Origin: a virus
Taxonomy: Duplodnaviria; Heunggongvirae; Uroviricota; Caudoviricetes
Length of the DNA stretch: 64,000 nucleotides
Reading direction: 5' to 3' (one strand)
Virus record (IMG/VR): IMGVR_UViG_3300029615_000411
Location: 119,874-183,873 of that record
The position numbers and the translations under genes are program-made. Positions within the stretch are counted from its first letter, which is position 1; every line of letters starts with the position of its first letter. The notes beneath the pieces were generated by a model. It did not search any database. It saw only the letters and a list, made by a program, of their open reading frames with translations, and was not told the DNA's origin. This document shows positions 1 through 64,000 of the stretch, one piece after another.

Positions 1-630
1 CCCCTCTCCATAGTGCCACAAAGCGGGATGATTTCCACCCCAATTCATAGAACCGTTATTGAACGCCAAACATTCGTGTAAAGGAAAATCACGCGTATTA
101 TGCACGATATTAAAGCAGCTTAAAAAACTGCCGCCATTGGAAAAACCGGTTGATTCACGCATCGTAAAAAGACCGTTTGCTGGCACATAACAATTAACTG
201 AGTTATAGCCTCGTTCTCCGTCTTGATTCCAAGTTTCGATGGTAATAAGTACGCCGGAATCCAGATTCGCCCATACATCAAAGATATTGTCTTTATCAAT
301 GTCTTCTTTGTATTCATGTGCAAAACCGAGCTCCTGTAAAATACGAGTCAGTTCCTCATACGGAACAGCCTCTACTTCACCAGTTTTTTCGTTGTATTCC
401 TCGTAGAAGTCATAAGGAACATTCTTCATCGTGGCGAGAATGCAGTTTTCTCTGTTTTCAAAGGAAACCACTTTGCCATATCCTACATGAAGGCTCTTCC
501 AATTTTTGATGATAATAACCTTCCCGTACTCGTTATAAGAAATGAGCTTACCATTCTTTTTGGACCTCCGGATACGGTAGACATTATCTGCGCTGATTCC
601 GCTCAGGTCAATAGTATCGTTCATATTCAT
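1..630 (-). CDS. hypothetical protein, C-terminal part runs off window start (ATG at 630; about 210 aa seen)
   Basis: Manual translation of reverse strand 630->1 gives an uninterrupted ORF (MNMNDTIDLSGISADNVYRIRRSKKNG...). It is absent from the ORF track, which appears to omit ORFs lacking an in-window stop. Confidence 0.5.
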   Translation of the reverse strand, partial: MNMNDTIDLSGISADNVYRIRRSKKNGKLISYNEYGKVIIIKNWKSLHVGYGKVVSFENRENCILATMKNVPYDFYEEYNEKTGEVEAVPYEELTRILQELGFAHEYKEDIDKDNIFDVWANLDSGVLITIETWNQDGERGYNSVNCYVPANGLFTMRESTGFSNGGSFLSCFNIVHNTRDFPLHECLAFNNGSMNWGGNHPALWHYGEG

Positions 631-655
631 AAATCTTACCTCATTTCACTTTTTG

Positions 656-964
656 TCAAGTTGTAGATACAACCGTTTGAATTTTCTCGGCAATCATAGT
701 CGCCATATGCTTTGCTTCTTTTTTCGCACATGCGTCCCAGACCTCAAAATACTGGTAACCATAATAGCGACCATGAATTTCGGAATCACTCCCGCTTTGG
801 TGGAACCAGATAGCTGAACCTTTTTTATCTTGCATTGCCTGCCGCACAGCGACCACAAAGTTCGTTGCATCAGCATCCCAGAAGGGCCGCTCATAATTGA
901 AGTCAATGCCCCAACCGTGGCAAGAATCTGGCTTGTGAATTCTAATAGGAGAAATAGCTGTCAT
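656..964 (-). CDS. hypothetical protein (start moved to ATG 964, MTAISPIRIH...)
   Basis: ORF 656..1000; upstream extension overlaps a terminator hairpin; AAAGGAA-type RBS before ATG 964. Confidence 0.5.
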   Translation of the reverse strand: MTAISPIRIHKPDSCHGWGIDFNYERPFWDADATNFVVAVRQAMQDKKGSAIWFHQSGSDSEIHGRYYGYQYFEVWDACAKKEAKHMATMIAEKIQTVVSTT

Positions 965-982
965 TTTCAATTCATTCCTTTC

Positions 983-1019
983 GCAAAAAATAGCGGCCAT
1001 CTCTGACGAGATGGTCGCA
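983..1019 (-). terminator. leader hairpin plus T-tract downstream of promoter A (GCGACCATCTC-gtca-GAGATGGCCGC TATTTTTT)
   Basis: 11-bp stem, 4-nt loop, U-run; shares CCATCTC/GAGATGG core with the 7386 hairpin. Confidence 0.5.
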
Positions 1020-1084
1020 ATGTAACTTGATTTTAAATTAAGATAATAGAAGCTAACAAATAGCGCTTTTTATTTATCTTAGTG

Positions 1085-1120
1085 CTTTTATTGTAGCTAC
1101 TTTGCAGCAGTTTGCAAGAA
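1085..1120 (-). promoter_or_regulatory. class I promoter A (TTGCAA-16-TACAAT, spacer ACTGCTGCAAAGTAGC)
   Basis: Reverse complement gttcTTGCAAactgctgcaaagtagcTACAATaaaag. Confidence 0.45.
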
Positions 1121-1133
1121 CGGTGTCGTCTTC

Positions 1134-2540
1134 TTAAGCATGTTCAGGCAACCACTGCTGCGGGTAGGCTCGAAGTTTGTTGCGTGGCACACAATCGTTC
1201 AGAGCGGAGTTTTCAGCGAGCGCCATATCGATGATGTAATAGTCATCACCATTACGCATCACATCAATACTCCACTGCCCTACCAGTTCGACAGCAGGAA
1301 GAATCTTCTTAATTTCCTCCAGAATCATCCGAGCACTGTCATCGTATCGAGATTGCAGGATATCCTCGTGCATCTGATAGATGACATAGTCGTGGCGTTC
1401 CTGCGGAGTGCTTGCGTTCTTGAACTTACCCTTCATTACATCGGCTCGCCAATAAGGGCTGATACCCAGCACCTCATCAGCGTCGAAATCGACGAATACG
1501 CGGTACTCAGTATGCAGCGGCAAACCGTTGTAGATGGTCGGGTTGTGTTCCTTGTCCTTGATATATTCCCTGAGCACCCACTCGTTTGTGGTATTCGCAC
1601 CATAGAAGCAGGTATTGTTCAAAGGCGAAGCCATAGAACAGGTCAGATGATTCAGGAACAGGAAATACTCGCCCATCTCATTGATTTCCTTCGGGTCATG
1701 GATATGAGCGTTGCGAAACTCATACTTGGAAGAATAAGTTCCGGTCTTGATGAAGTAATCCTCGTGCTCATCCAGCTTGAATATCCGCTTGCAATAACGG
1801 TTTACGATTTCCTTGGTTACGGGATTCAGGGTTTCAAAACCAAGGCGAGTGAGCTGCAGCATCGGCAGCGGAACACGCAAAATCTTGGTATCAGGAATCC
1901 TGAAGAATTTGTTCCCGCACAACGCTTTTGCCAGCGGCGGAAGCCAAAATCCCATCGTGTTGGGATTCATTTCGAGCATCTGGTAGGTGAAGTCGTCGAG
2001 GTCAAGAATATCAAGACCCTGACGGAACTGGTTGTAGTAGAACTTTTTCATGCGGTCATCGCGTACATCCTTGTACTCGGCGTAATTCTGAAGCAGAATC
2101 TTATACGACGGCTCCGAAATATCGACCTTCACGAGATTTCCTGTCAGCTGAGGTCTGAGCTCTTCCGGGTATTTTTTCAGGTCATTGTTCGTTACCGGCA
2201 CAGCGTATCGAGATGCTGCATAGTTTACATAATATCCGCCGCGTTTATCATTGTAGATGTACAGGCGAGTACCATCTGTTAACTCACCTACGATACGGTC
2301 AATGAGTGTTTCAAGGTCCCGCGTAAACGGCACCCTCTTGTCAAGCATAGCTTTGACAGTAGCGGTATCCCACTGTAAAAAGTTCTCGGATAATGCCCCG
2401 CTGTCCAGCACCTGTTTCTTGTAGGTGTCCTCGAATGTTTTGAGGGCATCAGGGCTGGTTTTCAGCATTGCGGCAAGTTCTTCGTAGGAAAACGATTTAT
2501 CTTCCCTTTTGGTCATCATTTTACCAATTTTGGCAATCAT
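1134..2540 (-). CDS. hypothetical protein (about 468 aa); possibly ATP-grasp-like, unconfirmed
   Basis: Track start 2597 is TTG; in-frame ATG at 2540 is preceded by AAGGAGG. Confidence 0.5.
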   Translation of the reverse strand: MIAKIGKMMTKREDKSFSYEELAAMLKTSPDALKTFEDTYKKQVLDSGALSENFLQWDTATVKAMLDKRVPFTRDLETLIDRIVGELTDGTRLYIYNDKRGGYYVNYAASRYAVPVTNNDLKKYPEELRPQLTGNLVKVDISEPSYKILLQNYAEYKDVRDDRMKKFYYNQFRQGLDILDLDDFTYQMLEMNPNTMGFWLPPLAKALCGNKFFRIPDTKILRVPLPMLQLTRLGFETLNPVTKEIVNRYCKRIFKLDEHEDYFIKTGTYSSKYEFRNAHIHDPKEINEMGEYFLFLNHLTCSMASPLNNTCFYGANTTNEWVLREYIKDKEHNPTIYNGLPLHTEYRVFVDFDADEVLGISPYWRADVMKGKFKNASTPQERHDYVIYQMHEDILQSRYDDSARMILEEIKKILPAVELVGQWSIDVMRNGDDYYIIDMALAENSALNDCVPRNKLRAYPQQWLPEHA

Positions 2541-2566
2541 ATTTTCGATTTCCTCCTTTTTGGGAA

Positions 2567-3598
2567 TCAGGTGTTTGCAAAATTCGGATTCTTCCAAATC
2601 AACTTATTCCCGTAATAGACTTCGGGAATGTACTTGATGGGAATTCTGCGATTGTCTTCGAGTTGCGAATCGTTGTTCGCGATAAACTCCTCGATGCGAT
2701 TTTCTTCACTGCGCGGGGTGATGTTGCAAGTCGAGAAACCTCCACCGTACAGGATATCACTGTTCATCATACCTTTGACCGGATACTTTACTTCGGTCGT
2801 TTTACCGTTGATGTTCAGGACAAGGCGAACGGTTTCGTATTGCTTATATTGCTTAGCAAGTTCCACAAGAAGCCTGAACATGATTTCCTGAGTGTTCGGA
2901 CTATTGTACTTTCTCATATACTCTTCCGTCAACTCTTCCACCACAGCCAATGTAATCCCGTATAGGCGTCCAGACCGCCCGGAATTTGCCTTTTTGATTT
3001 TCTCCATCGTCCGTTCAGCCCAGCCGGTGGGATTAGCAAGATAATCCACTACCAGTTCATCGGCATTTGTGGATGTCAGGCCAAAGCAAGACCCGTTTCC
3101 AATCTCATCGACAATGCTGTCAATAGGGCTGCGATAATTCTTATACCCCTTTATTATGCGACAGAAAGCGTTCTGCCGTGCTATCTTGTCGTAATGACTG
3201 CCCTTGAGAATTTTCTTGTCTTCTTCCGTCACATTCTCTCGGAACATATCGAACAGCTTCTGTGCCATTTCCTCTATGACAGAATCCGAGGTAAAAGAAG
3301 AACGGCAGAAAATCGTTTTGAAGTCCTGTGTTTCATTGACGGTTTTGGCATTGTCGACAACGAGGCAAAGGAAGCGTATCTCTTGGTTGAATGTTACGGG
3401 TTTCTTTTCCAAGATTCCATAAAACCGCTGCCCGTACAAGGCATCTACCTTGTGCTCGCCATTGGCGAGCGGCACACGAATGAAACGGTAGTAGCGCCCG
3501 GACGGTTTTCCGGTATCGGGAATTGTGTTGCCTTCGAACACGGATGCGCCGGATTTGATAGCCTGCTCAAAATCCTCACGAGTTAAATTGATAGTCAT
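2567..3598 (-). CDS. hypothetical protein (about 343 aa)
   Basis: ORF 2567..3649; ATG 3598 (MTINLTREDF) with GAAAGGAAG RBS. Confidence 0.5.
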   Translation of the reverse strand: MTINLTREDFEQAIKSGASVFEGNTIPDTGKPSGRYYRFIRVPLANGEHKVDALYGQRFYGILEKKPVTFNQEIRFLCLVVDNAKTVNETQDFKTIFCRSSFTSDSVIEEMAQKLFDMFRENVTEEDKKILKGSHYDKIARQNAFCRIIKGYKNYRSPIDSIVDEIGNGSCFGLTSTNADELVVDYLANPTGWAERTMEKIKKANSGRSGRLYGITLAVVEELTEEYMRKYNSPNTQEIMFRLLVELAKQYKQYETVRLVLNINGKTTEVKYPVKGMMNSDILYGGGFSTCNITPRSEENRIEEFIANNDSQLEDNRRIPIKYIPEVYYGNKLIWKNPNFANT

Positions 3599-3627
3599 AA
3601 TTTCTTCCTTTCTGTTTTTATTATTTT

Positions 3628-4392
3628 TTAGCTGTTTTCTTCGATGCACAATTTGCTGCTACGAATGTTTTCCAACCATTTTTCATCCATAACATTGCCA
3701 ATACGATACTTCCTCTGGGATTCATAGGACCAGTCACAACCGACGACAGCATCACCGATGGCATTCAGATACAGTTCTCCATCAGTGATATTGATTCCGG
3801 CTTCATTTCTCGGTTTACAATCTCTCTCATATTCAATCACAAGTTCCGAAACTATAGGTTCTCTCTTTAGAATCTGATTTGCGTTGATAGTTTTGGCACG
3901 ACCCTCGTTAATGAGATATTGCTTGCGAAAATCCGTTACTTTATCATTACGATTATATCTCAAACCGCTAAGAATACTCGCACTTTCGCGGGGAATTTCT
4001 TCATGAAAATCATCGCTGCTGATACAAAGACCACACGAATAGTCATCCTTGTCATCGCAATAATTCCACCATTCGAGGCTCGCCAAAGCGAGTTCTACCA
4101 TCTTATCGACGGCTTTCCCGTTGGTTACCATATAAAAACTCCCAACGGAAATGTTTCGCTCTCTTACGGCGTTCAAAGTATAGCGGATAGCAGGAATATT
4201 CAAAGAAATCTCTCCACCCGTGAAGGTCAAGGAACTGATGTATCCTGCATTAGCAAAACTGTCAAGAAACGCATCGATATACTTTTCCTGAATATCGACC
4301 GCCTCCGCATCACCGCGTAAACAATGCGCACAGCACATATTGCAGCGACGCGTAACCTCGATTACCACATTACAAGCGTTTGAAATATACAT
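3628..4392 (-). CDS. radical SAM enzyme (CX3CX2C plus GGE motif) with extra C-terminal cysteines, possible auxiliary Fe-S (twitch/SPASM-like)
   Basis: RRCNMCCAHC = CxxxCxxC; TFTGGEISL SAM-binding motif; 5 further Cys in C-terminal half; AAAGGAG RBS before ATG 4392. Confidence 0.65.
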   Translation of the reverse strand: MYISNACNVVIEVTRRCNMCCAHCLRGDAEAVDIQEKYIDAFLDSFANAGYISSLTFTGGEISLNIPAIRYTLNAVRERNISVGSFYMVTNGKAVDKMVELALASLEWWNYCDDKDDYSCGLCISSDDFHEEIPRESASILSGLRYNRNDKVTDFRKQYLINEGRAKTINANQILKREPIVSELVIEYERDCKPRNEAGINITDGELYLNAIGDAVVGCDWSYESQRKYRIGNVMDEKWLENIRSSKLCIEENS

Positions 4393-4406
4393 CCTATTTA
4401 CTCCTT

Positions 4407-4718
4407 TCACCAATTCTCGTCCGCAAAGCTCTCATTGCGGTCAACGATGATATCCACATCCAGTGGTGTAATTTTACCCAGACCGTAATTCAAGAAGAAC
4501 GAGCCGGGAATGTCATCGACATCGCCCCAGTTCCAGCAACCACAGTTAATTTCAAGCTGTCGTTTGCCTTCGTCCGTCTTGAGATAATCTTTGATTGCGC
4601 CGCGCAGGACGCTTTCCGGGTCATGGATTTGCTCCGGATTATAGCTAAACTGAATCAGTGTGCATTCCACTGCACGGTCAACAATCTCATTAGCAACAAT
4701 TGTAAAAACCTTTGTCAT
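4407..4718 (-). CDS. hypothetical protein (about 103 aa)
   Basis: GAGGAGG RBS before ATG 4718 (MTKVFTIV...). Confidence 0.45.
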   Translation of the reverse strand: MTKVFTIVANEIVDRAVECTLIQFSYNPEQIHDPESVLRGAIKDYLKTDEGKRQLEINCGCWNWGDVDDIPGSFFLNYGLGKITPLDVDIIVDRNESFADENW

Positions 4719-4740
4719 AGTAATCCTCCTCAATAAACAG

Positions 4741-5196
4741 TCAGGCACAACGAACGCGAATGACATTATCATCATTCGACAAGCAAACAATCACGTCCAC
4801 ATCCGGTCCCTCTTTCTCAAGAGCACCTTCAAGGATTGGCTTGATTTTGTGCCATTGATTTTCTGTGATTTTACAGCCGGGGCTCATAAGCAGAATATTT
4901 GCTTCGGCCAGCTTTGCTTTCATGACCACTTGTAGGAAACAACCGTATAAGTATCCGTAATTCACCTTGTTATTTTCAAGACAAATCATATCTGCTATTA
5001 CGGTCCTTTTATTACCATAGCAGTTCACAACATGTCCCAAGTGATGTTCAGATTTGTCATACCGTACCTTGGCATCCGGAAACATGCTTTCAATAGATTC
5101 GTTTTTGAAAACACCACTGCTATCACAAAAAACACAAACGATATTTTTGCCGGGAAACTCCTGACTTGATAAACAGCTTTTTGTCTTTTTTATCAA
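4741..5196 (-). CDS. hypothetical protein (151 aa); start uncertain (TTG at 5196)
   Basis: ORF track; sits downstream of class I promoter B and a leader hairpin. Confidence 0.4.
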   Translation of the reverse strand: MIKKTKSCLSSQEFPGKNIVCVFCDSSGVFKNESIESMFPDAKVRYDKSEHHLGHVVNCYGNKRTVIADMICLENNKVNYGYLYGCFLQVVMKAKLAEANILLMSPGCKITENQWHKIKPILEGALEKEGPDVDVIVCLSNDDNVIRVRCA

Positions 5197-5222
5197 TTTT
5201 TCTTCATCATCCTTTCGGCGAT

Positions 5223-5261
5223 AACAAAAAATACCGCCACCTCTTACGAGATAGCGGTATG
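5223..5261 (-). terminator. leader hairpin plus T-tract downstream of promoter B (ATACCGC...GCGGTAT TTTTTTG)
   Basis: 7-bp stem, 16-nt loop, T6. Confidence 0.4.
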
Positions 5262-5302
5262 TTGATTTTGAATTGTAATTGTATTTTATCTATCGAATAT
5301 AC

Positions 5303-5334
5303 TTAGTATATCGATTTTGCAGCAATTTGCAAGC
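5303..5334 (-). promoter_or_regulatory. class I promoter B (TTGCAA-ATTGCTGCAAAATCGA-TATACT)
   Basis: Conserved TTGCAAATTGCTGCAAA core. Confidence 0.45.
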
Positions 5335-5389
5335 GCAGCTATTTAGTGGCGCTTCAACTTTTTCCGGGGGTTTTATTTTTTCGCTTTAC

Positions 5390-6187
5390 TTACAGCAAAC
5401 TCATCTCTGCACGATACGCATTGGCGTCGTAGCCCCAGATATTACAAGCAAAATCGATTGCTGCGTTACCTTTGCTGGGATAACCGTCGTCAACAAAATC
5501 TCCTTTGCAAAGCGCATACCAGCCACAATTACTTCCGATATCCTCATCCGCGTATTTTACACGAATATTGGCGTGTGGAAATTTACGGCTCAGTTCGACA
5601 ATGGCGCATGCAGGTGTATTCCAAGGGGTTTTAAAATTGATGGCAATTTTCGTATCATTTATTCTACGGATATTCACATCAAAAACATCCCACTTTACGC
5701 CCCAGTTTGCGACACGCCAATAATACCATGAAGCATATCCATATTTTACGGCATTTTCCAAAGCACGCTCCGCTACAGTATCGAACTCTTCGACATTATA
5801 GGGGATACGTTTCAGGTTGATGAGTTTGCTATCTTTCACATGTTCCAGTTTGGAGCGAGCTTCCGCAGCTTCCTTGCAAACACCAACCATATCTGATGCA
5901 GTAAGTTTTTCCTTCCTGTGCAGGAGAAAAGTTTCTCTGCAAATAGCCTTTCTTACGTTTTCCGGATACTTCTCCGGGTCAATTCCATATTTATTTACGG
6001 CCGCCCATGCGAGCATCCTGTCACATGGCGATACGATTTGCAGTGATTCCGGCATAGGAACAACAGACTGAAGCGAAAAATCTTTTTCGCCATCATCGTC
6101 TTTTCCCTTGACACGATTCAGAAAATCCTCCAACTCTGACTGAGAATTGAAAGAAACAGACATGATATTCATGATATTGTTTGCCAT
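5390..6187 (-). CDS. hypothetical protein (265 aa)
   Basis: ATG 6187 with AAGGAG RBS at 7 nt spacing. Confidence 0.5.
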   Translation of the reverse strand: MANNIMNIMSVSFNSQSELEDFLNRVKGKDDDGEKDFSLQSVVPMPESLQIVSPCDRMLAWAAVNKYGIDPEKYPENVRKAICRETFLLHRKEKLTASDMVGVCKEAAEARSKLEHVKDSKLINLKRIPYNVEEFDTVAERALENAVKYGYASWYYWRVANWGVKWDVFDVNIRRINDTKIAINFKTPWNTPACAIVELSRKFPHANIRVKYADEDIGSNCGWYALCKGDFVDDGYPSKGNAAIDFACNIWGYDANAYRAEMSLL

Positions 6188-6204
6188 TTATTTTCTCCTT
6201 TGTC

Positions 6205-6393
6205 TTACGCGGGTACGCGTACGCAAGAATAGTGGCAAGCTCCACAATTCAGGAACTTTGCCCGCTTCATCGCCTCATCCAAGCTGAACCGCGTCGCTTC
6301 GTTAATGTTGGCAGTATCACTCTTACACTCTACGTAAAAACGCACATCTCCAAAAAACGGGTCTTTACGGCTTAGCGCATACATATTTTCCAA
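6205..6393 (-). CDS. small Cys-containing hypothetical protein (62 aa), TTG start
   Basis: GAGGAGG RBS 6 nt before TTG 6393. Confidence 0.4.
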   Translation of the reverse strand: MENMYALSRKDPFFGDVRFYVECKSDTANINEATRFSLDEAMKRAKFLNCGACHYSCVRVPA

Positions 6394-6405
6394 AATAAGT
6401 CCTCC

Positions 6406-7146
6406 TCAAATGTATCTCTCCCAGAACTTTTCGAATTCCTCGCTCGGCATCTGTGCTTCCGTTTCATCCAACAGTCTTTCGTAAGAATCACTGGAAACAT
6501 CGGTGCCAATAAAATCGGCAACGGCATCATGACCGCGCTGCATCAAGGCGTCTTTCAGAATCGCCCAACGACATTCGTGAATGGCATCATCCAGCGTTTT
6601 GTTGCCATCAGGCTGCCAATACTCGCCTGTCTGCTGAATTCTATAAAACTCATCCAGCGCATCATCAACATTGTTTTCGAGAAGAATATCGTCAATAAAA
6701 TTGACAGGATAATCCTTGCCGTTGATTTCCACTTCTGCATAACTGAAACAGTCGTCGTCACACGGCATTGCTGCACAGGTGACATCGAAAATTTCGTGCG
6801 TTTCCTTGTTTACCTTGCAAGGCAACTGGAATGTTGCTCCGGACTCGAAGTAAGAAAAGACAACCGCTTCCTCAACATCGTTGTCGGGGCATTTCGCAGA
6901 CTGGATGAATTCCGGCATAGACAGCACATCAATACTCTCTCTTCGGTCGCCCATGGCAGGATAAACCTTCATGATTGTATAACCATCATGCTGCAGCTTT
7001 CGGATAGCACGGCACAGGTCGAGATGCATTTCATGAAGACTGATGCCACTACCTCGTCCGTCTTTTTTGGTATAGATTTCGACAACTACATCTTCAGAGG
7101 TTGTCTGAACAACATAATAAGTCTTATCATTACAAATCTTAAACAT
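6406..7146 (-). CDS. hypothetical acidic protein (about 246 aa)
   Basis: ATG 7146 (MFKICNDK) with AGGGAG RBS. Confidence 0.5.
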   Translation of the reverse strand: MFKICNDKTYYVVQTTSEDVVVEIYTKKDGRGSGISLHEMHLDLCRAIRKLQHDGYTIMKVYPAMGDRRESIDVLSMPEFIQSAKCPDNDVEEAVVFSYFESGATFQLPCKVNKETHEIFDVTCAAMPCDDDCFSYAEVEINGKDYPVNFIDDILLENNVDDALDEFYRIQQTGEYWQPDGNKTLDDAIHECRWAILKDALMQRGHDAVADFIGTDVSSDSYERLLDETEAQMPSEEFEKFWERYI

Positions 7147-7167
7147 AGCACTTATCTCCCTTCTCAA

Positions 7168-7365
7168 TCAAACAAAAGCCAGAAAATCGTTGGCCGGAAT
7201 CTGTCGCTGGGCATCGTAAGCGGTGCCGTAGACATCATCACCCCAACTGATTTGCACATCCTTCGTCCACAGAGCAAGCTCAGACATTTTTGCTGCCACG
7301 GCTTTTGCGGAGCTGCAGATATACTTCTTGACGGCGTTGTTTTCTTTTACGTTAATTGTAAACAT
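7168..7365 (-). CDS. small hypothetical protein (about 65 aa)
   Basis: AAGGAGG 8 nt before ATG 7365; the longer track ORF overlaps a terminator hairpin. Confidence 0.45.
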   Translation of the reverse strand: MFTINVKENNAVKKYICSSAKAVAAKMSELALWTKDVQISWGDDVYGTAYDAQRQIPANDFLAFV

Positions 7366-7385
7366 TTCAATTTCCTCCTTAACAC

Positions 7386-7419
7386 AACAAAAAACAGCCA
7401 TCTCGATTGAGATGGCTGC
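7386..7419 (-). terminator. leader intrinsic terminator downstream of promoter C (CAGCCATCTC-aatc-GAGATGGCTG TTTTTTG)
   Basis: Perfect 10-bp stem, tetraloop, T6. Confidence 0.6.
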
Positions 7420-7479
7420 ACGAACAGATTTTGAACTAAAACAAGTCAAGGAATTGATACTTTGATTTATCTTAGTTCT

Positions 7480-7512
7480 TTAATTATATCTACTTTGCAG
7501 CAATTGACAAGA
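7480..7512 (-). promoter_or_regulatory. class I promoter C (TTGTCA-ATTGCTGCAAAGTAGAT-ATAATT)
   Basis: Conserved core, 17 nt spacer. Confidence 0.45.
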
Positions 7513-7538
7513 TAGCCACAACAGGTGCGACATCATAT

Positions 7539-7760
7539 TCATGGTACTTTTTCAACGATGTCTTCACCATAAACCACGAATAGACCAGAGCCGTTATCCC
7601 AGCGAACCATGATACTGCCGGTATCGTCTATACCTGAAACTGTGCCGAGTGTTCCAATAGGCGGAGCCTGAATATCATCCATCTTTAACAGTTTCACGCG
7701 TGTTCCGGCTGGATATTCGGCACGGAGCGCAGCAACGATTTCTCGATTTGGAAAAATCAT
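7539..7760 (-). CDS. DUF4314-like small protein
   Basis: RVKLLKMDDIQAPPIGTLGTVSGIDDTGSIMVRWDNGSGL matches the DUF4314 signature common on Firmicutes mobile elements. Confidence 0.55.
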   Translation of the reverse strand: MIFPNREIVAALRAEYPAGTRVKLLKMDDIQAPPIGTLGTVSGIDDTGSIMVRWDNGSGLFVVYGEDIVEKVP

Positions 7761-7776
7761 AAATACACCTCGCCTC

Positions 7777-8325
7777 TTAGTATGTCACGGTGTCAAAGAA
7801 CTCCTGACATTCCTCATCGTTCAACACAACGCCAAAGTACGCAACACGCTCGACGGTAGTTTCCCACACCTTAACGGTACGCGTCATAGGCTGAACGACC
7901 CACGAATGCTGTCGCCAAAGGCCATCTTCACTTAAAGCGTACCCGGTTGCAATCTGACATCTGCCACGATTTGCATCCCACAGATAAGCAGCGTTCTGAT
8001 GACAACGACAATCTTCGCCCTTCTTCATGTACTTGGAGCCATAGAAGAACTGTCCTCGTTCCAGCACTTTCTCCGCATCTTCGTCACGGGTATTGAGCAA
8101 AACCTCATCACCGCCGAAAGTTAAAATTCTATCACGCAGAGCACGCAAAGTCTTTTTCATTTCGTTTGTGAGCCAAGGCGCGGTGGCGTCCTCGTTGTAC
8201 AGCTGCATTGCCTCTACTCGTTTTTTCCATTCCTTATCCATTGGATTCCAGCGGACATGGTTCGCAACCATATCAGGAGAGGTCATGGGCGTTTTGGCAT
8301 TCCAACTAAATTTCTTATTTGCCAT
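7777..8325 (-). CDS. hypothetical protein (about 182 aa)
   Basis: AAAAGGAG RBS before ATG 8325 (MANKKFSW). Confidence 0.5.
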   Translation of the reverse strand: MANKKFSWNAKTPMTSPDMVANHVRWNPMDKEWKKRVEAMQLYNEDATAPWLTNEMKKTLRALRDRILTFGGDEVLLNTRDEDAEKVLERGQFFYGSKYMKKGEDCRCHQNAAYLWDANRGRCQIATGYALSEDGLWRQHSWVVQPMTRTVKVWETTVERVAYFGVVLNDEECQEFFDTVTY

Positions 8326-8339
8326 TATAATACTCCTTT

Positions 8340-8376
8340 TCAACAAAACCGCTTACCTTTTTCAGGTAAGCGGTTA
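8340..8376 (-). terminator. intergenic hairpin (AACCGCTTACC-tgaaaaa-GGTAAGCGGTT TTTGTTG) before gene 7777..8325
   Basis: 11-bp stem. Confidence 0.45.
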
Positions 8377-8384
8377 TATTTTGA

Positions 8385-9047
8385 TTATGCGAGCATGGGA
8401 TATATTTCTTTCTTTACCGCCCTCATAAGAGCGGCAGCATGTGCGGCGTTTTGTGCATTGCCAACACCTGCGCGAGATATTTTTGGATTCACACGCTCAA
8501 TGAAATTTTTCTTATACGGAGCAGAAATGCTCCTTGCAGCATCGATAATCTGTTTCATGTTTTCAGCGTCGATTTTTTGCTGAACGCATAATTTTTGTAA
8601 CCGTGTGCAAAAAGCGTCTTTGTTGTCCCGTACAGAAGTAGAATGATTTTTTGTTTCTTTATGTGGGATGACTGCCTCACAGGCTATCCGTTTAACGCTT
8701 AACCCTTTACTGCACATGGTCTGAATAAGCCCGTCATATCCCTTGTCTGCCGACACGATGATATAATTGCTTTTCTTTCCTGTTGTGCAAAGACTACCAA
8801 GTTTAGCAACAACGTGGAAATCCATGCTGTTTTTCCCTGCATTGGAGACGCAGAACTCTACTTGGTTGACTGGGTACTTTGCCAGAAAAACCTGCAATTC
8901 TTTAAGTGACATGTATGTGGCTTCCGGACCGATGAAGATAATCAGCTTGTCCTTTTTGGTTTTAAAATGCACTACATTTAGCCATTTTTTTTGGACATTC
9001 TCGGTATCTATCAGCCAAACGGTTCGAGTGCGGCTCACACATTTCAC
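8385..9047 (-). CDS. NYN-domain (LabA-like) putative RNase; GTG start overlapping upstream stop as GTGA
   Basis: WLIDTENV ... NAGKNSMDFHVVAKLG ... IIVSADKGYDGLIQ resembles NYN motifs; GTG at 9047 overlaps TGA of the 9044..9340 gene. Confidence 0.5.
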   Translation of the reverse strand: MKCVSRTRTVWLIDTENVQKKWLNVVHFKTKKDKLIIFIGPEATYMSLKELQVFLAKYPVNQVEFCVSNAGKNSMDFHVVAKLGSLCTTGKKSNYIIVSADKGYDGLIQTMCSKGLSVKRIACEAVIPHKETKNHSTSVRDNKDAFCTRLQKLCVQQKIDAENMKQIIDAARSISAPYKKNFIERVNPKISRAGVGNAQNAAHAAALMRAVKKEIYPMLA

Positions 9048-9340
9048 CCCCACACTTCGGTGACTTTTCTGGGGATTCCGTGCTTGTCGATACACTGCCG
9101 GTAAATTGTAAACTTACTGTTCGGGTGCGCCTTCATATAGTCAGCGCGTGCCGCGTCCGTGTTCGCAATCAGTAGATTTTTATCGGCAATAAGAACGCTT
9201 TCCCATCCGGAATCGAGAAGCGTACTGGCAACATCTTTGAAAGATACGTCTGCAGGCGTATCGCACTTACAAACACCTCGTGCGATAGGATGCGCAGTGG
9301 CAATGATTTTTGCTGCCGTCATCACAGTCTCGTAACTCAT
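9044..9340 (-). CDS. hypothetical protein (98 aa)
   Basis: AGGAGG RBS before ATG 9340. Confidence 0.5.
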   Translation of the reverse strand: MSYETVMTAAKIIATAHPIARGVCKCDTPADVSFKDVASTLLDSGWESVLIADKNLLIANTDAARADYMKAHPNSKFTIYRQCIDKHGIPRKVTEVWG

Positions 9341-9352
9341 AGTGTCCTCCTA

Positions 9353-9604
9353 TCACGCCACCTCGAAATACTTTTCGACATCGCTGTTGATAGAACGCGC
9401 AGGAACACCCTTGGTCTTCTCACTGTAGTAGCCACGCTTTTTCAGCGTGTTCTTAACAATAGAAATGCTCTTGTCGCTGCGCATGGTACGCTTTCTCTTT
9501 TCGATGCGTGCAGAACGAATGCGCTTTTCGTACTTCTGCATACGCACAACATCCATGATGATAGGAGCAGTAGTCTCCGCGATATACTCATTAAAAGTTT
9601 TCAT
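9353..9604 (-). CDS. small basic hypothetical protein (about 83 aa)
   Basis: GGAGG RBS; ATG 9604 (GTG alternative at 9610). Confidence 0.45.
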   Translation of the reverse strand: MKTFNEYIAETTAPIIMDVVRMQKYEKRIRSARIEKRKRTMRSDKSISIVKNTLKKRGYYSEKTKGVPARSINSDVEKYFEVA

Positions 9605-9639
9605 ATTCACATATCCTCCGTAATATATTATTTTTCTAA

Positions 9640-9675
9640 ATAAAAAAGGCAGCTATTTTTTCAAAAATAGCTACC
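9640..9675 (-). terminator. leader hairpin downstream of promoter D (GGTAGCTATTTTT-ga-AAAAATAGCTGCC TTTTTT)
   Basis: Near-palindromic 13-bp stem, U-run. Confidence 0.45.
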
Positions 9676-9761
9676 TTTAGTACATTGTGATTGGCGATAA
9701 TTCAATCATACACGCCCATAAAACTCTGGTGCGATGCATTGTGTGATTTTATTTATCGGAT

Positions 9762-9796
9762 AACTATATATTATTAACTTTGCAGCAATTTGCAAG
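9762..9796 (-). promoter_or_regulatory. class I promoter D (TTGCAA-ATTGCTGCAAAGTTAA-TAATAT)
   Basis: Conserved core; flanked by terminators on both sides. Confidence 0.45.
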
Positions 9797-9805
9797 CGCA
9801 GCATA

Positions 9806-9840
9806 CAATAAAAAGCGCCTCCCGTATTACGGGGAAGCGC
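9806..9840 (-). terminator. intrinsic terminator after membrane-protein gene 9852..10451 (GGCGCTTCCC-cgtaatac-GGGAGGCGC TTTTTATTG)
   Basis: GC-rich 9-bp stem plus U-run. Confidence 0.6.
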
Positions 9841-9851
9841 CTTAGTGTTAT

Positions 9852-10451
9852 TTATTCTTTGTTATCCGAAGGAATTTTCGGAGACTTCTTCTTCTCAACG
9901 AAAGCATCAATCGTTCGGCCGAAACGATTAAGAAGCATTGCGCCAAGATAAAGAATGATGCCGCTAATCATGATACCAACATCAAGCGTCTCAAATCCTG
10001 CGAAACTCTTGCAATAAATAGAACTGACTGCGAGAGCGCCAAGCGTTGGCAGCGAAGCAATCGTTACCGTAAGTGCCGCATACACAACACTATTCAGAAC
10101 AGTACCAATACTTGCAATGATGCCGCGCTTTTTAAAAGTGCGCTGCTTATCGTAGGACATCTGATAAGCCCCGATAAGACTTGGTTCACGAATAATGTCG
10201 CGCAGATGCAGCAGGCACCACGCCAAAACAGCACACCCGATGCCGCAGCCGACCTTATAGGCACTCATGCGAGAACCCCACAGGTCATTTGCGTTGGCGG
10301 GAACGACGAACGCCAGAATGTTGAACAGGACGGCAAACAAGACGAACATTGCCATGTGGGGATTCTTGGCAGTGTTGCGAGCCTCGTTCTTTGCCTTACT
10401 GGCGACTTCCTCGGTCTGATTGTGAATTTTTACATTGAGAATCTTTTCCAT
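9852..10451 (-). CDS. integral membrane protein (about 4 TM)
   Basis: Hydrophobic segments; ATG 10451; strong terminator follows. Confidence 0.5.
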   Translation of the reverse strand: MEKILNVKIHNQTEEVASKAKNEARNTAKNPHMAMFVLFAVLFNILAFVVPANANDLWGSRMSAYKVGCGIGCAVLAWCLLHLRDIIREPSLIGAYQMSYDKQRTFKKRGIIASIGTVLNSVVYAALTVTIASLPTLGALAVSSIYCKSFAGFETLDVGIMISGIILYLGAMLLNRFGRTIDAFVEKKKSPKIPSDNKE

Positions 10452-10496
10452 TTTTTTACCTTTCCTTTCGTGTGGACGATTTAGTTGTAAATCGTT

Positions 10497-10814
10497 TTAA
10501 TCTCTGTGATAGCGTTGCATCATACCGAACATAGCCGCAAGCGCCAATGCAAGGTAGATGTAAGTGTATCCCTTTTCAATCATGTTCAGAATCACGATGG
10601 TAAAGCTCGAAAAAGCACCACAATAAAAAGCGGCACCAAGTTTATCGACCAAAAACATCAACATCTGGGCAACGACTGCCGCAGGAACAAGAAGCTTGAG
10701 ACGCTTGGCCTCAATGATTCCGTCCCAGTCAAGAACAGCAATGAAGCTGGCTCCCATGCAGATGACCCAAACAAAAGCGAAAATAAGGGTTGCTGTGTCA
10801 AAAAAGTTACTCAT
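10497..10814 (-). CDS. small 3-TM membrane protein, paralog A; holin-like topology, function unproven
   Basis: GGAGG 8 nt before ATG 10814; about 50% identical to the next gene; ends KRYHR. Confidence 0.45.
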   Translation of the reverse strand: MSNFFDTATLIFAFVWVICMGASFIAVLDWDGIIEAKRLKLLVPAAVVAQMLMFLVDKLGAAFYCGAFSSFTIVILNMIEKGYTYIYLALALAAMFGMMQRYHRD

Positions 10815-10869
10815 ATCAGTTACCTCCAAAATTACTGATGGTTTACGGGTTTATGGACATCGAATCGCA

Positions 10870-11184
10870 TTATCTGTGATAGCGCTTTGTCATGCCAAAC
10901 ATAGCTGCAACCATAATCGCCAAATATGCGTACAAATACAAGTTCTCAATCATTCCAAGAACTGAAATTGTAAGGCTGGCGAACATACCGCAATACAGAA
11001 CAGCACCAATTTTTTTGATGATGAACAGCGTGGCTTGCGCAATGATGGCGACAACGAGAAAAACTTTGATGTATTTAGCCTCAAATAAACCATCCCAATC
11101 GATGGCAAGGAAGATACAAGCCCCCACAGCGAGAGCCCAAACCAAAGCAGCAACAGATGCAACAGCGTCAAAGAAGCTTAACAT
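10870..11184 (-). CDS. small 3-TM membrane protein, paralog B (tandem duplicate)
   Basis: GGAGG 8 nt before ATG 11184; DWDG, AKxxK and MFGMxxRYHR conserved with paralog A. Confidence 0.45.
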   Translation of the reverse strand: MLSFFDAVASVAALVWALAVGACIFLAIDWDGLFEAKYIKVFLVVAIIAQATLFIIKKIGAVLYCGMFASLTISVLGMIENLYLYAYLAIMVAAMFGMTKRYHR

Positions 11185-11237
11185 AGCGAATACCTCCATG
11201 TTTTAAATAGGTTAATGTTCGGACATCTATATAAACA

Positions 11238-11273
11238 GCAAAAAGCCGCCAATGGGACAATCCACTGGCGGCT
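11238..11273 (-). terminator. hairpin plus T-tract after sortase operon / promoter E (GCCGCCAGTGG...CCATTGGCGGC TTTTTG)
   Basis: GC-rich stem plus T5. Confidence 0.55.
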
Positions 11274-11324
11274 CAGTTGCCGATTGCAATAATACAGTTA
11301 AATCATTTGATTTATGTTATGTCT

Positions 11325-11356
11325 CAATTATATTAACTTCGCAGCATAATGCAAGA
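11325..11356 (-). promoter_or_regulatory. class I-like promoter E, divergent copy (TTGCAT-TATGCTGCGAAGTTAAT-ATAATT)
   Basis: Degenerate copy of the core downstream of the sortase gene. Confidence 0.35.
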
Positions 11357-11362
11357 GCTTTT

Positions 11363-12334
11363 TCAGAAGACTTCGTCAAGTTTTGCACATACAATAAAAC
11401 GAGTATCGTAATTATCACTGCCTGAACAGGTGGACAAAATCAAAACCTTATCATTCAATCCAACTTCTGTGGCATACTGATTGTAAGAGTAAGCTTTCAT
11501 ACTTGCAATCTCTGTCAGGAAATACGAATCATCCGGATTCGCAATGGTATAACTTGGGTCAATAGGATAATCGGCAACAGCAAAGATTTTCCATCGTGTC
11601 TGTTGTTCACCCAAAGTAAGATAAATATACCGATGTTCCTTTGCAAAGTTGACATCGCGGAAGTATTTCAAAACACTGAATTTCTTGTGCATACTGTTTC
11701 CGTTGCTATGTCCAAAAATAACAGTTACTCTGTACATGTCATCAACATTGCTGACATTCCATTCGGAGGGAACAAAATAAGCGCCCCAGATACTTTCCCT
11801 ATCGAACTCATTGTGAGTCAGGTAATAATCATCGTCTGTGGGATGCTGCAAAATGGGCTCATCTGTAACATCAACGCCGGGAACGGTTAAGTAACCAACG
11901 GTGTTTTTGGAATACGCTGGCTTTGGTGTCGGTTCCGGTTCTGAATCACTCTCACTTGAATTAGAAGACGGGATAAGAATCGAGGGAGTAGAAACGGGTT
12001 CTTCTACATCGTCGGAGATGTTTCCTGTCTCATATGCAGGGATATGATAGTAATCATACGTCTTCCATCCAATATAGCCAATCATGGCAATAAGAACGAT
12101 GCAGATTACGACCAACAAAACTGTCCAGATGGAAAATCGCCGTTTCTCTTTGTCCTCTGACGCGTCCATCGCATCCATCGATTCATTGTCATCCTCGTCA
12201 TGACTTGCCTTTTGATGAGGGAAGTTTTCACCAGTTCCATCATCCTCATCATTTGGAATGTAATTGTACGCACCAAGTTCCTGCTCGAAATGTTCTTCTT
12301 CAGGCAGTGGTGGAATAATAGGTGTTTTTGCCAT
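11363..12334 (-). CDS. sortase family transpeptidase, class-B-like, N-terminal TM anchor
   Basis: Catalytic LILSTC motif, His in TVIFGHS, conserved Arg in TRFIV; TM RRFSIWTVLLVVICIVLIAMIGYIGW; last gene of the secY operon. Confidence 0.75.
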   Translation of the reverse strand: MAKTPIIPPLPEEEHFEQELGAYNYIPNDEDDGTGENFPHQKASHDEDDNESMDAMDASEDKEKRRFSIWTVLLVVICIVLIAMIGYIGWKTYDYYHIPAYETGNISDDVEEPVSTPSILIPSSNSSESDSEPEPTPKPAYSKNTVGYLTVPGVDVTDEPILQHPTDDDYYLTHNEFDRESIWGAYFVPSEWNVSNVDDMYRVTVIFGHSNGNSMHKKFSVLKYFRDVNFAKEHRYIYLTLGEQQTRWKIFAVADYPIDPSYTIANPDDSYFLTEIASMKAYSYNQYATEVGLNDKVLILSTCSGSDNYDTRFIVCAKLDEVF

Positions 12335-12345
12335 AATACATCACC

Positions 12346-13509
12346 TTATTCAGCTGCGGCAGACCGCTCGTACACATCAATGCAGTAGTTGCCCATAATC
12401 TTGTTGTACATGCACTCCTGTGCCAAAGGACCTGCCCCATAGGTATCAACGGCGTTATCATAGTTACTGCCAATATAAGCTTTCACTTCATCGACAGACG
12501 GTTTATAGTCCTGTTCCTCTGCCAGATACTGCGCAACAAGGCTCAGTAAAACATTTTCTTCCGTCTGACTACGAAGACTTTCTGAATACTCCTCCGAGGT
12601 CTTATAATTGCTGTATGTCTGAACGAATGTCTCCAAGTCCATATTGTAGGCAGTTGCTTCGTTTTCGACATACTTCAAGTTGGTTTCAAGACTCAGGATG
12701 ACAAGGTCTGTCGTATCCTTTTTGAGTTTTACATTGTCAATGAAATACTGTTCAATCTCATTCTGAATCTTATTCATACGAAGATTCTCTTCAACATATT
12801 CACGAAGCAGGTCTACTGTAGTTACAGCAGTGCCGTCTTGCAGCTTGTAGCCACTCATGATACCGGCAACATCAGCATCTGTCATGCTATATTGAGAAAT
12901 TTTATTAAGCGTTACATGGAAAACAGCTTCCTTGTTGGCGAGTTCGATAGTCTGCTCGCCTGTAGTTCTATCTGTTGTACTGCTATATCCATCAGGGAAT
13001 GTTACCGTAACATCAAACGAATCCCCCGTGTTATGCCCGACGATTTGCTCTTCAAATCCGTCAATAAAGGTATTGGAACCGAGTTCCAAATCGTAGTCTT
13101 CTGTTGTTCCACCGGTAAAAGCAACACCATCAACCGTACCCTCATAGTCAATGTTCACAACATCGCCTTCCTGTGCGGCGCGGTCTGTTACCTCTGTCGT
13201 CAGCTTGTAATTGGACTGAAAATAATCCAACTCGCTTTGAATCTCCTCGTCTGTAACGGCGTATACATCTTTGCTGACCGTATACTTCTTATAATCCTTG
13301 GGCATCTTTATGTATTTGGACGCAGTCACATCACGAAAATACCCGTCATCATCAAGACCGAGGTCATACTCAACAGCGGAAGCTGTTTCGGAGGTGGCTG
13401 TTTCCGCAGTCTCAGATGCACTTGTATCGGCCGTATCTTTACTGCACGCGGTCAATGCAATACATGCAGCACTGATGACCGCCAGAATCATTTTTGCGTT
13501 TTTCTTCAT
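12346..13509 (-). CDS. lipoprotein with FKBP-type PPIase / trigger-factor-like domain; candidate extracytoplasmic foldase
   Basis: MKKNAKMILAVISAACIALTAC signal plus lipobox; GDVVNIDYEGTVDGVAFTGGT...LELGSNTFIDGFEEQIVGH is the trigger-factor/FKBP PPIase signature; AAAGGAG RBS. Confidence 0.65.
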   Translation of the reverse strand: MKKNAKMILAVISAACIALTACSKDTADTSASETAETATSETASAVEYDLGLDDDGYFRDVTASKYIKMPKDYKKYTVSKDVYAVTDEEIQSELDYFQSNYKLTTEVTDRAAQEGDVVNIDYEGTVDGVAFTGGTTEDYDLELGSNTFIDGFEEQIVGHNTGDSFDVTVTFPDGYSSTTDRTTGEQTIELANKEAVFHVTLNKISQYSMTDADVAGIMSGYKLQDGTAVTTVDLLREYVEENLRMNKIQNEIEQYFIDNVKLKKDTTDLVILSLETNLKYVENEATAYNMDLETFVQTYSNYKTSEEYSESLRSQTEENVLLSLVAQYLAEEQDYKPSVDEVKAYIGSNYDNAVDTYGAGPLAQECMYNKIMGNYCIDVYERSAAAE

Positions 13510-13565
13510 GAAAATCTCCTTTATAAAAAGACCCCGGCAGACAGGTTGCCTACCGGGGCAGTATT

Positions 13566-13817
13566 TTAAACGAACAGGAACGGAACGTGAAGCAACAGAG
13601 CGTATGCCGCATCCATAATGCCAATAATAACGGCGGATACAGCACTCACAACAAGAACTGCTCCAGTTCGATGGAGCGTGTTGTGCATACTCGGCCAAGT
13701 CACATTTTTGGGTGCAACCAAATTGTGAAGCTTCTTAGGCGTGCTCTTGACGAAAGAAGGAATTGCCTTCACGAAATTCGCAATAGCCGTTCCTACCTTT
13801 TTCAGTTTATCTTTCAT
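13566..13817 (-). CDS. secE: SecE-like preprotein translocase subunit (accessory copy)
   Basis: KNVTWPSMHNTLHRTGAVLVVSAVSAVIIGIMDAAYALL parallels SecE KKVxWPxxKE...T.VV..V....D; ATGA overlap with upstream secG-like gene. Confidence 0.55.
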   Translation of the reverse strand: MKDKLKKVGTAIANFVKAIPSFVKSTPKKLHNLVAPKNVTWPSMHNTLHRTGAVLVVSAVSAVIIGIMDAAYALLLHVPFLFV

Positions 13818-14068
13818 GCCGCACCTCCTACTCCGGTTACTACGAACATGATGATTGCGATAACAAGCAGAATAGCTGTACATACAGCAACCAGTTTATT
13901 TGCGGACGTTTTCGTGCTGTCTTTAGCATTCGAGCGCATTGTATCACTGATTCCGGTGATAACACTAAGACTGTTCTTGTCGGCCTTATCCATGGAAAGC
14001 GTAACCGCACAAACCAGAACAGAAACCAACAGAATCAAGATGCACAGAATGATTTCATAAATTGCCAT
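13814..14068 (-). CDS. secG: SecG-like translocase subunit (accessory copy)
   Basis: 84 aa, two TM with Gly/Ser-containing loop (LSVITGISDTMRSN...) as in SecG; immediately downstream of secY, translationally coupled to secE-like. Confidence 0.45.
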   Translation of the reverse strand: MAIYEIILCILILLVSVLVCAVTLSMDKADKNSLSVITGISDTMRSNAKDSTKTSANKLVAVCTAILLVIAIIMFVVTGVGGAA

Positions 14069-14083
14069 TGTGTTGCCCTCCCG

Positions 14084-15424
14084 TCAATTCAAGAAACCCT
14101 TGTGATGGCGAACCACCAAATGGCTGTTAAGAGAATCGATAACTTCAAGCGTAACACCTGTGACAATCAACAGACTGGTACCGCCAAAGTGCATGTTCAG
14201 ACCTGTAACCGCAGTTGCCAAGATAGGCACACATGCAATAACCGAAAGAACAAATGCTCCCGAACCGGCGAGAGAATGGCAAGCATTGCGCAAATAATCA
14301 CTGGTAGCTTTGCCTGCTCGAATACCGGGGATACTGCCGCCGTTCTTGCGCAGGTTGTTTGCCATTTCGATGGGGTCGAATGTGATGTCGATGTAGAATA
14401 AGTTGAATGCGAAAATCAGGGCTACATACGCAACATCATAAATCCAATTCCGCGAATTCCAAGATGCCAGCGCCATATACAGGCTGGGGTGCTTGTTGTA
14501 ATCGAGGAACATCGTCACGAGAGACGGCATACTGCAAATGGTGGACGAGAAAATAATAGGCATAACACCCGACATAATCAGTTTGATGGGGATATAACTG
14601 GACTGACCAGTGGATGCTTTGTTCCCCACATTTTTACCGGCATACTGAACAGGAACGCGGCGCTCTGCATCGCTTGCGAAAACGACATAGAAGGTGGCCG
14701 CCAAAACAAAGAGGATGACGCCGGGAATCATCAGATAATACCACCATCCATTTTCTTTGCCCATTGCAATAGAGTTCTGGAACAACGAGATGACAGCATC
14801 CCATCTGGAAATGATACCGATAAAGATGATAAGGGAAATACCGTTGCCAATACCTTTTTCGTCAATCAGCCATCCAAGCCAGATGACGATTTGAGAACCA
14901 GCAGTCAGAATGGCAATAACAGTAATGGCTTCCACGACCTGCGAAATGCCGGAAGTGTATTTCATCGCACCGTAGTTCTTCATAATAAAGAAGTACCCGA
15001 TAGCTGTTACGACCGCCAAACCACAACCAACATACTGCGTGATTTTATTGATTTGCTTCTGCCCGCCGATGTCCTTGCTGATTTCTTCCAGTTTCGGAAT
15101 CGCAACAGTCAAAAGCTGGATGATGATGCTTGCGTTGATGTATGCAGATACGCCAATCGCAAATACCGCACACTGAGAAAGTGCGCCACCGGAAACCAGA
15201 TTGTAATAATCCAGTACAGAGGTGCTTCCGAACATAGTCTGAAGCGCAGCGGTGTTTACGAACGGAATCGTAATACCGCAACCCAGACGATAAATCAGAA
15301 GACAAAGGATGGTGAAGAGAATCTTGTTGCGAACATCATCCACCATCAGCTTCTGGAAGATGGTGCTGTTCGAATAAGACTTTTTGAGTTTCGGCTTTTT
15401 CGCCGGATTTTTAATGTTGTCCAA
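14084..15424 (-). CDS. secY: SecY family protein-conducting channel, second non-ribosomal-context copy (SecY2-like)
   Basis: GITIPFV, SQIVIWLGWLIDEKGIGNGISLIIF, VPVQYAGK, YIPIKLIMSGVMPIIFSSTI, NLRKNGGSIPGIRAGKATSDYL, FGGTSLLIVTGVTLEV; TTG start with GGAAGGAG RBS; no rplO/adk/map neighbours. Confidence 0.85.
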   Translation of the reverse strand: MDNIKNPAKKPKLKKSYSNSTIFQKLMVDDVRNKILFTILCLLIYRLGCGITIPFVNTAALQTMFGSTSVLDYYNLVSGGALSQCAVFAIGVSAYINASIIIQLLTVAIPKLEEISKDIGGQKQINKITQYVGCGLAVVTAIGYFFIMKNYGAMKYTSGISQVVEAITVIAILTAGSQIVIWLGWLIDEKGIGNGISLIIFIGIISRWDAVISLFQNSIAMGKENGWWYYLMIPGVILFVLAATFYVVFASDAERRVPVQYAGKNVGNKASTGQSSYIPIKLIMSGVMPIIFSSTICSMPSLVTMFLDYNKHPSLYMALASWNSRNWIYDVAYVALIFAFNLFYIDITFDPIEMANNLRKNGGSIPGIRAGKATSDYLRNACHSLAGSGAFVLSVIACVPILATAVTGLNMHFGGTSLLIVTGVTLEVIDSLNSHLVVRHHKGFLN

Positions 15425-15448
15425 TGCTTACTCCTTCCGCGACTGAGA

Positions 15449-15724
15449 TTATCGAGCAAAGAAAGCAACGATGATTCGCATCAGAAAGGCTACAACGGCC
15501 AACTTCGTTGCAAGCCACATGAACCAATCGAGTTTGTCGATACCTTCGTCGAATACATTTGTTGCGGCAGCATCTTTTTTGTTACTGTCGCAATCCCCGT
15601 CAACATGGTTTTTCTTGATTTTGTTGCGATTAAGCACAAACAAAGTTCGAAACAAAGCCCATGTTGCAATACAGAATCCGTATACGATTAGAAGCTCGAT
15701 ACAGAAACTGTGCAAAGACGACAT
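15449..15724 (-). CDS. small 2-TM membrane protein; possible extra translocon subunit
   Basis: 91 aa, two hydrophobic helices; TAATG overlap with upstream gene; directly precedes secY. Confidence 0.4.
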   Translation of the reverse strand: MSSLHSFCIELLIVYGFCIATWALFRTLFVLNRNKIKKNHVDGDCDSNKKDAAATNVFDEGIDKLDWFMWLATKLAVVAFLMRIIVAFFAR

Positions 15725-16401
15725 TAAGCGGATGCGCCGTTGGCGTCAGGAGTCGTATTGGAGGCGGTCTCGGCAACGGCCTCTACCGGAGTTTCCGTGA
15801 CAGTCTCTGCAGGAGAAGTGATATCCCCGGTGATTGTGGGGACGTTGGCATCTTCTGCGACCGACTCATTGACGGGCGCTTCAATAACCGCATCCTTGAC
15901 TCCATCAGCAGTCACTTTCTTTGCTGCGATTTTTGCGAAGTGCTCATTGCGCTTTTCACGGCAAGCCTTGCAGCGGGTGGGGAACTTGTAGTCATGGACG
16001 ACATACCAGTACAGCTCGCGATTGGTAAACTGCAGCTTCTGACCGCAATCTGCGCAGGTGTCTTCCAGACCGATGTTATCCAGCCCGCGCTTCACGAAGT
16101 CGCGATGAATTTTGCGGCATTCCGGGCAGCGGTTCGGCAGAGAATAACCGTGACTCTCGAAGAAATCGCGGTCACGATTGGTGATGTCGAATTCATGACC
16201 GCAGTCAACGCACTTGCGGGTCTCAAACACCTCATTGCTCTTTGCATCAGCTTCCTTGCGAGCTTCATCCTCTGCGCGGCGTTTTGCGAAATCGTCACGC
16301 ATACGACACTCGCGGCACAGCACCTCGCTCTCATTGGCGGTGCTGAACGGCTTGTTGCACTTCTCACAGGTCTTGCGGAACTTCTTTGCTGCATCTTTCA
16401 T
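15724..16401 (-). CDS. zinc-ribbon protein with five CxxC...CxxC units and acidic tail
   Basis: CEKCNKPF..CREC, CVDCGHEF, CPECRK, CADCGQK, CKACREK. Confidence 0.5.
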   Translation of the reverse strand: MKDAAKKFRKTCEKCNKPFSTANESEVLCRECRMRDDFAKRRAEDEARKEADAKSNEVFETRKCVDCGHEFDITNRDRDFFESHGYSLPNRCPECRKIHRDFVKRGLDNIGLEDTCADCGQKLQFTNRELYWYVVHDYKFPTRCKACREKRNEHFAKIAAKKVTADGVKDAVIEAPVNESVAEDANVPTITGDITSPAETVTETPVEAVAETASNTTPDANGASA

Positions 16402-16444
16402 GGTTTAAGTCTCCTTTATGGTAAAAAATTAAAATAATGATTGA

Positions 16445-16960
16445 TTAGGCGTTGGGACCAGAAAAAGAATCGATAATTTCATCGATGTGGACGTTCAAGT
16501 CGGACTTGTCATCATCTTTCTTGGCGGGCTGTTTTACAGGAACAACGATATCAGGCTCATTCTTCTTTTCCTCCGCCGCCTTTTCTTCAACAGGCTTCTC
16601 TGCGGATTCATCCTTGGCCTCAGTGACCTCGGACGCGCTATCGGAATCCACCTTGCCGGATTCATCCTTATCGGCATCAGGATTCGCCTCGGTTGCCTTA
16701 TCAGTATCCTTTTTCGTCTCATCATGCTTGCGTTCTACGCGGATGACATGAACGGCAGCCACGGGCGCGTGATGAATATCATCGATGCGCTCATCACAAC
16801 CGCAGCACTCATCACAGTCATCACAATCGTCGTCATCATAAAGATAACCGTCATCCTCCAACTCTTTGATGACCTCGTTCTTCACATACTTGGTCGTGAG
16901 TTTCAGGGCAACGGCTGCAACAGTGGCGGCACCAATAACGGACAGAATGTTCTTCTTCAT
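16445..16960 (-). CDS. secreted or membrane-anchored acidic protein with poly-Asp/Cys cluster (DDDDCDDCDECCGCDE)
   Basis: N-terminal signal/TM MKKNILSVIGAATVAAVALKL; first gene after class II promoter P1. Confidence 0.5.
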   Translation of the reverse strand: MKKNILSVIGAATVAAVALKLTTKYVKNEVIKELEDDGYLYDDDDCDDCDECCGCDERIDDIHHAPVAAVHVIRVERKHDETKKDTDKATEANPDADKDESGKVDSDSASEVTEAKDESAEKPVEEKAAEEKKNEPDIVVPVKQPAKKDDDKSDLNVHIDEIIDSFSGPNA

Positions 16961-17004
16961 AAATTTCTCCTTTGACTAAAAAGCAATGTTTCGCTTGGAA
17001 TGTT

Positions 17005-17036
17005 TATATTATACCACATAAATATAATGTGGTCAA
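17005..17036 (-). promoter_or_regulatory. class II promoter P1 (TTGACC-17-TGgTATAATATA) for the secY-sortase operon
   Basis: Reverse complement TTGACCacattatatttatgtggTATAATata; spacer palindrome ACCACATaaatataaATGTGGT. Confidence 0.5.
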
Positions 17037-17048
17037 TACAAATTGCGA

Positions 17049-17080
17049 ATAAAAAAATGCCCCGCCGAAGCAGGGCATGT
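17049..17080 (-). terminator. intrinsic terminator after gene 17098..17751 (ATGCCC...GGGCAT TTTTTTT)
   Basis: aaaaaaatgccccgccgaagcagggcat read on minus strand. Confidence 0.55.
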
Positions 17081-17097
17081 GAAATATCAGAAGTGCC

Positions 17098-17751
17098 TTA
17101 TCGAATACCGTATCCCATATCTTGTCGCACGAGTTTTATTTCTGAAGTGTTTTTCAAACTATCGGGGAACATTTCTTTAGCGTAATCCTGATAGCGTTTC
17201 GTAACATACTTTACGCCGAGTTCTTCCGGTTTGATATCTGCTGCGGTTTTTCTGATACGTTGATTCGATGCGCGAGAAGAACATTTCTTGCATAAGCAAA
17301 GCGCGACATTAGAAATGCCTTCATTCCCGCAGACGGCGCATTTTGCATGCGTCTTATCTCTATCCCATTCCTTTATTTCTTTTCCGTTTTCCGGGTCTAT
17401 TACAAGGCGGTTGCGCTTACAGCGGCGCACATAGAACACGCTTTGGCAGCAGGCAACGCATAAGCCTAAATCTTTGCGGTAGTGAGAAGAGAGACCATCT
17501 GTGACTTCACCGCACAAAAGGCATTTATTTTGAGAAACAATATTCTTGTACTTATTAGCCTTGTTCTCTAATAGCTTTTTTATGATTTCACCGGTCTTAT
17601 CGGGTTCAGGAGGATACGCATCCCATCCGTTTACAGGAAAAAAGCTGGAAAAGTCGTTCCATTCATCATCAGAAAACGAACAGCCAACAGGTTTGAGTAT
17701 CTTAGGGAGTTTATTGGACCATACTTTTTCTGCATTAGACTTCTTCGGCAT
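17098..17751 (-). CDS. Cys-rich (multi CxxC) hypothetical protein
   Basis: AAGGAGGAG RBS before ATG 17751; CLLCGE, CVACC, CAVCGNEG, CLCKKC. Confidence 0.5.
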   Translation of the reverse strand: MPKKSNAEKVWSNKLPKILKPVGCSFSDDEWNDFSSFFPVNGWDAYPPEPDKTGEIIKKLLENKANKYKNIVSQNKCLLCGEVTDGLSSHYRKDLGLCVACCQSVFYVRRCKRNRLVIDPENGKEIKEWDRDKTHAKCAVCGNEGISNVALCLCKKCSSRASNQRIRKTAADIKPEELGVKYVTKRYQDYAKEMFPDSLKNTSEIKLVRQDMGYGIR

Positions 17752-17782
17752 ACAGGCTCCTCCTTTGGAAGGAGTGACAGAA

Positions 17783-19207
17783 TCAATATTCTGCCACGAT
17801 GTTATCATCGGGTTTCTTCTTTATCAAAGAGTCCCCAAATCGATTTACATGTTCTTTCGGCGGTTCAATGACCTCGATGTCGGTATCCTCCACTTTTTCG
17901 ATTTCGTCAGAGGAATCGTCGTCTTTTTCATTCTGAACCTTATCCGATGGATTGGTGATTTGTGCATCCTCTTTTGCAACATCTGAAAGCAAATCAAATG
18001 TCAACTGAGAATTTGAGGACGCTGGTTTCTTTTCTCTTTTCTTGGTTGTTTGGCGTTTTTTGGAAGTTCTTTTTGACTTTACAGGTTCATTGGAACCACC
18101 ATCGCTTGTTTTTGCACTTGCTGTGTTTGAATCAGCAACCGCATCCGCTGAAGCCTTATCCTTGTTTGTTTCTGTGACGGGTTCCTGAACCTTTTTGTTT
18201 TTTGATAAATCATCTTTGTCGGATTGTTTTGATTCCAAAGCAGAAGACTCTTGTGCGTTTGAACCTTGTTCTTCTTGCACAACAGATTCTTCCTTTACTG
18301 GAATCTTAGCAGTTCCCTTCTGCAAAAGACCGTCGATTGCTACAACGGCCTCAGACTTCTTTTCTTCGGACTCTGCCTTCTGTACTGCACGGCGAATCGC
18401 CTCGGTTTTTTCTTTCTTTTCTTTTTCTGCTGATGCGGTATTTTCGCTTTCCTTTATCTCAGCAGGCACATTCATGTCAGATTTCGAATTCCACCACTTC
18501 TCAATAGTAGTAATCGTTCTTTCTACTAATATTATACCACAAAATTTGTGGTTTGACAACTTACGGCTCGGCACAAAGCATACAATACCGCACAGAGAAA
18601 CAACCAGTAAAACAATAGCAAGTCCTGCATCAAAAATAAAACAGATAAACGACACCGGAATCAGCAGCTCGCAGATACCGCGCATGATAAATACTGTTTT
18701 ATCTCCTTGGTCTTTTCGGTTTTGCATAAAACTGTCTCTCCCCTTCTGCGGGTGATAAGACAAACCACTTGACAAGCCGTTTGTTGCCCAATCACAAGGT
18801 ATCTCGTAAGTCTTTTCTCCTAAGCTGTCTGTGTACTGAATTACAGCAATATCAAAATACTCACCATTCTTCTGTGATGCCAAGAATGCGCGTAAGAATT
18901 CATTTCCAACAGACCGCGCAGGAACAATAATCGTTTCGATGCCGTCAGAATCTTTTGCGGCAATATCTACTACATAGGTATCATCTTCACCGCGCCATAC
19001 GTTCTGCACAATACCGCGCACCAATATACCGCGCTTATGAACACGCCTTCCCATAAAAGTAAAGGAGTTTTCAGAATACCACGTGTTTACCATGCAATAC
19101 GCAGCAATAATAAGCAATGTAAGGTACTTAACATTTATGGAGATAATGCTTAAAGAAAAAATATACGGAACGAGCATCAGCAAGACGAATGATACAAAGC
19201 TATTCAC
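17783..19207 (-). CDS. membrane protein with long K/E/S-rich disordered C-terminal half; contains an internal consensus promoter
   Basis: GTG start overlapping upstream TGA; TM helices in N-terminal half; low-complexity acidic/lysine tail. Confidence 0.45.
18529..18560 (-). promoter_or_regulatory. class II promoter P2 inside the 474-aa ORF (TTGTCA-17-TATAAT, extended -10)
   Basis: Reverse complement TTGTCAaaccacaaattttgtggTATAATatt; perfect palindrome ACCACAAA/TTTGTGGT in spacer. Confidence 0.45.
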
Positions 19208-19878
19208 TTTGAATCACCGCCTTCGCCAAATCCGTCCAAAAAGACAAGATTTTCTTTTGTGTGTTTCTTTTTTTGTTCAATAACTTCTTTTTCAGCTTCT
19301 TGTTTGACTTTATCGTACGCTTCCAACGGGCTCATGGAAGGTACTGATTTCTGCGTATCAGCAGGGACAATAGTATCATCGTTTTTGACGGCTGTCGTTA
19401 CACGACTGCAGGTTACGAGATTTCTGTCATTAAACGCAGTTACGCCATCCTCATTTGATTTAAAAATAAAGTCATACATAGCACCAACGAAGAAAGAGTT
19501 TTTAACGTTTTTCTTTGATTCGTTGACGCTGAGGAAAAAATCGTATTTTCCGTTTTTGTCGATAAACTCTCCATCCTCATTGACAGGGATGATTCGATAG
19601 GTTGAAATCTGCTGGCGAATCATATTTTTGCTGGACTCATCGGATACAACAATTCCCTTAACAGTCTTATACCGTTCATTTTTTTCATCATTATGAATCT
19701 CATAAATTTGAAAAATAAAATAAGCGGCGCACATCAAGCCGATAAGAAGAATCTTCCACTCCTGCATTACAACAACACCGAAAATAGAAGCAATCAAGAA
19801 CAGAATAGCGATAAGCCCATTCTTCACATACATAGATGTGATAAGAGATTTGCAATCCGGATGATAAATCTTAGACAT
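19204..19878 (-). CDS. membrane protein (2 TM near N-terminus)
   Basis: ATG 19878 after AAGGCGGTG. Confidence 0.45.
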
Positions 19879-19879
19879 T

Positions 19880-20866
19880 TTATTCACCGCCTTCTACGTT
19901 AGAATCTTTATCTGCGCTGTTTGTCGTACTGGCAGACTGTAAAATGCTTGCACCCTGCTCATTCAGAACATCCTCGATTGTCTTGTCGCGTAGTTTAATG
20001 CTGGACAAGACGACATCGTAAGACTCCCCAGACGAAGTAGTTACCCGTGCGATATATTGAATGGTCGTATCCCCCGCAAGCAATGCGCCATCTATTGTTT
20101 GCTTCTGACGATTTCCGTCCTTATCTTCGGTCTCAACCACATACATATCCTGTGACGCTTTTTGTGCAGATACAGAAGACGTCATAACAATATCTCCGGC
20201 CTTCATATCAGAGGTCGCGAACTTGTTTACGATAGAACCTGTTCTATCCACAAAGAACACGGGAGTATCCTGCTGCATCTTCCCGTCGCCGTCTACGAAA
20301 TGCGAACCGCATAAGGATTCGTATTCGTTGACACTCAAAGTCTTATAGCTGAGTTCTGAATCCTCGATGGTATCCCCGGAAGGAATATCCACATTTACGA
20401 CAGCAACTTTATATTCTCCGGTAAGCTGTCCACTGATTTGGACCCAGTTTGTGTATACGAAGAAGCCAATAGCGATGGCGACAACGGCAACAATGAACAT
20501 TGCGATACCGATATTACGCTTGTTATTGTTTTTAATGATTTGTGCCTGTTCTAGGATTTCCTTACTGGCATGCTTAGTATCTTTAAGCGTCTGGTTTGCT
20601 TCATCCAGTGTATCGCTTGTCTTTGTAAGCACTTCGTAAGCTTTGGTCTCTCTATGGCCGACATTCACATTCAGCCCTTTTGCGCCATTGTTGTTGGCAG
20701 ACTTTGCGTTGTTGTATTCGGCGCGAAGCGTTTCCACAACGGAATCGTCAAGCGTCATCTGTTCCCCGTTAGGCAGAATTACCGTACCATCATCATAGAC
20801 ATCGAAAACACGTTCCTTGCCTTCATACATGGCGCGTACCTGACCGATAACATAATGTTCGTTCAT
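19880..20866 (-). CDS. bitopic membrane protein, possible SAF/CpaB-like extracytoplasmic domain
   Basis: AAGGGGTG RBS before ATG 20866; TM IGIAMFIVAVVAIAIGFFVY; VAVVNVDIPSGDTIEDSEL resembles SAF domain. Confidence 0.4.
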   Translation of the reverse strand: MNEHYVIGQVRAMYEGKERVFDVYDDGTVILPNGEQMTLDDSVVETLRAEYNNAKSANNNGAKGLNVNVGHRETKAYEVLTKTSDTLDEANQTLKDTKHASKEILEQAQIIKNNNKRNIGIAMFIVAVVAIAIGFFVYTNWVQISGQLTGEYKVAVVNVDIPSGDTIEDSELSYKTLSVNEYESLCGSHFVDGDGKMQQDTPVFFVDRTGSIVNKFATSDMKAGDIVMTSSVSAQKASQDMYVVETEDKDGNRQKQTIDGALLAGDTTIQYIARVTTSSGESYDVVLSSIKLRDKTIEDVLNEQGASILQSASTTNSADKDSNVEGGE

Positions 20867-20880
20867 GTTTATCACACCCC

Positions 20881-21375
20881 TTATCTCTTGTACTTTTCGA
20901 ACACCTTGCGCGAAGGAGCTCTCGGACCACACATTTTGCACTTTTTACTCTGCTCAACATAATCAATGAGCATCTGACGTTCCCATGCAAGGTATTCGTC
21001 CATATTTTTTTCTTTCCATGAATCGAATTTGCCGTATGAAACACCGAGATAACTGGCGAATATGCTGACAGCATTCAGCATATAATCATTCGGGATTACA
21101 ACCCTTTTCCCGTCCAGATTGTAAGCATGTCCCGTAGTGATTTTATTTCTTGTCTGTCCTATCTTCATTCGCCTCGTTTCTGTGTTCTTCTTTACCTGAG
21201 TTTCTCTTCTTAGGGTACTGCAGGACTTGCAATATTGAGTATTTTTGGCGGTAGAATAAAAAATCCTGCCGCATTCCTTGCATTTGCGTTCGTACGTTAT
21301 GGTTTTAGGAGTTGTACTTTGTTTTTGGGTTTCTGTATGGTTGCTGTTTTCAGAAGTACAATGATTCCGAGCCAT
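20881..21375 (-). CDS. zinc-finger (CxxC) hypothetical protein
   Basis: CKECGRIF...CKSC, CKMCGPR. Confidence 0.45.
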   Translation of the reverse strand: MARNHCTSENSNHTETQKQSTTPKTITYERKCKECGRIFYSTAKNTQYCKSCSTLRRETQVKKNTETRRMKIGQTRNKITTGHAYNLDGKRVVIPNDYMLNAVSIFASYLGVSYGKFDSWKEKNMDEYLAWERQMLIDYVEQSKKCKMCGPRAPSRKVFEKYKR

Positions 21376-21391
21376 AATCTGTACCTCTTAT

Positions 21392-22453
21392 TTAAACGCG
21401 AGCGTCAATCAGGCAATTCAGCAGCCCGTTCGCGTCACAGCCAAACAATAAGCATCCGAACACACCAATGGCATGTCCTTTTCTGGTAGAGAATGTTCCT
21501 GCCGTAACACCAAGATGCCCGGCAATCTGCTCATCTGTCCAGTTGTACTTTTTCCCCTCAATCATTGCAAGGATAACGTCATAATAACGTTGACCAAGCG
21601 GAAACTGTTTCATGATTTCGACAGCCCCTCGTATGAGTTTCACATACTCCACAATGAGATAGGCATCGCTTCTGTTTTTATCAGAAACTTTGATTTTACT
21701 CAAATCTTCGTACGAAGAAGACCCAAGCAGTTTCATGGCGGGGTCCTTTGACCGTGAGGCACGATACAGAATACGCGTGTATTCCGTAAGAAGCAGCGGA
21801 ACATTATGATAAAGGCTTGCTTCTTCTACCCCGTCCACATCACTGCTTGTCATCAGGATTTTATAATATTCCTTGATAACACTACCTGCTGTATTGTAAA
21901 CGGATTCAATGCACCGCTCGCAATACTTCATGATTTTGATGCGTCCATTCTTCGGAAGAACGGCGGGATTCAAAAAGCAATCAAACACCTCCCGCATGCT
22001 GGAACAATAATCGACTTCGTACAAGAGTTCTAACCGCGACTCCTCAATGGCGTCAAGAAGCATCTGACAACTTTCGAAGTATTCTTTGCGTTTCCTGAAA
22101 TGCAAAGACTCTTCCTCAATATTCGGAGCCAGCCAGCTCTGAATACGGCGCAGACGGGAAATGGCTTCGACATCGCACATCTCATCGTCGTGAACGTTTT
22201 CACAGTTCTGCATCATGACATCAAGGTCTTGTGCCTGCATCATCCATTTGAGTGCCGGATACAATATCATCAGAACAGCCGCTTCTTTCAGTTCCGGCCG
22301 CTCTTCCACAACACGGTTTACGCACTTTGTCAGCACATAAGAATTGGGGATGTCTCCGCCAAAACTTCTACGCAGAACAATGTTGTCCTGCATAATAGCA
22401 TCGAGCAATGCGTAAAGCTGCTGTTCTTGGGCTTTATTCAATGCTTCGGACAA
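21392..22453 (-). CDS. hypothetical regulator with sigma-70 region-4-like C-terminal HTH; TTG start
   Basis: WTDEQIAGHLGVTAGTFSTRKGHAI resembles sigma region 4.2; AAAGGAGGGAAGG RBS before TTG. Confidence 0.35.
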   Translation of the reverse strand: MSEALNKAQEQQLYALLDAIMQDNIVLRRSFGGDIPNSYVLTKCVNRVVEERPELKEAAVLMILYPALKWMMQAQDLDVMMQNCENVHDDEMCDVEAISRLRRIQSWLAPNIEEESLHFRKRKEYFESCQMLLDAIEESRLELLYEVDYCSSMREVFDCFLNPAVLPKNGRIKIMKYCERCIESVYNTAGSVIKEYYKILMTSSDVDGVEEASLYHNVPLLLTEYTRILYRASRSKDPAMKLLGSSSYEDLSKIKVSDKNRSDAYLIVEYVKLIRGAVEIMKQFPLGQRYYDVILAMIEGKKYNWTDEQIAGHLGVTAGTFSTRKGHAIGVFGCLLFGCDANGLLNCLIDARV

Positions 22454-22893
22454 TTTGCCTTCCCTCCTTTCGCAAGATTCGTTTCAATATGAATATGCGT
22501 GTTATCATGTACGGTTTCGGACAAAAGGCCACTATAATGGAACATGACCTTGTACTTCTTTGCGCTACAGGCATATTTGAGTCGCGCCCAAAGGTCTTTG
22601 TTATGACTGGGCTCAGTATCGCTGTCCTCTACGCCAAAAGAAGCACCAGTACGCGCAATCGCATTATCGCTGCTGAATACGACAATCTGAGACCCTGTTG
22701 GCAAACCGATGTTCTCGATAATGCGGCAGAGCTCTGCCAATTTCAGCCTTGTATAACCAATTGGAGTAGCCATAAAATAAGTATCCTTCTGTCTATCCGA
22801 CTTGGCGGAAGGATTTACGACAAAACTGTGAACGCACACCTCCCCATTCAGTTCCGGCGTTTTGACGATATCAAGATAAATAATAGCGGCCAT
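22438..22893 (-). CDS. hypothetical protein (151 aa)
   Basis: GGGGGAG RBS before ATG 22893. Confidence 0.45.
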   Translation of the reverse strand: MAAIIYLDIVKTPELNGEVCVHSFVVNPSAKSDRQKDTYFMATPIGYTRLKLAELCRIIENIGLPTGSQIVVFSSDNAIARTGASFGVEDSDTEPSHNKDLWARLKYACSAKKYKVMFHYSGLLSETVHDNTHIHIETNLAKGGKANCPKH

Positions 22894-22919
22894 AAATCGC
22901 TCCCCCTAATGTACAGTAA

Positions 22920-22950
22920 TTGACTTTTTCGCGTTTTTGTGGTATTATAT
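22920..22950 (+). promoter_or_regulatory. plus-strand class II-type promoter (TTGACT-17-TGgTATTATATA) for the 23048 regulator; divergent region with an 11-bp inverted repeat at about 22966-23012
   Basis: ttgactttttcgcgtttttgtggtattatata; TTATATTACCG...CGGTAATTATATA. Confidence 0.45.
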
Positions 22951-23047
22951 AAGTGCAGTAAAGGTATAATTTATATTACCGGTTACAAAAATTGTTGTTT
23001 TCGGTAATTATATAAACTTGTCTGTTAAACCAAGCAGGAGGGAAATT

Positions 23048-23710
23048 ATGAGTAACAATATCAACAACAACCACGAATCGGTAGAGAATATCTTCAATGC
23101 TTTCTTGATGGGAGGCAAAATGAACACTGCTTCCAAGCAAGAACGAGCAAAAATTGTAGATACCTTTATGGAACAGGCAAAATCTTGCTTTGTTGACACG
23201 GAGAATACCGTGAAATATCTAAATGTTCTGATGGAACGGACGAGACTCCGTTATGGGTTTACCGCTGATGAATTTGCAGCAATGTTGGGATACAGCAGCA
23301 CTGCCGCTTACAACAAGACATTCATGCAACCAAATGCAAATTTTGGAACTGTAGTATTTCCTTATGTGGTTCAGTTTTGCTATCTGTTTGGCTATAATTT
23401 GTCAATTCCTGATTCCGTGTCTGCTCCGCAAACAGTGGCAGACCTATACTCTTTGGAACTGGCTTCTTTTCTGATTTCTCTTGGCCCCGATGCAATGGAT
23501 GATATTTCAAGAACATTGGTCGGTGCCGAATACCTTGACCCGAATTTAAGAAAAACAAGTTCTCAAATACTTTCAAAGGCAAAGAAATACTTCTATGGTA
23601 ATGATGGTGAAGCGTTACCCAATGAAGTTCAGTACCGCAACAGATTAGATAACGCTGAGAATAAGATTAAGCGTCTCGATAAAATAGAGAAAGCCAATCA
23701 CGACAAATGA
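23048..23710 (+). CDS. HTH-containing putative transcriptional regulator (plus strand)
   Basis: AGGAGGG RBS 6 nt before ATG 23048; GFTADEFAAMLGYSSTAAYNKT helix-turn-helix-like; own TTGACT-17-TATTAT promoter. Confidence 0.55.
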   Translation: MSNNINNNHESVENIFNAFLMGGKMNTASKQERAKIVDTFMEQAKSCFVDTENTVKYLNVLMERTRLRYGFTADEFAAMLGYSSTAAYNKTFMQPNANFGTVVFPYVVQFCYLFGYNLSIPDSVSAPQTVADLYSLELASFLISLGPDAMDDISRTLVGAEYLDPNLRKTSSQILSKAKKYFYGNDGEALPNEVQYRNRLDNAENKIKRLDKIEKANHDK

Positions 23711-24175
23711 TTAGCCGCCAAACATATCGGCTAACTGTAATGCAAGCATCGCTTCTTCTGAAATAGGAGGCGGTGCTTCTTCTGTTTTTGGAGTTGTGTT
23801 GATGGTTTGTGTGTCTGTAATGTTTTGGGGGGAGTAATTTGAAGCTGGCGCAGCTACCGCAATCCCGTTTTTCTGAATGCTGCTTGTCACTGCATCTACA
23901 ATCTGAGGGATACAGCTTCTGATTTCTTCTGCTATTGTGTTTTGCAGTTCCTCTTTTAAGATGGACTGCGCTTCTTGCATCTCATGTTGTTTTGTAGCCT
24001 TGTCGATTATAGCATTTACAACCGCATCGGTTTTTCCGCCGCGTTGCAAACTGTTCAGATAATCATATACAAGTACATGATTGTCTTTGCTTAAATCAAA
24101 AACAAGTGTGGTTCGTACCGTCGTGCCAACGGTCTCTTTTTCTGTTTCATTCTTTTTGGGACGTCCACGCGGCAT
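23711..24175 (-). CDS. parR: ParR-like small DNA-binding partition adaptor (ribbon-helix-helix-like N-terminus)
   Basis: MPRGRPKK basic N-terminus then beta-alpha-alpha pattern; immediately downstream of the ParM-like gene. Confidence 0.4.
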   Translation of the reverse strand: MPRGRPKKNETEKETVGTTVRTTLVFDLSKDNHVLVYDYLNSLQRGGKTDAVVNAIIDKATKQHEMQEAQSILKEELQNTIAEEIRSCIPQIVDAVTSSIQKNGIAVAAPASNYSPQNITDTQTINTTPKTEEAPPPISEEAMLALQLADMFGG

Positions 24176-24208
24176 TCAGTGCTCACCACGCTTTCGAAAA
24201 CGGTGCTC

Positions 24209-25168
24209 TTAAATTTCACCGCTCATGGTCAGCTTTGCACGAGCCATGATTTCATATCCTTTTGCATTTGCGGTTACATCCGTCAAGAAGAAAAGGTTCT
24301 TGGTGTCAATGGCTCGCTCGATGCTTTCGCGCATCATAGCAGAACCACCGCCCATAAAGATGAAATAGGATGTTTTGAAATCGTCCTTGATTTTTTCGGA
24401 AATCGTACGAATCAATGCTGTTGCATAATTGTCTGCGGTTTCCTTGGCAATTTTCACGGCGTTTTCATCGACCAGCATGTTGTTGTTCCCTGCAAGGATT
24501 GCCTCAGCCATGTAGTCATCGACCGACAAGGAACAATGGACACGCAGCTCGCTCTCGACAGTGCTCAGGAGTTCAATGACTCCACGGTCATAGCTTTCGC
24601 AGAAAGAAAGGTCCGGAGCATAAGTGTTGCCACGACCAGAGAAACGAATCACATCCGTGGTATACCCGCCGATGTCTACGACATAAGAACGGGGATAGCG
24701 CTTGATTTCCTTCTGAATCTCGCTTGCTGCCGTAATAGAAAAGCCCTGAGGATAGACAAAGACATGCTTGACAGTAATCTCAAACGGGATATCTTTGTAC
24801 ATGAAATTGATGAGTTTCCCGCTTTTGCCGAAATACTCATCATACTTCGCTTTCAGGGACATATGCTGCGGGGGCAAGCCCATCGCGAGGCATACATCGT
24901 ATTTGTAGAATTTCTGATTGGGATACTTCTTTATAAGGTTCTTTGCTACGGCAATCAGCGTCAGCAAAAAGTAAGTGTCATCCTTCGTCTTATCCTGCTG
25001 ATAAGGCGTACGGCTGTCATTGAGGGAATAATACTTCCCCATGTAGCACATCGTCTCTCCCTTGATAGCCGGTTCAGTCGTACCATGACGAACAAGACCA
25101 GTGGGAAACGGCTCACAGCCAGGCGTCTTCATTGCCTTGTTTCCGGTATCTACTCCAATAATCTCCAT
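24209..25168 (-). CDS. parM: actin-like ATPase, ParM/StbA/Alp family plasmid segregation protein
   Basis: MEIIGVDTGNKAMK (phosphate-1), VVDIGGYTTDV (phosphate-2), IFMGGGSAMM (adenosine) motifs; GGAGGA RBS before ATG 25168. Confidence 0.65.
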   Translation of the reverse strand: MEIIGVDTGNKAMKTPGCEPFPTGLVRHGTTEPAIKGETMCYMGKYYSLNDSRTPYQQDKTKDDTYFLLTLIAVAKNLIKKYPNQKFYKYDVCLAMGLPPQHMSLKAKYDEYFGKSGKLINFMYKDIPFEITVKHVFVYPQGFSITAASEIQKEIKRYPRSYVVDIGGYTTDVIRFSGRGNTYAPDLSFCESYDRGVIELLSTVESELRVHCSLSVDDYMAEAILAGNNNMLVDENAVKIAKETADNYATALIRTISEKIKDDFKTSYFIFMGGGSAMMRESIERAIDTKNLFFLTDVTANAKGYEIMARAKLTMSGEI

Positions 25169-25264
25169 AAAAAATCCTCCGAACGAGTCGCAATATAGTT
25201 GAAAGTACGAATTTTGGGATACTCTGCGTGATAAAATATAAGTGTCTACCAGATAACAATGGGA

Positions 25265-25395
25265 CTCACTGACTGATGCATAGCAGTTGTTAAAACGGAA
25301 AGAACAACTAATATACAACTACCTGTTGTTATCATGATACCACACATGCAGTTGTCCAGCAACGAACTTTTGTTCGCATAGACAACAAAAAAGAA
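25265..25395. promoter_or_regulatory. iteron cluster (at least 7 copies of CAGTTGT/ACAACTG-like 7-8-mers, both orientations) between the ParM-like gene and the XRE gene; candidate parC centromere or operator
   Basis: agCAGTTGTt, gAACAACTa, tACAACTAc, cTGTTGTTa, gCAGTTGTc, tTGTTCGc, GACAACAa within about 120 bp. Confidence 0.4.
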
Positions 25396-25406
25396 AGGAG
25401 TTATTT

Positions 25407-25637
25407 ATGCCATCCACCTTTGATACCATGGTAGGAAAGCGAATCAAAAAGCAACGAATGGAAATCAATTACAGCCAAGAACAGTTGGCGGCAAGCACGA
25501 ATTGTTCCTATCGCTGCATCCAAAAATGGGAGTCAGGAAAGACGATGCCGCGAGCACAAATGCTATGCAATTTAGCAAAAGCCTTACATGTTTCGTCTGA
25601 CTGGCTGCTTGGTATTTCCAATGACAGGAACGGTTAA
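25407..25637 (+). CDS. XRE-family HTH transcriptional regulator (Cro/CI-like)
   Basis: GKRIKKQRMEINYSQEQLAASTNCSYRCIQKWESGKTMPRAQMLCNLAKALHVSSDWLLG; AAAGGAG RBS. Confidence 0.7.
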   Translation: MPSTFDTMVGKRIKKQRMEINYSQEQLAASTNCSYRCIQKWESGKTMPRAQMLCNLAKALHVSSDWLLGISNDRNG

Positions 25638-26983
25638 TTGTTTACCGGAAAAACCAGCGTCTTAGCGATTGTCTCAGCAAGGTCTTGAAACTCGCTCTCA
25701 ACGTGCTCCGGGATAAAACCGATAGCAGCTTCCCTCTTCAAAACGTCGATAGCCTTCGTAAACTGAGAACGGGTGTACGAATACCCCCAACGAAGACCAT
25801 CGGCGTTTTGCTGTAGAATTTCGCAAAGCGGGTCCAGTACAACAAACATGATTTCCTTCACGTTGTTTTCCGTGCAGATACGCATAGCCTCGATAGCTCC
25901 GGCAAAGCCGTACTCCCATTCATCGCTCGTGTGTCCACACATACCGTGGATGATTCGCTTGTCTCCCATATCTACCACGATACCGTAAGCGCCTTCACGC
26001 GTCTCGTCGTTGTAAACGCAAGTGAGGAATACATTCGTACGGAATGCATTCGAAGCCTTCATGGCGGAATCATATTTTGAACCACGGTCGCTCTTCATCG
26101 GAACAATGCCGGTAATAGAAAGCTTGTCTGTCTTAGGCTTCTCCATCTGCATACCGGACTGTCCACGAGCCATGATTGCACTATTCCCTTTCTGAGGAGA
26201 TTCTGTGCGCTGTGCAGGCTGTGAAACAGGCTTCTGAACGGGTTTCGCCTCTGACTTCATTTCCGGCGCAGAAACCGTCTTATCCGTCACGGGCTTTTTA
26301 TCCTTAACCGGAATGACAGGAGGCTTGGGCTGTTCCGAAATCTGTTCGGAAACAGAAGGCTTTGCAATCACTGGAGCAACCTTCTTCTGTTCCGGTTCGG
26401 CATCTTTCGGCCCTTGTTCGCTTTCTTCCGTTTTGTTCAGAACCGTTTCAAAAACATGGAGCGCTTCCTTCGTTTTAGACTCGGTAGCCTCATTCTTGGA
26501 TTCGTCCTTTACAGGAAGAGATTCTTCTTTTACGGGTTCATCCTTTGTTGCAGGCTTGACGACGGGATTTGATTGCGGTTTCGGCTCTTTCTTAGCGGTG
26601 ACACCGAAAAGATTTGCGAGACGTTCTTCCTCTTTCTTCTTCCTTTCAGCTTCCTGTTTCTTGCGTTCTTCCGCAAGCTTACGTTCCTGCTCTGCCTTTT
26701 CGGCTTCTTCCTTTTCAATTTGCTTGCGCATCTTTGCGCGGCGAGCCTCCTCAATGCGCTTTGCTTCTTCTTCTTCTTTCTTTTTCTTTTCGAGATACTC
26801 AGAGTGAATCGGACGAGATATCGTGGGAGCTGCCTGCAGAGGCTTCTTTGCTTCCACCTGTTCCCCCTTATTCTCCTCCTTCTTGAGTTTTTCCTTTTCT
26901 GCGGCATCAACTTTGCGCTGTGTCATATTGTTGAACAGCTTATTCAACGCCTCAGACTCGGCGATATAAGACTCCTTACTCAT
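25634..26983 (-). CDS. K/E-rich coiled-coil protein with C-terminal RNase-H-like domain
   Basis: C-terminal VFLTCVYNDETREGAYGIVVDMGDKRIIHGMCGHTSDEWEYGFAGAIEAMRIC...IMFVVLD resembles viral-type RNase H fold. Confidence 0.4.
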   Translation of the reverse strand: MSKESYIAESEALNKLFNNMTQRKVDAAEKEKLKKEENKGEQVEAKKPLQAAPTISRPIHSEYLEKKKKEEEEAKRIEEARRAKMRKQIEKEEAEKAEQERKLAEERKKQEAERKKKEEERLANLFGVTAKKEPKPQSNPVVKPATKDEPVKEESLPVKDESKNEATESKTKEALHVFETVLNKTEESEQGPKDAEPEQKKVAPVIAKPSVSEQISEQPKPPVIPVKDKKPVTDKTVSAPEMKSEAKPVQKPVSQPAQRTESPQKGNSAIMARGQSGMQMEKPKTDKLSITGIVPMKSDRGSKYDSAMKASNAFRTNVFLTCVYNDETREGAYGIVVDMGDKRIIHGMCGHTSDEWEYGFAGAIEAMRICTENNVKEIMFVVLDPLCEILQQNADGLRWGYSYTRSQFTKAIDVLKREAAIGFIPEHVESEFQDLAETIAKTLVFPVNN

Positions 26984-28646
26984 TACCGGTTGCCTCCTTT
27001 TTCGTGATGAGTGTATAGATTAACTCCTCTGTAAGAGGAATAGATGTAACATTGGGCAGATGCTCGAATCGAATACCACGAGCCTTACAAATCTGCTTCG
27101 CCTTTCCGTACAAAGAATGACTCATCTGTGTAACACGGAAAATAACAATGTCACTGTTTGCGATAAGCGCATCGCAGGTAGCCAGATTACACTGGTCAAC
27201 ATACGAGATGTCCGGCTGTGCATTACGAAGCATGTTGACAAAGTTCTGCTGTCCACCGCAGAAAACAATTTTCTTGTTCTTTGCCATCTGATTCAGCTCT
27301 TTATGATAGTCTATGACTTCTGTTTCCTGTTCACAGATACCTGCATCGGAATCATCAAAGTCATCAAACTCGGAAGTTTCTGGCCGAAGCTGAATGAGCT
27401 TTCGCTCTGCGTTCGCCAACAGCTTTTCCAGTTCATGGATTCTACTCTCGGCATCATCGTTCTTTTTGCGCAAAGCCGTTTCTCGTTTCATGGATGTGGC
27501 CTTGAAATCGTAAAGTTCTTTTTTGACCTTTTCCAGTTTGGCGTTTGTGCTTGCCTCAGCCACTTCCTTTTTGACTTCGGAAGCCTTTTGCTTTAGCTGC
27601 TCCTCGTATTTTTTGTTTTCGAGTTCGCGTTTTCTCAGCTTTCTCTGGTTATAGATTGTAGTGCTCTTTTCGAGAATTGCATTCTTTTGCTGCTTTTCTC
27701 CAAAAGAAGAAACAACATATTGCCAGACAAGAGCAATATAAGCATCACGAATTCCTCTGTCGATAGACGCTCTATGTACCATCTTTCTCGGGTCTACTGT
27801 GCAGCTCATTGCCATAATTGCGCAAATTCGCTCTTTCATTTTCTCCGTGATGGGGAACTTATAAAGCGAATGATGATTGACACCGATACTGGTGGAAATC
27901 CGGAAAGAACTCATACACATATCGATACGCGGACGACTGGACATATTTAACGGAGGCGCTGGAGCAACGCCATTCTTGACGGCTTGCGTAAAGAAATCCG
28001 CCATTTCCGGCATATCCCAGCTGTTACAGTCACTGTCGTATCGCAGCGCATAAATCATATCGCCGAGTGTGGCGACATCCCAGATATCGGACACTGCTTC
28101 TTTCACAAAGGCCATCATCGCTTCCGTGCCGCTGTCAGAGAAGGAGTTATCAAAATCTTTGACGATTTTCCTGATACTGTCTCCGTCCTTCACGGATGCT
28201 GCCTGAAAAATGTCCAATGCAGCCTTAAATCCACGCGTAATGGTTCTCTTACTCAAATCATTCTCGTGGAACATCTTTTCGAATAGCTTATCCGATTCGC
28301 CGTCGATTTTCTTTACAATCTGGTACAGCGTGGGATTCGTCTTATCGGCTTTGATGACCAGATACGAAAGGATGTCAAGTGCCGTATCTGTCAATCCATC
28401 ATTCCCTGCAAGAATGATGGTAAGGTCATTTTCGCCTTTAAGGATTTTCCTTTTCATCTTCTGGCAATCGTTGTCTGACTGAGCCAGTTCAATGATTTCC
28501 TTCCTCAAAGGGAAGCACTCGATTAGAAAAGCAATCCGCTGATACACAAAATCAACGGTGCTGATTTTAAATTCTCGCGGGAAATCCCTGATTTCAGCAA
28601 TATCATCAGGAATCACAAAGCCGTTAATCACATTCTGTGTAACCAA
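26976..28646 (-). CDS. hypothetical protein with central coiled coil (556 aa), TTG start
   Basis: AAGGAG RBS 8 nt before TTG 28646. Confidence 0.45.
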   Translation of the reverse strand: MVTQNVINGFVIPDDIAEIRDFPREFKISTVDFVYQRIAFLIECFPLRKEIIELAQSDNDCQKMKRKILKGENDLTIILAGNDGLTDTALDILSYLVIKADKTNPTLYQIVKKIDGESDKLFEKMFHENDLSKRTITRGFKAALDIFQAASVKDGDSIRKIVKDFDNSFSDSGTEAMMAFVKEAVSDIWDVATLGDMIYALRYDSDCNSWDMPEMADFFTQAVKNGVAPAPPLNMSSRPRIDMCMSSFRISTSIGVNHHSLYKFPITEKMKERICAIMAMSCTVDPRKMVHRASIDRGIRDAYIALVWQYVVSSFGEKQQKNAILEKSTTIYNQRKLRKRELENKKYEEQLKQKASEVKKEVAEASTNAKLEKVKKELYDFKATSMKRETALRKKNDDAESRIHELEKLLANAERKLIQLRPETSEFDDFDDSDAGICEQETEVIDYHKELNQMAKNKKIVFCGGQQNFVNMLRNAQPDISYVDQCNLATCDALIANSDIVIFRVTQMSHSLYGKAKQICKARGIRFEHLPNVTSIPLTEELIYTLITKKEATGNE

Positions 28647-28670
28647 GTTATCAACTCCTTCACCGGCAGT

Positions 28671-28952
28671 TTAAGTTCGATGAACTTTGTTTTTCATACA
28701 ACAAGGAAGGCAACAGACACCGTATGTGTTATTGCCCCACTCGCAATGCGCTCGACTACAAATAACACCGCGTTGGGCTTTGACGGTTTTCTTCTCTTCT
28801 TTCTTCTTTTCGATTTCGCCTTCCCGAAGAATGGTCTTTACTTCCTTTGTTGTGATACCATACTTTCTGGCAATCTGAACGACCGTTTTCCCTCCGTTGA
28901 ATTCCTCTACAGCCTGTTCATGTGTTACGCCACAGCCAAATTTTCCGTACAT
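28671..28952 (-). CDS. small HTH DNA-binding protein with C-terminal Cys cluster
   Basis: TVVQIARKYGITTKEVKTILR HTH; CSRAHCEW...CCLPCC. Confidence 0.45.
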   Translation of the reverse strand: MYGKFGCGVTHEQAVEEFNGGKTVVQIARKYGITTKEVKTILREGEIEKKKEEKKTVKAQRGVICSRAHCEWGNNTYGVCCLPCCMKNKVHRT

Positions 28953-28989
28953 GATTTAACCCTCACTCTAAATACGGCAAAAAGGCCAT

Positions 28990-29032
28990 GCGCTCTATTT
29001 CCTATAAGAAATGGCGGTATGGCCTGTTTGCC
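28990..29032 (-). terminator. terminator after Dam methyltransferase gene (GGCCAT...ATGGCC TTTTTG)
   Basis: 6-bp stem, long loop, T5. Confidence 0.4.
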
Positions 29033-29036
29033 TCGC

Positions 29037-29555
29037 TTAAATAATCGAGAACTTACGCTTTTTGTTTGTGAACTCAACAATCATAGAAGGACGACGACTG
29101 CCGATAGTCTCTTTCCGATTCTCAGAGTCAATGAACAGATAAGGGTTCGTCATCTTGATTCTGGCAGGCAGAAACTTTACCCTTACTCCCTGCTGTCCAT
29201 AAATGTATCTCTGGAACCAGTCAGAGTCCGTAGAAACGGGTAAAAGCATGACGACCGTGGTATTCTTTTTCCTTGACTCCTCGTACGCCTTGCGCACCCA
29301 CAACTTAAAGGACTTATGCCCTGTCGGGGGATTGCAAAATACTGTTTCACCTTTCCAGTCCTGCAAGAGACCATCGACACGCTCCGTGTAATATTTCTTG
29401 CATTTATGATTTTTGTCCGATGCAGCCGCATCCAGAGTGAAACCGTATTCCTTGTTCAGGTCATCGAAAAGCCCCTGAGGCGTCTCCCATTCCTGTTTGT
29501 GAGTATTCTTGACTGCATAAGTCTTATCCGTTGTTTTCGTTTCTACGCTGTTCAT
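29037..29555 (-). CDS. phage-type DNA N6-adenine methyltransferase (Dam family), orphan
   Basis: WETPQGLFDDLNKEYGFTLDAAAS...YYTERVDGLLQDWKGETVFCNPPTG matches phage Dam signature; motif IV is NPPT rather than NPPY/DPPY. Confidence 0.7.
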   Translation of the reverse strand: MNSVETKTTDKTYAVKNTHKQEWETPQGLFDDLNKEYGFTLDAAASDKNHKCKKYYTERVDGLLQDWKGETVFCNPPTGHKSFKLWVRKAYEESRKKNTTVVMLLPVSTDSDWFQRYIYGQQGVRVKFLPARIKMTNPYLFIDSENRKETIGSRRPSMIVEFTNKKRKFSII

Positions 29556-29584
29556 GGCAATCTTCCCCTTACGATTGATGATGT

Positions 29585-30223
29585 TTATTTCGTGGTTTTT
29601 GGGCCTTTTAAAAGCCCCTTGGTTCTGAGAATGTTCCGCACATATGCAAGGCGTCTTCTGCCAAAGCCATGTGCATTCTGCTTACTTTTGTTTTCGGCAT
29701 AAGCCATATCAGAATACTTGATGCCGTCTTTGTAATGCTTCAAGAGATAATCTGTAACAGTCGTATCTCTGATTGCAAGAATAGCATCGACAATTCTCGC
29801 TTCTTCTTTTTTCGAATAAGGATAATCGTCGATGTTATACCTGACCCCGTCCAGCCCGCAAATGATATTCACGGGCCAACCCTTGCGGAAGGCAATGTTT
29901 GCTTCGCGGATATTCCGTTCTGTCATGACATCACCGGTCTTATCTCTTCTGTGCCTGTACAATGTTCGCTGCGCACAGGCTTTGCATACACCCCGCGCAT
30001 ATATGATAGAAAGCCTATTACAAATAGGGCATTCTTCGATTCGGACATGTTTTCCGGACTTAACGGTTTGATAATCCAATCCGTTGATGTAAGTCTTGTT
30101 GTTAAAGGTGATTGTTTCTGCACCCTTATATTCAGGGAACTCATCTCCTGTATAAATTCCCTTCATCTCTGCGGGGAGAGTATCTGCGTCGCTTTGAAGT
30201 ACGTAGAATTTCTTTTTGCTCAT
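29585..30223 (-). CDS. hypothetical protein with CxxC zinc ribbon (212 aa)
   Basis: CPICNRL...CKAC. Confidence 0.45.
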   Translation of the reverse strand: MSKKKFYVLQSDADTLPAEMKGIYTGDEFPEYKGAETITFNNKTYINGLDYQTVKSGKHVRIEECPICNRLSIIYARGVCKACAQRTLYRHRRDKTGDVMTERNIREANIAFRKGWPVNIICGLDGVRYNIDDYPYSKKEEARIVDAILAIRDTTVTDYLLKHYKDGIKYSDMAYAENKSKQNAHGFGRRRLAYVRNILRTKGLLKGPKTTK

Positions 30224-30242
30224 GGTCTACCACCGTTTCTGT

Positions 30243-30962
30243 TTATCCTGCGATGCTGCTTTTAGCAACCTCGAATGGCTTTACATCAACAAGCCTTACA
30301 GAAACAATGGTAGCAAGCAGGTCTTTGGTGCTATTGAAGATGATGTTCTTCTTCTCGCCAAAGGTATCATAGAACTGAGCAGAGCAGCGATTCGGATTGT
30401 CATCGGTATCCAGCATTTTGAATCCGCTCTCTCCTCTGCACAGCATCGTGGTAATATAACTACCCATGTTGCAGAAGAAATCGGTTGTAGTGAACCGGAA
30501 TACCGGAGGCGTTTTCTTACGGATGGTGATGTACCGCTCGTAAAGCTCTCCGTTGATTTCCGTAACCATCAGAAGTTCAAAGGTACAGATGAACTGCCCT
30601 GCTGTCGGTGACGGAATTCCGTGCGTAGGAGTTCCCTTGTGCTGCGCCGCACTCTCCGCCTCGTACATGATTCCGTACTGTGTAACGTTGACGGTGCCGA
30701 GATTGTCAATCTTCTTGACAGTCTGATGTTTGACGAGATAGCCGTCGTACATAAGACGGTCAATAATTCTCTCGCCCTTGGCTTTCAGATTGTCGCCCTC
30801 AATCGTTGAAACGACTTCGTCAGAACCCTCGTACTGATAGCCAACGACACGACCAAAACATGCAGGCGCATCGTTTTCACTTTCTACTTTCAGGGACATA
30901 ACTGACCCGAAAGGGCAATACTCCGGAATTCTTTTCTTTGCTACATAACGTTTTTCTACCAT
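30243..30962 (-). CDS. hypothetical protein (239 aa)
   Basis: Class II promoter P3 upstream. Confidence 0.45.
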   Translation of the reverse strand: MVEKRYVAKKRIPEYCPFGSVMSLKVESENDAPACFGRVVGYQYEGSDEVVSTIEGDNLKAKGERIIDRLMYDGYLVKHQTVKKIDNLGTVNVTQYGIMYEAESAAQHKGTPTHGIPSPTAGQFICTFELLMVTEINGELYERYITIRKKTPPVFRFTTTDFFCNMGSYITTMLCRGESGFKMLDTDDNPNRCSAQFYDTFGEKKNIIFNSTKDLLATIVSVRLVDVKPFEVAKSSIAG

Positions 30963-31124
30963 TGAATCTGTCCCCCGTATTTGCTTGTTAATTCGTATGA
31001 TATTGCCTATTTATTCTAATATAGTCAACATCAAAAAACTGCGTAAAAAATCGCACAGATGTTCTTCTGCGCTGTTCCACCATAGAAATATCACCGATAT
31101 TCCCTGTTCATCTTGAACATATCT

Positions 31125-31158
31125 ATATTATACCACATTAAAACAAGGTAGTCAACGA
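31125..31158 (-). promoter_or_regulatory. class II promoter P3 (TTGACT-17-TGgTATAATATA)
   Basis: Reverse complement TTGACTaccttgttttaatgtggTATAATata. Confidence 0.5.
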
Positions 31159-31199
31159 CAAAAACCGTCGCAAATGTTAGTTTTCGCATTTACGACGGC
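31158..31199 (-). terminator. terminator after flotillin gene (CCGTCGtAAATG...CATTTgCGACGG TTTTTG)
   Basis: Extended interrupted stem plus T-run. Confidence 0.5.
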
Positions 31200-31223
31200 T
31201 GAAGTTATATTTTTTTGAGCAAA

Positions 31224-32759
31224 TTATTTTATATCGCTTGCGTTTTCGTCAGGTTCGATGTGCGCATTGTCATCAGCCTTCTCGATTGCAGGCAAACCGT
31301 GAATGTTGATATTGCGGTCGGTCTTAGCATTGATACTGTTCGCACGAACGATATCGGCCATATCAATACCGGTAGCTTCCTTGACGGTCTGCATGGTCTG
31401 TGCCATCAGCACGGGAACATTCCCAGACACGCCGGAAACGCCAGATGCATCGCCGCCGATAATAGATACCTTATCGATTGCGGACAAGGGCTGAGCCACA
31501 TTCTTAGCAATATCAGGCAGGACCTTGATAAGCATTTCAGCGACAGCGGCATCGTTGTACTGCTTGTAAGCCTCCGCTTTTTGCTTCATAGCTTCGGCTT
31601 CAGCAATACCCTTCTGACGGATAGCCTCAGCTTCTGCCTTACCTACAAGGGCAATACCTTCGGCTTCCTGTTGCTTTGCAAATTTCTGAGCCTCAGCAGC
31701 GCGTTCGGCTTCGTATTTTTTTGCTTCTGCTTCTTTTTGGCGTTTATACAATTCGGCATCCGCAGCTTTGCGAACCTCTGCATCCAGTTTTCTCTGCTGA
31801 ACCTCGGCTTCCTGTGCAGCAAGGTCGACCATCTTCTTCTGCTTTGCAATTTCCGCATCAGCTTCGGCTTCTTTGATTTCCTTGGCGCGAAGATTTGTCT
31901 GAATCTGTCCTGCAGCGTTGGCATCGGCAGCAGCCTTGTCAGCCTCGGCCTTCAATTTGGCCTTTGCCAGCTGCAATTCATTGTTGCGCTGTGCAATAGC
32001 AGTCTGGGCTTCAACTTCCTTTTCATTGGCTGCCATTTCAGCGTCAGCCTTTGCGCGAGCAATATCACGAGCGGCTTCGGCGCGAGCAATCTCTGCGCGT
32101 TTCTTGACGGCTTCTTCCTGCTCAATACCAATAGCCTCAATGACGCCGTGATTGTGACCCTGCGCATCGACGGCGTCTTTTACATCCTGCACATTGAAGG
32201 TCACAACTTCAAGACCCATTTTTGCAAGGTCAGGACGGGCATTTTCGATTACTGACAGCGCCATTTGTTTACGATTTGTGAGAATCTGGTCAACCGTCAT
32301 ATCCGAAACGATTTCGCGCAGGTTGCCTTGCAAGACATCATTTACTTTGTCATTGATGCCTTTTTCGTCCATGCCAAGGAAGTTCGAAATAGCCGACTGC
32401 TGACGACCCGTAATATATTCCTTGACATCCTTTGCACCAGATGCCTGAACCTCAGAGTCGAGAACAGTAGAATTATCGCTGTATACCTGAATCGTTACAA
32501 CAGAATCAATCCAGAGCGATACGCCTTCTTTTGTCTTGACACCTGTCTCAGGGGTTTTGACATCAATTTTCAGAAGACGCATATTCAGCTTATCTGCACG
32601 CTGCAGCACAGGGATGACGAATGTACCCTTTCCGCAAACGACTTTTGGCTTTTTCAAGCCAAATCCAGTCACAACGATGGCTGCTGTGGGAGGCGCTTTT
32701 TTGTAGCATGTGAATGCGAACAAAACAAACAATACGACAATGATGATTCCTAAAAACAT
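31224..32759 (-). CDS. flotillin-like SPFH/band-7 protein (FloT-like) with Ala/Glu-rich coiled-coil repeats
   Basis: N-terminal TM, SPFH domain, then long AEAxxKxxAEA flotillin-type repeats; terminator follows. Confidence 0.75.
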   Translation of the reverse strand: MFLGIIIVVLFVLFAFTCYKKAPPTAAIVVTGFGLKKPKVVCGKGTFVIPVLQRADKLNMRLLKIDVKTPETGVKTKEGVSLWIDSVVTIQVYSDNSTVLDSEVQASGAKDVKEYITGRQQSAISNFLGMDEKGINDKVNDVLQGNLREIVSDMTVDQILTNRKQMALSVIENARPDLAKMGLEVVTFNVQDVKDAVDAQGHNHGVIEAIGIEQEEAVKKRAEIARAEAARDIARAKADAEMAANEKEVEAQTAIAQRNNELQLAKAKLKAEADKAAADANAAGQIQTNLRAKEIKEAEADAEIAKQKKMVDLAAQEAEVQQRKLDAEVRKAADAELYKRQKEAEAKKYEAERAAEAQKFAKQQEAEGIALVGKAEAEAIRQKGIAEAEAMKQKAEAYKQYNDAAVAEMLIKVLPDIAKNVAQPLSAIDKVSIIGGDASGVSGVSGNVPVLMAQTMQTVKEATGIDMADIVRANSINAKTDRNINIHGLPAIEKADDNAHIEPDENASDIK

Positions 32760-32774
32760 GGTATACTCCTTTTC

Positions 32775-33005
32775 TTATCTGCAATGGGATTTGCAATACT
32801 TTGACACTTTGCTGGCGACCTCTTTCTTGAATGCATATTCATCACATTGTGCCAAACGCATTTTATATATCTCCTGTTGTTTGGCAACACGAGCCGAATA
32901 GCCTTCGCATACGGAATGACATCCAGCTTTGCGATGTGGGCATTGATAACAGGTTCTAAAAATGTCGTGTTCGCTCGCACTTCCAGTATTGCTGTTCGAT
33001 GTCAT
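32775..33005 (-). CDS. small Cys/His-rich protein (76 aa), co-transcribed upstream of flotillin
   Basis: CYQCPHRKAGCHSVC...CKSHC. Confidence 0.4.
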   Translation of the reverse strand: MTSNSNTGSASEHDIFRTCYQCPHRKAGCHSVCEGYSARVAKQQEIYKMRLAQCDEYAFKKEVASKVSKYCKSHCR

Positions 33006-33042
33006 AAATGGAATTCCCCCTGTCTTTCCAATTGATATATTA

Positions 33043-33076
33043 TATTATACCACAAATAAGCAAAAGAATCAATTAA
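33043..33076 (-). promoter_or_regulatory. class II promoter P4 (TTGATT-17-TGgTATAATATA) for the small Cys protein and flotillin
   Basis: Reverse complement TTGATTcttttgcttatttgtggTATAATata. Confidence 0.45.
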
Positions 33077-33105
33077 AAAGACGAGCAAGATACTTCTCGC
33101 TCGCC
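33075..33105 (-). terminator. terminator after secreted protein gene 33124..34212 (CGAGC...GCTCG TCTTTTT)
   Basis: Short stem plus T-run abutting P4 -35. Confidence 0.35.
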
Positions 33106-33123
33106 TTCTGCTTTTCTGTGTTG

Positions 33124-34212
33124 TTAGGTTTCTTCGCTGTCTTCGCTATCTTCTTCTTTGCGGCTATCCTTAGAGAACCCGACAAAACCGCATGCGCCTG
33201 CGGAAATTCCGAAGATTACTGCCATGATGGGCATGATGAGTCTGTTTCGATATACAGCGCCTACAATGAAATTGGCGTTAGCTACCTGCTCCAATACATA
33301 GTGCGCAATCGCGCAAATCGTAAGTTCAGAAGCGTTACCGAACGATTCATCAAGACCGATGCTGAGCAACGACATGGAATAGGTTGCGCTGGCTACATAC
33401 TTAATTTCGATAGGTGCAGCGGTTTCATATACAGCTACATAACTCTTGCCGGTATTCTTTTGACCGTAGATAGACAGTGTGCGGTAGAATCCGCCTTCTG
33501 CCCTTGCTACTGGGTCGCTTGTCCACTTACCGCCTGTGATTTTATAGGAATCACTGTTCAGACCGATGGCAGACATCAAATCGCTCTTATAACCATCCCA
33601 AAGCGGTGTGGCGGGATTGTATGTGTGGACTTTTCCGAGATAGACATATGCGGTGGCACCTTCCGGAATTACGACTTGTCCATCAATCGTGAAATCGACC
33701 CATGTATCGGTGTCCTCGACTTCATTGACCTCTTTCAGAACGCCTTCAACTTCCGTACCATCATCAAGAGTGAAGGTCTTGTTTTGCGGGGCGTTCGGTT
33801 TCTTGTCTTCGCCCTTGTACTCTACTGTCATTTCTGTGGGAATATCGGCTTGCTCTTCCGTGTACTGAACATCTTCGAGCGGCAATTCATACTGTTCTCC
33901 GCCCAGCGTTACAGTATAGGTCTGAGGAACTTCTTTTACAGTCAAATCCGTATATTCTACGGTTTCTTGATACTTGGTATTGAGTTCCCTTTGCTGATAA
34001 TCTACGCTGTCTTCGTCGAGGACATAGGTATTACCGTTCTCCTCAATTTCCTTCGGAAGAGGATTGGCATCGGCTTCTTCTTGGTCCTTGTAATTGAACT
34101 CACGAGTGATATCAATATCAATATCACCAAGAGAAGTCAACGCTTGTGTAGAAATACATCCTACACAAAGCAGCGCACTTACAAAAGCAAGCACTCTCAT
34201 TACATTTTTCAT
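33124..34212 (-). CDS. secreted acidic protein with C-terminal hydrophobic anchor and charged tail (no xKTG motif)
   Basis: MKNVMRVLAFVSALLCVGC signal peptide; C-terminus IMAVIFGISAGACGFVGFSKDSRKEED. Confidence 0.5.
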   Translation of the reverse strand: MKNVMRVLAFVSALLCVGCISTQALTSLGDIDIDITREFNYKDQEEADANPLPKEIEENGNTYVLDEDSVDYQQRELNTKYQETVEYTDLTVKEVPQTYTVTLGGEQYELPLEDVQYTEEQADIPTEMTVEYKGEDKKPNAPQNKTFTLDDGTEVEGVLKEVNEVEDTDTWVDFTIDGQVVIPEGATAYVYLGKVHTYNPATPLWDGYKSDLMSAIGLNSDSYKITGGKWTSDPVARAEGGFYRTLSIYGQKNTGKSYVAVYETAAPIEIKYVASATYSMSLLSIGLDESFGNASELTICAIAHYVLEQVANANFIVGAVYRNRLIMPIMAVIFGISAGACGFVGFSKDSRKEEDSEDSEET

Positions 34213-34274
34213 AGCTTTTTTGGGCGTCTTAGCAGCTTGTCTGCCTGTACGCCGCCTCCTTTCGAATTCTCCTT

Positions 34275-34307
34275 TTATTGTATCTACTTTGCAGCAAATA
34301 GCAAAGA
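34275..34307 (-). promoter_or_regulatory. class I promoter F (TTTGCT-ATTTGCTGCAAAGTAGA-TACAAT)
   Basis: Upstream of the 33124..34212 secreted protein gene. Confidence 0.4.
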
Positions 34308-34351
34308 AAAAAGCCGAGCGGCTTATCACCGCTCGGCATCCCCATCACATA

Positions 34352-34906
34352 TCAATCTTCATCGACGTCTTCGTTGACAGTCGTGTTTACTCGTTCCTCT
34401 TTCGGAATGTACTTAGGTGTGGGCTCACAACGACATTTGAGTACATATTCACTATCGCCAAACGCAAGTTCCTTTAATGCTAACGGATAGGCAAAAAACA
34501 GCTTCTTGGCAAATGCTTCATCCTTATCAAACGCTTTTGCCAGTTTCTTGTAGAAGAACCAGCAATAAGCAGACAATGCAAGAGTGTAAGCAATAGAATC
34601 AAACTGAAACATCGTGAATCCAGTTCCCAACTCAACATGGTTCATAAAATACCATACCCAAAGCCAAGACGGAACACACTGAATGATAGAGCCTACACCG
34701 TATACCAGTGGATACACGCCATAGGTACCATAGGCGAAAATGAGCGGAGAAGCTCCCTTCTTATATGCCTTATAGGACATTTTCATAACACAAACAAAAA
34801 TAAAAAGAAGTGTTACGGTAGTCAGCAGATTAGCAATGAAGTGTAAGAAGCCAAGCCCCTTCGTACAAAGATGTAAGGTCAATCCTAAATAAAGAATAAT
34901 CGGCAT
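34352..34906 (-). CDS. polytopic membrane protein (about 184 aa)
   Basis: GAGGAGG RBS; ATG 34906 gives 7 nt spacing. Confidence 0.45.
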   Translation of the reverse strand: MPIILYLGLTLHLCTKGLGFLHFIANLLTTVTLLFIFVCVMKMSYKAYKKGASPLIFAYGTYGVYPLVYGVGSIIQCVPSWLWVWYFMNHVELGTGFTMFQFDSIAYTLALSAYCWFFYKKLAKAFDKDEAFAKKLFFAYPLALKELAFGDSEYVLKCRCEPTPKYIPKEERVNTTVNEDVDED

Positions 34907-34926
34907 TTTCATTCCTCCTCTTTTCT

Positions 34927-34958
34927 ATATTATACCACATTTTGCCTTAATGGTCAAC
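34927..34958 (-). promoter_or_regulatory. class II promoter P5 (TTGACC-17-TGgTATAATATA)
   Basis: Reverse complement TTGACCattaaggcaaaatgtggTATAATata. Confidence 0.5.
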
Positions 34959-34967
34959 TTGTATAAT

Positions 34968-35009
34968 ACAAAAAAAGATAGCCACCCATTTCTGAGCGGC
35001 TATCTGAAG
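34968..35009 (-). terminator. terminator after lipoprotein gene (AGATAGCC...GGCTATCT TTTTTTTG)
   Basis: 8-bp stem plus T7. Confidence 0.55.
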
Positions 35010-35155
35010 ATTTGAGGTCCGCATTCAGTGCCTAAACACTGTTTTGCTTCCCTGATGACTGGTTTTATCGTTGCTCGCCAACCGCAGGTCTATACATCCT
35101 GCATCACACTTTGAGAAAATAATCGAGTTTATGTGCCAGCCTCACAAGGCGTCTT

Positions 35156-35815
35156 TTAGCCTACTGCGGTTTCGTCAGCAGGGGCCTCGGACTCAGCAGC
35201 AGAATCAGCCTCGGCAGTATCCTCAGAGGAAGCCTCCTCAGTGGATTCGGCGGCATCGCCATCAGTCTCGGTGCTTTCAGCCTCGCTGTCAGAAGCCTCA
35301 CTGTCAGCAGCTTCAGATTCAGCAGTGCTCTCAGCCTCGGATGCGGCCGCTTCCTCAGCAGGCACGGAGGTAGCCACCAGCAGATTGCCCTCGGCATCAG
35401 CCTGACCACAGTTGTACAGATATGCGAACGCGGCGCTCAGATTGTCGAACTTGGACAGGTCAGGAACCTCAACAGTAGAACCGTCATCAGCGGTCTTGGT
35501 ACCGTCGAAATGAACGCTGCCGTCCTCGTCATAGCGAACGGTGACGGTATAGCCATCGCTTGCCAGAGCCTCGGTCATATAAGCGGCATAAGCGTTCATG
35601 GTGGTCTTCATCTGGTCCTCACTCAGAGAAACACCATCGGGCATCTCAGTCAGCTTGCTGTTATCCAGAACCTCAACTGCGGACTCACTGGTCGCGCCGC
35701 TTGCACTGGCAGCATCATCCTTCTTGCCACAACCAACAAATGCAGTGCAGGCCATTGCCATAGCAAGACACAGCGCAGCACCCTTCTTTACAGAACTCTT
35801 GTTAACCTTCTGCAT
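35156..35815 (-). CDS. lipoprotein with highly acidic A/E/S-rich C-terminal tail
   Basis: AAGGAG RBS before ATG 35815; LAMAMACTAFVGC lipobox-like signal. Confidence 0.5.
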   Translation of the reverse strand: MQKVNKSSVKKGAALCLAMAMACTAFVGCGKKDDAASASGATSESAVEVLDNSKLTEMPDGVSLSEDQMKTTMNAYAAYMTEALASDGYTVTVRYDEDGSVHFDGTKTADDGSTVEVPDLSKFDNLSAAFAYLYNCGQADAEGNLLVATSVPAEEAAASEAESTAESEAADSEASDSEAESTETDGDAAESTEEASSEDTAEADSAAESEAPADETAVG

Positions 35816-35880
35816 GAGTAACTTCTCCTTTTTCATGTGTGTTTGTTTGATGTGCATAAACAAGCTTCATGCACTATGCT

Positions 35881-35913
35881 TATATTATACCACCAAAAAC
35901 ATAAATAGTCAAC
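35881..35913 (-). promoter_or_regulatory. class II promoter P6 (TTGACT-17-TGgTATAATATA) for the acidic lipoprotein
   Basis: Reverse complement TTGACTatttatgtttttggtggTATAATata. Confidence 0.5.
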
Positions 35914-35952
35914 AAAGAATAGCGCCCCACAGATTTACCTGCGGAGCGCTAT
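35912..35952 (-). terminator. terminator after giant adhesin 1 (TAGCGC...GGCGCTA TTCTTTG)
   Basis: 7-bp stem, weak U-tract. Confidence 0.4.
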
Positions 35953-35991
35953 ATGTTATCTCTTACGCGGAGTAGAGATTATTTCAGTTGG

Positions 35992-38900
35992 TTACTGCTT
36001 CTTTTCCTCGGTTTTATCCTCAGTCTTTTCAGCAGCTTTTTCTTCGCTATCGCCCTTCTTCTTCTTGACGATGACAAATGCGCCAACGCCAATCAGAGCA
36101 ACAACAACGATAACAGGAACGATGATGTCTGCGCCAAAACCAACGCCAGTCTTGTAGTTAACTACAACAGGTGCCGGAGTGGGAGCGGGTTCATTCTTAA
36201 CTACAGGAGTCGGAGTCGGTCTGCTTTCTTCCGGAGGATTCTCCAGCTTAACACTTGCTACCCGAACATCACCGTAGTTGCCTGCCTTATCGACTGTACG
36301 GGTCACAATGTAACCAGTCCAATCGGGACTCAGCTTGAAGGTAACGTAACCGTTGTCCTTATCAATGTTTGTGACATTGACAGTCTCGAACTTGGTTTCG
36401 TCGAAGGTGTAATCGCCCTTAGCACTCTTGGCAATAGCAGAACCATTGACCTTGTAATACTGAATCTTAGCGACACCGGAGTTGTACTCGCCATCCAGAG
36501 CGGAAATAGCAGGAACGGAATCCTTGACCTTTACAACAGGCACGAAGTCAGGGTCTTCGGTATCGTCCTTATCACCGTTTTCGTCGGGAGTAGCAACGCC
36601 ATCGTTACCGTTTTCATCACCGGTCTCGTCGCCGGTTGTGAAGAGAGCGGGCTTACCATGAGCAATACGAAGCGTAGTGGCTTCGGTCTTGTCATCGGTT
36701 GTTTCGGTCTTCTCGGACTCGCTGGGAACTTTCTCCTCGGTACCGGATTCGGTTTCATCCTTCTTGTCGGAATCTTCCTTCTTATCGGTATCGTCGGCAT
36801 CGTCCTTCTTGTCGTCTTCCTTCTCAGGTGCCTTGCCGGTCTCTTCACCAGTAATGAACACATTGATGGTGCTCTCGAACTTGACGAACTTCTCGTTCAG
36901 CAAATCTGTCTTATTGGTGGAATCAACCTTATCGGCAGCGAAAGCAGAAGCAACGACAGGAGCTTCGGTATCAACAGATGTGGTGATAGTTCCCATCTCG
37001 GTAATGGCACCGGTCTTCAGGTCAATCAAGTAATAGGTAGAAGTAACCTTCTCACTATTAGCGGAAATGACCATCTTCTCGGCCCACTCAGCATCGGTCA
37101 GGGAATCGCTGGTTCCGATTGCGTAACCCTTAGGAGCGATAACTTCAACCTCAGAGTTGAAGTACAGGTCACTCAGGTCATCAGTCGTCTTCTTGGTAAC
37201 CTCAACAGGCTTACCGGTCTTTTCGTCAGCCACAGTACCAACGATAGTTGCGGGTTCTACATCGGCAAGATGCAGACGCTGGACTTCGATGTCTCCGGTG
37301 GTAGGCAGGTAATTGTAGTTGTCGTAAGCGCCGCCAACATACTTGAAAGCGTCCTTCGTCAAGCCAACATTACCGAAGATACCATCGATGCTGGAAGCAA
37401 CAATGAGTTCGAAGGAAGGCAGCTTAACGGTTTCAGCAGTCTCGTCGAAAGCGTAACCACTGGTCTTGATTTCGGGAATCTCCGTCTTAGTGCCATACAG
37501 CTTGACGACGGGGTTCGGGTCGAGAGTAACCGTCAGGTCTTTACGAGCGATAACGAACTGACCATCGGCTTCGTTCTTATCGGCATCGACGACATTGATT
37601 GTTACTGCGTAATTCTGCTCAACAGCAGCATCGTAATCAGAGGTAACGGTGTAGGTGTAAGTACCAGCGTTCTTGACATTCTCAGTCTTGAACTGGCTGT
37701 CGCTCTCCACGCCGTCATCGCCGCTGGCGATGTCAGGAGTCAGAGTCGCCTTTGCATCAGCAGTCAAGGGAGCAGTCTGTGCATTGTCGGTGGTCTTATC
37801 GTTCTCGAAAGGAGTATAAACAAGTGCCATCTTCAGGCCCAGAGAATCAGGTTTGACAGCTGCACCGTGTGTACCGTCGCCATTGGTGGCAACAGCATTT
37901 ACGGTGAAGTCGGGGTTAGTGGTATCGCCATAGACGATATCCTTGGGCTCGGTGACAGTGACTTCGACCAGACGTTCGCCAATGGTATAAACGCCATTAA
38001 CAATCGTAATCAGGTAATCGTCATTGTCGTAAGAACCGACCATGTCGTATGCACCGTAATTCTTGACAGATTCGGGCACGCTCTCCGCAACCAGAGAAGC
38101 AGCACCGTCAGCAGACTTCATGGAAATCTCTTCGGCAACCGCATTCTCAACATCCTTCTGAGTGATGCTGATAATAGCTTTCAGGTCATCGCCATTTACG
38201 ATGGTCTTCTTATCGGCATCGCCAGTATAGGTAAGAGTATTGCTCAGTTCAGCCATTTCATTGCCGTAGACAGAACCAACAGTTCCGATGGTCCAAGTCA
38301 GAGGACGCTGAGTGACCGTGTAAGTGCCGTTCATAGCAGTTACTAGATAATCCTGATAAGAAGCCTGACCGACGCGGTGAGCCAGACCGGAGAAGGAAGG
38401 AACAATGTCATAGCCTCCGACATGGCTTGCAGAAGTGACGAGGCACAGGTTCGTGCCTTCCAGAATATCACCATTGACCAGAGCTGCCTTGGCAGTGTCA
38501 CCAGTGTATTCCAGAACGTTCACGGTACCGTAATCAGACCAATCTTCAACAGCAACATCGTCGCCATAGATAGAAGTCTGGGGTTTAGCGGTGACAGTGA
38601 TGGGACGCTTGTCGATAACAAAATCAACGGGAGCGTAAACAAAGGTGTAGTTGTTTGCTGCGGCATTCTCAACATTTGCAGGAACGACCTTGCCGGTACC
38701 AGCGTGAGAAGCTACCGTTGCGGGAGCTCCCTCAGCATCGGTAAAGTTGAAGGTCAGGTTTGCAATGCTCAGGACACCAGCATCATCGGGAGTGGTGTTG
38801 CCCTTGACGGGTTTCACAACGAATCCATCGAAAATCAGGTCATCGCCGGAGAGAACAGGGTTCTCATCGCCGTAAATCTTGCTCTGAGCTGCCAGAGTGA

Positions 38901-41900
38901 CATTCAGAGTAGCAGGAGTGATTTCGAAGGTGTTGTTTACGCGGGTGATGTTGAAGTTGACATCGTCGCCCTCGATAATCATCGGGTGCTTGCCGACATC
39001 TTCACCAGCATCGGTGCCAGCGTCAGGACGAACAACCTTCAGGTTTGCAAGGTCACCTGCATCTTCGCTTACATAGTAAGCGCCGTCGCCAGTTGCAGTC
39101 CAAGTCAGTTCGGGGTCAGCCTCGCCGTAGACCTTCTTCTGGCCTTCGTCAACAACCACGATTACATCGCGCTTATCGACATGCAGAGAACCATCAACAA
39201 AGACGATGGGGTCATAGTTCTTTGCGCCCTTGTTTTCCAGACCGCTCATGGTGATGACATAATCGCCAGCAGCAGGACGAGCAGGAATCTCGGACAGAGA
39301 ACCGTCAGCATTCTTGATGTTGTAGACAACCGAGCCAGTAAATGCGGAAGCAACGGTGTCATTGTTCTTCAAGCCAGTAACGGTGTAGCTGAACGTGGGA
39401 ACGGTGCCGCCATAAATCATGGAGTAACCGCCAGCCACGGTAAAGGTGACCTTAACGGGCTTGATGGTCAGAGTAGCAACTTCCAGAGCCTCGGGCTCAG
39501 TGGTGGAAGAACCAACGTCGACGGAAGTGCCGGAGCCAGTCACGATGGTGATGGCGTAGTTGCCGTACTTGTTGTACAGAGTAGAGCTGATGTGGTATTC
39601 ACCGACATCCTCACCGGCTTTGCGAGTAACAGAGCCGCTCAGAGCACCAGTAGTCAGTTCCAGCGTATTCTTCTTCAGACCATCGTTGGAAATGTTGCCG
39701 GAAATCTCGCTGTAAGAGAATGCGGGGTCTGCATCGCCGTAATCCTTCTCGTAGTTGGAGAAAGTCAGGGTGATGGGACGATGAGTGATGGTGATGGTAG
39801 AATCAATCACCGTCAGGTCGTAGTTGGCAGGCTGTGCGTAGATAGCTTTCAGAGCATAAGTGCCAACGCTTGCGGAAGCAGAAGTTGCACCGGAAGTCAG
39901 GGTAATGCCCTTAAGAATCTTTTCGGCTTCTGCTGCCTGAACATCAGTAGTAGTCAGCAGACCAGTGCCGCCCTTGATGTAATCCTTCACGTTCATAGAA
40001 GTGAGGGTCTCACCATAGGTCTTTTCGGTTTCAAGCAGGTTGATAACGGCAGTACGCTTATTGATGGTGAAGCGAACATCATTGGTGAAGCTGATACGAT
40101 AGTTCTTTGCCATCGTCTGCTCATAGATGTTACCGCTGTAAATCGGATAAGTGCCAGCGTTCTCGCCTGCTTCACGGCTCAGACGAGCCTGTGCGAAGTC
40201 GGCCTTGGGTTCTGCGAAGCTGGTGGTATTGTAGTCGAAGATGACATAGGTATCGTTGACTGCAAAGCTGGGGTCAGTCTCGCCGTAAGTCTTGGACAGG
40301 CCATAGCGAGGAGTGATGGTCAGGGGCATCTGATGAACAATCAGCATGTTCTTGCCATCGGGCTCAGACAGCTTAACGCTGTTTGCGGGCTGGTTATCCA
40401 GACGGAAGGTCAGGTTGTAAGAACCTGCATCGTACAGACCAGAAGCGTTCGCAGTAGCCTCAACGGCGATACGAACAACGCCCAGAGAAACATCCTTGCC
40501 GTCCATCTTGATGTTGACGGTTTCGCCATCGTGGTAAATCTGAGTGCCATCGGAGGTATTCACATTGACGGAAACTTCCTTGGCGATGGTATCGGGCTTC
40601 TTCTCACCGTAAGTAGTCTGCAGTGCGTTGAAGGTGACAGAGACATCAGCCTCGGTGACTTGGAACGTAGCCTGCGGGGCAATCGTTACGATGTAGTTGG
40701 GGTTCTCATCATAAGAGATGGTAGCCTCATAGTTGCCGACAACCGTAGTGGGGTCTTCCCACTTGGTCAGGTCGATGTGGATGTTCAGCGGGCTGCCCTG
40801 CGGGTCAACCACATTGATAGCCTGAGAACCGGTCTCGTCATACAGCGCATAGCTGGGGGTGTTCTTACCGGCAACGCCGTACTTACGGACGCTGTTGGTA
40901 GTACCCTTGATGGTGACAGGCAGTGCATTGATAGTCAGCGTACCGCTTGTACCATCGCTGTAAGTGCCGGTGTAAACGATGTTGTAGTTGGGGTTGGTGT
41001 AACCGGAAACAACAATAGGATAGGTACCAACACCAGTCAGCTTACCAACGGTATTGTCAACGCCATACTTGATGGTGACAGTGCCGCCCAGAGAAGCGAC
41101 GGTATCATGGATGCCAATTTCATCGTTGCTTGCGAAGTTCTTGTATTCCAGTGCGCCGGTAATATCGGCATCGCTGGGATTCTCTGCGCCATACAGACGC
41201 TCACGGTTCGGAACAGTGATGGTCAGAGTACGCTTGGTGATAGTGTACTTATCGGGAGCATTGAAGGTGATGTCGTAGTTCTTGGCGATTTCAGCAGTCT
41301 GGAACTGTGCATCGCTGTAAGCGTAAGAGCCAACAGTCTCGCCGACCTCACGAGTCACAACGCAGCCAGCAAAGTCGGAGCCAACACGGCCGCCCTTGCC
41401 ATTGACGGGGTCAAGAGTAAAGGCAACGCCGCCCTTGGCATCACTGTCGCCGTAAACCTTCGTCTGACCACCCATCACATTGATGGCGATAGGACGCTTG
41501 GTGACGGTCAGCTTGCTGTTGACAAAACGAACCAGATAGTTGTCGTAACGGTCGTAGTTCTTGCCATCGGCATTGGGGTCCCAGTCAGAAGACCAACGCT
41601 CCTGAGAAGCACCCTGCACAGATGCGCTGACGGTGTATTCGCCAACATTGGCAGTTGTAGGAGTGCCGCTGTTGCCAGCCGCATCTACCATAGTAAAGCC
41701 AAGCTTGTCCTCGGTCAAACCGATGCTTGCCTGTGTATCGTTCAGCTTGAAACCTTCGATGGATTTAATCTTGCCGGAACGAGCAGCGCCATACATTGCG
41801 GACAGGTCATCGAGAGTGACAGTCAGCATTGCAGGATGGATGATGTACTTGCTGTTGATGACCTTGACGTCATAGTAAGCAGTGCATGCAGGGGGAACTT

Positions 41901-43944
41901 CGACAGTCATCGGATATTCGCCAACATTCTTATTGTCGATATCCTGACGCTGTGTTGTCAGAACCATGCTGACCAGCTTGTTCACACCGTCATCAGCGGT
42001 GATGTCAGAACCGGCGACAATACGCTTGTCGGAGGCCACTGCCTGAGCAGCACCGTTATAAGCAACAGCGTCGAAGGTGATGGTGGAAGACTTGCCCTTT
42101 TCAGCCTCACCATAGATGGCATCAATCTGGTCATTGGTGATGGTTACGTTACGCTTGGTAATTTCAAACGTTGCGGTAGCAAGGTTGATGTTATAACCAT
42201 TGATAGGCGCATTCGTCTGGATATTGCCGATTGTAACAGTGTAGCCACCGGGAGCAGAGGTGATGCTGGGCAGAACAACGGTGGGTTCACCGCTCAGACC
42301 AAGCATCTCTTTCAGAGCAACTGTGTTGGACTTGTGCTCGTTGTTGGTCTTATACTCGAAATTCGTCTTATCGGTATCAGACCAGCCGGTAATCACGAAG
42401 TCAACCTGAGGATTCTGCTGACCATACTGACGAGTGGCTTTGCTGCCGGTCGTCTGTACGCCATCATTGCCCTTGAAGACAAATACAGGAGTCAGGGTCA
42501 GAGTCTTTTCAGAAACGACAACATACACATCGCCGGTATTGGGCTGAATGTCGATGTTGTAGTTTGTGTTGCTCTTCGCGGAGGAACCTAAGATGATTTT
42601 GTAAGAACCGGTAGTGTCCTTATCAAAGTTCTCTGTGGTCAGAACATCCGCAGGAAGCAGGTCGCCGTCAACCAGACCACCATTGGTGTCCATGACTGTG
42701 TAGTTAATCTGGCTGATGGTATTGCCCTTCGTAACATAAGTGGTATGAGGGACAATGTAAATCTGACGCTTGTTGATAGTCACGCCCGTGTCATTGCGGA
42801 TATCCTTAGAAGAATCCAAGTTGGAACCGTCAATGATGGTGTAATTCAGACCATTCACAGTAACGCTTATGGCACCTGTATCAACATAAGTCGGATAAGT
42901 ACCGGCATTGCAATGAATGTCTGTGGGATTCTGGCCGTCGCCGTCAGCCGGAGCGTACATAATGAAGCTCAGACCGTCGATAGCTGCCTGAATATCCTTT
43001 TCGACTTCCTGAGAAGTACGGGAATCAGCAGTGCTGTATTCGATGGTCAGACCCTTAGACTTGAAGGAGTCACCGTATGTGTAGGTAACAGTCTGAGGCA
43101 GAATGTGAATAACATTCTCCTGACCGCTAATCTTGGTATACTGAATACCAGTGCCTGCGGCAATCTGCTTACCAGTCTCAGCAGCGGTGATTGCCTGATA
43201 GTCCCCGATGACAGTCGTAGAACCGCCGCCATCAAACGCGCTGGCACCGCTGTTGTCTACGGGGTTTTCCTGACGGTCGCAAACCTGCAGATACAGGTCA
43301 GACATATCAAGGTATGCACTCATGACGGGCTCGGCGACCTGCTCATCCTCGCTCAGAGAATAATACATGTCCTCAATGGGTTCCCAGTCATAAACTGCAT
43401 CCAATTCCTCAGTGCGACGCGTGACCATCGCATCAAGAACCGCATTTTCCTTGTCAGCCTGCCATGCCTTGCTTGCAAGACCGAAGTTGTTTGCAGCAGT
43501 CAGAATTTCATCTTTACGGCTTACAAGGGCGTTAGCCGCATCGATAAATGCCTGTGCTGCTTCACTGATGCTGCCAGTGGTAGAAGCTTCGCTGGAAGTG
43601 CTGGTGCTTGCACCAGTATCAGAGGCAGCACTGTTTGCGTAGGCAGTGGTCGTTTCAGACCCCGCCTGACTTGTAGCCTCAGAAGAAACATCGCTCGTCA
43701 CAGAAGTGTCGCTGGACGCGGAACTTGCTGTGTCGGTAACATCGCTTTTCGGCGCGGGAGTAGTAGCGGAAGAGTCGGAGTTTGTTGTCGTAGTGCTGAG
43801 TGCATCAGTTTCCTTCGGAGCTTCTTCACTCTGCGTGATTCCACTCGCGCTCTCCACTGCATAAGCAGTGACAGGAGCAAACTGAGACAGGCACATTGCT
43901 ACGGCGACAATCGCACTCAAAAACCGCTTACGAGGTTTCTGCAT
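35992..43944 (-). CDS. giant secreted cell-wall adhesin (2650 aa): signal peptide, S/T-rich N-terminal region, many MBG-like repeat modules, C-terminal NYKTG sorting signal
   Basis: AGGAGGG RBS before ATG 43944; signal peptide MQKPRKRFLSAIVAVAMCLSQFAPVTAYA; recurring YG...KVYGD.DP...NY.IT repeats; ends NYKTG + TM + KKKKGD. Confidence 0.8.
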   Translation of the reverse strand: MQKPRKRFLSAIVAVAMCLSQFAPVTAYAVESASGITQSEEAPKETDALSTTTTNSDSSATTPAPKSDVTDTASSASSDTSVTSDVSSEATSQAGSETTTAYANSAASDTGASTSTSSEASTTGSISEAAQAFIDAANALVSRKDEILTAANNFGLASKAWQADKENAVLDAMVTRRTEELDAVYDWEPIEDMYYSLSEDEQVAEPVMSAYLDMSDLYLQVCDRQENPVDNSGASAFDGGGSTTVIGDYQAITAAETGKQIAAGTGIQYTKISGQENVIHILPQTVTYTYGDSFKSKGLTIEYSTADSRTSQEVEKDIQAAIDGLSFIMYAPADGDGQNPTDIHCNAGTYPTYVDTGAISVTVNGLNYTIIDGSNLDSSKDIRNDTGVTINKRQIYIVPHTTYVTKGNTISQINYTVMDTNGGLVDGDLLPADVLTTENFDKDTTGSYKIILGSSAKSNTNYNIDIQPNTGDVYVVVSEKTLTLTPVFVFKGNDGVQTTGSKATRQYGQQNPQVDFVITGWSDTDKTNFEYKTNNEHKSNTVALKEMLGLSGEPTVVLPSITSAPGGYTVTIGNIQTNAPINGYNINLATATFEITKRNVTITNDQIDAIYGEAEKGKSSTITFDAVAYNGAAQAVASDKRIVAGSDITADDGVNKLVSMVLTTQRQDIDNKNVGEYPMTVEVPPACTAYYDVKVINSKYIIHPAMLTVTLDDLSAMYGAARSGKIKSIEGFKLNDTQASIGLTEDKLGFTMVDAAGNSGTPTTANVGEYTVSASVQGASQERWSSDWDPNADGKNYDRYDNYLVRFVNSKLTVTKRPIAINVMGGQTKVYGDSDAKGGVAFTLDPVNGKGGRVGSDFAGCVVTREVGETVGSYAYSDAQFQTAEIAKNYDITFNAPDKYTITKRTLTITVPNRERLYGAENPSDADITGALEYKNFASNDEIGIHDTVASLGGTVTIKYGVDNTVGKLTGVGTYPIVVSGYTNPNYNIVYTGTYSDGTSGTLTINALPVTIKGTTNSVRKYGVAGKNTPSYALYDETGSQAINVVDPQGSPLNIHIDLTKWEDPTTVVGNYEATISYDENPNYIVTIAPQATFQVTEADVSVTFNALQTTYGEKKPDTIAKEVSVNVNTSDGTQIYHDGETVNIKMDGKDVSLGVVRIAVEATANASGLYDAGSYNLTFRLDNQPANSVKLSEPDGKNMLIVHQMPLTITPRYGLSKTYGETDPSFAVNDTYVIFDYNTTSFAEPKADFAQARLSREAGENAGTYPIYSGNIYEQTMAKNYRISFTNDVRFTINKRTAVINLLETEKTYGETLTSMNVKDYIKGGTGLLTTTDVQAAEAEKILKGITLTSGATSASASVGTYALKAIYAQPANYDLTVIDSTITITHRPITLTFSNYEKDYGDADPAFSYSEISGNISNDGLKKNTLELTTGALSGSVTRKAGEDVGEYHISSTLYNKYGNYAITIVTGSGTSVDVGSSTTEPEALEVATLTIKPVKVTFTVAGGYSMIYGGTVPTFSYTVTGLKNNDTVASAFTGSVVYNIKNADGSLSEIPARPAAGDYVITMSGLENKGAKNYDPIVFVDGSLHVDKRDVIVVVDEGQKKVYGEADPELTWTATGDGAYYVSEDAGDLANLKVVRPDAGTDAGEDVGKHPMIIEGDDVNFNITRVNNTFEITPATLNVTLAAQSKIYGDENPVLSGDDLIFDGFVVKPVKGNTTPDDAGVLSIANLTFNFTDAEGAPATVASHAGTGKVVPANVENAAANNYTFVYAPVDFVIDKRPITVTAKPQTSIYGDDVAVEDWSDYGTVNVLEYTGDTAKAALVNGDILEGTNLCLVTSASHVGGYDIVPSFSGLAHRVGQASYQDYLVTAMNGTYTVTQRPLTWTIGTVGSVYGNEMAELSNTLTYTGDADKKTIVNGDDLKAIISITQKDVENAVAEEISMKSADGAASLVAESVPESVKNYGAYDMVGSYDNDDYLITIVNGVYTIGERLVEVTVTEPKDIVYGDTTNPDFTVNAVATNGDGTHGAAVKPDSLGLKMALVYTPFENDKTTDNAQTAPLTADAKATLTPDIASGDDGVESDSQFKTENVKNAGTYTYTVTSDYDAAVEQNYAVTINVVDADKNEADGQFVIARKDLTVTLDPNPVVKLYGTKTEIPEIKTSGYAFDETAETVKLPSFELIVASSIDGIFGNVGLTKDAFKYVGGAYDNYNYLPTTGDIEVQRLHLADVEPATIVGTVADEKTGKPVEVTKKTTDDLSDLYFNSEVEVIAPKGYAIGTSDSLTDAEWAEKMVISANSEKVTSTYYLIDLKTGAITEMGTITTSVDTEAPVVASAFAADKVDSTNKTDLLNEKFVKFESTINVFITGEETGKAPEKEDDKKDDADDTDKKEDSDKKDETESGTEEKVPSESEKTETTDDKTEATTLRIAHGKPALFTTGDETGDENGNDGVATPDENGDKDDTEDPDFVPVVKVKDSVPAISALDGEYNSGVAKIQYYKVNGSAIAKSAKGDYTFDETKFETVNVTNIDKDNGYVTFKLSPDWTGYIVTRTVDKAGNYGDVRVASVKLENPPEESRPTPTPVVKNEPAPTPAPVVVNYKTGVGFGADIIVPVIVVVALIGVGAFVIVKKKKGDSEEKAAEKTEDKTEEKKQ

Positions 43945-44259
43945 GTTAGTTGCCCTCCTAATAATGTGAGTGTTCTGTGGTTTTACCACAGCCGGATTTA
44001 TATACACCCTTACCTACTCCCTAGTGTGCAGCCTCGATTGTAGATAAGAAAGTATATCAAAACACAAGCAATCAAATCGCATATTTACAATATGCCACAA
44101 AAAAGACAGAAAAGTCAATCAAAAATTTTGACACAAAAATGCCACCCATGAACGCATTCTCATATTTCATATGGACATGGATGGTTGAAACATTAACGCA
44201 AAACCTGCTTGACTATAGCTATTATTTGTTCTGAGAAATTTGATGCTGTATTTATATCT

Positions 44260-44292
44260 ATTATATTACTTACTTTGCAGCAACGGTCAATA
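44260..44292 (-). promoter_or_regulatory. class I-like promoter G for giant adhesin 1 (TTGACC-GTTGCTGCAAAGTAAG-TAATAT)
   Basis: Shares GCTGCAAAGTA spacer motif; followed by about 300 nt leader. Confidence 0.4.
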
Positions 44293-44320
44293 ATTATTCT
44301 GAAAATTAGAAGTTTTTTAC

Positions 44321-44359
44321 GCAAAAAAAGAGCGGCAGCTCTTTCGAACCACCGCTCTA
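44321..44359 (-). terminator. terminator after giant adhesin 2 (AGAGCGG...CCGCTCT TTTTTTG)
   Basis: 7-bp stem plus T7. Confidence 0.55.
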
Positions 44360-44371
44360 TTGTTTTACCGC

Positions 44372-47300
44372 TTATTCAGCGGAATCATCCTTATGGTTAT
44401 CTTTGTTGTCGTTTTCGTCCTTCTTGCGCTTGTGGTTTACTACCACCAGAGCAGCGACGCCAATGCCAACCATTGCTACCAGACCAACAATGCTCTGTGC
44501 AAATCCGATACCCGTCTTCTTGTTGCTCGTGAAGATAGAGAAGAGGGAGAAGGGTTTGCCGTCTACCTTGAAGATATCGAGCCATCCAATCGGCGGGGTC
44601 GGAGTAGGCTTCGGGTTGTCAGGAGTCGGAGTAGGCTTCGGGTTGTCAGGAGTCGGAGTCGGCTTAGGCTCGTCAGGCGTTGTGGGAGTAGAGGGCTTCA
44701 CAACAGGGACTTTCACCTCGTTGGAAGGTTTCTCTACATCTTCATCAATCGGCTTGGACGGGTCCTTACCATGACCCGGATTCTCGGGGTCTTCGGGATT
44801 CTGACCCGGAGCCTTAGCGACAGCCACGTTAATGACATCGTGTCCGGCATCCGCGTCAACGGCAACATAAGAATAGGTCAGAGTGAAGGATTCGCCAACA
44901 GGGATACGAACAATAGTGAACGTTGTCGTTGCGCTATTGTAAGTATATTCATCACCGTTCTGGGCTTCAATATGGCTTGCGCCGTCATTGTTGTCCTTTA
45001 CGGTTACATTGACAAGGTCTACTTCACCGGTATTGGTTACTACCACACGATAATTGATGGTTTCACCGACATTGACTTTCGTCTTGTCAGCACTCTTCAC
45101 AATCGTGAGGCTCTTTTCGAGCGGAACATCCGTTTCCGTACCGGAACCCGGAACTTCCACATCGACCTTGTTGGACGGAATATCCGTATCAGGGTCAATC
45201 GGTTTCGTCGGGTCTTTACCCTGTCCGGGATTCTCCGGGTCTTCGGGGTTCGTACCGGGAACATGAATCGTCGCTACGTTTTCAAGAATGTGCGTAGTCA
45301 CATCGGCGATACCGACAGTATAAGCGTAGTGGACAACCACATCGCCGCCAGCAGGAATCGTGTCGATGGTGAATACACCATTCTCATAGTGATAACCAGC
45401 GCCATCCACTGCGAAAATGCTTCCGGAGAAGTTATTCTCATCAGTCAGAGCAGCATTCTGAATATCGTGGTCTTTGCCATTGTGTACCGTTACGGTATAG
45501 GTGACAGTCTCACCCGGCTTTGCGACAGTCTTGTTTGCAGACTTCCAGATGGTGACAACGCCATCATCAGGCTTCTTCACATCGACTGTATTGGACGGGA
45601 TATTATACTGCTCGCCATCGTGCGTGTACTTAATGGTTGCGGTATTTTCCATAACGCTCTCATCGGTCGTCTCTACCGTATAGGTATAAACGATATCAAG
45701 AGCCTCACCGGCATCCAGATAACCGATAGTCCAAGTGCCGTCTCCGTTATAGGTATAGCGGTTAGAACTCTCAGCCGTAACATCACCCGCAAAGTTGTTA
45801 TGGTCTGCGACAGTGATATCGTTTACGGTTTCATCTGTCGTGTTCTTCACCGTAATGGTGTAGGTCACAACATCCGTTACCTTAGCAATATACTTATCGG
45901 CATCCTTTTCAACATCGATAGGCGGTGTCGGGTCTTTCACAACAGCAGCGTTCAGAACCTTAGGAGCATCAGCGGTAACTACCACATAGGTGAAGTTAAG
46001 CGTTACGCTCTCGCCAGCCTTTACAGTGCTGATGGTATAGGAGTTGTCGCCGTTATCCGCAACGCCATCCATGGGCACAAAGTTGAGCGTTCCGTTGCCA
46101 TCGAAGAAGTCTTCGACCACAACATTTTCCGCATCAGCCTTGCCTTTATTGGCGACAGTAACCGTATAGTTGAGCGTATCGCCAACCTTGGCCTCTGCCT
46201 TATCAACGGACTTGGTGATTTCGATTACAGGAATCTCTGTTTCGGTTTCAGAGCCGGGAACTTCCACATCAACCTTGTTGGACGGAATCTCCGTATCGGG
46301 GTCAATGGGTTTCTCGGGGTCTTTGCCGTGACCCGGATTATTCGGGTCTTCGGGATTCGTGCCGGGAACATGGATTGTTGCAATGTTTTCGAGAATCTGC
46401 GTGGGCACATCAGCAATTTCAACCGTATAGGTGTAGTGGATAACCACATCACCGCCTGCGGGAATCTTATTGATTGTGAATTCGCCGTTCTCGAAGGTGT
46501 AATCTGCACCTTCAACGCTTACGATTTCGCCAGCAAAGTTGTTGGTGTCTGTCAGACGAGCGTTTTCGATGTCGTGATTCTTTCCGTTATGAACCGTGAC
46601 GGTATAGGTTACAACCTCACCCGGCTCAGCCTTTGTCTTATCTGCAGCCTTGCGGATGGTGACAACACCATCATCGGGCTTCTCGACATCGACGGGGTTG
46701 GACGGGATATTGTAATCTGTGCCATCCTTGCTGTAAGTCACATTTGCAATGTTTTCGATGACGGTGGCATCCTCAGCCTGCATCGTATAGGTGTAGGTGA
46801 TATAGATGGTCTCGCCAGCGGCAATAGTCGGGATAGTCCACGTCTTATTGCCATTGTAAGTGTACTTGTCAGCGTTTTCGGCCTTGATTTCGCCCTTGAA
46901 GTTGTTAGTATCGGTGACAGTTACATTGTCAACAGACTCAGAAGTGGTGTTCTTCACGGAAATCGTGTAGGTTACAACCTCATCAACCTTTGCAATGTGC
47001 TTGTCGGCTTCCTTCTCGACGTCAACAGGCGGTGTCGGGTCTTTGATTACTGCGGCGTTCAGTACGAGAGGTTCGTCTCCTTCAACTACAACATAGCTGA
47101 AACGAAGCTTTACGCTCTCCCCTGCCTTGACCGTAGAAATAGTGTAGGTGTTGTCTCCGTTATCTGTCACACCATCCATGGCCTTGAAGTTCAGCGTTCC
47201 GTTTCCGTCAAAGAAGTCCTTAATCAGGATATTCTCAGCATCCGCGTTACCGCCGTTCTTGACAGTGACGGTGTAGTTTAGCGTATCACCAATCTTGGCA

Positions 47301-50300
47301 GTAGGCTTATCTACAGACTTGGTAATAGAGATTTCCGGAATCTCGGTCTCAACTTCGGAACCGGGGACTTTCACTTCGACCTTATTGGACGGAATGTCCG
47401 TATCGGGGTCAATAGGTTTATCCGGGTCCTTGCCGTGTCCGGGATTCTCAGGGTCTTCCGGATTCGTGCCGGGCACATGTGCCGTGGCAACATTTTCCAG
47501 AATGTGAGTGGGTACATCTGCAATCTGCACCGTGTAGGTGTAGGTCAGAACAGCGTCTGCACCAGCAGCAATCTTATCGATTACAAAGTGTCCGTCAACG
47601 AACTTGTAGCCGACACCATTCGTGCCGGTAATCGTTCCAGCAAAGTTGTTGGAATCGCTTACGACCACATTGGTGATGTCATGCGCCTTGCCGTTGTGAA
47701 TCGTAACCGTGTAGGTCACGACCTCACCGGGTTCTGCAATCTTCTTGTCACCGCTCTTGACAATCGTAACTTCGCCATCCTTCGGGACAACGACTTCAAC
47801 GGGGTCTGCCTTGATGACATACTCGCCGTCATCGGTCGTGTAGCGAACATCAGCTTCGTTGACCAGCGTAGAGGGGTCGGTAGTCTTCACCGTATAGGTG
47901 TAGAGAATATCGATGCTCTCACCAGCCTTGATGCTGGGGATAGTCCAAGTATGGTTGCCATTGTAGGTGTACTTGGCGTTGTCTTTAGAAGTGATTGCAC
48001 CTGTAAAGTTGTTGGTGTCGCTGACCAGCAGGTCGGTAACGGTCTTATCAGTCGTGTTCTTCACCGTGATGGTGTAGTTGACGACTTCATCGACCATCGC
48101 TACATGCTTGTCTGCGGTCTTCTCGATGTCAACGGGAGGCGTCGGGTCTTTCACAACAGCAGCGTTCAGGACCATCGGCGCATCTCCGGCAACGACCGTG
48201 TAAGTGAAGCGGAGCGTAATGCTCTGACCCTTCTCCACATTCGCAACCGTGTAGGTGTAATCACCGTTATCCGTCACACCGTCCATCGGAACGAAGTTCA
48301 GGACACCGTTACCGTCAAAGAAATCCTTAACGACAGCGTTCTTGACTGCCTGTCCGCCAACATTCGTCAGCGTAATCGTGTAGTTCAGCGTATCCCCAAC
48401 CTTGGCTTCTGCCTTATCTACACTCTTAACGATTTCGAGCTTGCCTTCCGGCACATCAACATGCGTGCCGTCACCGGGAACCTCAACATCGACCTTGTTG
48501 GAAGGAATCTCCTCGTCAGGGTCGCCGGGGTTCTTGCCGGGAACGTGAGCCGTTGCAATGTTTTCAAGAATCTTGGTCGGAACATCGGCAATCTGGACTG
48601 TGTAGGCGTAACGGACCACTGCGTCACCGCCAGCAGGAATCTTGTCAATGACAAATTCGCCGTTGGTGAACTTGTAGCCAGCGCCATCTACGCCTTCAAT
48701 CTTGCCCGCGAAGTTGTTCGCGTCAGTCAGACGGACATTCTTGATGTCGTAATCCTTACCGTTGTGAATCGTAACCGTATAGGTAACGACCTCGTTCGGC
48801 TCAGCCTTGGTCTTGTCGGCAGTCTTAAAGATGGTAACGACACCATCGTTAGGCTTTTCGACTTCGACGGGGTTGGACGGAATATCGTAGTCAGTACCGT
48901 TGTAGCTATAACGCACATCGGCAGTGTTTTCAATGACAGTTTCATCGTTTGCCTGCATCGTATAGGTGTAGGTAATGTCGATGGACTTGCCGGATTCGAG
49001 CGTTGCGATGGTCCAAGTCTTATCACCGTTGTAGGTGTAGCCCTTGCCATCTTTGCCTTCGATTTCGCCCTTGAAGTTGTTCGTATCGCTTACCAGCAGA
49101 TTCGTCAAGGTGTCCTTGGAATTGTTCTTCACCGTAATGGTGTAGGTAACAATCTCATTAACCTTAGCGATATGCTTGTCTGCGCTCTTCACAATATCCG
49201 TGGACGGTTTGGGAGTTGTGATGACTGCCGCGTTCAAAACCTCAGGCGCGTCTCCGTCAACTACCACATAGGTGAAGTTGAGCGTTACGCTTTCGCCAGC
49301 CTTGACGCTTGCAATCGTGTAAGTGTCATCACCGTTATCGGTGACGCCATCCATAGCCACGAAGTTCAGTGTGCCCTTGCCGTCGAAGAAGTCCTTGACT
49401 GTGACATTCTCAGCATCGCCCTTGCCGTTGTTCTTGACAGTAATCGTGTAGTTCAGAGTATCACCGACAGCGGCTTCACTCTTGTCTACACTCTTCGTCA
49501 GAACAAGGTCAGGAATCTTGGTTTCAGTTTCGGAACCCGGAACCTCAACATCGACAGGATTCGAAGGAATCTTCTCATCGTTATCGATAGGCTTATTCGG
49601 GTCTTTACCGTGACCGGGGTTGTTCGGGTCTTCGGGATTCGTTCCGGGAACATCAGCCGTAGCGATGTTTTCCAGAATCTGAGTAGGCACATCACCAATT
49701 TCAACCGTGTAGGTGTAGGTCAGAGTGACCGAAGCGCCTGCGGCAATCTCAGCGATATGGAACTCGCCGTTCTCGAAGGTGTAATCTGCGCCGTCAACGC
49801 CAGTGATTTCACCAGCGAAGTTATTAGCATCGGTTACTACAACATCGTGAACATCGAAGCCCTTGTTGTTAGTAACGGTGACATTGTAGGTGACGACCTC
49901 ACCCGGCTTAGCCATCTTCTTGTCCGCTTCCTTGTGGATGGAGACAGTGCCCTTATCGGGTACGACCACATCGACAGTCGGCGTATCAAGCTTAACGGTA
50001 TTACCGTTCTCGGAATACGTCACATCAGCCTTGTTCTCGAGGAGCTTCTCATCATTGCTCTGTACCGTGTAGGTATAGGTAATGTCGATGGTCTCCCCTG
50101 CTCCGATTTCCGGAATCGTCCAAGTATTATCGCCGTTATAGGTGTACTTGTCTGTATTGGCGGCATTGATGCTGCCAACAAAGTTATTGGTATCCTTGAC
50201 AGTGACATTCGTCTTTGCCTTGGTATCGGGGTTATACACGCTGATGGTGTAGGTCACGATTTCATCGACAAATGCGAACTTCTTGTCAGCCGTCTTGGTG

Positions 50301-53300
50301 GGTTCGAGCGGCGGGTCAACGGGCGGCGTCGTGACGACAGCGGCGTTCAGGACCTCAGGCTCATCGCCTTCCACGATAACATAGGTGAAGCGGAGCTCCA
50401 TGAATGTACCGGCAGGCAGTTTGTTGATAGTGTAGGTGCCATCACCGTTTACTACAACACCGACAGTCGGGATGTAGTTGAGCTTGCCGTGTCCATCGAA
50501 GAAGTCTTCGACCAGAATATTTTTCAGTTCGCCATCGCCAACATTAGACACCTTAACGGTGTAATGCAGCATATCGCCAACAGAAGCACTCTTCTTGTCT
50601 ACGAATTTCTCGACTTTCAACTTGCCCTCGGGCGGGTTGACAGGAACAGGTACATCACTGCCGGGAACCTTGATGGTGACCTCGTTAGAAGGCTTCGTCT
50701 TTTCATTCTCAGGAGTCTGGTCTTCGTCAGCGAACCAGTAATGCAGCGTAGCCACATTCTTCAGCTCGTTGTAAGTATCCTGACCCTTACCGGCATCGGT
50801 GTTCAGCACAATGTAATCATACTCTACCGTGACAGTCTTGCCAGCCGGAATAGTGCCGACCTTGATGACTGCGGAACCGGCAGATGCAGATTCCAGAGTA
50901 CCGTTCTTGACATTCGTGATAACGCCGTTGAAGTTGTTCTTGTCGTGCAGCGCTGCATTCACATAGTCAACAGTGTCATTGTTGTGCATGACGACGGTGT
51001 AATGCACCGTATCGCCGATGTTTGCAATGGCCTTGTCTGCCTGTTTTACAACGGTGGGTCCGACATGTTCCGGCGTGGGAGTATCGGGGATGACAGGGAT
51101 ATCAACCTCATTGGAAGGAATCTTTACCTTGCCGGAATCCGTCACATATGTCATTTCGGCGTTATTGACAAGCATGGTATTGGGAGCATCTTCATTCATT
51201 ACCGTGTAGGTGTAGACAATGTCTACGCTCTCACCAGCGCCGATAGAAGAAATATTCCAGACCTTGTCGCCAATATAGCTTACAACATCAGTGTTTTCGG
51301 CAGGTGTGATAACGCCCGTGAAGTTGTTCGTATCCTTGACCTCAACATTCGTCTTGGTCTCGTTAGTCGTATTGGTAACGGTAATGGTGTAAGTCACCAC
51401 CTCGCCAACCACTACGGTCTGTTTATCTGCCTTTTTCTCGATTTCGGGAATTTCCGGAATCTCGACAGCAGCATTGTTTACGGTGCCCTTGTCGCCTTCT
51501 TGTACGGTATAGGTGACAGGAATCTCAACGACCTCACCAGCCGCAATCTCTGCGATGGTGAAGGAATGAGTCGCTGCGTCATAGGTGTACTTGTCGGAAC
51601 TTGCAGCATTGATTTCACCAATGCCGTCATTGAAGTCGCGTACAACTACATTCTGAGCAGTCATTGTACCGTTGTTGGTAACGGTAATGGTGTAGTGAAT
51701 GGTATCGCCAATCATCACGCTGGATTCAAGAGAAGTCTTCACAACGCGAATATCGCGGTCAGGCACTTCGCCTACATGGACAGTCTCAGTATCGGGGTCG
51801 CTCGTAACAGTCTTGTTGTCGGGGTTCTTGCCCTCAGCAACAGCCGTATTCACGATGTTACCGTTATCGAGGTTCATGTCCTCTGCCACAGCAGTATAGA
51901 CATAAGTGATTTCAACGGAATCGCCTGCGTTCAGCTCAGGAATCATCCACTTGCCGTTTCCGTCATACATCAAATCGCCAGTGTACTCGACAGTGCCGTT
52001 GCCGTTGGATGTATCGGTAACGATAACATTCGTCAGCTTGGTATTGCCGCTGTTCTTGACGGTCAGAGTATAGGTTACGGTCGTGTCATTGCCGTTCATA
52101 TCAACGAAGCTCTTGTCAGCGTTCTTTACGATGGTCAGTTCATCACGGAGCACATCAACCTCAACAGGCTTAGAAGGCTCTTCGATGTCCTTGTCACCCG
52201 GAATCTCAGTATCGGGATTCTTGGGAGCGTGAGCAGTAGCTACGTTGATAATCGTTTCGGGGTCACCGTTCTGCACAATATACAGGTAATTCAGAGTAAC
52301 GGAATCACCGACATTCAGAGCAGGAATGGTGAACAATCTGGTTTCGGGGTTATAGGTATATCCGTCGCCGGTAGAGACGATAAACATACCCAGAGCATTG
52401 GTGTCATCGGAGACGGTAACATTCGTCATATCGACAGTGCCGTCGTTCGTGACAGTGACCTGATACTTGACGACTTCGCCGGGATAAGCGTGGTCGCGGT
52501 CAGCAGACTTGACAATCGTCAGGTGCTTGTAGTACAGCGGCACGATTACTTCGTTGGAATCGACAGGTTTTTCAGGAATAGTCGGGTCTTCGCGAGCAGG
52601 AATCGTTGCGGTAGCAATGTTATCCAGCTTGCCGTTTGCGAGGTCATCTGCGACAACCGTGTACTTATAGGTAATGGTTACGGACTTTCCAACGCCAAGG
52701 CTGGTGATTGTCCATGTTCCATCATCGTTGACACGATAGCCGAAGTGGAGCTTCGTGTTCTCGACAGGCTCGCCCATGAAGTTGCTCGTATCCTTTACGA
52801 CAACATTTTCAAGCTTCGTGTTGCCCGTATTGGTGACTTTCAGCGTGTAAGTGACGACATCACCTACGCCAGCCTCAGTCTTATCAGCACTCTTTTCGAT
52901 GGTCAGATTCTGACGGATGATTTCCACATCAACATCAGGAGTCTCGACCAACCAATCCTTGTTAGGCTCGGTATAGTTCGGAGTCGTGCTGCCATCAGGG
53001 TTTTCAGTATAACTCTCGACTACCTTCATATCGGTAATCTTGGCGTTGTTTTCGAGGATGTCGTTGTTGTTGGTGCCGTGGTCGGTCGGGTCTACCGTGT
53101 AGGTATAGGTGAACGTTACAGCATTGGTATGGGTTTCATCGCGCAGATGGGAAATCTCTGCGATAACGAACTCGCCCTTCTCTGCATCATAGGTCACACC
53201 GTTTGCCTGAGACAGGGCAGGAACACCAACGAAGTTGTTGGTATCTTTAACGATGACGTTGTGCAGGTCATGACTGGTCGCGTTCGTAACGGTAATCGTG

Positions 53301-56300
53301 TAGCGAATCACATCGTAATCCGTAGCGCGTTCACGGTCAGCAGATTTCTCGATAGAGACAATTTCCTTATCGCGAACGGTCAGAGTACCATCCACATACT
53401 TGATGATGTAGTTGGCATTGCTGCCGCTGCCATCTTCTGTGTTGATGATAACTGCATCGCTGGGAACGTTCTTGCTGGAACCCACTTCGGTCTGAGAACC
53501 GGTTACGGTCACAGAATCCATCTTATCGTGAATGCCAAGCAGGTCGTTATCTACGAGTTCCGGAGCGTAGGTATAACCGGGTTCCGTCAACGGAGTGCCG
53601 TCATATACCTTTTCTGCGGAGTTTGCAGTAATGGTTACCTCACGCGGGTCAATGAAGAAATGTCCGGGAGTTACTGTGCCAATCTCAATATTATCTACCT
53701 CTGTATAGGTAGGAACAATGGAATAGCCGGGGTTCTCGGTACGAACATTCTCACCCGGAACACGAGCTGCATCCAGATTCAGGGCACGGTCGATATAATC
53801 GCGCAGGTCCTTATCCGGAGTGTAAGGCTCATCTTTCTCGTTCGTGAGCGTATAGGAAACATTGAACTTATCGGGGTCGTTATCACCGTAGGTCTTGCGG
53901 TCGTCTTCTGCCTTGATGTTAATAATCAAGGGTTTGACGGTCAACTTACCATCGATGTAAACGAAATCGTAGTTCGGGTTATGGAAAGTAGAATCCTTGG
54001 CAGATACAGGATATTCACCAACAGGGCTCCACTTCTCCGCATCAGTCTTGGTCTTGAGCGCATCTTTACCACCGATATCATCGATGGTGTCGCCGCGCTT
54101 ATAGCCGGTAATGGTTACGTTGGGTGTCGGGTTATCTTCGCCGAAATACTTTTCGTCGTCAATAACTGTAACAACGATGGTTGCAGGAACAATGGTCAGA
54201 GTTCCGGGAGTGGTAATGATTTCGTAGTTGCCGGACGGGTCAGTGCCATCAATGGTGATGGGATACTTGCCTACCTGCTCACCGTCATCAGTATCAGCGC
54301 CGGGACGCTTTGTGGTGATATCGAAGAAGTCTTCGTCACCGGGATTGACCAGTTCTTCGGGGTCAGTAATCGTCCAAGTCAGCGGGTCGGGGTCTTTCTC
54401 TCCGTAAACCTTCTGCTGGTCATCTGCCTTCACATGGATAGGTTTCTTACCAATCGTCAGGTCACCGCCAACATAGATAAACTTGTAATTGCCGTTGTCA
54501 GCAACCAACTGCTGTCTATCGTAGTTGATGGGATAATTACCAACTTTCGTCTTATTCGTTACGGGATTGCCAGCGTTATCGTTGCAGTACATTGTAGCAG
54601 TGCCGGAAACCTTGGATTCATCGTCCTTGATACCGGTACCTGTCTCGTCCTTAACATCACGACCGACAAAACCTGTGATGGAATAAGTGAATTCGGGAAT
54701 CTCATCGCCGTAGGTGGTCTTGTATCCGCCATCGACCGTAACAGTGAGCGTTGCGGGGATGATTTTCAGAGAACCATCGTATACGGTAACGGCATAGTTC
54801 TTGTTGTTTGTATCGTACTTTGCGGAAATGAGGTAATCACCATCATAGAGGGTAGTTCCCCACTTATTGAGAGAATCTGCTGCAGTGACATCGCCGCGCA
54901 CAACATTCTCACCCTTGGTGCGGTACAACTCAACATTCAGCGGGCTGTTTTCGGGGTCAATCAGGCCAATCACATTGCCAGCATTGTCTTCGTAATGGAA
55001 GGTAAATGCCGGGTCAGCAGTGCCGTAGGTCTTGACCTTATGGTCAATACGAACAATCAGTTCCTTCGGGTTGACAGTGATATCGCCATTGACATAGCGG
55101 ATAACATAGTTCTTCTCGAAGTTTGTGTTGCTCTTGACTTCGAAAGTGGAGCCGATATGCTCTTCACCGTCTTCCAGAACAACGCAATCCGGGTTCACCG
55201 CATCCTCATTGTTGTTGCCAGCAGTTACGATGTACTTGCCAGCGTCAGACAGGTCGAAGCACAGAGTAGCGAAGCCAAGTTCACCGTTCAGAACGGTTTC
55301 CTTCGTGTCATCACGCTTGAAGCCGGTAATATCGGCATCAAATGCGGGATTCTCTTCGCCATAGGTCTTGGAATAGCCACCCTTTACGGTAACAACCAGC
55401 TCAGCCGGAGTAATCGTAAAGTTGCCGTTCTCCATGGTAATAACGTAGTTGGTGATACCATCCTTGCTGACAGGGCTGATATCGTTGGCGTTGATGGCGT
55501 AAGCCTTGCCAAACGAATGCTCGCCAGTCCAGACATCCTCACCGGGTTCACGAGTCACGCCAGTACCTTCGAGGTCGCCGGGCTGGACAGGCACATCCGC
55601 GCCTTCCTTCTCGGTGAGAACGGGACCGTTTGCGTACTCAATGTAGTAGTTGCCATCTTCGCCACGGACACCGTCATGGAGCGTGTACTTCAATTCGGGG
55701 TCAGCGTCGCCGTAAACCTTGGTGTTATCCTCAGCAATAACGGAAACGGGGCGAGGAATGATAGTCAGGTTGCCAGCGGTAATCGTGATGTCATCATCAT
55801 CATAGATGGTGCTGTGGACACCGGACAGGCTGATGCAATCCTTGTAAGTGCCGCTGGAGCTGGTCTGTGTATCCAGATGGGTAAAGGTAAAGGAATTGGT
55901 GTTGATACCGGCTTCCTCTGCCGTGATTTCAACAGCCTCGCCGTTTTCTACCTTAAACACATGATAGGTGTAATCGGTAGAACCATCGTAGAAGCGGTTG
56001 ACACGGTCGCCGTAATAGCGAACCTTATCATCCACGGTAATCATCAGACCCTGACGCTTGACAATGAGGTCGTTTGCGTAACGGTACTCAAAGTCGTAGT
56101 TCGGGTTATCCAGCTCAAGCTGTTTCTGGTCGTTTGCTGCGAGGTTTCCAATCTGACGGTCCTGCGGCGTGGAGTAGACGGGATAAGAACCGACTTCTTC
56201 ACCCTCTGCACGAACCAGATTGAAGACGATGGGAACCTTATCGGGGTTCACAACAACGCTTGCATCCGTGATACGGCTGCCTGCGCCGAGCTTCTGCTGA

Positions 56301-59300
56301 CCATTTACGGAATTATGGGTAATCATATCGGTCAGGGTGAAATCCTGAACCTTATCAGCATCGCCCAGTTCCTTCTGCCAGCCAGTGACTTCCAGCAGCA
56401 TCGGACGAGGTTTGATAGTCAGAACACCGGGTGTGTAGTTCGCAATCGTATAGTTATAACCGCCATCTGCGTTTTCACGAGGTACGAGAATCGTATGCTC
56501 TTCGCAGTAACTCTTATCGCCATACAGGTAATTGGAACCAACATCGGTGTACTTATTGTAGGTCAGGTTGATGTAATCGCTCAGAGTATTCTTTGCGGTT
56601 TCAAGAACCTTTGCGGTTGCGCCATCGTTATTCTTCAAAGCAACATCAGCAGTATCGCCGTGCTTCAAGCCAACAACGGTCAGCGTGTAGTCATTTTTGT
56701 TATCTTCGCCGTAGTAACGCTCCTGATTACCGAATACGATTGTCAGCGGGACAGGCGTAATGGTCATCTTAGCGTCGTTCGTTTCGACGATATAGTTGCT
56801 TGCTGTGCTCTTTTCGTAAGAGATACGGATGGTATAGCCTTCGTCACGGACATTCTCACCGCTGTCACGAACTGCCTTGATGCCGAGCATTTCGCTGGTA
56901 GGCTTAATGATTTCGCCATCGACAGTCCACTTCAATGCGGGTTCCGTGCCGCCGTATGCCTTCATTGCATCCAGAGCCGCAATGCGAATCAGACGAGGAT
57001 GTACTTTCAGAACATTGGACTCGTAAACGAGTTCGTAGTTGGAAACTACTTGTCCTTCACTGTTCGTGACGGTCTTGATGCCAAGAGTGTTGCCGTAACC
57101 GGTGTTTTCGTTCACGGATACAGGATATCCGTTTACGGGAACATGGGTATGCGGATGGTCATCGTCATGATAATGCTCATGACCCTTGTGCATTTCGTTG
57201 TATTTCTCCAAGCAGTAAGCGCATTCTTCTTCGGGAACATCCGTCTGATAGATTACATCACTGCTCTGTGTGGCAGTTGTCAGATAAGGCAGATTAGAAG
57301 TGCCGTTCTTGAATGCCAGAGCGGTGCGGGAAGCGCCGTTTACGACTTCAACCACATTACCGATGGTATCATTACCAATCAGATGCATGTTGTTGTAATC
57401 AACGGTAGCGTCATCGCCCAGAACGGTCCAGTTGTTCTCGTCCGAAACATCCAGTTCATTGCCTTGGTCATCTGTGCCAAGAACCTTGAAGGTGGAGTTG
57501 AAGAACGGGTTCGTTGTACCGTAAATCTTCTGGCTTTCGTCAACGGAAATCATAATCTTGCGGGGTTTGACCTCGATAGAACCGGGGTCTTCCGTGACAA
57601 CATAGTTCTTCAATACATCATAGTTGAACTCGTTCAGACCAATGTAAGATACAGGGTAAGAACCAGCATCCGTCGTCTCACTCGGTACTACATTGTATAC
57701 GAATTTACTCTGATAATTGTTTGTCTTTTTCGCTTTCAGGTCGAGTTTTTCATCGTCCTGTGCAGCAGTCTTATGGTCTTCGACCAGACCTTCCATGGTC
57801 AGCCAGCTATCAGAACCCTTATTCCAGTAGTAGACATCGTCTGCATACGGAAGCTTGATGTTCTTGAAACCGTGTCCATAAGTGGTGCTTACGCTCTTGA
57901 CCTGCGCACGCAGCGTCGTACGGTAAATACCACCGCTGAAAGTCTTGTCTGCGATATAGTAGTCGTTGTAGTTGTTGTTCACAAGGTACATTTCGTTGTT
58001 CTGCTCAATGTCACGTACCAGTGCGTTCGTATCATCGATATCCTGTACAGTGTACTCAAATTCGATGTTTACGGTACCGCCGACCGGAATCGTGTCAATG
58101 TAGAACTCTGTGCCCTGCTGGTTCATACGAATGCCATTGGTGGATTTCAGAGTGATGGGGCCATTGCCTGCAAATCTGCTCTTCAGACGCAGATTCTGGA
58201 TAGCAACAGGAGCAACATAATTGTTCTGCGCTGCCAGACCATATCCGGTATCCTTATTCGTTACTGCAATCGTAACAGTCATCTTCTGACCAACCTGCGG
58301 GGTGGTCGTGCTGTAGCTGTACTTTACAGAATACGGCAGATGGCGAATCGTATTCGTCGAAAGACCATTGTAACGGTCTTCCTTGATGACACCATTGTCG
58401 CCGTTTGCATCATACCCGGTCAGCTGTTCGCCAGCATTGCTGTCAGCATAAGAACCAACATAGGTCTGAGCATTCAGTTCAACGGAATCGTAGTTGGTGA
58501 TATTATCAATATAGATATTTCCCTGTCCTTCTTCACCGATATTGGCGTTGTAGTAGGAATCATATACCTTGATGTTGTTCGGATTCACTACCGTGTTCTG
58601 GTAGTTATCCTGTTCGGTCTTGGTATAGCGGGTAATATCGATGTTTTCCTGTTTACCAGCAAGAATCATTTCATATGCCTGCTCGATAGTCACATTCTGA
58701 TTATCGTAGACAGTCGTGTCGGTCAAATACTTGCCGTTTCCGATATCATTGGAGTTGCCATCGTAGTTCCATTTGTATTTATTCGTGTCATGGTACTGAC
58801 TGTGAATATACAGAGGACGAGGATTGATGGTACCAGTGAAATCTTCACTTGCAATATAATAGTTGTCAAACGGGTTGTTAATCAGTTCAAGAATCGTAAC
58901 GGTCTTGATACTGTGCAGACCCGTATGGATGGACTCTCTGAAACTCGTTTTTGCGAAGTCCTCAGGAGCATAGTTTTCGCAATAATAGCCGTAAGCCAGT
59001 GTGCTGTTCAGCGCGACAGTATCGCCGTGAACAATACCGGAATCAGCAGTTGCTGCTTTGATTTTAATATCAGATACCTTTGTGGTGCTGATATTGTCGT
59101 AAATCTTATTGTTGTCATAGCTGTAAAGATGCAGCGGGCGCGGATAAATATCGAAGTATACGACATTACCGTTGCCGGATACATATTCATCAGGTGTAGT
59201 GCTTTCTCCACGGACTACATAAGTCTTGCCGGGTTTCGTGTTTTCCCAGCAGAAAGTAACTTCGTACTTGCCCGTGTAGGTTGCCGTAGCAGTGTAGGAG

Positions 59301-62300
59301 CCGGTACGAACGAGAGGCTTCTTCTTGCTATCGGTAGTAGCGTTGGTAGGATATGTGATGTTGGGAGATTCGTTATTTGAATAGGTGATGTTTACACCGC
59401 GCAGGACTTCCTGTTCGTTGATGCCTGCATCGGTATCGCCGTCCCATACAACATGTGCGGTAACAGTCAACTGGTTGCCGTCGTACATCTTGTTAGCAAC
59501 AGTCAGCATGACCTTGGCACGAGTAGGAGTGCATTCATTTGCATCCTCGAAGCCAATATCCATTGCGTTCTTGCCAACGCGACGATACAGACGCTTATTC
59601 AGGTCAACGACCTTGATTTTTGCACGACCAGCCTGACCAACACCGGAACCGGCACCGTCATTCAGCTGGTTTGCACCAGTGACGTTTGCTTTAATGATGA
59701 TGTTGCCGTTGTCAAGGTTTGCACCAACAGAAGCGGCATAAGAAGAACCACGCAATGCACCATCGGTAGAAGCAGACTGCCAACCAGAACCGCCGCCGTT
59801 TTCGTGCAGTGTGTTGTTGTAGTCTTCCTCGTCTTCTCGCTGCATGCCGATATCATGACTGCCGCTGTAACCCCAGCCGCAGATATCGCCATGATGGTAT
59901 TCGAAGCCGTCGGCGAAGACCTTGTCTTCTTTTAAAGCACAGTGATAACGTTGACCACTGTTGTTTGAACCAGAACCGCCGACACCACGCTCGGTGTATC
60001 CATTGCCAGAGATAAGTGCAGCACCGGAACCACCGCCAGCAACGCCGAACATCGACGAGCCGTCACCGTAATTCTTCAGCTGTCCATCACCGATAAGGCC
60101 AAAAGCAACCGTGGTAGCGCCACCGCCGCCGCCAAAGCCTATGGGAGAATTGCTGTGGTAGCTGCTGTCAGGGCCGTTTCCGCCGTCATAGCAGTCATAG
60201 AATACTGCGCCGACGCCACCGGAACCACCACCGTTATAGCCACCGGAGCCACCGGAACCACTGCCGGTAGAACCGCCACCGGAACCACCACCGGAACCGC
60301 CACCGCCTGCACCACCAGCGACAAAGTAGAGGGTCGTGCCTTCCTTGATGTCTGCCGTGATAATGGTGTGGCTACCGGAGTTACCGCTGATACCATCTGT
60401 CATACTTGCATTGCCGCCGCCAGCACCCCACAGGTCAATCTGATAGGTTGCATCAAACGGAGCAGTCCAAGAAGAAGTGGGATGGTTTCCGTCATTGGCA
60501 TTGAACGACTGGTCAGCTGCACGAACATTCTTTTCATCAATATAGAAGAAAACCTGCTCGTTGGTGCCGTCAAACTCTTCCATGTCGTAGCAGTGATACT
60601 GGATAGCATTGCGCCAGAACCACTGCCAGATTTCTTTCGGGTAAGAGTAGGCGGACCATAATGCGTAGCCATGGTCCAGATAAGGCGCATAGTCCTCATT
60701 GTTCTTATCCAGATATCCGCGTTCATCGAGAGAAATGCCAAGTTCAGCCAACGTCTTGCCCTGAACATCAATCTGGGAAGGATTGCCGTTCATGTCATAA
60801 CGGGTAGCCGTTGTCATTTTTCCCTGATACCGGGTACTGAGATTAACACTCAGGTAATCGCTCTGACTGAACACGGTACGAGAAGTATCTCTGTGTTTTC
60901 CGTACGGGAACTCATTGACAATCTGATAACGGGACATAATGTACCGAAGTCCATTAGGTGCCTCAATTGTCAAATCCGGATACATGAAGACAGAGTGTCT
61001 ATCAACACCGCAACTAACAAGATTGCGCTCGTTTGCATGGATGCTGATATTGTAATCCAGCCACAACTCTGCACCTGTGTCGGTGTTATTTTTATCAATA
61101 CCGCCGTTCACATAGTCAAAGTTATGAGCAAGAGTATTTGTGATGGTCTGGCTCTTCAGGTTCGTGCTGTTGTAGCCGCGAATGTATTCCAGATACGGTT
61201 TGCACTGGAAATAGAAGTGCTCAGTACCGAAGTCCATCGGGTTCGTTGCGGATTCAATGTGCAGGCTCGTGGTAATGCTCCACTTAGCATATGCACTGTT
61301 GATGTCAAACGGCTGGCCATTCAACATCGTATCCTCAACAGGTTTGATATCATCAATGGTGATGTAGGCAGTGAACTTGCCGAACGGAGAACCGGAGTGC
61401 TCAGTTTCGATTGCGTCCACGACCTGCTTCATCACAGAACTGTCATCTGTATTGATGTCGTATCTGGTTTTGACGATATTTGCCCAGTCTTTGTAGTTTT
61501 CGGTAGTCAAACCGTTACCGTTGTTAGCGTACCCGTTGATATTGATGGGGTTGATGACGGGTTTGTACTCTGTGGATGCAGAATTCAAGTCGTCTTGGAA
61601 ACCCCACTGCAATACAGGGATAAGGATACGGTTTCCGGATTCTGTCAATTTGCTGGGAGAGAATGTGATAGTCGTTGTATAAACGGCCACGTTCTTATCA
61701 GAAATCAACGGGTTATTGGAATCGCCTCTGCTGGCATTCCAGTTATCTACTTGGTCCTGCGTTGTCTCAACAGACCAGTAATTCTGACCAAAATTGCCAG
61801 TCGCATCGCCCTCGCTGTTATGCTCCTGCATCATCAATGCACGGGCTTCCAGCATAGTTGCGGAAACGAAAGGTGCATCGACCTGCAACAGGCCATAACG
61901 GGAAGTATCGAATCCTGCGTTGTCAGCATCGCCGATTGCGCTGTAGGAGTTCTCGACCTTGGTTCTTTTTTCGTTAAAGCGATAGCTTGCAACGATACGG
62001 AAATAATATCCGGACCAGTTGTAATCTGCCGCGTGCAGGGTAAGAGTGATAGTAGTGTGTTTCTGAGCACACTGCTGGTCAGTGAAACCATCAGGACGCC
62101 AGAAATCAGCAGGCAACCATTTGTTGTCATGAATCATACTTGCGGTCTCTTTCCCCTTTGCGAGGGTATCGACCGTATGTGCTTCAATGTCAACCTTGTT
62201 TACCTGACTATTATCTACGGTATTCAGTGTATAAGTACCACCGAATGTGACGGATGTGGCAAGGGTCTGCCAATCGTCATCATAGGGGTCTTTGTATTGA

Positions 62301-64000
62301 ACATCGTAGCTGTAGCCCTTATCATCAAGGCCCTTCCAGTAATCTGTTTCAAACACGAAGGTGGCTTCGTCCTGAGTCATAACACGCTGATTCGGTGCCT
62401 GCGTCATGGACATAGGGCGTTCTTCGATTTGAATGATACCGGAGGCTTCCGGAGTAATTACGCCGGGGTCGATGGTGGAATAAGTCTTACCCTCAACCTC
62501 GTAGTCTGTACGAAGCTGAATAGCGTTTCCTGTATATGCCAGCATTTGCAGCTGTACATCCACGGAACTGTGCGGGTAATTGTATACACCATCATTGCCG
62601 TCGTGGAATACCGGCGTTTTGATGATACCTGTTACGGCACCGTCTTCGGTAGTGAACTGACCGTAATGGCCAATCTTGACCCAGTCGCTCAAAGCATTAT
62701 TGGTATCGCGCAGGTCAACCACGCGGTAATACCATGTTACGGATTCATTGCTGATGGGCTGATTGTAGATGATACCGGAACCTTCGAGAACCTTGGTGGT
62801 CTCGCCTTCCCAGTAACGGTAGTTCTCAATAGGTGTTGCTTCGATTGTCAGCAGTTCCAGAGGAACCGTTTCGCAGTCGTTCCAGAAATGAGGAGGAACC
62901 TTTGCAACGATAGGACCGTATTTGGTGACCTCATTGCCAGCCTTGTCATATACGCGGGCACGAAGAATCGTTTTACCGCCTACATAGATACAGGGCAGGT
63001 TAGAAATACAATACTGGTCTACGTTGTTGACTACACAGCTAAAATCGTCGCCCGGCTGTAATAGTGCCGTGTTATCCTCGTACCGGATATGAACGGTATA
63101 TCCCTCGTGAACCTGACCATCGTTGAACAACTTTGCGTCGCTCAGCTTGCCGTAGATACGAGCGATACCGGTGGTACGAACGGACGGAGAGCTGTTACCG
63201 CTGTCTTTAAAGACAGTGTCCCAACCTTTCAGTCTGTCAGTACCAAGGTTCCAATCGTTGCCGTCTCCGGTACGGTATGCACCCAAATCACCGGTGGTGT
63301 TATCGAACAGAGCACCGTCTTTGGGGACTTTTACATCGAAGTATTTGCTGTTCCAGTGACCTGTGAAGTTCTTGATGGGCTTCCAAGTCGTGGAATCAAA
63401 GCCCAGCTTCGTCAGGTCGAGGTCTTCCATCAGTTCGTAGCAATCGCTCAGAGGATACCAGTAGCTGCCGCCGTTGGCGAGAGCTGTCAGAATCTTCTTG
63501 GCGTTTGCTGCATTGACACGATGGACGAAGTGCGTCATTTGCTGGTCGGCTTGGTCAGCGGCACAGACTTCACACTGCTTGCGCTGAGAAATCCACATCA
63601 GGGTGTTGACGCAAAGCTGCATTTCCTCAGTAGATGCGTTATTCCAACCACCATTTCCATTATCAATGGGAAGGTGACCAATCTGGTTCATAACAAAGTT
63701 GCCGGAACCAGCAAGATAGAAGTTGTTGGTGCCACTGCGCCCATCAACGGTGGGCTCGTACAGTTTGCCGAGTCCTGCATCTGTGAAATCAGATGCGCAA
63801 CCGTCATACTGAACCCAAATATCGTCGAATGCAACCTGACCATTGCTGTGAGTCAGAGCAGCAGGAACTGTCTGACCAACACTAAACTTATAAGGCCAGT
63901 TGGTCGGTGTACGATGCTTGATATCGGGGTTAACCATAGCCTCTTCATAGGTGTATCCGCCGTTTGCACGGATACGAAGACTACGGCTACCGTAGATTGT
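44372..64000 (-). CDS. giant surface protein (more than 6540 aa; N-terminus beyond window) of DUF11/CARDB-like and MBG-like repeats with C-terminal NKKTG sorting signal
   Basis: Open frame continues past 63937 to window end with no stop; about 30 DUF11-like repeats (LNYTITVKNNGKGDAENVTVKDFFDG... / VTYTITVKNT...VSDTNNF); ends SNKKTG + TM + HKRKKD. Confidence 0.8.
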   Translation of the reverse strand, partial: TIYGSRSLRIRANGGYTYEEAMVNPDIKHRTPTNWPYKFSVGQTVPAALTHSNGQVAFDDIWVQYDGCASDFTDAGLGKLYEPTVDGRSGTNNFYLAGSGNFVMNQIGHLPIDNGNGGWNNASTEEMQLCVNTLMWISQRKQCEVCAADQADQQMTHFVHRVNAANAKKILTALANGGSYWYPLSDCYELMEDLDLTKLGFDSTTWKPIKNFTGHWNSKYFDVKVPKDGALFDNTTGDLGAYRTGDGNDWNLGTDRLKGWDTVFKDSGNSSPSVRTTGIARIYGKLSDAKLFNDGQVHEGYTVHIRYEDNTALLQPGDDFSCVVNNVDQYCISNLPCIYVGGKTILRARVYDKAGNEVTKYGPIVAKVPPHFWNDCETVPLELLTIEATPIENYRYWEGETTKVLEGSGIIYNQPISNESVTWYYRVVDLRDTNNALSDWVKIGHYGQFTTEDGAVTGIIKTPVFHDGNDGVYNYPHSSVDVQLQMLAYTGNAIQLRTDYEVEGKTYSTIDPGVITPEASGIIQIEERPMSMTQAPNQRVMTQDEATFVFETDYWKGLDDKGYSYDVQYKDPYDDDWQTLATSVTFGGTYTLNTVDNSQVNKVDIEAHTVDTLAKGKETASMIHDNKWLPADFWRPDGFTDQQCAQKHTTITLTLHAADYNWSGYYFRIVASYRFNEKRTKVENSYSAIGDADNAGFDTSRYGLLQVDAPFVSATMLEARALMMQEHNSEGDATGNFGQNYWSVETTQDQVDNWNASRGDSNNPLISDKNVAVYTTTITFSPSKLTESGNRILIPVLQWGFQDDLNSASTEYKPVINPININGYANNGNGLTTENYKDWANIVKTRYDINTDDSSVMKQVVDAIETEHSGSPFGKFTAYITIDDIKPVEDTMLNGQPFDINSAYAKWSITTSLHIESATNPMDFGTEHFYFQCKPYLEYIRGYNSTNLKSQTITNTLAHNFDYVNGGIDKNNTDTGAELWLDYNISIHANERNLVSCGVDRHSVFMYPDLTIEAPNGLRYIMSRYQIVNEFPYGKHRDTSRTVFSQSDYLSVNLSTRYQGKMTTATRYDMNGNPSQIDVQGKTLAELGISLDERGYLDKNNEDYAPYLDHGYALWSAYSYPKEIWQWFWRNAIQYHCYDMEEFDGTNEQVFFYIDEKNVRAADQSFNANDGNHPTSSWTAPFDATYQIDLWGAGGGNASMTDGISGNSGSHTIITADIKEGTTLYFVAGGAGGGGSGGGSGGGSTGSGSGGSGGYNGGGSGGVGAVFYDCYDGGNGPDSSYHSNSPIGFGGGGGATTVAFGLIGDGQLKNYGDGSSMFGVAGGGSGAALISGNGYTERGVGGSGSNNSGQRYHCALKEDKVFADGFEYHHGDICGWGYSGSHDIGMQREDEEDYNNTLHENGGGSGWQSASTDGALRGSSYAASVGANLDNGNIIIKANVTGANQLNDGAGSGVGQAGRAKIKVVDLNKRLYRRVGKNAMDIGFEDANECTPTRAKVMLTVANKMYDGNQLTVTAHVVWDGDTDAGINEQEVLRGVNITYSNNESPNITYPTNATTDSKKKPLVRTGSYTATATYTGKYEVTFCWENTKPGKTYVVRGESTTPDEYVSGNGNVVYFDIYPRPLHLYSYDNNKIYDNISTTKVSDIKIKAATADSGIVHGDTVALNSTLAYGYYCENYAPEDFAKTSFRESIHTGLHSIKTVTILELINNPFDNYYIASEDFTGTINPRPLYIHSQYHDTNKYKWNYDGNSNDIGNGKYLTDTTVYDNQNVTIEQAYEMILAGKQENIDITRYTKTEQDNYQNTVVNPNNIKVYDSYYNANIGEEGQGNIYIDNITNYDSVELNAQTYVGSYADSNAGEQLTGYDANGDNGVIKEDRYNGLSTNTIRHLPYSVKYSYSTTTPQVGQKMTVTIAVTNKDTGYGLAAQNNYVAPVAIQNLRLKSRFAGNGPITLKSTNGIRMNQQGTEFYIDTIPVGGTVNIEFEYTVQDIDDTNALVRDIEQNNEMYLVNNNYNDYYIADKTFSGGIYRTTLRAQVKSVSTTYGHGFKNIKLPYADDVYYWNKGSDSWLTMEGLVEDHKTAAQDDEKLDLKAKKTNNYQSKFVYNVVPSETTDAGSYPVSYIGLNEFNYDVLKNYVVTEDPGSIEVKPRKIMISVDESQKIYGTTNPFFNSTFKVLGTDDQGNELDVSDENNWTVLGDDATVDYNNMHLIGNDTIGNVVEVVNGASRTALAFKNGTSNLPYLTTATQSSDVIYQTDVPEEECAYCLEKYNEMHKGHEHYHDDDHPHTHVPVNGYPVSVNENTGYGNTLGIKTVTNSEGQVVSNYELVYESNVLKVHPRLIRIAALDAMKAYGGTEPALKWTVDGEIIKPTSEMLGIKAVRDSGENVRDEGYTIRISYEKSTASNYIVETNDAKMTITPVPLTIVFGNQERYYGEDNKNDYTLTVVGLKHGDTADVALKNNDGATAKVLETAKNTLSDYINLTYNKYTDVGSNYLYGDKSYCEEHTILVPRENADGGYNYTIANYTPGVLTIKPRPMLLEVTGWQKELGDADKVQDFTLTDMITHNSVNGQQKLGAGSRITDASVVVNPDKVPIVFNLVRAEGEEVGSYPVYSTPQDRQIGNLAANDQKQLELDNPNYDFEYRYANDLIVKRQGLMITVDDKVRYYGDRVNRFYDGSTDYTYHVFKVENGEAVEITAEEAGINTNSFTFTHLDTQTSSSGTYKDCISLSGVHSTIYDDDDITITAGNLTIIPRPVSVIAEDNTKVYGDADPELKYTLHDGVRGEDGNYYIEYANGPVLTEKEGADVPVQPGDLEGTGVTREPGEDVWTGEHSFGKAYAINANDISPVSKDGITNYVITMENGNFTITPAELVVTVKGGYSKTYGEENPAFDADITGFKRDDTKETVLNGELGFATLCFDLSDAGKYIVTAGNNNEDAVNPDCVVLEDGEEHIGSTFEVKSNTNFEKNYVIRYVNGDITVNPKELIVRIDHKVKTYGTADPAFTFHYEDNAGNVIGLIDPENSPLNVELYRTKGENVVRGDVTAADSLNKWGTTLYDGDYLISAKYDTNNKNYAVTVYDGSLKIIPATLTVTVDGGYKTTYGDEIPEFTYSITGFVGRDVKDETGTGIKDDESKVSGTATMYCNDNAGNPVTNKTKVGNYPINYDRQQLVADNGNYKFIYVGGDLTIGKKPIHVKADDQQKVYGEKDPDPLTWTITDPEELVNPGDEDFFDITTKRPGADTDDGEQVGKYPITIDGTDPSGNYEIITTPGTLTIVPATIVVTVIDDEKYFGEDNPTPNVTITGYKRGDTIDDIGGKDALKTKTDAEKWSPVGEYPVSAKDSTFHNPNYDFVYIDGKLTVKPLIINIKAEDDRKTYGDNDPDKFNVSYTLTNEKDEPYTPDKDLRDYIDRALNLDAARVPGENVRTENPGYSIVPTYTEVDNIEIGTVTPGHFFIDPREVTITANSAEKVYDGTPLTEPGYTYAPELVDNDLLGIHDKMDSVTVTGSQTEVGSSKNVPSDAVIINTEDGSGSNANYIIKYVDGTLTVRDKEIVSIEKSADRERATDYDVIRYTITVTNATSHDLHNVIVKDTNNFVGVPALSQANGVTYDAEKGEFVIAEISHLRDETHTNAVTFTYTYTVDPTDHGTNNNDILENNAKITDMKVVESYTENPDGSTTPNYTEPNKDWLVETPDVDVEIIRQNLTIEKSADKTEAGVGDVVTYTLKVTNTGNTKLENVVVKDTSNFMGEPVENTKLHFGYRVNDDGTWTITSLGVGKSVTITYKYTVVADDLANGKLDNIATATIPAREDPTIPEKPVDSNEVIVPLYYKHLTIVKSADRDHAYPGEVVKYQVTVTNDGTVDMTNVTVSDDTNALGMFIVSTGDGYTYNPETRLFTIPALNVGDSVTLNYLYIVQNGDPETIINVATAHAPKNPDTEIPGDKDIEEPSKPVEVDVLRDELTIVKNADKSFVDMNGNDTTVTYTLTVKNSGNTKLTNVIVTDTSNGNGTVEYTGDLMYDGNGKWMIPELNAGDSVEITYVYTAVAEDMNLDNGNIVNTAVAEGKNPDNKTVTSDPDTETVHVGEVPDRDIRVVKTSLESSVMIGDTIHYTITVTNNGTMTAQNVVVRDFNDGIGEINAASSDKYTYDAATHSFTIAEIAAGEVVEIPVTYTVQEGDKGTVNNAAVEIPEIPEIEKKADKQTVVVGEVVTYTITVTNTTNETKTNVEVKDTNNFTGVITPAENTDVVSYIGDKVWNISSIGAGESVDIVYTYTVMNEDAPNTMLVNNAEMTYVTDSGKVKIPSNEVDIPVIPDTPTPEHVGPTVVKQADKAIANIGDTVHYTVVMHNNDTVDYVNAALHDKNNFNGVITNVKNGTLESASAGSAVIKVGTIPAGKTVTVEYDYIVLNTDAGKGQDTYNELKNVATLHYWFADEDQTPENEKTKPSNEVTIKVPGSDVPVPVNPPEGKLKVEKFVDKKSASVGDMLHYTVKVSNVGDGELKNILVEDFFDGHGKLNYIPTVGVVVNGDGTYTINKLPAGTFMELRFTYVIVEGDEPEVLNAAVVTTPPVDPPLEPTKTADKKFAFVDEIVTYTISVYNPDTKAKTNVTVKDTNNFVGSINAANTDKYTYNGDNTWTIPEIGAGETIDITYTYTVQSNDEKLLENKADVTYSENGNTVKLDTPTVDVVVPDKGTVSIHKEADKKMAKPGEVVTYNVTVTNNKGFDVHDVVVTDANNFAGEITGVDGADYTFENGEFHIAEIAAGASVTLTYTYTVEIGDVPTQILENIATADVPGTNPEDPNNPGHGKDPNKPIDNDEKIPSNPVDVEVPGSETETKIPDLVLTKSVDKSEAAVGDTLNYTITVKNNGKGDAENVTVKDFFDGKGTLNFVAMDGVTDNGDDTYTIASVKAGESVTLNFTYVVVDGDAPEVLNAAVITTPKPSTDIVKSADKHIAKVNEIVTYTITVKNNSKDTLTNLLVSDTNNFKGEIEGKDGKGYTYNGDKTWTIATLESGKSIDITYTYTMQANDETVIENTADVRYSYNGTDYDIPSNPVEVEKPNDGVVTIFKTADKTKAEPNEVVTYTVTIHNGKDYDIKNVRLTDANNFAGKIEGVDGAGYKFTNGEFVIDKIPAGGDAVVRYAYTVQIADVPTKILENIATAHVPGKNPGDPDEEIPSNKVDVEVPGDGTHVDVPEGKLEIVKSVDKAEAKVGDTLNYTITLTNVGGQAVKNAVVKDFFDGNGVLNFVPMDGVTDNGDYTYTVANVEKGQSITLRFTYTVVAGDAPMVLNAAVVKDPTPPVDIEKTADKHVAMVDEVVNYTITVKNTTDKTVTDLLVSDTNNFTGAITSKDNAKYTYNGNHTWTIPSIKAGESIDILYTYTVKTTDPSTLVNEADVRYTTDDGEYVIKADPVEVVVPKDGEVTIVKSGDKKIAEPGEVVTYTVTIHNGKAHDITNVVVSDSNNFAGTITGTNGVGYKFVDGHFVIDKIAAGADAVLTYTYTVQIADVPTHILENVATAHVPGTNPEDPENPGHGKDPDKPIDPDTDIPSNKVEVKVPGSEVETEIPEISITKSVDKPTAKIGDTLNYTVTVKNGGNADAENILIKDFFDGNGTLNFKAMDGVTDNGDNTYTISTVKAGESVKLRFSYVVVEGDEPLVLNAAVIKDPTPPVDVEKEADKHIAKVDEVVTYTISVKNTTSESVDNVTVTDTNNFKGEIKAENADKYTYNGNKTWTIPTIAAGETIYITYTYTMQAEDATVIENIANVTYSKDGTDYNIPSNPVDVEKPDDGVVTIRKAADKTKAEPGEVVTYTVTVHNGKNHDIENARLTDTNNFAGEIVSVEGADYTFENGEFTINKIPAGGDVVIHYTYTVEIADVPTQILENIATIHVPGTNPEDPNNPGHGKDPEKPIDPDTEIPSNKVDVEVPGSETETEIPVIEITKSVDKAEAKVGDTLNYTVTVANKGKADAENVVVEDFFDGNGTLNFVPMDGVADNGDNSYTISTVKAGESVTLNFTYVVVTADAPKVLNAAVVKDPTPPIDVEKDADKYIAKVTDVVTYTITVKNTTDETVNDITVADHNNFAGDVTAESSNRYTYNGDGTWTIGYLDAGEALDIVYTYTVETTDESVMENTATIKYTHDGEQYNIPSNTVDVKKPDDGVVTIWKSANKTVAKPGETVTYTVTVHNGKDHDIQNAALTDENNFSGSIFAVDGAGYHYENGVFTIDTIPAGGDVVVHYAYTVGIADVTTHILENVATIHVPGTNPEDPENPGQGKDPTKPIDPDTDIPSNKVDVEVPGSGTETDVPLEKSLTIVKSADKTKVNVGETINYRVVVTNTGEVDLVNVTVKDNNDGASHIEAQNGDEYTYNSATTTFTIVRIPVGESFTLTYSYVAVDADAGHDVINVAVAKAPGQNPEDPENPGHGKDPSKPIDEDVEKPSNEVKVPVVKPSTPTTPDEPKPTPTPDNPKPTPTPDNPKPTPTPPIGWLDIFKVDGKPFSLFSIFTSNKKTGIGFAQSIVGLVAMVGIGVAALVVVNHKRKKDENDNKDNHKDDSAE
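44601..44681 (-). repeat. 3 x 27-bp tandem repeat encoding a Pro/Thr-rich stalk (PTPDNPKPT x3) just before the sorting signal of adhesin 2
   Basis: ggagtaggcttcgggttgtcaggagtc repeated, third copy degenerate. Confidence 0.6.
44900..51500 (-). repeat. about 1.1-kb super-repeats (about 5-6 copies) encoding DUF11-like domain triplets plus HVPGTNPEDPENPGHGKDP linker in adhesin 2
   Basis: Near-identical stretches recur near 45190, 46290, 47395, 48470 and 49560. Confidence 0.55.

Follow-up and report, generated by a model that had tools for sequence, protein, structure and literature searches.

The 64,000-nucleotide stretch of DNA analyzed here (the window) carries, at positions 11363–12334 of the minus strand, a gene for a 323-aa protein that is, judging from its sequence and structural model, a class B sortase (SrtB) with a type II membrane anchor and an intact catalytic triad. 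The best explanation overall, which we favor with some confidence, is that this SrtB anchors two giant surface proteins encoded in the same window after their export by a plasmid-encoded Sec translocon and folding by a trigger factor (TF)-like protein. The window belongs to a G2 "Hodor" conjugative megaplasmid of ~346 kb from human-gut Bacillota. Since the Hodor module, including its SecY–SecG–SecE–trigger factor–class B sortase cluster, was published in February 2026 (Yuan et al., bioRxiv; PMC12934698), the present finding is an independent rediscovery. Relative to the main text of that preprint, as far as it was available, it adds an explicit motif comparison and an argument for class B-type signals, together with the positions of terminators, the lipoprotein nature of the TF-like protein, and relatives outside the human gut.

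The sortase and its class

The sequence-only reading had named three catalytic motifs and an N-terminal transmembrane anchor, and both assignments held. His209 (in IFGHS), Cys303 (in LILSTC), and Arg312 (in TRFIV) all lie within the 11363–12334 reading frame, are invariant among 29 homologues, and align with the catalytic residues of SrtB from C. perfringens and B. anthracis. S301, also invariant in the family, is the counterpart of B. anthracis SrtB S231, which a published model shows in contact with the Asn at P4. A transmembrane helix was predicted at residues ~68–91, preceded by an acidic cytoplasmic N-terminal extension (residues 1–67, net charge −14) and followed by a Ser/Glu/Pro-rich linker and the catalytic domain (residues ~140–323). 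The AlphaFold (AF2) model, with pLDDT >90 across most of the catalytic domain, displayed the eight-stranded β-barrel fold of sortases, the MEROPS C60 cysteine transpeptidases, with an N-terminal membrane anchor (helix at residues 69–96) and, at residues 269–282, the β6/β7 helix of class B.

HMM, PDB, and AlphaFold-model matches all point to class B. The earlier reading had left room for an enzyme that clusters with housekeeping class A; by both sequence and structure, the sortase proved closer to class B. NCBIfam matches were to SrtB models only, and the SrtB equivalog model TIGR03064 was the best and almost the sole match, with a full-length alignment (E = 5.7e-22, 78.2 bits). This score is far under the equivalog cutoff of 153.75, and the enzyme is a divergent branch. 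In addition, all eight matches of a PDB sequence search (phmmer) and all 15 of a PDB profile search were SrtB, with B. anthracis SrtB at 1e-44. Foldseek against the PDB returned 125 matches at E ≤ 1e-3, and sortases made up 50 of 50 among the matches listed. Ranks 1–19 were all SrtB (E = 2e-15 to 2.5e-11), whereas class A and class C enzymes appeared from 2e-7, ~10^4-fold weaker in E-value.

The window protein gave no match to the Pfam Sortase family PF04203 at E ≤ 0.01; relatives at 37–55% identity carry precomputed PF04203 matches, and the PGAP name of the nearest plasmid homologues is "class B sortase". A protein-mode search of annotated plasmids and phages recovered class B sortases only, at ≤34% identity and in uninformative neighborhoods, and a scan of GTDB species-representative genomes yielded only two distant chromosomal SrtB genes (27–32% identity). 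More distant relatives of the sortase (38–47% identity) reside on other large elements without Sec genes, a point against the favored explanation.

Taken against known class B sortases, the enzyme shares the fold, the triad, the β6/β7 helix, and the linkage of its gene to presumed substrates. It differs in its identity to them of just 21–28%, in scoring under the SrtB equivalog cutoff, in its 67-residue acidic cytoplasmic extension, and in being plasmid-borne and coupled to Sec genes.

The Sec, foldase, and sortase genes on the Hodor megaplasmid

All genes of the cluster lie on the minus strand. Directly upstream of srtB, at a distance of 11 nt, is a gene for a TF-like FKBP peptidyl-prolyl isomerase (PPIase; 12346–13509, 387 aa), which is without the ribosome-binding N-domain of trigger factor and has a lipoprotein signal peptide, MKKNAKMILAVISAACIALTAC↓S. 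Since it is a lipoprotein, the TF-like PPIase probably acts outside the membrane, as an extracytoplasmic foldase. Further upstream are genes for SecE (13566–13817, 83 aa as called on public contigs), a SecG-like small membrane protein (13814–14068, 84 aa), whose HMM matches are weak and under cutoff and which is SecG in the preprint, and a plasmid-borne SecY (14084–15424, 446 aa). This SecY passed the canonical SecY equivalog model (330 bits vs. a cutoff of 253.6) and failed the SecY2 model (146 bits vs. 249.6). A treble-clef zinc-finger protein (15724–16401, 225 aa), the "hyp" of the preprint cluster, is encoded upstream of secY, and its gene is kept in three sortase lineages. The order zinc finger–SecY–SecG–SecE–TF–SrtB is likewise the same in the three lineages, at 61–75% identity.

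The sequence-only reading had placed the sortase at the end of the secY operon. The gene is indeed on the same strand and 3' of secY–secG–secE, yet a terminator-like hairpin (13531–13559, minus strand; 13 pairs, 8 of them G-C, then a T-run) separates the stop codon of secE from the beginning of the TF-like gene. Because this hairpin precedes the TF-like gene, the TF-like gene and srtB form a two-gene transcription unit of their own, separate from secYGE, rather than the tail of a secY operon. A second terminator-like hairpin (11243–11274, minus strand; also 13 pairs, 8 G-C, then a T-run), ~90 nt past the sortase stop codon, marks the end of this unit. A single operon is also contradicted by the metatranscriptome in the preprint, which gives two transcription units, with TF and srtB co-transcribed in one and secYGE in the other (PMC12934698).

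The conserved Hodor surface module (hyp–SecY–SecG–SecE–trigger factor–class B sortase plus two giants) was found in the window. Identical or near-identical sortases occur on human-gut contigs of 343–378 kb, and IMG/VR includes a contig of 345,980 bp (IMGVR_UViG_3300023499_000220) as well as a G1 genome (IMGVR_UViG_3300045988_181067); the mean of curated Hodor genomes is 357 kb (PMC12934698). The window system and the Hodor surface module agree in element family, gene cluster, two giants, and two transcription units, with no essential difference. The sortase and the giants are co-inherited in G1 and G2 Hodors, linked at ~24 kb in G2 and ~9 kb in G1, where the Sec/sortase cluster is only ~5.5 kb from the giant operon.

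A ParM/Alp7A-like gene is present at 24209–25318. The 64-kb window showed no Rep_3, ParA/B, or T4SS genes, which are presumably elsewhere on the plasmid. When 11 kb was compared by megablast with annotated plasmids and phages, nothing matched, so the element is absent from those collections. A huge phage, as the IMG/VR filing would have it, was considered and rejected; the PHROGs matches were limited to a partition protein and a single unknown family. The preprint shows Hodors to be plasmids mis-filed as huge phages (PMC12934698).

Two giant surface proteins and their sorting signals

The smaller of the two giants, the "2.6k" protein (35992–43944, minus strand), has ~2650 aa within an enclosing reading frame (35992–44007) of 2671 aa. 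It begins with the signal peptide MQKPRKRFLSAIVAVAMCLSQFAPVTAYA↓VES, contains MBG (YGX) domains, and carries a C-terminal sorting signal, ending ...VVNYKTGVGFGADIIVPVIVVVALIGVGAFVIVKKKKGD.... The larger, a giant fibrillar-adhesin-like protein (44372–64000, minus strand), runs for 6542 codons in the window, with its N-terminus beyond the window end. Because the window end cuts the gene, its signal peptide, MQKGKTWQRVASAVLAVMMTMSTFSSTIAYA↓AEP, is known only from 96–97% identical relatives, in which the protein has ~7320 aa. Its MBG domains are N-terminal, and its C-terminal half contains 22 stretches matched by CLIPPER (DUF11) and 20 by CLIPPER_2 (DUF7507). This fibrillar-adhesin stalk, whose domains are of the CnaA-like isopeptide type, adjoins the anchor, and the protein ends ...TSNKKTGIGFAQSIVGLVAMVGIGVAALVVVNHKRKKDEN.... 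For comparison, the preprint lists giants of >7300 and ~2640 aa with a signal peptide, MBG domains, and a wall-sorting signal (PMC12934698). Directly downstream of the 2.6k gene is a gene for an acidic lipoprotein (35156–35863, minus strand; lipobox FVGC), which G1 Hodors retain and which probably belongs to the operon of the giants.

A tripartite signal at the C-termini of both giants had been proposed, NYKTGVGF or NKKTGIGF followed by a hydrophobic helix and a Lys-rich tail, and it was borne out. The 2.6k signal (35992–36159, minus strand) consists of NYKTG, VGFGAD, a 20-residue hydrophobic helix, KKKK, and a charged tail, and that of the larger protein (44372–44524, minus strand) of NKKTG, IGFAQS, a hydrophobic helix, NHKRKK, and a charged tail. 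The sorting-signal peptides are PVVVNYKTGVGFG and FTSNKKTGIGFAQ, and the G1 peptide is VAAQAPTGVGLS. The proteins thus combine a pentapeptide, a hydrophobic stretch, and a basic C-terminal tail with an N-terminal Sec signal peptide, as wall-sorted proteins do. The spacing from motif to helix is ~6 residues, the helices span 20–24 residues, a K/R cluster follows immediately, and the cytoplasmic tails are 21–31 aa long and of mixed charge. N.KTG occurs once per giant, only in the sorting signal (0.29 and 0.09 occurrences expected anywhere from composition). The suggested search for further proteins with N-x-K-T-G, a transmembrane helix, and a basic tail produced no credible candidate among all window ORFs of at least 60 aa.

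N-x-K as the defining motif did not survive comparison across lineages. G2 Hodors have NKKTG and NYKTG, G1 Hodors have NKKTG and, in the 2.6k protein, QAPTG, and a chicken-gut relative has PSKTG. T-G-[V/I]-G is invariant in all three lineages while the flanking residues differ; in the aligned sequences, the conserved core of the signal is x-x-[K/P]-T-G-[V/I]-G.

The motif had also been called unusual, which is true in a relative sense only, since class B signals were already varied. The likeness to NPKTG stands, with P4 Asn, P2 Lys, and P1 Thr-Gly in common and only the P3 Pro missing. Class B systems with operon-linked substrates include S. aureus SrtB/IsdC with NPQTN, B. anthracis SrtB/IsdC with NPKTG, L. 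monocytogenes SrtB/SvpA with NAKTN, and C. difficile SrtB with (S/P)PxTG and NVQTG. Signals on record include NAKTN, NKVTN, NVQTG, (S/P)PxTG, and (E/Q/V)(V/P)PTG, of which NAKTN, NKVTN, and NVQTG are precedents for a P3 residue other than Pro. The giants share with known class B signals P4 Asn, P2 Lys or Gln, and P1 Thr, and differ from them in P3 Tyr or Lys and in a conserved G-[V/I]-G-[F/L] past the scissile bond. As far as sequences can tell, all Hodor-lineage motifs are within known class B variability. The presumed substrates themselves are giant adhesins rather than small NEAT heme-binding proteins.

Anchoring of the giants and alternative explanations

In the favored mechanism, the giants would be exported via a translocon containing the plasmid SecYEG, the lipid-anchored TF-like PPIase would aid their folding outside the membrane, and the C-terminal helix would hold the exported proteins in the membrane. 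The outcome would be isopeptide-stalk adhesins of 2,650 and ~7,300 aa covalently bound to the wall. These would probably, by analogy with plasmid aggregation substances, promote cell–cell contact and plasmid transfer or host colonization.

The pairing of SrtB with the giants is the best reading of the sequences, and SrtB probably anchors them. The pairing remains unproven because the preprint puts a class A sortase on Hodors as well. According to it, every Hodor has a class A sortase, G1 has a class C enzyme too, and the anchoring enzyme is left at "class A and/or B" (PMC12934698), so that the term "dedicated" for this sortase was too strong. "Co-evolved" fared no better: the G1 2.6k motif has changed to QAPTG, while G1 and G2 sortases are nearly alike (75% identical, with the catalytic domain almost unchanged). 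Therefore, either the enzyme is tolerant at P4–P2 or another sortase serves the G1 2.6k protein.

It is conceivable, if unlikely, that a different sortase (the plasmid class A, the G1 class C, or a host enzyme) anchors the giants and that SrtB serves other substrates or is redundant. The universal class A gene and the change from NYKTG to QAPTG without a matching change in SrtB, in the group that alone has the extra class C enzyme, speak for this. Against it, the C-terminal sorting signals of the giants contain no LPxTG, and the sole LP.T[GASN] match in the giants is found in the 2.6k protein, ~380 residues before its anchor. Moreover, P4 Asn and P2 Lys are class B features, and even QAPTG resembles the (E/Q/V)(V/P)PTG signal of the class B sortase Spy0129. 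No second sortase was detected by an active-site regex in the window and the loci around the module, or by Pfam in 38 window ORFs and segments; the class A gene lies outside the window. Furthermore, SrtB and the giants are among the few genes common to both Hodor groups, according to the preprint (PMC12934698).

Quite improbable, in our estimate, is a role of the sortase as a ligase or polymerase that joins the giants by Lys isopeptide bonds to each other or to another protein, pilus-like, instead of or before anchoring. Both substrates are co-transcribed in one operon according to the preprint (PMC12934698), the structural matches include class B sortases from the pilus systems of S. pyogenes and S. 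pneumoniae (3psq and 4y4q), QAPTG of G1 is near the pilin signal QVPTG, and CnaA-like isopeptide stalk domains are found in pilins as well as adhesins. However, in sequence and in structure alike, the enzyme comes closest to the anchoring SrtBs of Bacillus, Listeria, Clostridium, and Staphylococcus, each giant is missing both the YPKN pilin motif and the E-box, and a polymer of 7,000-aa subunits is without precedent.

An equally slim chance is given to the C-terminal helices being plain, uncleaved membrane anchors, with KTG(V/I)G kept for another reason, e.g., the packing of helices or contact with the translocon. No curated C-terminal sorting-domain model reached its cutoff: LPXTG_anchor (TIGR01167) scored 15.2 vs. 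15.9 on the NYKTG tail, through the helix only, the NKKTG tail matched no curated sorting-domain HMM, and the chicken-gut PSKTG tail scored 18.0 vs. 23.5 with Rumino_NPXTG (NF033846). The mixed-charge tails of 21–31 aa also look long for a wall-sorting signal in our own assessment. Nevertheless, the motif, spacing, helix length, and K/R cluster fit the wall-sorting paradigm, T-G is invariant in all lineages though its neighbors change, and the sortase and the giants are inherited together. CTERM systems of the exosortase, archaeosortase, and rhombosortase kinds were rejected because the sole match, to Loki-CTERM, was sub-threshold and helix-driven.

Two known systems resemble anchoring by SrtB after plasmid-Sec export. 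Accessory Sec (SecA2/SecY2/Asp) exports large serine-rich-repeat adhesins that are sortase-anchored. The likeness lies in an extra SecY near very large adhesins anchored to the wall, and it hints at an export route of their own. In contrast to accessory Sec, the SecY here is of the canonical type (330 bits vs. 146 for SecY2), it comes with SecE and SecG as well as with a lipoprotein PPIase and a class B sortase, and the substrates are not serine-rich glycoproteins. No SecA, SecA2, or Asp gene was found among the scanned window ORFs. The aggregation substances of enterococcal conjugative plasmids (PrgB/Asc10 type) are LPxTG proteins of ~1,300 aa anchored by the class A sortase of the host. They share with the Hodor module a conjugative plasmid with its own wall-anchored adhesin, presumably an aid to mating contact; a translocon, foldase, or sortase from the plasmid is not known to take part in their case.

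A bolder reading, which we consider rather doubtful with all its parts taken together, is that SecYEG, the lipid-anchored extracytoplasmic TF-like PPIase, and the divergent class B sortase, all of them from the plasmid, form a self-contained line for host-independent display of the giants. The sortase would then read an extended x-x-[K/P]-T-G-[V/I]-G-[F/L] signal, and adhesins of >7,000 aa with isopeptide stalks would be displayed without host secretion or sorting by a broad-host-range conjugative megaplasmid. The acidic extension of the sortase might dock on the charged tails of its substrates or on the plasmid translocon; alternatively, the enzyme might ligate the two giants together.

A conjugative plasmid that brings a translocon, a foldase, and a sortase for two surface proteins ranking among the largest known in bacteria is a striking piece of biology, and it bears on the spread of gut megaplasmids and the export of giant adhesins. 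What is added here is a testable assignment, that of a class B enzyme to signals with a K/P-T-G-V/I-G core, for which NYKTG in G2 and QAPTG in G1 amount to a natural specificity experiment.

A divergent class B sortase

The minus-strand ORF at 11363-12334 encodes a 323-aa protein that the sequence-only reading had identified as a sortase, with its catalytic His, Cys and Arg placed in IFGHS, LILSTC and TRFIV, and these residue calls proved correct. A Pfam search of the protein returned no match, and its only two NCBIfam matches were class B sortase models, namely TIGR03064 (sortase_srtB; 5.7e-22, 78.2 bits, aligned end to end, with the equivalog cutoff of 153.75 not reached) and the LPKTxAVK-specific SrtB model. 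When phmmer was run against the PDB, eight chains were matched, all of them SrtB, led by C. perfringens 5b23 (5e-12) and otherwise from Listeria, C. difficile and S. aureus; in these alignments IFGHS, LILSTC and TRFIV pair with VYGHN, LTLITC and ARIVV. H209, C303 and R312 were invariant in an alignment of 29 sortase homologues (22-96% identity), as were S301 and T302. Moreover, the profile built from this alignment matched 15 PDB sequences (E ≤ 0.01), every one a class B sortase, with B. anthracis SrtB at the top (1.1e-44). The AlphaFold2 model (mean pLDDT 78, mostly >90 in the catalytic domain) showed a TM helix (residues 69-96) and, in the beta6/beta7 region, a further helix (269-282). Foldseek placed class B enzymes at ranks 1-19 against the PDB (E 2e-15 to 2.5e-11, target TM-score 0.66-0.85), and the best class A, C and E enzymes appeared only from 2e-7. 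By family model, PDB match and structural ranking, the enzyme is thus a class B sortase, on a divergent branch.

An unusual and unusually long acidic cytoplasmic extension of 67 residues precedes the TM helix (20 Asp/Glu vs. 6 Lys/Arg, net charge -14) and is variable across the aligned relatives. Both presumed substrates carry long charged cytoplasmic tails of 21-24 aa (35992-36063 and 44372-44434) after a KKKK or HKRKK stop-transfer cluster, and a putative contact between extension and tails on the cytoplasmic side is conceivable.

Sorting signals of the two giant proteins

The smaller giant protein (~2650 aa) is encoded by an ORF of 2671 codons (35992-44007), whose most probable start codon is the ATG at 43944, and has signal peptide MQKPRKRFLSAIVAVAMCLSQFAPVTAYA followed by VES and C-terminus NYKTG-VGFGAD-IIVPVIVVVALIGVGAFVIV-KKKKGDSEE. 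The larger ORF, from 44372, is open up to the window end at 64000 (6542 codons in the window); in IMG/VR contigs of 96-97% identity it starts ~800 codons farther upstream, with MQKGKTWQRVASAVLAVMMTMSTFSSTIAYA followed by AEP, for a total of ~7,320 aa, and its C-terminus reads NKKTG-IGFAQS-IVGLVAMVGIGVAALVVV-NHKRKKDEN. Both therefore bear the class-B-like tripartite signal that had been read from the sequence: NKKTG or NYKTG, a helix and a basic tail. N.KTG occurs once per protein, at the C-terminal signal; over the whole of each protein, composition predicts 0.29 and 0.09 occurrences. No LPxTG was found in the two C-terminal sorting signals; the sole LP.T[GASN] match lies in the smaller protein, ~380 residues upstream of its signal. 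A scan of the window's ORFs for endings of motif, helix and basic tail gave no credible further case. Uncleaved membrane anchoring, in which the C-terminal helices would simply hold the proteins, is an improbable rival reading.

In the C-terminal half of the larger protein, 22 stretches match DUF11/CLIPPER and 20 match DUF7507/CLIPPER_2. CLIPPER domains, of the CnaA-like isopeptide-bond type, build the stalks of fibrillar adhesins, and a stalk beside the wall anchor is the layout expected of an adhesin. MBG (YGX) domains occupy its upstream part and are also present in the smaller protein.

GC content is 49.5% across the giant-protein genes (35900-64000) vs. 44.4% in the rest of the window (1-35900), and GC skew shifts at the same boundary. 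Two further exported proteins flank the giant operon on the minus strand: a 401-aa protein that lacks a TG motif but carries both a signal peptide and a C-terminal TM anchor (33124-34329), and an acidic lipoprotein conserved in group G1 described below (35156-35863). Beyond the window, a 459-aa lipoprotein directly upstream of the larger gene (5945-7324 of the 346-kb contig L038) has repeated VATVD-containing segments, possibly Ig-like repeats, and may likewise belong to the module's surface components.

Hodor megaplasmids and the proposed pairing of sortase with substrate

Public human-gut metagenomes contain the identical sortase sequence on 21 contigs; its 95%-identity cluster is carried by contigs of 343-378 kb. 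In IMG/VR the enzyme occurs at 99% identity on a 345,980-bp contig and, in a second group, at 74-75% identity on contigs of up to 389,222 bp. According to a preprint, such elements are "Hodor" conjugative megaplasmids, earlier mis-filed as huge phages (Yuan et al., bioRxiv, February 2026; PMC12934698). The preprint places a class B sortase in a hyp-SecY-SecG-SecE-trigger factor region in both groups, G1 and G2, and describes two giant proteins (7309-7704 and ~2642 aa) with signal peptides and a wall-sorting signal, separate co-transcription of trigger factor with srtB and of secYGE, a class A sortase on each plasmid and an additional class C sortase in G1. The window without the giant genes (44.4% GC) matches G2 (44.6%), and the 389-kb group (~47.9%) matches G1 (47.1%). 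Since the module is already described there, the present finding is a rediscovery.

The larger protein has the signal NKKTGIGF in both groups. The smaller has NYKTGVGF in G2, including the window, and QAPTGVGL in G1 (contigs L011 and L017-L020); giant fragments of a third lineage have DPSKTGVG(V/L). T-G-[V/I]-G is the invariant core, preceded by K or P, and Asn is not universal. The NxKTG motif proposed earlier thus stands as class-B-like and was drawn too narrowly, as QAPTG and PSKTG show. Every variant fits within published class B signals: NPKTG (B. anthracis), NAKTN, NKVTN and NPKSS (Listeria), (S/P)PxTG and NVQTG (C. difficile) and (E/Q/V)(V/P)PTG (S. pyogenes Spy0129). A published model of B. 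anthracis SrtB has S231, the counterpart of S301, in contact with the P4 Asn; D307 and D310 lie in the beta7/beta8 loop, where that model puts the partner of the P2 Lys. As modeled, these contacts are suggestive only. The third-lineage CLIPPER adhesin fragments (P0092, P0094 and P0099; contigs L039 and L040; 52-59% identity) end in DPSKTGVG, a helix and SRKKK. One is from chicken gut (L039), which extends the relatives beyond the human gut and wastewater sources given in the preprint.

The sortase had also been called dedicated to, and co-evolved with, its substrates, and both terms overstate the case. The catalytic domain of G1 SrtB is almost unchanged, though the motif of the smaller protein differs at three of five positions; this argues against strictly dedicated pairing, as does the class C sortase reported for G1 alone (PMC12934698). 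Either a change of sortase partner or a class B enzyme that accepts variation at P4-P2 could explain this motif difference. Processing of the giants by another sortase is the strongest rival, though an unlikely one, set against the class-B-like signals on both proteins. More distant sortase relatives (38-47% identity) lie on different large elements, one of them a termite-gut contig, and have no Sec genes nearby, which likewise argues against strict dedication. Their neighbors on L027 (345,480-bp ENA contig) and L029 (127-kb termite-gut contig) include DNA polymerase III alpha, topoisomerase, lytic transglycosylase, sigma factor and RepB-primase genes, and these contigs may represent further megaplasmid families with this sortase clade.

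The Sec, trigger-factor-like and sortase genes

The genes upstream of the sortase share its strand and comprise a treble-clef zinc-finger gene (15724-16401), a 91-aa ORF, secY (14084-15424), a secG-like gene (13814-14068), secE (13566-13817) and a 387-aa FKBP/trigger-factor-like gene (12346-13509). SecY passed the canonical SecY equivalog model (330 bits) and failed the SecY2 model. The order zf-SecY-SecG-SecE-TF-SrtB is retained in a third sortase lineage (61-69% identity). This lineage (P0009; L031 and L032, ENA contigs of 128 and 72 kb), not clearly G1 or G2, has different flanks (HNH, AAA_5, bactofilin and PspA). The gene for the zinc-finger protein, which has repeated CxxC treble clefs, immediately precedes secY in each of the three lineages; the protein could serve the plasmid translocon in targeting or regulation from the cytoplasm. 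The cluster lies ~5.5 kb from the giant operon in G1 (1176-5740 of L011); in the window, ~20 kb of other genes intervene (16400-35990), including a ParM/Alp7A-like actin (24209-25318), a Dam methylase (29037-29555), a flotillin/SPFH protein (31224-32759) and many genes without a family match.

The sortase gene had been placed at the end of a secY operon, which goes too far. A hairpin of 13 pairs followed by a T-run (13559-13531) separates secE from the trigger-factor-like gene, and a second hairpin with a T-run follows the sortase (11274-11243); this sequence arrangement fits two transcription units, secYGE and trigger-factor-like plus srtB, rather than a single secY operon. Just past the second hairpin are tandem paralogous small membrane proteins (10497-10829 and 10870-11199, minus strand; 109 and 110 aa, 49% identical), for which a family search gave no match, and then a 199-aa multi-pass membrane protein (9852-10451).

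The trigger-factor-like protein begins with MKKNAKMILAVISAACIALTAC followed by S, a signal peptide of the lipoprotein type whose lipobox reads LTAC. Its alignment to trigger factor begins only at about residue 77-125, so that the ribosome-binding N-domain is missing. We infer that it acts outside the membrane rather than on the ribosome, presumably in the manner of PrsA. The main text of the Hodor preprint makes no mention of its lipoprotein nature. The cluster's "trigger factor" is, from its sequence, probably a surface-tethered foldase rather than a cytosolic trigger factor.

A ligase or polymerase role for the class B sortase is a further, improbable rival. In the most likely mechanism, which we consider fairly probable, the giant proteins would be exported through the plasmid SecYEG, fold outside the cytoplasm with help from the lipoprotein PPIase, and be cleaved at Thr-Gly and attached to the wall by the class B sortase.

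What the first reader, a model, noticed from the sequence alone, without database searches (positions are those of the whole stretch)
12346..13509. Trigger-factor-like FKBP PPIase built as a lipoprotein, placed between the Sec genes and the sortase
Trigger factor is normally cytosolic and ribosome-bound. Here the same PPIase signature (GDVVNIDYEGTVDGVAFTGGT...LELGSNTFIDGFEEQIVGH) sits behind a lipoprotein signal (LTAC). That places it on the outer face of the membrane, where it could fold the proline-rich giant substrates as they emerge from the accessory channel, much as PrsA does. A foldase dedicated to one secretion operon would be unusual.
Basis: partly seen in the sequence, partly recalled or inferred. 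Interest (0 to 1): 0.65.

Follow-up and report, generated by a model that had tools for sequence, protein, structure and literature searches.

The report
Membrane-anchored trigger-factor-like foldase on a megaplasmid
The gene encodes a trigger-factor-type chaperone/prolyl isomerase that has swapped its ribosome-binding domain for a lipoprotein signal, so it most likely folds exported proteins outside the membrane; it sits in the already published SecYEG–sortase–giant-surface-protein module of gut "Hodor" megaplasmids, and similar lipoprotein versions are common on Clostridia chromosomes.

Summary
Window 12346-13509 (-) encodes a 387-aa protein with three parts:
- a textbook lipoprotein signal (MKKNAKMILAVISAACIALTA-C22);
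- a disordered Ser/Thr/Glu tether;
- a trigger factor (TF) body made of linker, FKBP PPIase and C-terminal chaperone domain.

It lacks the TF ribosome-binding domain and its GFRxGxxP motif. The six pocket residues I recall for the E. coli TF PPIase site are conserved.

The gene lies between SecY-SecG-SecE and a class-B-like sortase, upstream of two giant proteins. Both giants end in N-x-K-T-G, a TM helix and a basic tail.

The interpretation (a PrsA-like extracytoplasmic foldase) is well supported by inference, but three details are off:
- The SecY is canonical-type, not accessory SecY2.
- The giants are not proline-rich (4.0-4.7% Pro).
- The architecture is not unique. 30 of 80 loci from species-representative genomes (mostly Clostridia) carry stand-alone lipobox-TF paralogs.

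The locus matches the "Hodor" conjugative megaplasmids (bioRxiv 2026, PMC12934698). That preprint already reports this module and proposes that the "trigger factor" chaperones the giant proteins. Its main text does not mention the lipoprotein anchor or the missing ribosome-binding domain.

Verdict: real, a modest new variant of a known kind, moderate interest.

The parts
13516..13521 (-). Ribosome-binding site AAGGAG, 6 nt upstream of the ATG at 13509
   Evidence: Read directly from the sequence
13444..13509 (-). Lipoprotein signal peptide, residues 1-22. n-region MKKNAK, h-region MILAVISAACIA, lipobox L-T-A-C with Cys22 as the predicted lipidated residue.
   Evidence: PS51257-style rule met. 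Conserved in homologues.
13372..13443 (-). Ser/Thr/Glu/Ala-rich tether, residues 23-46 (SKDTADTSASETAETATSETASAV)
   Evidence: AlphaFold2 pLDDT is below 50 for residues 1-44. Low-complexity composition.
13186..13371 (-). Residues 47-108. Roughly residues 70-108 match the trigger factor inter-domain linker (E. coli TF ~119-150); residues 47-70 align only loosely to the tail of the TF N-domain. The ribosome-binding domain proper is absent.
   Evidence: The TIGR00115 alignment starts at profile position 108. PDB alignments to 1w26 and 1t11. No GFRxGxxP motif.
12907..13185 (-). FKBP-type PPIase domain, residues 109-201. Pocket residues F131, Y139, I149, F152, Y175 and F197, plus a 10-residue insertion (179-188) relative to E. 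coli TF.
   Evidence: Pfam FKBP_C E 1.3e-16. Residue-by-residue alignment to E. coli TF 1w26. F131, F152, Y175 and F197 invariant, I149 nearly invariant.
12349..12879 (-). All-helical C-terminal chaperone (TF C-domain-like) module, residues 211-387
13531..13559 (-). Terminator-like hairpin (13 pairs, 8 G-C, T-run) between SecE and the TF-like gene
   Evidence: Agrees with the separate SecYGE and TF-srtB transcripts reported in PMC12934698.
11363..12334 (-). Class-B-like sortase, 323 aa. Acidic N-tail, TM anchor, His in FGHSNG, Cys in LSTCSG, and Arg 10 residues after the Cys. Its ATG lies 11 nt after the TF stop codon, and an AAGGTGA RBS overlaps that stop.
   Evidence: TIGR03064 class B sortase E 5.7e-22, 78 bits, below the cut-off of 153.75. 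Junction sequence. Translation.
11243..11274 (-). Terminator-like hairpin after the sortase gene
13566..13883 (-). SecE. The true start is probably Met23, near 13817.
   Evidence: Pfam SecE E 7.6e-8. TIGR00964 30.1 bits, above the cut-off of 27.55. Alignment to the L001 SecE begins at residue 36.
13814..14068 (-). SecG-like small membrane protein, 84 aa
   Evidence: Pfam SecG E 0.0018 and TIGR00810 E 3.9e-4, both below their cut-offs. Named SecG in PMC12934698.
14084..15424 (-). SecY, canonical type rather than SecY2
   Evidence: TIGR00967 330 bits against a cut-off of 253.6. TIGR02920 SecY2 146 bits against 249.6.
35992..44007 (-). Giant surface protein. The ORF is 2671 aa, about 2650 aa from MQKPRK. 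It has a Sec signal peptide (..VTAYA|VE), seven MBG_2 domains and a C-terminal NYKTG + TM + KKKK sorting signal.
44372..64000 (-). Giant surface protein, at least 6521 aa; the ORF is still open at the window edge. Pro-rich C-terminal stalk, then SNKKTG + TM + KRKK.

Best explanation
The gene encodes an extracytoplasmic, lipid-anchored paralogue of trigger factor (a "lipo-TF"). It is exported, lipidated on Cys22 by the host Lgt and cleaved by Lsp. It then hangs from the outer leaflet on a roughly 25-residue flexible tether.

There, its TF-type chaperone cradle and FKBP prolyl isomerase would hold and fold polypeptides as they leave the Sec channel. That is the job the parvulin-type lipoprotein PrsA does in bacilli.

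On this Hodor megaplasmid the gene is co-transcribed with a class-B-like sortase and lies next to plasmid-borne SecY/G/E. Its preferred clients are therefore most likely the two giant MBG-domain surface proteins (over 2,600 aa and over 6,500 aa). These must stay unfolded but soluble during very long translocation and be handed to the sortase through their N-x-K-T-G sorting signals.

Shown: the domain architecture, loss of the ribosome-binding domain, a conserved lipobox, a conserved PPIase pocket, conserved synteny, and the sorting signals.

Inferred: lipidation, outside topology, PPIase and chaperone activity, and client identity.
For: - Architecture: FKBP_C E 1.3e-16. TIGR00115 trigger factor E 7e-50, aligned only to profile positions 108-371 of 410. 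A family profile hits trigger factors at E 1e-34 to 1e-15, with only marginal SlyD FKBP hits besides (E ~6e-4).
- Ribosome-binding motif: no GFRxGxxP in this protein or in any of the 120 top homologues.
- Lipobox: the rule is met at Cys22 and in 101 of 113 homologues. Residues 1-44 are disordered in the model.
- Catalytic pocket: F131, Y139, I149, F152, Y175 and F197 align to E. coli TF F177, F185, I195, F198, Y221 and F233. They are invariant or nearly so, except position 139.
- Synteny: SecY-SecG-SecE | lipo-TF-SrtB is conserved in a homologue at 58% identity on a 296-kb contig. There SecY is 60% and SrtB 68% identical.
- Transcription units: terminator-like hairpins flank the TF-srtB pair, and only 11 nt separate the two genes. 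PMC12934698 reports TF+srtB co-transcription and proposes that the TF chaperones the giants.
- Clients: both giants end in N-x-K-T-G + TM + K/R tail.
- Interchangeability: PrsA fused to the TF ribosome-binding domain replaces TF in E. coli (PMC6858329).
Against: - No experiment exists. Lipidation, topology and activity are all predictions.
- Pfam Trigger_C (19.6 bits against 22.7) and TIGR00115 (170 against 180.2) fall just below their curated cut-offs.
- "Dedicated" is weak. Chromosomal lipo-TFs stand alone, with no sortase or SecY homologue within about 10 kb. Some mobile-element copies also lack Sec genes, so the family looks like a generalist foldase.
- From my own knowledge, TF PPIase activity is dispensable for TF function in E. 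coli. Catalysis may therefore be secondary to holdase activity.
- The giants are not enriched in proline.
Confidence: 0.7

Rival explanations
1. It is a general-purpose extracytoplasmic foldase with no client specificity. The megaplasmid carries an extra copy, along with extra SecYEG, only to raise the host's overall secretion and folding capacity. Its position next to the sortase would then be incidental operon packing.
For: - Stand-alone lipo-TF paralogues occur in 30 of 80 species-representative loci, mostly Clostridia.
- None of them has a sortase or SecY homologue nearby.
- The F. prausnitzii copy sits among housekeeping and restriction-modification genes.
- TF-type cradles are promiscuous (title of PDB entry 3gty).
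Against: - The TF-SrtB pairing and the whole module co-diverged between two deeply split plasmid groups.
- The module is among the few genes shared by both groups, according to PMC12934698.
- A third mobile-element homologue (47% identity) also has a sortase gene about 0.5 kb downstream.
Confidence: 0.15
2. It is a sortase-coupling factor. The tethered TF body mainly captures the Pro-rich C-terminal stalk and sorting signal of the giants and presents them to SrtB. It would act as an assembly chaperone for anchoring rather than a folding catalyst for the whole protein.
For: - It is co-transcribed with srtB rather than with secYGE.
- The only Pro-dense segment of the larger giant (24 Pro per 100 aa) lies immediately before the sorting signal.
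- TF-sortase adjacency recurs on another element.
Against: - No known sortase needs a PPIase partner (my own knowledge).
- Chromosomal lipo-TFs lack adjacent sortases.
- There is no direct evidence of an interaction.
Confidence: 0.1
3. It is a cytoplasmic or cis-side chaperone, as the annotation "trigger factor" implies. The N-terminal hydrophobic stretch would be an uncleaved anchor that parks a TF body on the inner face of the membrane beside the plasmid's SecYEG. There it would keep giant pre-proteins export-competent.
For: - 18 of 120 homologues have an uncleaved-looking TM anchor with basic residues on both flanks.
- PceT-type TF paralogues act in the cytoplasm on export substrates (titles cited; my own knowledge).
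Against: - This protein and all close homologues have a canonical lipobox with a basic n-region, which predicts N-in, C-out and cleavage.
- The acidic Ser/Thr-rich tether after the Cys is typical of Gram-positive surface lipoproteins (my own knowledge).
- The ribosome-binding domain is absent.
Confidence: 0.05

Closest known systems
Bacterial trigger factor (Tig; TIGR00115; PDB 1w26, 2mlx, 1t11)
   Same: Same linker-FKBP-C-terminal cradle body. E 7e-50 to the family model over positions 108-371. The PPIase pocket residues I recall are conserved. Best structural matches.
   Different: It lacks the roughly 110-residue ribosome-binding domain and the GFRxGxxP motif. It carries a lipoprotein signal and tether instead, so it cannot dock on L23 and is predicted to work outside the membrane. 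It has a 10-residue insertion in the FKBP domain. It scores below the equivalog cut-off (170 against 180.2 bits).
The "trigger factor" of the Hodor megaplasmid surface module (Yuan et al., bioRxiv 2026, PMC12934698)
   Same: By gene content this is the same locus type:
- hyp-SecY-SecG-SecE, TF-class B sortase, giants of about 2,642 aa and over 7,300 aa with MBG domains, and ParM;
- elements of roughly 300-390 kb, some originally filed as huge phages. The 99%-identical copy lies on a 345,980-bp IMG/VR contig.
The preprint already proposes that the TF chaperones the giants.
   Different: The preprint's main text never mentions a lipoprotein signal, FKBP, or the missing ribosome-binding domain (0 occurrences of 'lipoprotein' and 'FKBP'). 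Its supplements were not readable here. Identity with a named Hodor genome could not be checked by sequence.
PrsA (parvulin-type lipoprotein foldase of Bacillota) and the plasmid-borne PrtM of Lactococcus
   Different: The PPIase is FKBP-type, not parvulin; no Rotamase hit appeared in Pfam. Sequence homology is to TF, not to PrsA. This is an analogue, not a member.
PceT/RdhT, the trigger-factor paralogues of organohalide respirers
   Same: A TF paralogue without the ribosome-binding domain, encoded inside the operon of its exported client. This is a precedent for a dedicated TF (Morita 2009 and Maillard 2011, cited in PMC8905343; domain details are from my own knowledge).
   Different: PceT is cytoplasmic and binds Tat signal peptides. 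It has no signal peptide or lipobox.
FKBP-type lipoproteins (Streptomyces lividans Sli-FKBP; Mip-like proteins)
   Same: A lipid-anchored FKBP PPIase that aids folding of secreted proteins (PMC6833217).

Membership tests
Trigger factor (Tig, TIGR00115 equivalog) | N-terminal ribosome-binding domain with the GFRxGxxP signature | tested here: not met
   The alignment to the family model starts at profile position 108 of 410. No G[FYW]RxGxxP motif in this protein or in the 120 top homologues.
Trigger factor (Tig, TIGR00115 equivalog) | Central FKBP-type PPIase domain with the aromatic pocket | tested here: met
   FKBP_C E 1.3e-16. F131, Y139, I149, F152, Y175 and F197 align to E. coli F177, F185, I195, F198, Y221 and F233. 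The list of E. coli pocket residues is from my own knowledge.
Trigger factor (Tig, TIGR00115 equivalog) | C-terminal helical chaperone domain (Trigger_C) | tested here: inconclusive
Trigger factor (Tig, TIGR00115 equivalog) | Whole-protein score above the curated cut-off | tested here: not met
   170 bits against a cut-off of 180.2
Bacterial lipoprotein (Lgt/Lsp substrates; PROSITE PS51257-type signal) | Basic n-region, uncharged h-region, and an [LVI..][AST..][AGS]-C lipobox with Cys at position 15-35 | tested here: met
   Cys22 passes the rule as coded. It is conserved as LTAC, LAAC, LAGC or ITAC in homologues down to 38% identity. No dedicated predictor (SignalP or LipoP) was available.
Bacterial lipoprotein (Lgt/Lsp substrates; PROSITE PS51257-type signal) | Actual diacylglyceryl modification and signal peptidase II cleavage | not testable with these tools
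   Needs labelling, mass spectrometry or globomycin experiments
PrsA foldase family | Parvulin (Rotamase) PPIase domain | tested here: not met
   No Rotamase family appears in the Pfam scan at E up to 1. The PPIase is FKBP_C.
PrsA foldase family | Lipoprotein anchor plus a TF/SurA-like helical chaperone module | tested here: met
Accessory Sec system (SecA2/SecY2, Asp1-3, glycosyltransferases) | SecY2-type channel | tested here: not met
   The SecY scores 330 bits on canonical TIGR00967 (cut-off 253.6) and 146 bits on SecY2 TIGR02920 (cut-off 249.6).
Accessory Sec system (SecA2/SecY2, Asp1-3, glycosyltransferases) | SecA2, Asp1-3 and Gtf genes in the locus | tested here: not met
   None appeared among the 34 window ORFs scanned with Pfam. 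The rest of the roughly 346-kb element was not examined.
Hodor megaplasmid surface-associated module (PMC12934698) | hyp-SecY-SecG-SecE, trigger factor + class B sortase, and two sortase-anchored giants (about 2,642 aa and over 7,300 aa) | tested here: met
   Gene order and sizes in the window match the description. The 99%-identical copy lies on a 345,980-bp IMG/VR contig.
Hodor megaplasmid surface-associated module (PMC12934698) | Rep_3, ParA/ParB and T4SS backbone; nucleotide identity to a curated Hodor genome | not tested
   Only a ParM/Alp-like gene lies in the window. The Hodor sequences are on Figshare and were not available here.

The most novel reading that the evidence does not exclude
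Lipobox-bearing trigger factors that lack the ribosome-binding domain form a widespread, so far uncharacterised class of extracytoplasmic foldases in Clostridia. They would be the TF/FKBP counterpart of PrsA. Megaplasmids and other mobile elements have recruited one lineage as a foldase functionally coupled to their own SecYEG and sortase. That coupling would make export and wall-anchoring of surface proteins over 7,000 aa long possible.
Probability: 0.4. Interest if true: 0.6.

Novelty: new variant of a known kind. Interest (0 to 1): 0.42.

Why it matters
Trigger factor is the textbook ribosome-docked chaperone. A lineage re-targeted to the outer face of the membrane would show that the TF cradle works without ribosomes or ATP in the extracytoplasmic space. 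It would link TF with PrsA, SurA and PpiD-type chaperones through a natural example. It might also explain how many gut Clostridia fold secreted proteins.

For the Hodor megaplasmids it refines the published model. The "trigger factor" would act after, not before, translocation of the giant adhesin-like proteins that probably mediate plasmid spread. The gene is prevalent: 1,236 sequences fall in its 90%-identity cluster.

Tried and rejected
- Phage or plasmid identity by DNA. Megablast of 11000-16000 against PLSDB plasmids and INPHARED phages gave no match. tblastn found only distant TF homologues.
- Huge-phage origin. IMG/VR holds a 99%-identical copy on a 346-kb "viral" contig. PHROGs gave only two unknown-function hits among 10 proteins. 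The ParM-like gene and the Hodor preprint argue for a conjugative megaplasmid that was mis-filed as a phage.
- Accessory Sec (SecA2/SecY2). Rejected on the model scores.
- Host assignment. No close copy exists in 185,579 species-representative genomes. The best hits are 39-40% identical lipo-TFs of Faecalibacterium and Gemmiger, so the host remains unknown.
- Prior description of lipoprotein TFs. Phrase searches of the paper library found nothing relevant. That is absence from this library only.
- Jakob et al. 2015 on the PrsA structure (PMC4319002) is not held. The preprint's supplements are not held either.
- Sortase or SecY genes next to chromosomal lipo-TFs. None found by tblastn.
Full report
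**1. What is in the sequence**

Window 12346-13509 on the minus strand is an intact ORF of 387 codons plus a stop. Its ATG at 13509 lies six bases after an AAGGAG ribosome-binding site.

Upstream, between it and the preceding gene, is a strong terminator-like hairpin at 13559-13531, with 13 pairs and a T-run. The next gene starts 11 nt after the stop codon, and its AAGGTGA RBS overlaps that stop. A second hairpin follows that gene at 11274-11243.

The protein begins MKKNAKMILAVISAACIALTAC|SKDTADTSASETAETATSETASAV. This is a basic n-region, a 13-residue uncharged core, the lipobox L-T-A-C with Cys22, and an acidic Ser/Thr-rich stretch. A PROSITE-PS51257-style rule, written from memory and coded, is satisfied at Cys22.

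**2. What the protein is**

- Pfam finds FKBP_C at residues 109-201 (E 1.3e-16). It finds Trigger_C at 244-345 with 19.6 bits, just under the cut-off of 22.7.
- The NCBIfam trigger factor equivalog TIGR00115 matches at E 7e-50 (170 bits, cut-off 180.2). The match covers only profile positions 108-371 of 410. The first ~107 positions, which form the ribosome-binding domain, have no counterpart.
- The TF signature G-F-R-x-G-x-x-P is absent from this protein and from all 120 best database homologues.
- A profile of 28 family members hits trigger factors in the PDB at E 1e-34 to 1e-15, plus only marginal SlyD FKBP matches (E ~6e-4).
- In the residue-level alignment to E. coli TF (1w26), F131, Y139, I149, F152, Y175 and F197 align to F177, F185, I195, F198, Y221 and F233. 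From my own knowledge these are the aromatic and hydrophobic pocket of the TF PPIase site, and F198A is the classic inactive mutant.
- F131, F152, Y175 and F197 are invariant in the family alignment, and I149 is nearly so. A 10-residue insertion (179-188) is family-specific.
- An AlphaFold2 model built from the alignment is confident (mean pLDDT 85.4, pTM 0.73), except for residues 1-44, which are below 50.
- Foldseek against the PDB ranks full-length trigger factors first: E. coli, V. cholerae, chloroplast TIG1 and T. maritima, at E 5e-12 to 3e-9 over 306-337 columns.

The protein is therefore a trigger factor body (linker, FKBP domain and C-terminal cradle). Its ribosome-docking domain has been replaced by a lipoprotein signal and a flexible tether.

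**3. Is the signal real or a chance match?**

The database search returned 5,253 homologues. Among the best 120 (38-98% identity), 101 of 113 near-full-length proteins pass the lipobox rule. A looser scan gives 100 of 120 with a lipobox and 18 more with an N-terminal TM anchor.

The lipobox persists as LTAC, LAAC, LAGC or ITAC while the surrounding residues diverge. That is selection, not coincidence.

**4. Context**

Upstream on the same strand lie:
- SecE at 13566-13883, with the true start probably at Met23;
- an 84-aa SecG-like gene;
- SecY at 14084-15424;
- a zinc-ribbon "hyp" gene.

The SecY is canonical-type: 330 bits on TIGR00967 (cut-off 253.6) against 146 bits on the SecY2 model (cut-off 249.6). 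No SecA2, Asp or glycosyltransferase genes appeared among the 34 window ORFs scanned with Pfam. "Accessory channel" in the SecA2/SecY2 sense therefore does not apply.

Downstream is a 323-aa membrane-anchored enzyme. It matches class B sortase at E 5.7e-22, below the cut-off. It has His, Cys (LSTCSG) and an Arg 10 residues after the Cys.

Further along are a ParM/Alp7A-like gene, a Dam methylase, a flotillin, and two giant genes. One is about 2,650 aa, with a signal peptide, seven MBG_2 domains and the ending NYKTG + TM + KKKK. The other is at least 6,521 aa, still open at the window edge, and ends SNKKTG + TM + KRKK.

A shared N-x-K-T-G motif before a TM helix and a basic tail is the layout of a cell-wall sorting signal. 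From my own knowledge it resembles class-B-type motifs such as NPKTG.

Proline is unremarkable overall: 4.7% and 4.0%, with a median of 4 per 100 aa. Only the C-terminal stalk of the larger giant reaches 24 per 100 aa.

**5. What the element is**

- No near-identical DNA exists in PLSDB or INPHARED.
- IMG/VR holds copies at 99% and 97% identity on contigs of 345,980 and 88,901 bp. All neighbouring genes are 91-100% identical.
- None of 185,579 species-representative genomes has a close copy. The best are 39-40% identical lipo-TFs of Faecalibacterium and Gemmiger.
- A 58%-identical homologue on a 295,666-bp contig has the same order: SecY, an 80-aa gene, SecE, lipo-TF, then a sortase-like gene. 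There SecY is 60% identical, SrtB 68% and SecE 41%.

A literature search then found the description of exactly this system: the "Hodor" conjugative megaplasmids of the human gut (Yuan et al., bioRxiv, 22 Feb 2026, PMC12934698). According to the preprint:
- The curated genomes span 211-389 kb and were first noticed inside huge-phage collections because they encode sortases.
[quoted passage not shown] - Metatranscriptomes show SecY-SecG-SecE as one unit and trigger factor + sortase B as another. This matches the two hairpins found here.
[quoted passage not shown]"

Its main text contains no occurrence of "lipoprotein" or "FKBP". The supplements could not be read. The match to Hodor rests on gene content and sizes, not on a direct sequence comparison.

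**6. How common is the architecture?**

I classified the 80 loci retrieved from species-representative genomes:
- 45 encode canonical TFs with the signature motif.
- 30 encode TF bodies without the motif but with a lipobox N-terminus.
- 5 could not be classified.

The lipobox group includes Faecalibacterium, Gemmiger, Acutalibacteraceae, many Lachnospiraceae, Johnsonella, Tyzzerella and others.

Other contexts:
- The F. prausnitzii copy, which NCBI names "trigger factor", is a stand-alone gene between a malic enzyme and a restriction-modification system.
- No chromosomal lipo-TF locus has a sortase or SecY homologue within about 10 kb by tblastn.
- Two other mobile-element lineages carry a lipo-TF without Sec genes. 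In one of them (47% identity) a sortase gene follows about 0.5 kb downstream.

The architecture is therefore a widespread paralogue family that mobile elements have borrowed. It is not an invention of this operon. Phrase searches of the held literature found no paper describing lipoprotein or extracytoplasmic trigger factors.

**7. Most likely mechanism**

Inference. The pre-protein is exported, lipidated at Cys22 and cleaved by the host Lgt and Lsp. The TF body is then held a few nanometres above the membrane by the ~25-residue tether. There it binds unfolded segments as they leave the Sec channel, prevents aggregation or premature folding, and catalyses slow prolyl isomerisations. This is what PrsA does in bacilli.

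Support from established knowledge:
- PrsA fused to the TF ribosome-binding domain replaces TF in E. coli (PMC6858329).
- An FKBP-type lipoprotein aids secretory folding in Streptomyces (PMC6833217).

Co-transcription and tight coupling with srtB suggest the two giants are the favoured clients, as does co-divergence of the whole module. Each giant carries over 100 to over 300 prolines simply because of its length.

How exclusive that relationship is remains open. The generalist alternative and a sortase-hand-off role are listed as rivals. A cytoplasmic role is unlikely given the lipobox and the lost docking domain.

**8. Verdict**

The core interpretation (a PrsA-like surface foldase of TF ancestry) is the best-supported reading.

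- The SecY is not an accessory SecY2.
- The giants are not proline-rich.
- A dedicated foldase is not unprecedented. PceT is a dedicated TF paralogue (papers cited), and PrtM is a plasmid-borne dedicated PrsA-like lipoprotein (my own knowledge).
- The module, including a chaperone role for its "trigger factor", is already published as a preprint.

What appears new is the lipoprotein topology, the loss of the ribosome-binding domain, and the existence of a broad chromosomal lipo-TF family in Clostridia. Novelty: a new variant of a known kind. Interest: moderate.

Noticed in passing
window 44372-64000 (-): The giant ORF listed as 6521 aa is still open in frame at the window edge, so it is truncated by the window. 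The Hodor preprint gives 7,309-7,704 aa. The listed N-terminus (MVNPDIK...) is therefore internal, which explains the missing signal peptide.
   Followed up: yes
window 35992-36200 and 44372-44600 (-), C-termini of the two giants: Both giants end with a shared N-x-K-T-G motif (NYKTG, SNKKTG), then a TM helix and a K/R tail. This is a candidate sorting signal for the adjacent class-B-like sortase. The larger giant is preceded by a PTPTP-type stalk with 24 Pro per 100 aa.
   Followed up: partly
window 13814-13883 (-): The SecE ORF as listed (105 aa) overlaps the SecG-like ORF by 70 nt. The 58%-identity relative has a 74-aa SecE, and the alignment starts at residue 36. The real SecE start is probably Met23 (MKDKLKK), near 13817.
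   Followed up: partly
window 14084-15424 (-) and L001 8123-9448: A complete, canonical-type SecY with SecE and a SecG-like gene is carried on a mobile element, with no SecA among the window ORFs scanned. Whether it forms a separate channel that uses the host SecA was not examined.
   Followed up: no
L088 (IMGVR_UViG_3300023499_000220, 345,980 bp) and L089: Copies of the whole region at 97-99% identity are filed in IMG/VR as viral genomes. The window's gene content (ParM-like gene, sortase, Sec genes, only 2 PHROG hits among 10 proteins) fits a megaplasmid mis-filed as a huge phage, as the Hodor preprint argues.
   Followed up: partly
L003, L008-L014, L020, L023-L025 and other genome loci: Stand-alone chromosomal genes for lipobox-bearing, ribosome-binding-domain-less trigger factors occur in Faecalibacterium, Gemmiger, Lachnospiraceae, Acutalibacteraceae, Johnsonella and others (30 of 80 loci). 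NCBI names the F. prausnitzii one simply "trigger factor". A sub-clade (for example P0073 and P0089) has an uncleaved-looking TM anchor instead of a lipobox.
   Followed up: partly
L006 8001-10169; L004 8001-9149: Other mobile-element-like contigs carry lipo-TF homologues at 47% and 38-41% identity without Sec genes. These contigs include a serine recombinase, N6/N4 methylase, pEK499_p136, RtcB and SHOCT. On L006 a small Pfam Sortase gene follows about 0.5 kb downstream, so the TF-sortase pairing recurs.
   Followed up: partly
window 15724-16401, 17098-17808 (-): Zinc-ribbon or treble-clef proteins (zf_Tbcl E 1e-9; a weak zf-CHY hit) lie just upstream of SecY. The first is conserved at 46% identity in the other plasmid group and is probably the "hyp" of the published module. 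Its function is unknown.
   Followed up: no
window 3628-4413, 5390-6187, 8385-9095, 24209-25318, 29037-29555, 31224-32759 (-): Other annotated genes in the window: a radical-SAM/4Fe-4S protein, an Api92-like DUF1281_C protein, a PIN7 nuclease, a ParM/Alp7A-like actin, a Dam methyltransferase and a flotillin/SPFH protein. Most remaining ORFs have no family match.
   Followed up: no
window 12382-12414 (-), residues 366 and 376: Two cysteines lie 10 residues apart in the last helix of the mature protein (QECMYNKIMGNYC). Only one of them is kept in more distant homologues, so a conserved disulfide seems unlikely.
   Followed up: no

Follow-up and report, generated by a model that had tools for sequence, protein, structure and literature searches.

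The 64-kb stretch of DNA analysed here (the window) carries a plasmid-borne SecY gene, directly followed by two small overlapping genes that encode SecE and a SecG-like protein. It is considered quite probable that the window belongs to a Hodor megaplasmid whose own SecYEG-type operon would export giant surface proteins. Hodors have been described in a preprint (Yuan et al., bioRxiv 22 Feb 2026; PMC12934698), and both small genes are already known from that work and from the names given to them in public annotation.

The two small open reading frames were found on the minus strand with the coordinates, translations and overlap that the earlier note had given. The first, from 14068 to 13814 with an ATG start, encodes a SecG-like two-helix membrane protein of 84 aa, a probable third translocon subunit. 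The second, from 13817 to 13566, encodes SecE (83 aa), and its start ATG lies inside the stop of the SecG-like gene, the overlap being the ATGA at 13817-13814. Both are preceded on the same strand by Shine-Dalgarno sequences, GGGAGGG at 14082-14076, 7 nt ahead of the SecG-like start, and AGGAGG at 13829-13824, 6 nt ahead of the SecE start and within the 3' end of the SecG-like gene. The first site is kept in the related sequences L001, L005 and L007, and an equivalent GGAGGG lies ahead of SecE in the other Hodor group. The start codons of both genes are conserved in the relatives compared, as are the Shine-Dalgarno sites.

It was considered whether reading frames this short, in a region that an antisense ORF of 157 aa also spans, might be chance ORFs or decaying pseudogenes. 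When the window was compared with the L001 and L005 lineage of the other Hodor group (about 74.5% nucleotide identity across the module), dN/dS was 0.09-0.10 for the SecG-like gene, 0.07-0.08 for SecE and 0.045 for SecY, at synonymous sites that are near saturation (pS 0.66-0.74). Because the ratios are low despite this near-saturation, the small ORFs stand beyond chance. Moreover, both are unbroken in all lineages examined, whereas three to five stops interrupt the antisense ORF (13587-14060, plus strand) in all but one of the four distant lineages, and secY/G/E were reported to be co-transcribed in a metatranscriptome (PMC12934698). An origin by chance or decay is left with practically no probability and is regarded as already refuted; both ORFs are conserved protein-coding genes under strong purifying selection. 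The antisense ORF, open in close relatives, was rejected as a gene and is a by-product of sense-strand coding.

The exact 84-aa and 83-aa proteins each occur on at least 1000 public contigs (NCBI, JGI/IMG, ENA, Logan), and one source names them 'preprotein translocase subunit SecG' and 'preprotein translocase SecE subunit', respectively. A longer SecE form of 105 aa was rejected. It would begin at the ATG at 13883 with a 22-aa N-terminal extension that sits in the SecG frame, and no record of it was found in a collection of 15 billion proteins. Since this form is absent and the 83-aa form is recorded, the earlier note was right to place the start at the internal ATG at 13817 and to call the extension spurious, and it was wrong to expect that standard annotation would miss the two genes.

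By the curated cut-offs of Pfam and NCBIfam, the 83-aa product is SecE. It scored 33.4 bits against Pfam SecE (PF00584; cut-off 22.7) and 30.9 bits against TIGR00964 (cut-off 27.55), and the profile of its family matched 13 distinct solved SecE sequences. The motif KNVTWPS...TGAVLVVSAVSAVIIGIMD aligns with the solved SecE chains, the KNVTWPS...D segment lining up with the hinge and transmembrane helix of the T. maritima, E. coli and T. thermophilus proteins. The (K)V(T/S)WP(S/T) hinge motif is thus present, and it is followed by one C-terminal hydrophobic helix (residues 52-80). The earlier description of this ORF as SecE-like, with a SecE-type motif, is borne out by the two cut-offs passed and by the aligned solved chains.

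The 84-aa protein has the general layout of SecG. Hydropathy analysis placed hydrophobic helices at about residues 6-25 and 59-79, flanking a polar loop of net positive charge, and the AF2 monomer likewise consists of two helices. Its length falls in the range of about 70-110 aa expected for SecG, as does its topology of two transmembrane helices joined by a loop. The loop contains much Ser, Thr and Lys and a single Gly, so the 'Gly/Ser loop' of the earlier note was half right. The AF2 monomers of the two small proteins are low-confidence helices (pLDDT 67 and 57), and a Foldseek search with the SecG-like model returned only noise.

Profile comparison, the check named in the earlier note, came out differently for the two proteins, with SecE above the cut-offs and the SecG-like protein below them. 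The 84-aa protein scored 18.8 bits against Pfam SecG (PF03840; cut-off 29.2) and 20.4 bits against TIGR00810 (cut-off 30.85). As controls for the Pfam scan, the reversed sequence and nine shuffles that keep the helix-loop-helix segments were used. None of these ten topology-preserving controls matched SecG, and the shuffled ones reached 15-19 bits against arbitrary membrane families, Asp5 included. Because the shuffled controls score alike against unrelated families, a single-sequence SecG score of this size is at the level of noise.

The family as a whole gave a more consistent picture. SecG was the only or best Pfam match, over the full length, in eight of the nine further family members scanned, P0055 having none, and the distant member P0060 exceeded the Pfam cut-off of 29.2 with 34.3 bits. 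These nine include six diverged members recovered from a search of 1.84 billion protein representatives, of which five (29-49% identical) had SecG as their only or best Pfam match, the sixth being P0055. When the SecG-like family was aligned by hhalign with six canonical SecG sequences, each of them checked at 52-87 bits to PF03840, the alignment was colinear with E=0.0015 and a probability of only 16.7%. In this alignment, only the Lys after helix 1 pairs with an invariant Lys of canonical SecG. The Gly-rich motif that follows helix 1 in SecG (LLQ.GKG.G...FG) was not found in the SecG-like loop (MDKADKNSLSVITGISD...), and neither the family profiles nor single sequences of the SecG-like family matched solved SecG chains.

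In six lineages (the window type, the L001 type, L009-11, L012, L013/14 and L022-26), the SecG-like gene is flanked by those for SecY and SecE, and this order holds down to 29% identity. An exhaustive profile search of the 1.84 billion protein representatives found only 11 SecG-like proteins and a profile search of 5.8 billion proteins found 83, all of them in the mobile-element clade; neither search reached a bridge to chromosomal SecG. The 84-aa product belongs to a clade that is found only in large mobile elements and always between SecY and SecE.

These results could also be read as the mark of an unrelated two-helix protein that was recruited to the plasmid SecY as a subunit or regulator and is analogous, not homologous, to SecG, Asp5 or Sec61-beta. 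Such an origin would suit the scores under the curated cut-offs, the 16-19 bits that shuffled two-helix controls reach against arbitrary families including Asp5, the closed family with its 11 and 83 members and the loop that lacks the Gly-rich motif. It fits less well with the repeated appearance of SecG as the best full-profile Pfam match in independently diverged members, one of which is over the cut-off, with the failure of every control to match SecG and with a size, topology and position that are those expected for SecG. It is considered unlikely. The SecG assignment is lifted by the consistency of the family, by the one member over the cut-off, by the profile-profile alignment and by the conserved position, and the 84-aa protein is, with fairly high confidence on these comparisons, a probable but very divergent SecG homologue. 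Whatever its ancestry, its standing as a putative third subunit of the plasmid SecY is rated higher still. The homology proposed in the earlier note is upheld to this extent: the protein of the window itself stays under the Pfam and TIGRFAM cut-offs, and weak support comes from family consistency, from P0060 and from position.

The SecY channel subunit (446 aa, TTG start) is encoded at 14084-15424 on the minus strand. It is of the canonical type, scoring 330 bits against TIGR00967 (cut-off 253.6) and 146 bits against the SecY2 model TIGR02920 (cut-off 249.6). The protein is full length and keeps the IPGIRAGK cytoplasmic loop motif. Its nearest counterpart in the plasmid collection is the SecY from the spc operon of Subdoligranulum variabile, a member of the Clostridia, with which it aligns colinearly at 45% identity. 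An intrinsic terminator at 13559-13531 (minus strand; 13-bp stem with 8 G-C pairs and a T tract) closes secY-secG-secE. An equivalent hairpin lies 3' of SecE in L001, L005 and L007, and the terminator agrees with the two transcription units reported for the module (PMC12934698). The genetic linkage of SecE and the SecG-like protein to SecY is conserved across lineages. As the earlier note had proposed, the 84-aa and 83-aa proteins, encoded directly downstream of a non-chromosomal SecY, most likely form its putative partner subunits.

The order of genes on the minus strand is zinc-finger protein, 91-aa ORF, SecY, SecG-like protein, SecE, FKBP/trigger-factor-like protein and class B sortase-like protein. 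The treble-clef zinc-finger protein upstream of SecY (225 aa; 15724-16401; Pfam zf_Tbcl, E=1.1e-9) is probably the 'hyp' of the published Hodor module; in L001-L008, L013/14 and L022-26 it likewise precedes SecY. Between it and SecY in the window, an ORF of 91 aa (15449-15724) shows two hydrophobic segments. The exact 91-aa protein is a 'hypothetical protein' on at least 1000 contigs. This ORF is specific to the lineage of the window; the other Hodor group lacks it and has a gap of 84 nt in its place. Its product might be one more small membrane protein that joins the translocon.

Downstream of the SecE terminator, also on the minus strand, lies the gene for a trigger-factor-like FKBP prolyl isomerase of 387 aa with a lipoprotein signal peptide (12346-13509; FKBP_C, E=1.3e-16, and Trigger_C). 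The match to TIGR00115 covers profile positions 108-371 only, from which it follows that the ribosome-binding N-domain is missing. The signal peptide is MKKNAKMILAVISAACIALTAC, and the lipobox LTAC/LAAC is kept in L001, L005 and L014. Given the lipoprotein signal and the missing ribosome-binding domain, the 'trigger factor' is most likely an extracytoplasmic, PrsA-like foldase and not a cytosolic ribosome-associated chaperone. The next gene, whose position downstream of the FKBP gene is conserved in relatives, encodes a class B sortase-like transpeptidase of 323 aa with an N-terminal membrane anchor (11363-12334, minus strand; TIGR03064, E=5.7e-22, below the cut-off). It is followed by an intrinsic terminator at 11243-11274 on the same strand (13-bp stem and T tract).

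Just downstream of this terminator, two tandem paralogous multi-helix membrane proteins of about 110 aa are encoded on the minus strand at 10497-10829 and 10870-11199. Both start with MEV...FFD and end with ...MFGM.(Q/K)RYHR, and no family match was found for them. Other minus-strand genes of the window include those for a ParM/Alp-like actin (24209-25318), a flotillin/SPFH protein (31224-32759), a Dam-type adenine methyltransferase (29037-29555), a PIN7 nuclease-like protein (8385-9095) and a radical SAM protein (3628-4413).

Two giant surface proteins encoded on the minus strand are the likely cargo of the translocon. The first (35992-43944), about 2650 aa long, bears a Sec signal peptide and, at the C-terminus, a sorting signal. 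Its N-terminus, MQKPRKRFLSAIVAVAMCLSQFAPVTAYA, is a classical signal peptide, and its C-terminus (window 35992-36100) contains NYKTGVGF followed by a hydrophobic helix and a Lys-rich tail. In relatives, genes near the sec module encode homologues that measure 2619-2631 aa and contain an MBG_2 domain. The second giant protein (44372-64000) exceeds 6540 aa, its ORF being open to the end of the window, and it ends similarly (window 44372-44480), with NKKTGIGF, a hydrophobic helix and a Lys-rich, charged tail. Motifs of the NPQTN/NPKTG type are class B sortase-type signals, and N(K/Y)KTG would fit these. The N(K/Y)KTG(I/V)GF ends would suit the adjacent class B sortase as a non-LPXTG sorting signal.

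These elements can be assembled into a plausible scheme. The megaplasmid carries its own three-gene translocon operon, secY - secG-like - secE, closed by the intrinsic terminator, and behind the terminator a second unit with the lipoprotein FKBP/trigger-factor-like foldase and the class B sortase. SecY, the SecG-like protein and SecE may assemble in the host membrane into a SecYEG-type channel. Its motor would probably be the host SecA or the ribosome, because no SecA-sized gene lies in the window and SecA is never mentioned in PMC12934698. Through this channel, the two giant signal-peptide-bearing surface proteins of the plasmid would be exported. The lipoprotein prolyl isomerase would fold them on the outer side of the membrane, and the sortase would attach them to the wall via the N(K/Y)KTG sorting signal.

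The plasmid SecYEG might instead serve secretion in general, as a second translocon with no special tie to the two giant proteins, and might add secretion capacity or give independence from variation of the host Sec system across Bacilli and Clostridia. A SecY of the canonical type would be in keeping with such a role, as would the triad of L009-L011, which has no adjacent FKBP or sortase gene, and the roughly 20 kb of other genes that separate the giant genes from secY in the lineage of the window. However, the triad adjoins the FKBP lipoprotein and sortase genes in four lineages and lies near giant adhesin genes in both Hodor groups, and these genes are among the few that both groups have in common (PMC12934698). 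A general-purpose role is therefore thought rather improbable, although it keeps some weight, and a channel that serves the giant proteins is the preferred reading.

In sequence and gene content, the window fits a segment of a conjugative megaplasmid of the 'Hodor' type from Bacillota of the human gut. Over 7.3 kb it shares 98.6% identity with the 346-kb contig IMGVR_UViG_3300023499_000220, and there are relatives of up to 389 kb. In the preprint, 'hyp, SecY, SecG, SecE, trigger factor' lie beside a class B sortase in both Hodor groups, and giant proteins of more than 7300 aa (7309-7704 aa) and of about 2640 aa carry signal peptides and sorting signals; the genes of the sec module and of the giant proteins are among the few common to both groups. 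Models of the SecYGE complex and trees of SecY/G/E are also included (PMC12934698). The module of the window has the same composition, hyp-SecY-SecG-SecE-trigger factor-class B sortase, with two giant sorting-signal proteins. According to PMC12934698, Hodors are circular, measure about 211-389 kb, come from the human gut and encode Rep_3, ParA/B, ParM and a type IV secretion system; they first turned up in a collection of huge phages. Rep_3, ParA/B and the type IV secretion system were not seen within the 64-kb window. The same genes, two giants, a ParM-like gene, gut origin and related contigs of 346-389 kb are held in common with the published sec module (PMC12934698), nothing essential differs, and the window is taken as a member.

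The megaplasmid contigs L016-L021 (up to 389 kb) are filed by IMG/VR as viral UViGs, which fits the first detection of Hodors among huge phages. No relative was found among GTDB species-representative genomes, and searches of plasmid and phage collections with the 5.2-kb module DNA returned nothing useful. Among the papers searched, none but PMC12934698 describes the Hodor sec module.

The triad of SecY, SecG-like protein and SecE also occurs in at least four more distant lineages (L009-L011, L012, L013/L014 and L022-L026), on large gut contigs of up to 296 kb and with SecG-like proteins that are 29-42% identical. The triads of L013/14 and L022-26 have the same zinc-finger and FKBP lipoprotein neighbours and those of L009-11 have neither; in L012 a ParM/Alp-like gene lies near the triad. 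In addition, positions 1-315 of the window match positions 9735-10052 of L009 (318 bp, 86% identical), a lineage that is otherwise distant. This stretch may reflect a gene that the element families have exchanged or that both have conserved. A bolder reading, offered tentatively and considered doubtful, is that the operon is a portable, self-contained cassette shared among large gut elements of six or more deep lineages. Its small subunits would pair only with the plasmid SecY, giving a channel orthogonal to that of the host. If this were true, megaplasmids could export adhesins of more than 7000 aa in Bacillota hosts that are phylogenetically far apart and would not block the housekeeping SecYEG, and the mobile-element SecG clade and the extracytoplasmic trigger-factor-like lipoprotein would reach well beyond the two published Hodor groups.

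A complete SecYEG channel on a mobile element is unusual. Its presence suggests that these megaplasmids, which are widespread in the gut, come equipped to export their two giant wall-anchored surface proteins themselves. Such proteins are probably important for contact between cells and for the spread of the plasmid. This point was already made in PMC12934698, and no new biology is added to it here. What the present analysis contributes is a solid SecE call, a SecG call that draws on context and family consistency instead of significant similarity, and a resemblance to Asp4/Asp5 that is one of analogy only. Furthermore, the SecG-like clade is restricted to such elements, the lipoprotein 'trigger factor' has no ribosome-binding domain and the triad extends to at least four more distant lineages.

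The earlier note had likened the two small proteins to Asp4 and Asp5 of accessory Sec systems. In Streptococcus gordonii, such a system comprises SecA2, SecY2 and Asp1-5, and SecY2 combines with Asp4 and Asp5 in a SecYEG-like complex that serves a serine-rich adhesin (PMC5076819). The Hodor module, too, appears to offer an additional, dedicated channel in which two small membrane proteins accompany SecY, and it is genetically linked to very large adhesins of the cell wall. An extra SecY and its two small companions beside very large sortase-anchored adhesins, together with the SecYEG-like complex formed by SecY2-Asp4-Asp5 (PMC5076819), might invite the conclusion that the locus is itself a member of the SecA2/SecY2/Asp system and that the small proteins are Asp4 and Asp5. 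Neither small protein matched the Asp4 or Asp5 profiles at E<=1, however, and the SecY is far below the cut-off of the SecY2 model and passes the canonical one. No SecA2, Asp1-3 or glycosyltransferase (Gtf) domains were found in the 36 window ORFs scanned. The largest ORF of the window outside the two giant genes and their antisense ORFs is at most 556 aa, and since none exceeds this length the window contains no SecA2. Membership is refuted, with only the slightest probability left to it. The analogy drawn in the earlier note holds as a functional resemblance and fails as kinship. The likely cargo differs as well, carrying MBG-type domains in place of the serine-rich repeats of the accessory Sec system.

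A further comparison is with the housekeeping SecYEG. The plasmid SecY and SecE pass the equivalog models, and the putative third subunit is likewise a two-helix protein, although the plasmid SecG-like protein is without the Gly-rich loop of housekeeping SecG and the N-terminal amphipathic segment of the plasmid SecE is longer. The arrangement of the genes also differs. Chromosomal secY lies in the spc ribosomal-protein operon, as was seen in L015, and chromosomal secE and secG lie away from it. Whereas the housekeeping genes are scattered in this way, the plasmid secY, secG-like and secE genes are brought together in one operon.
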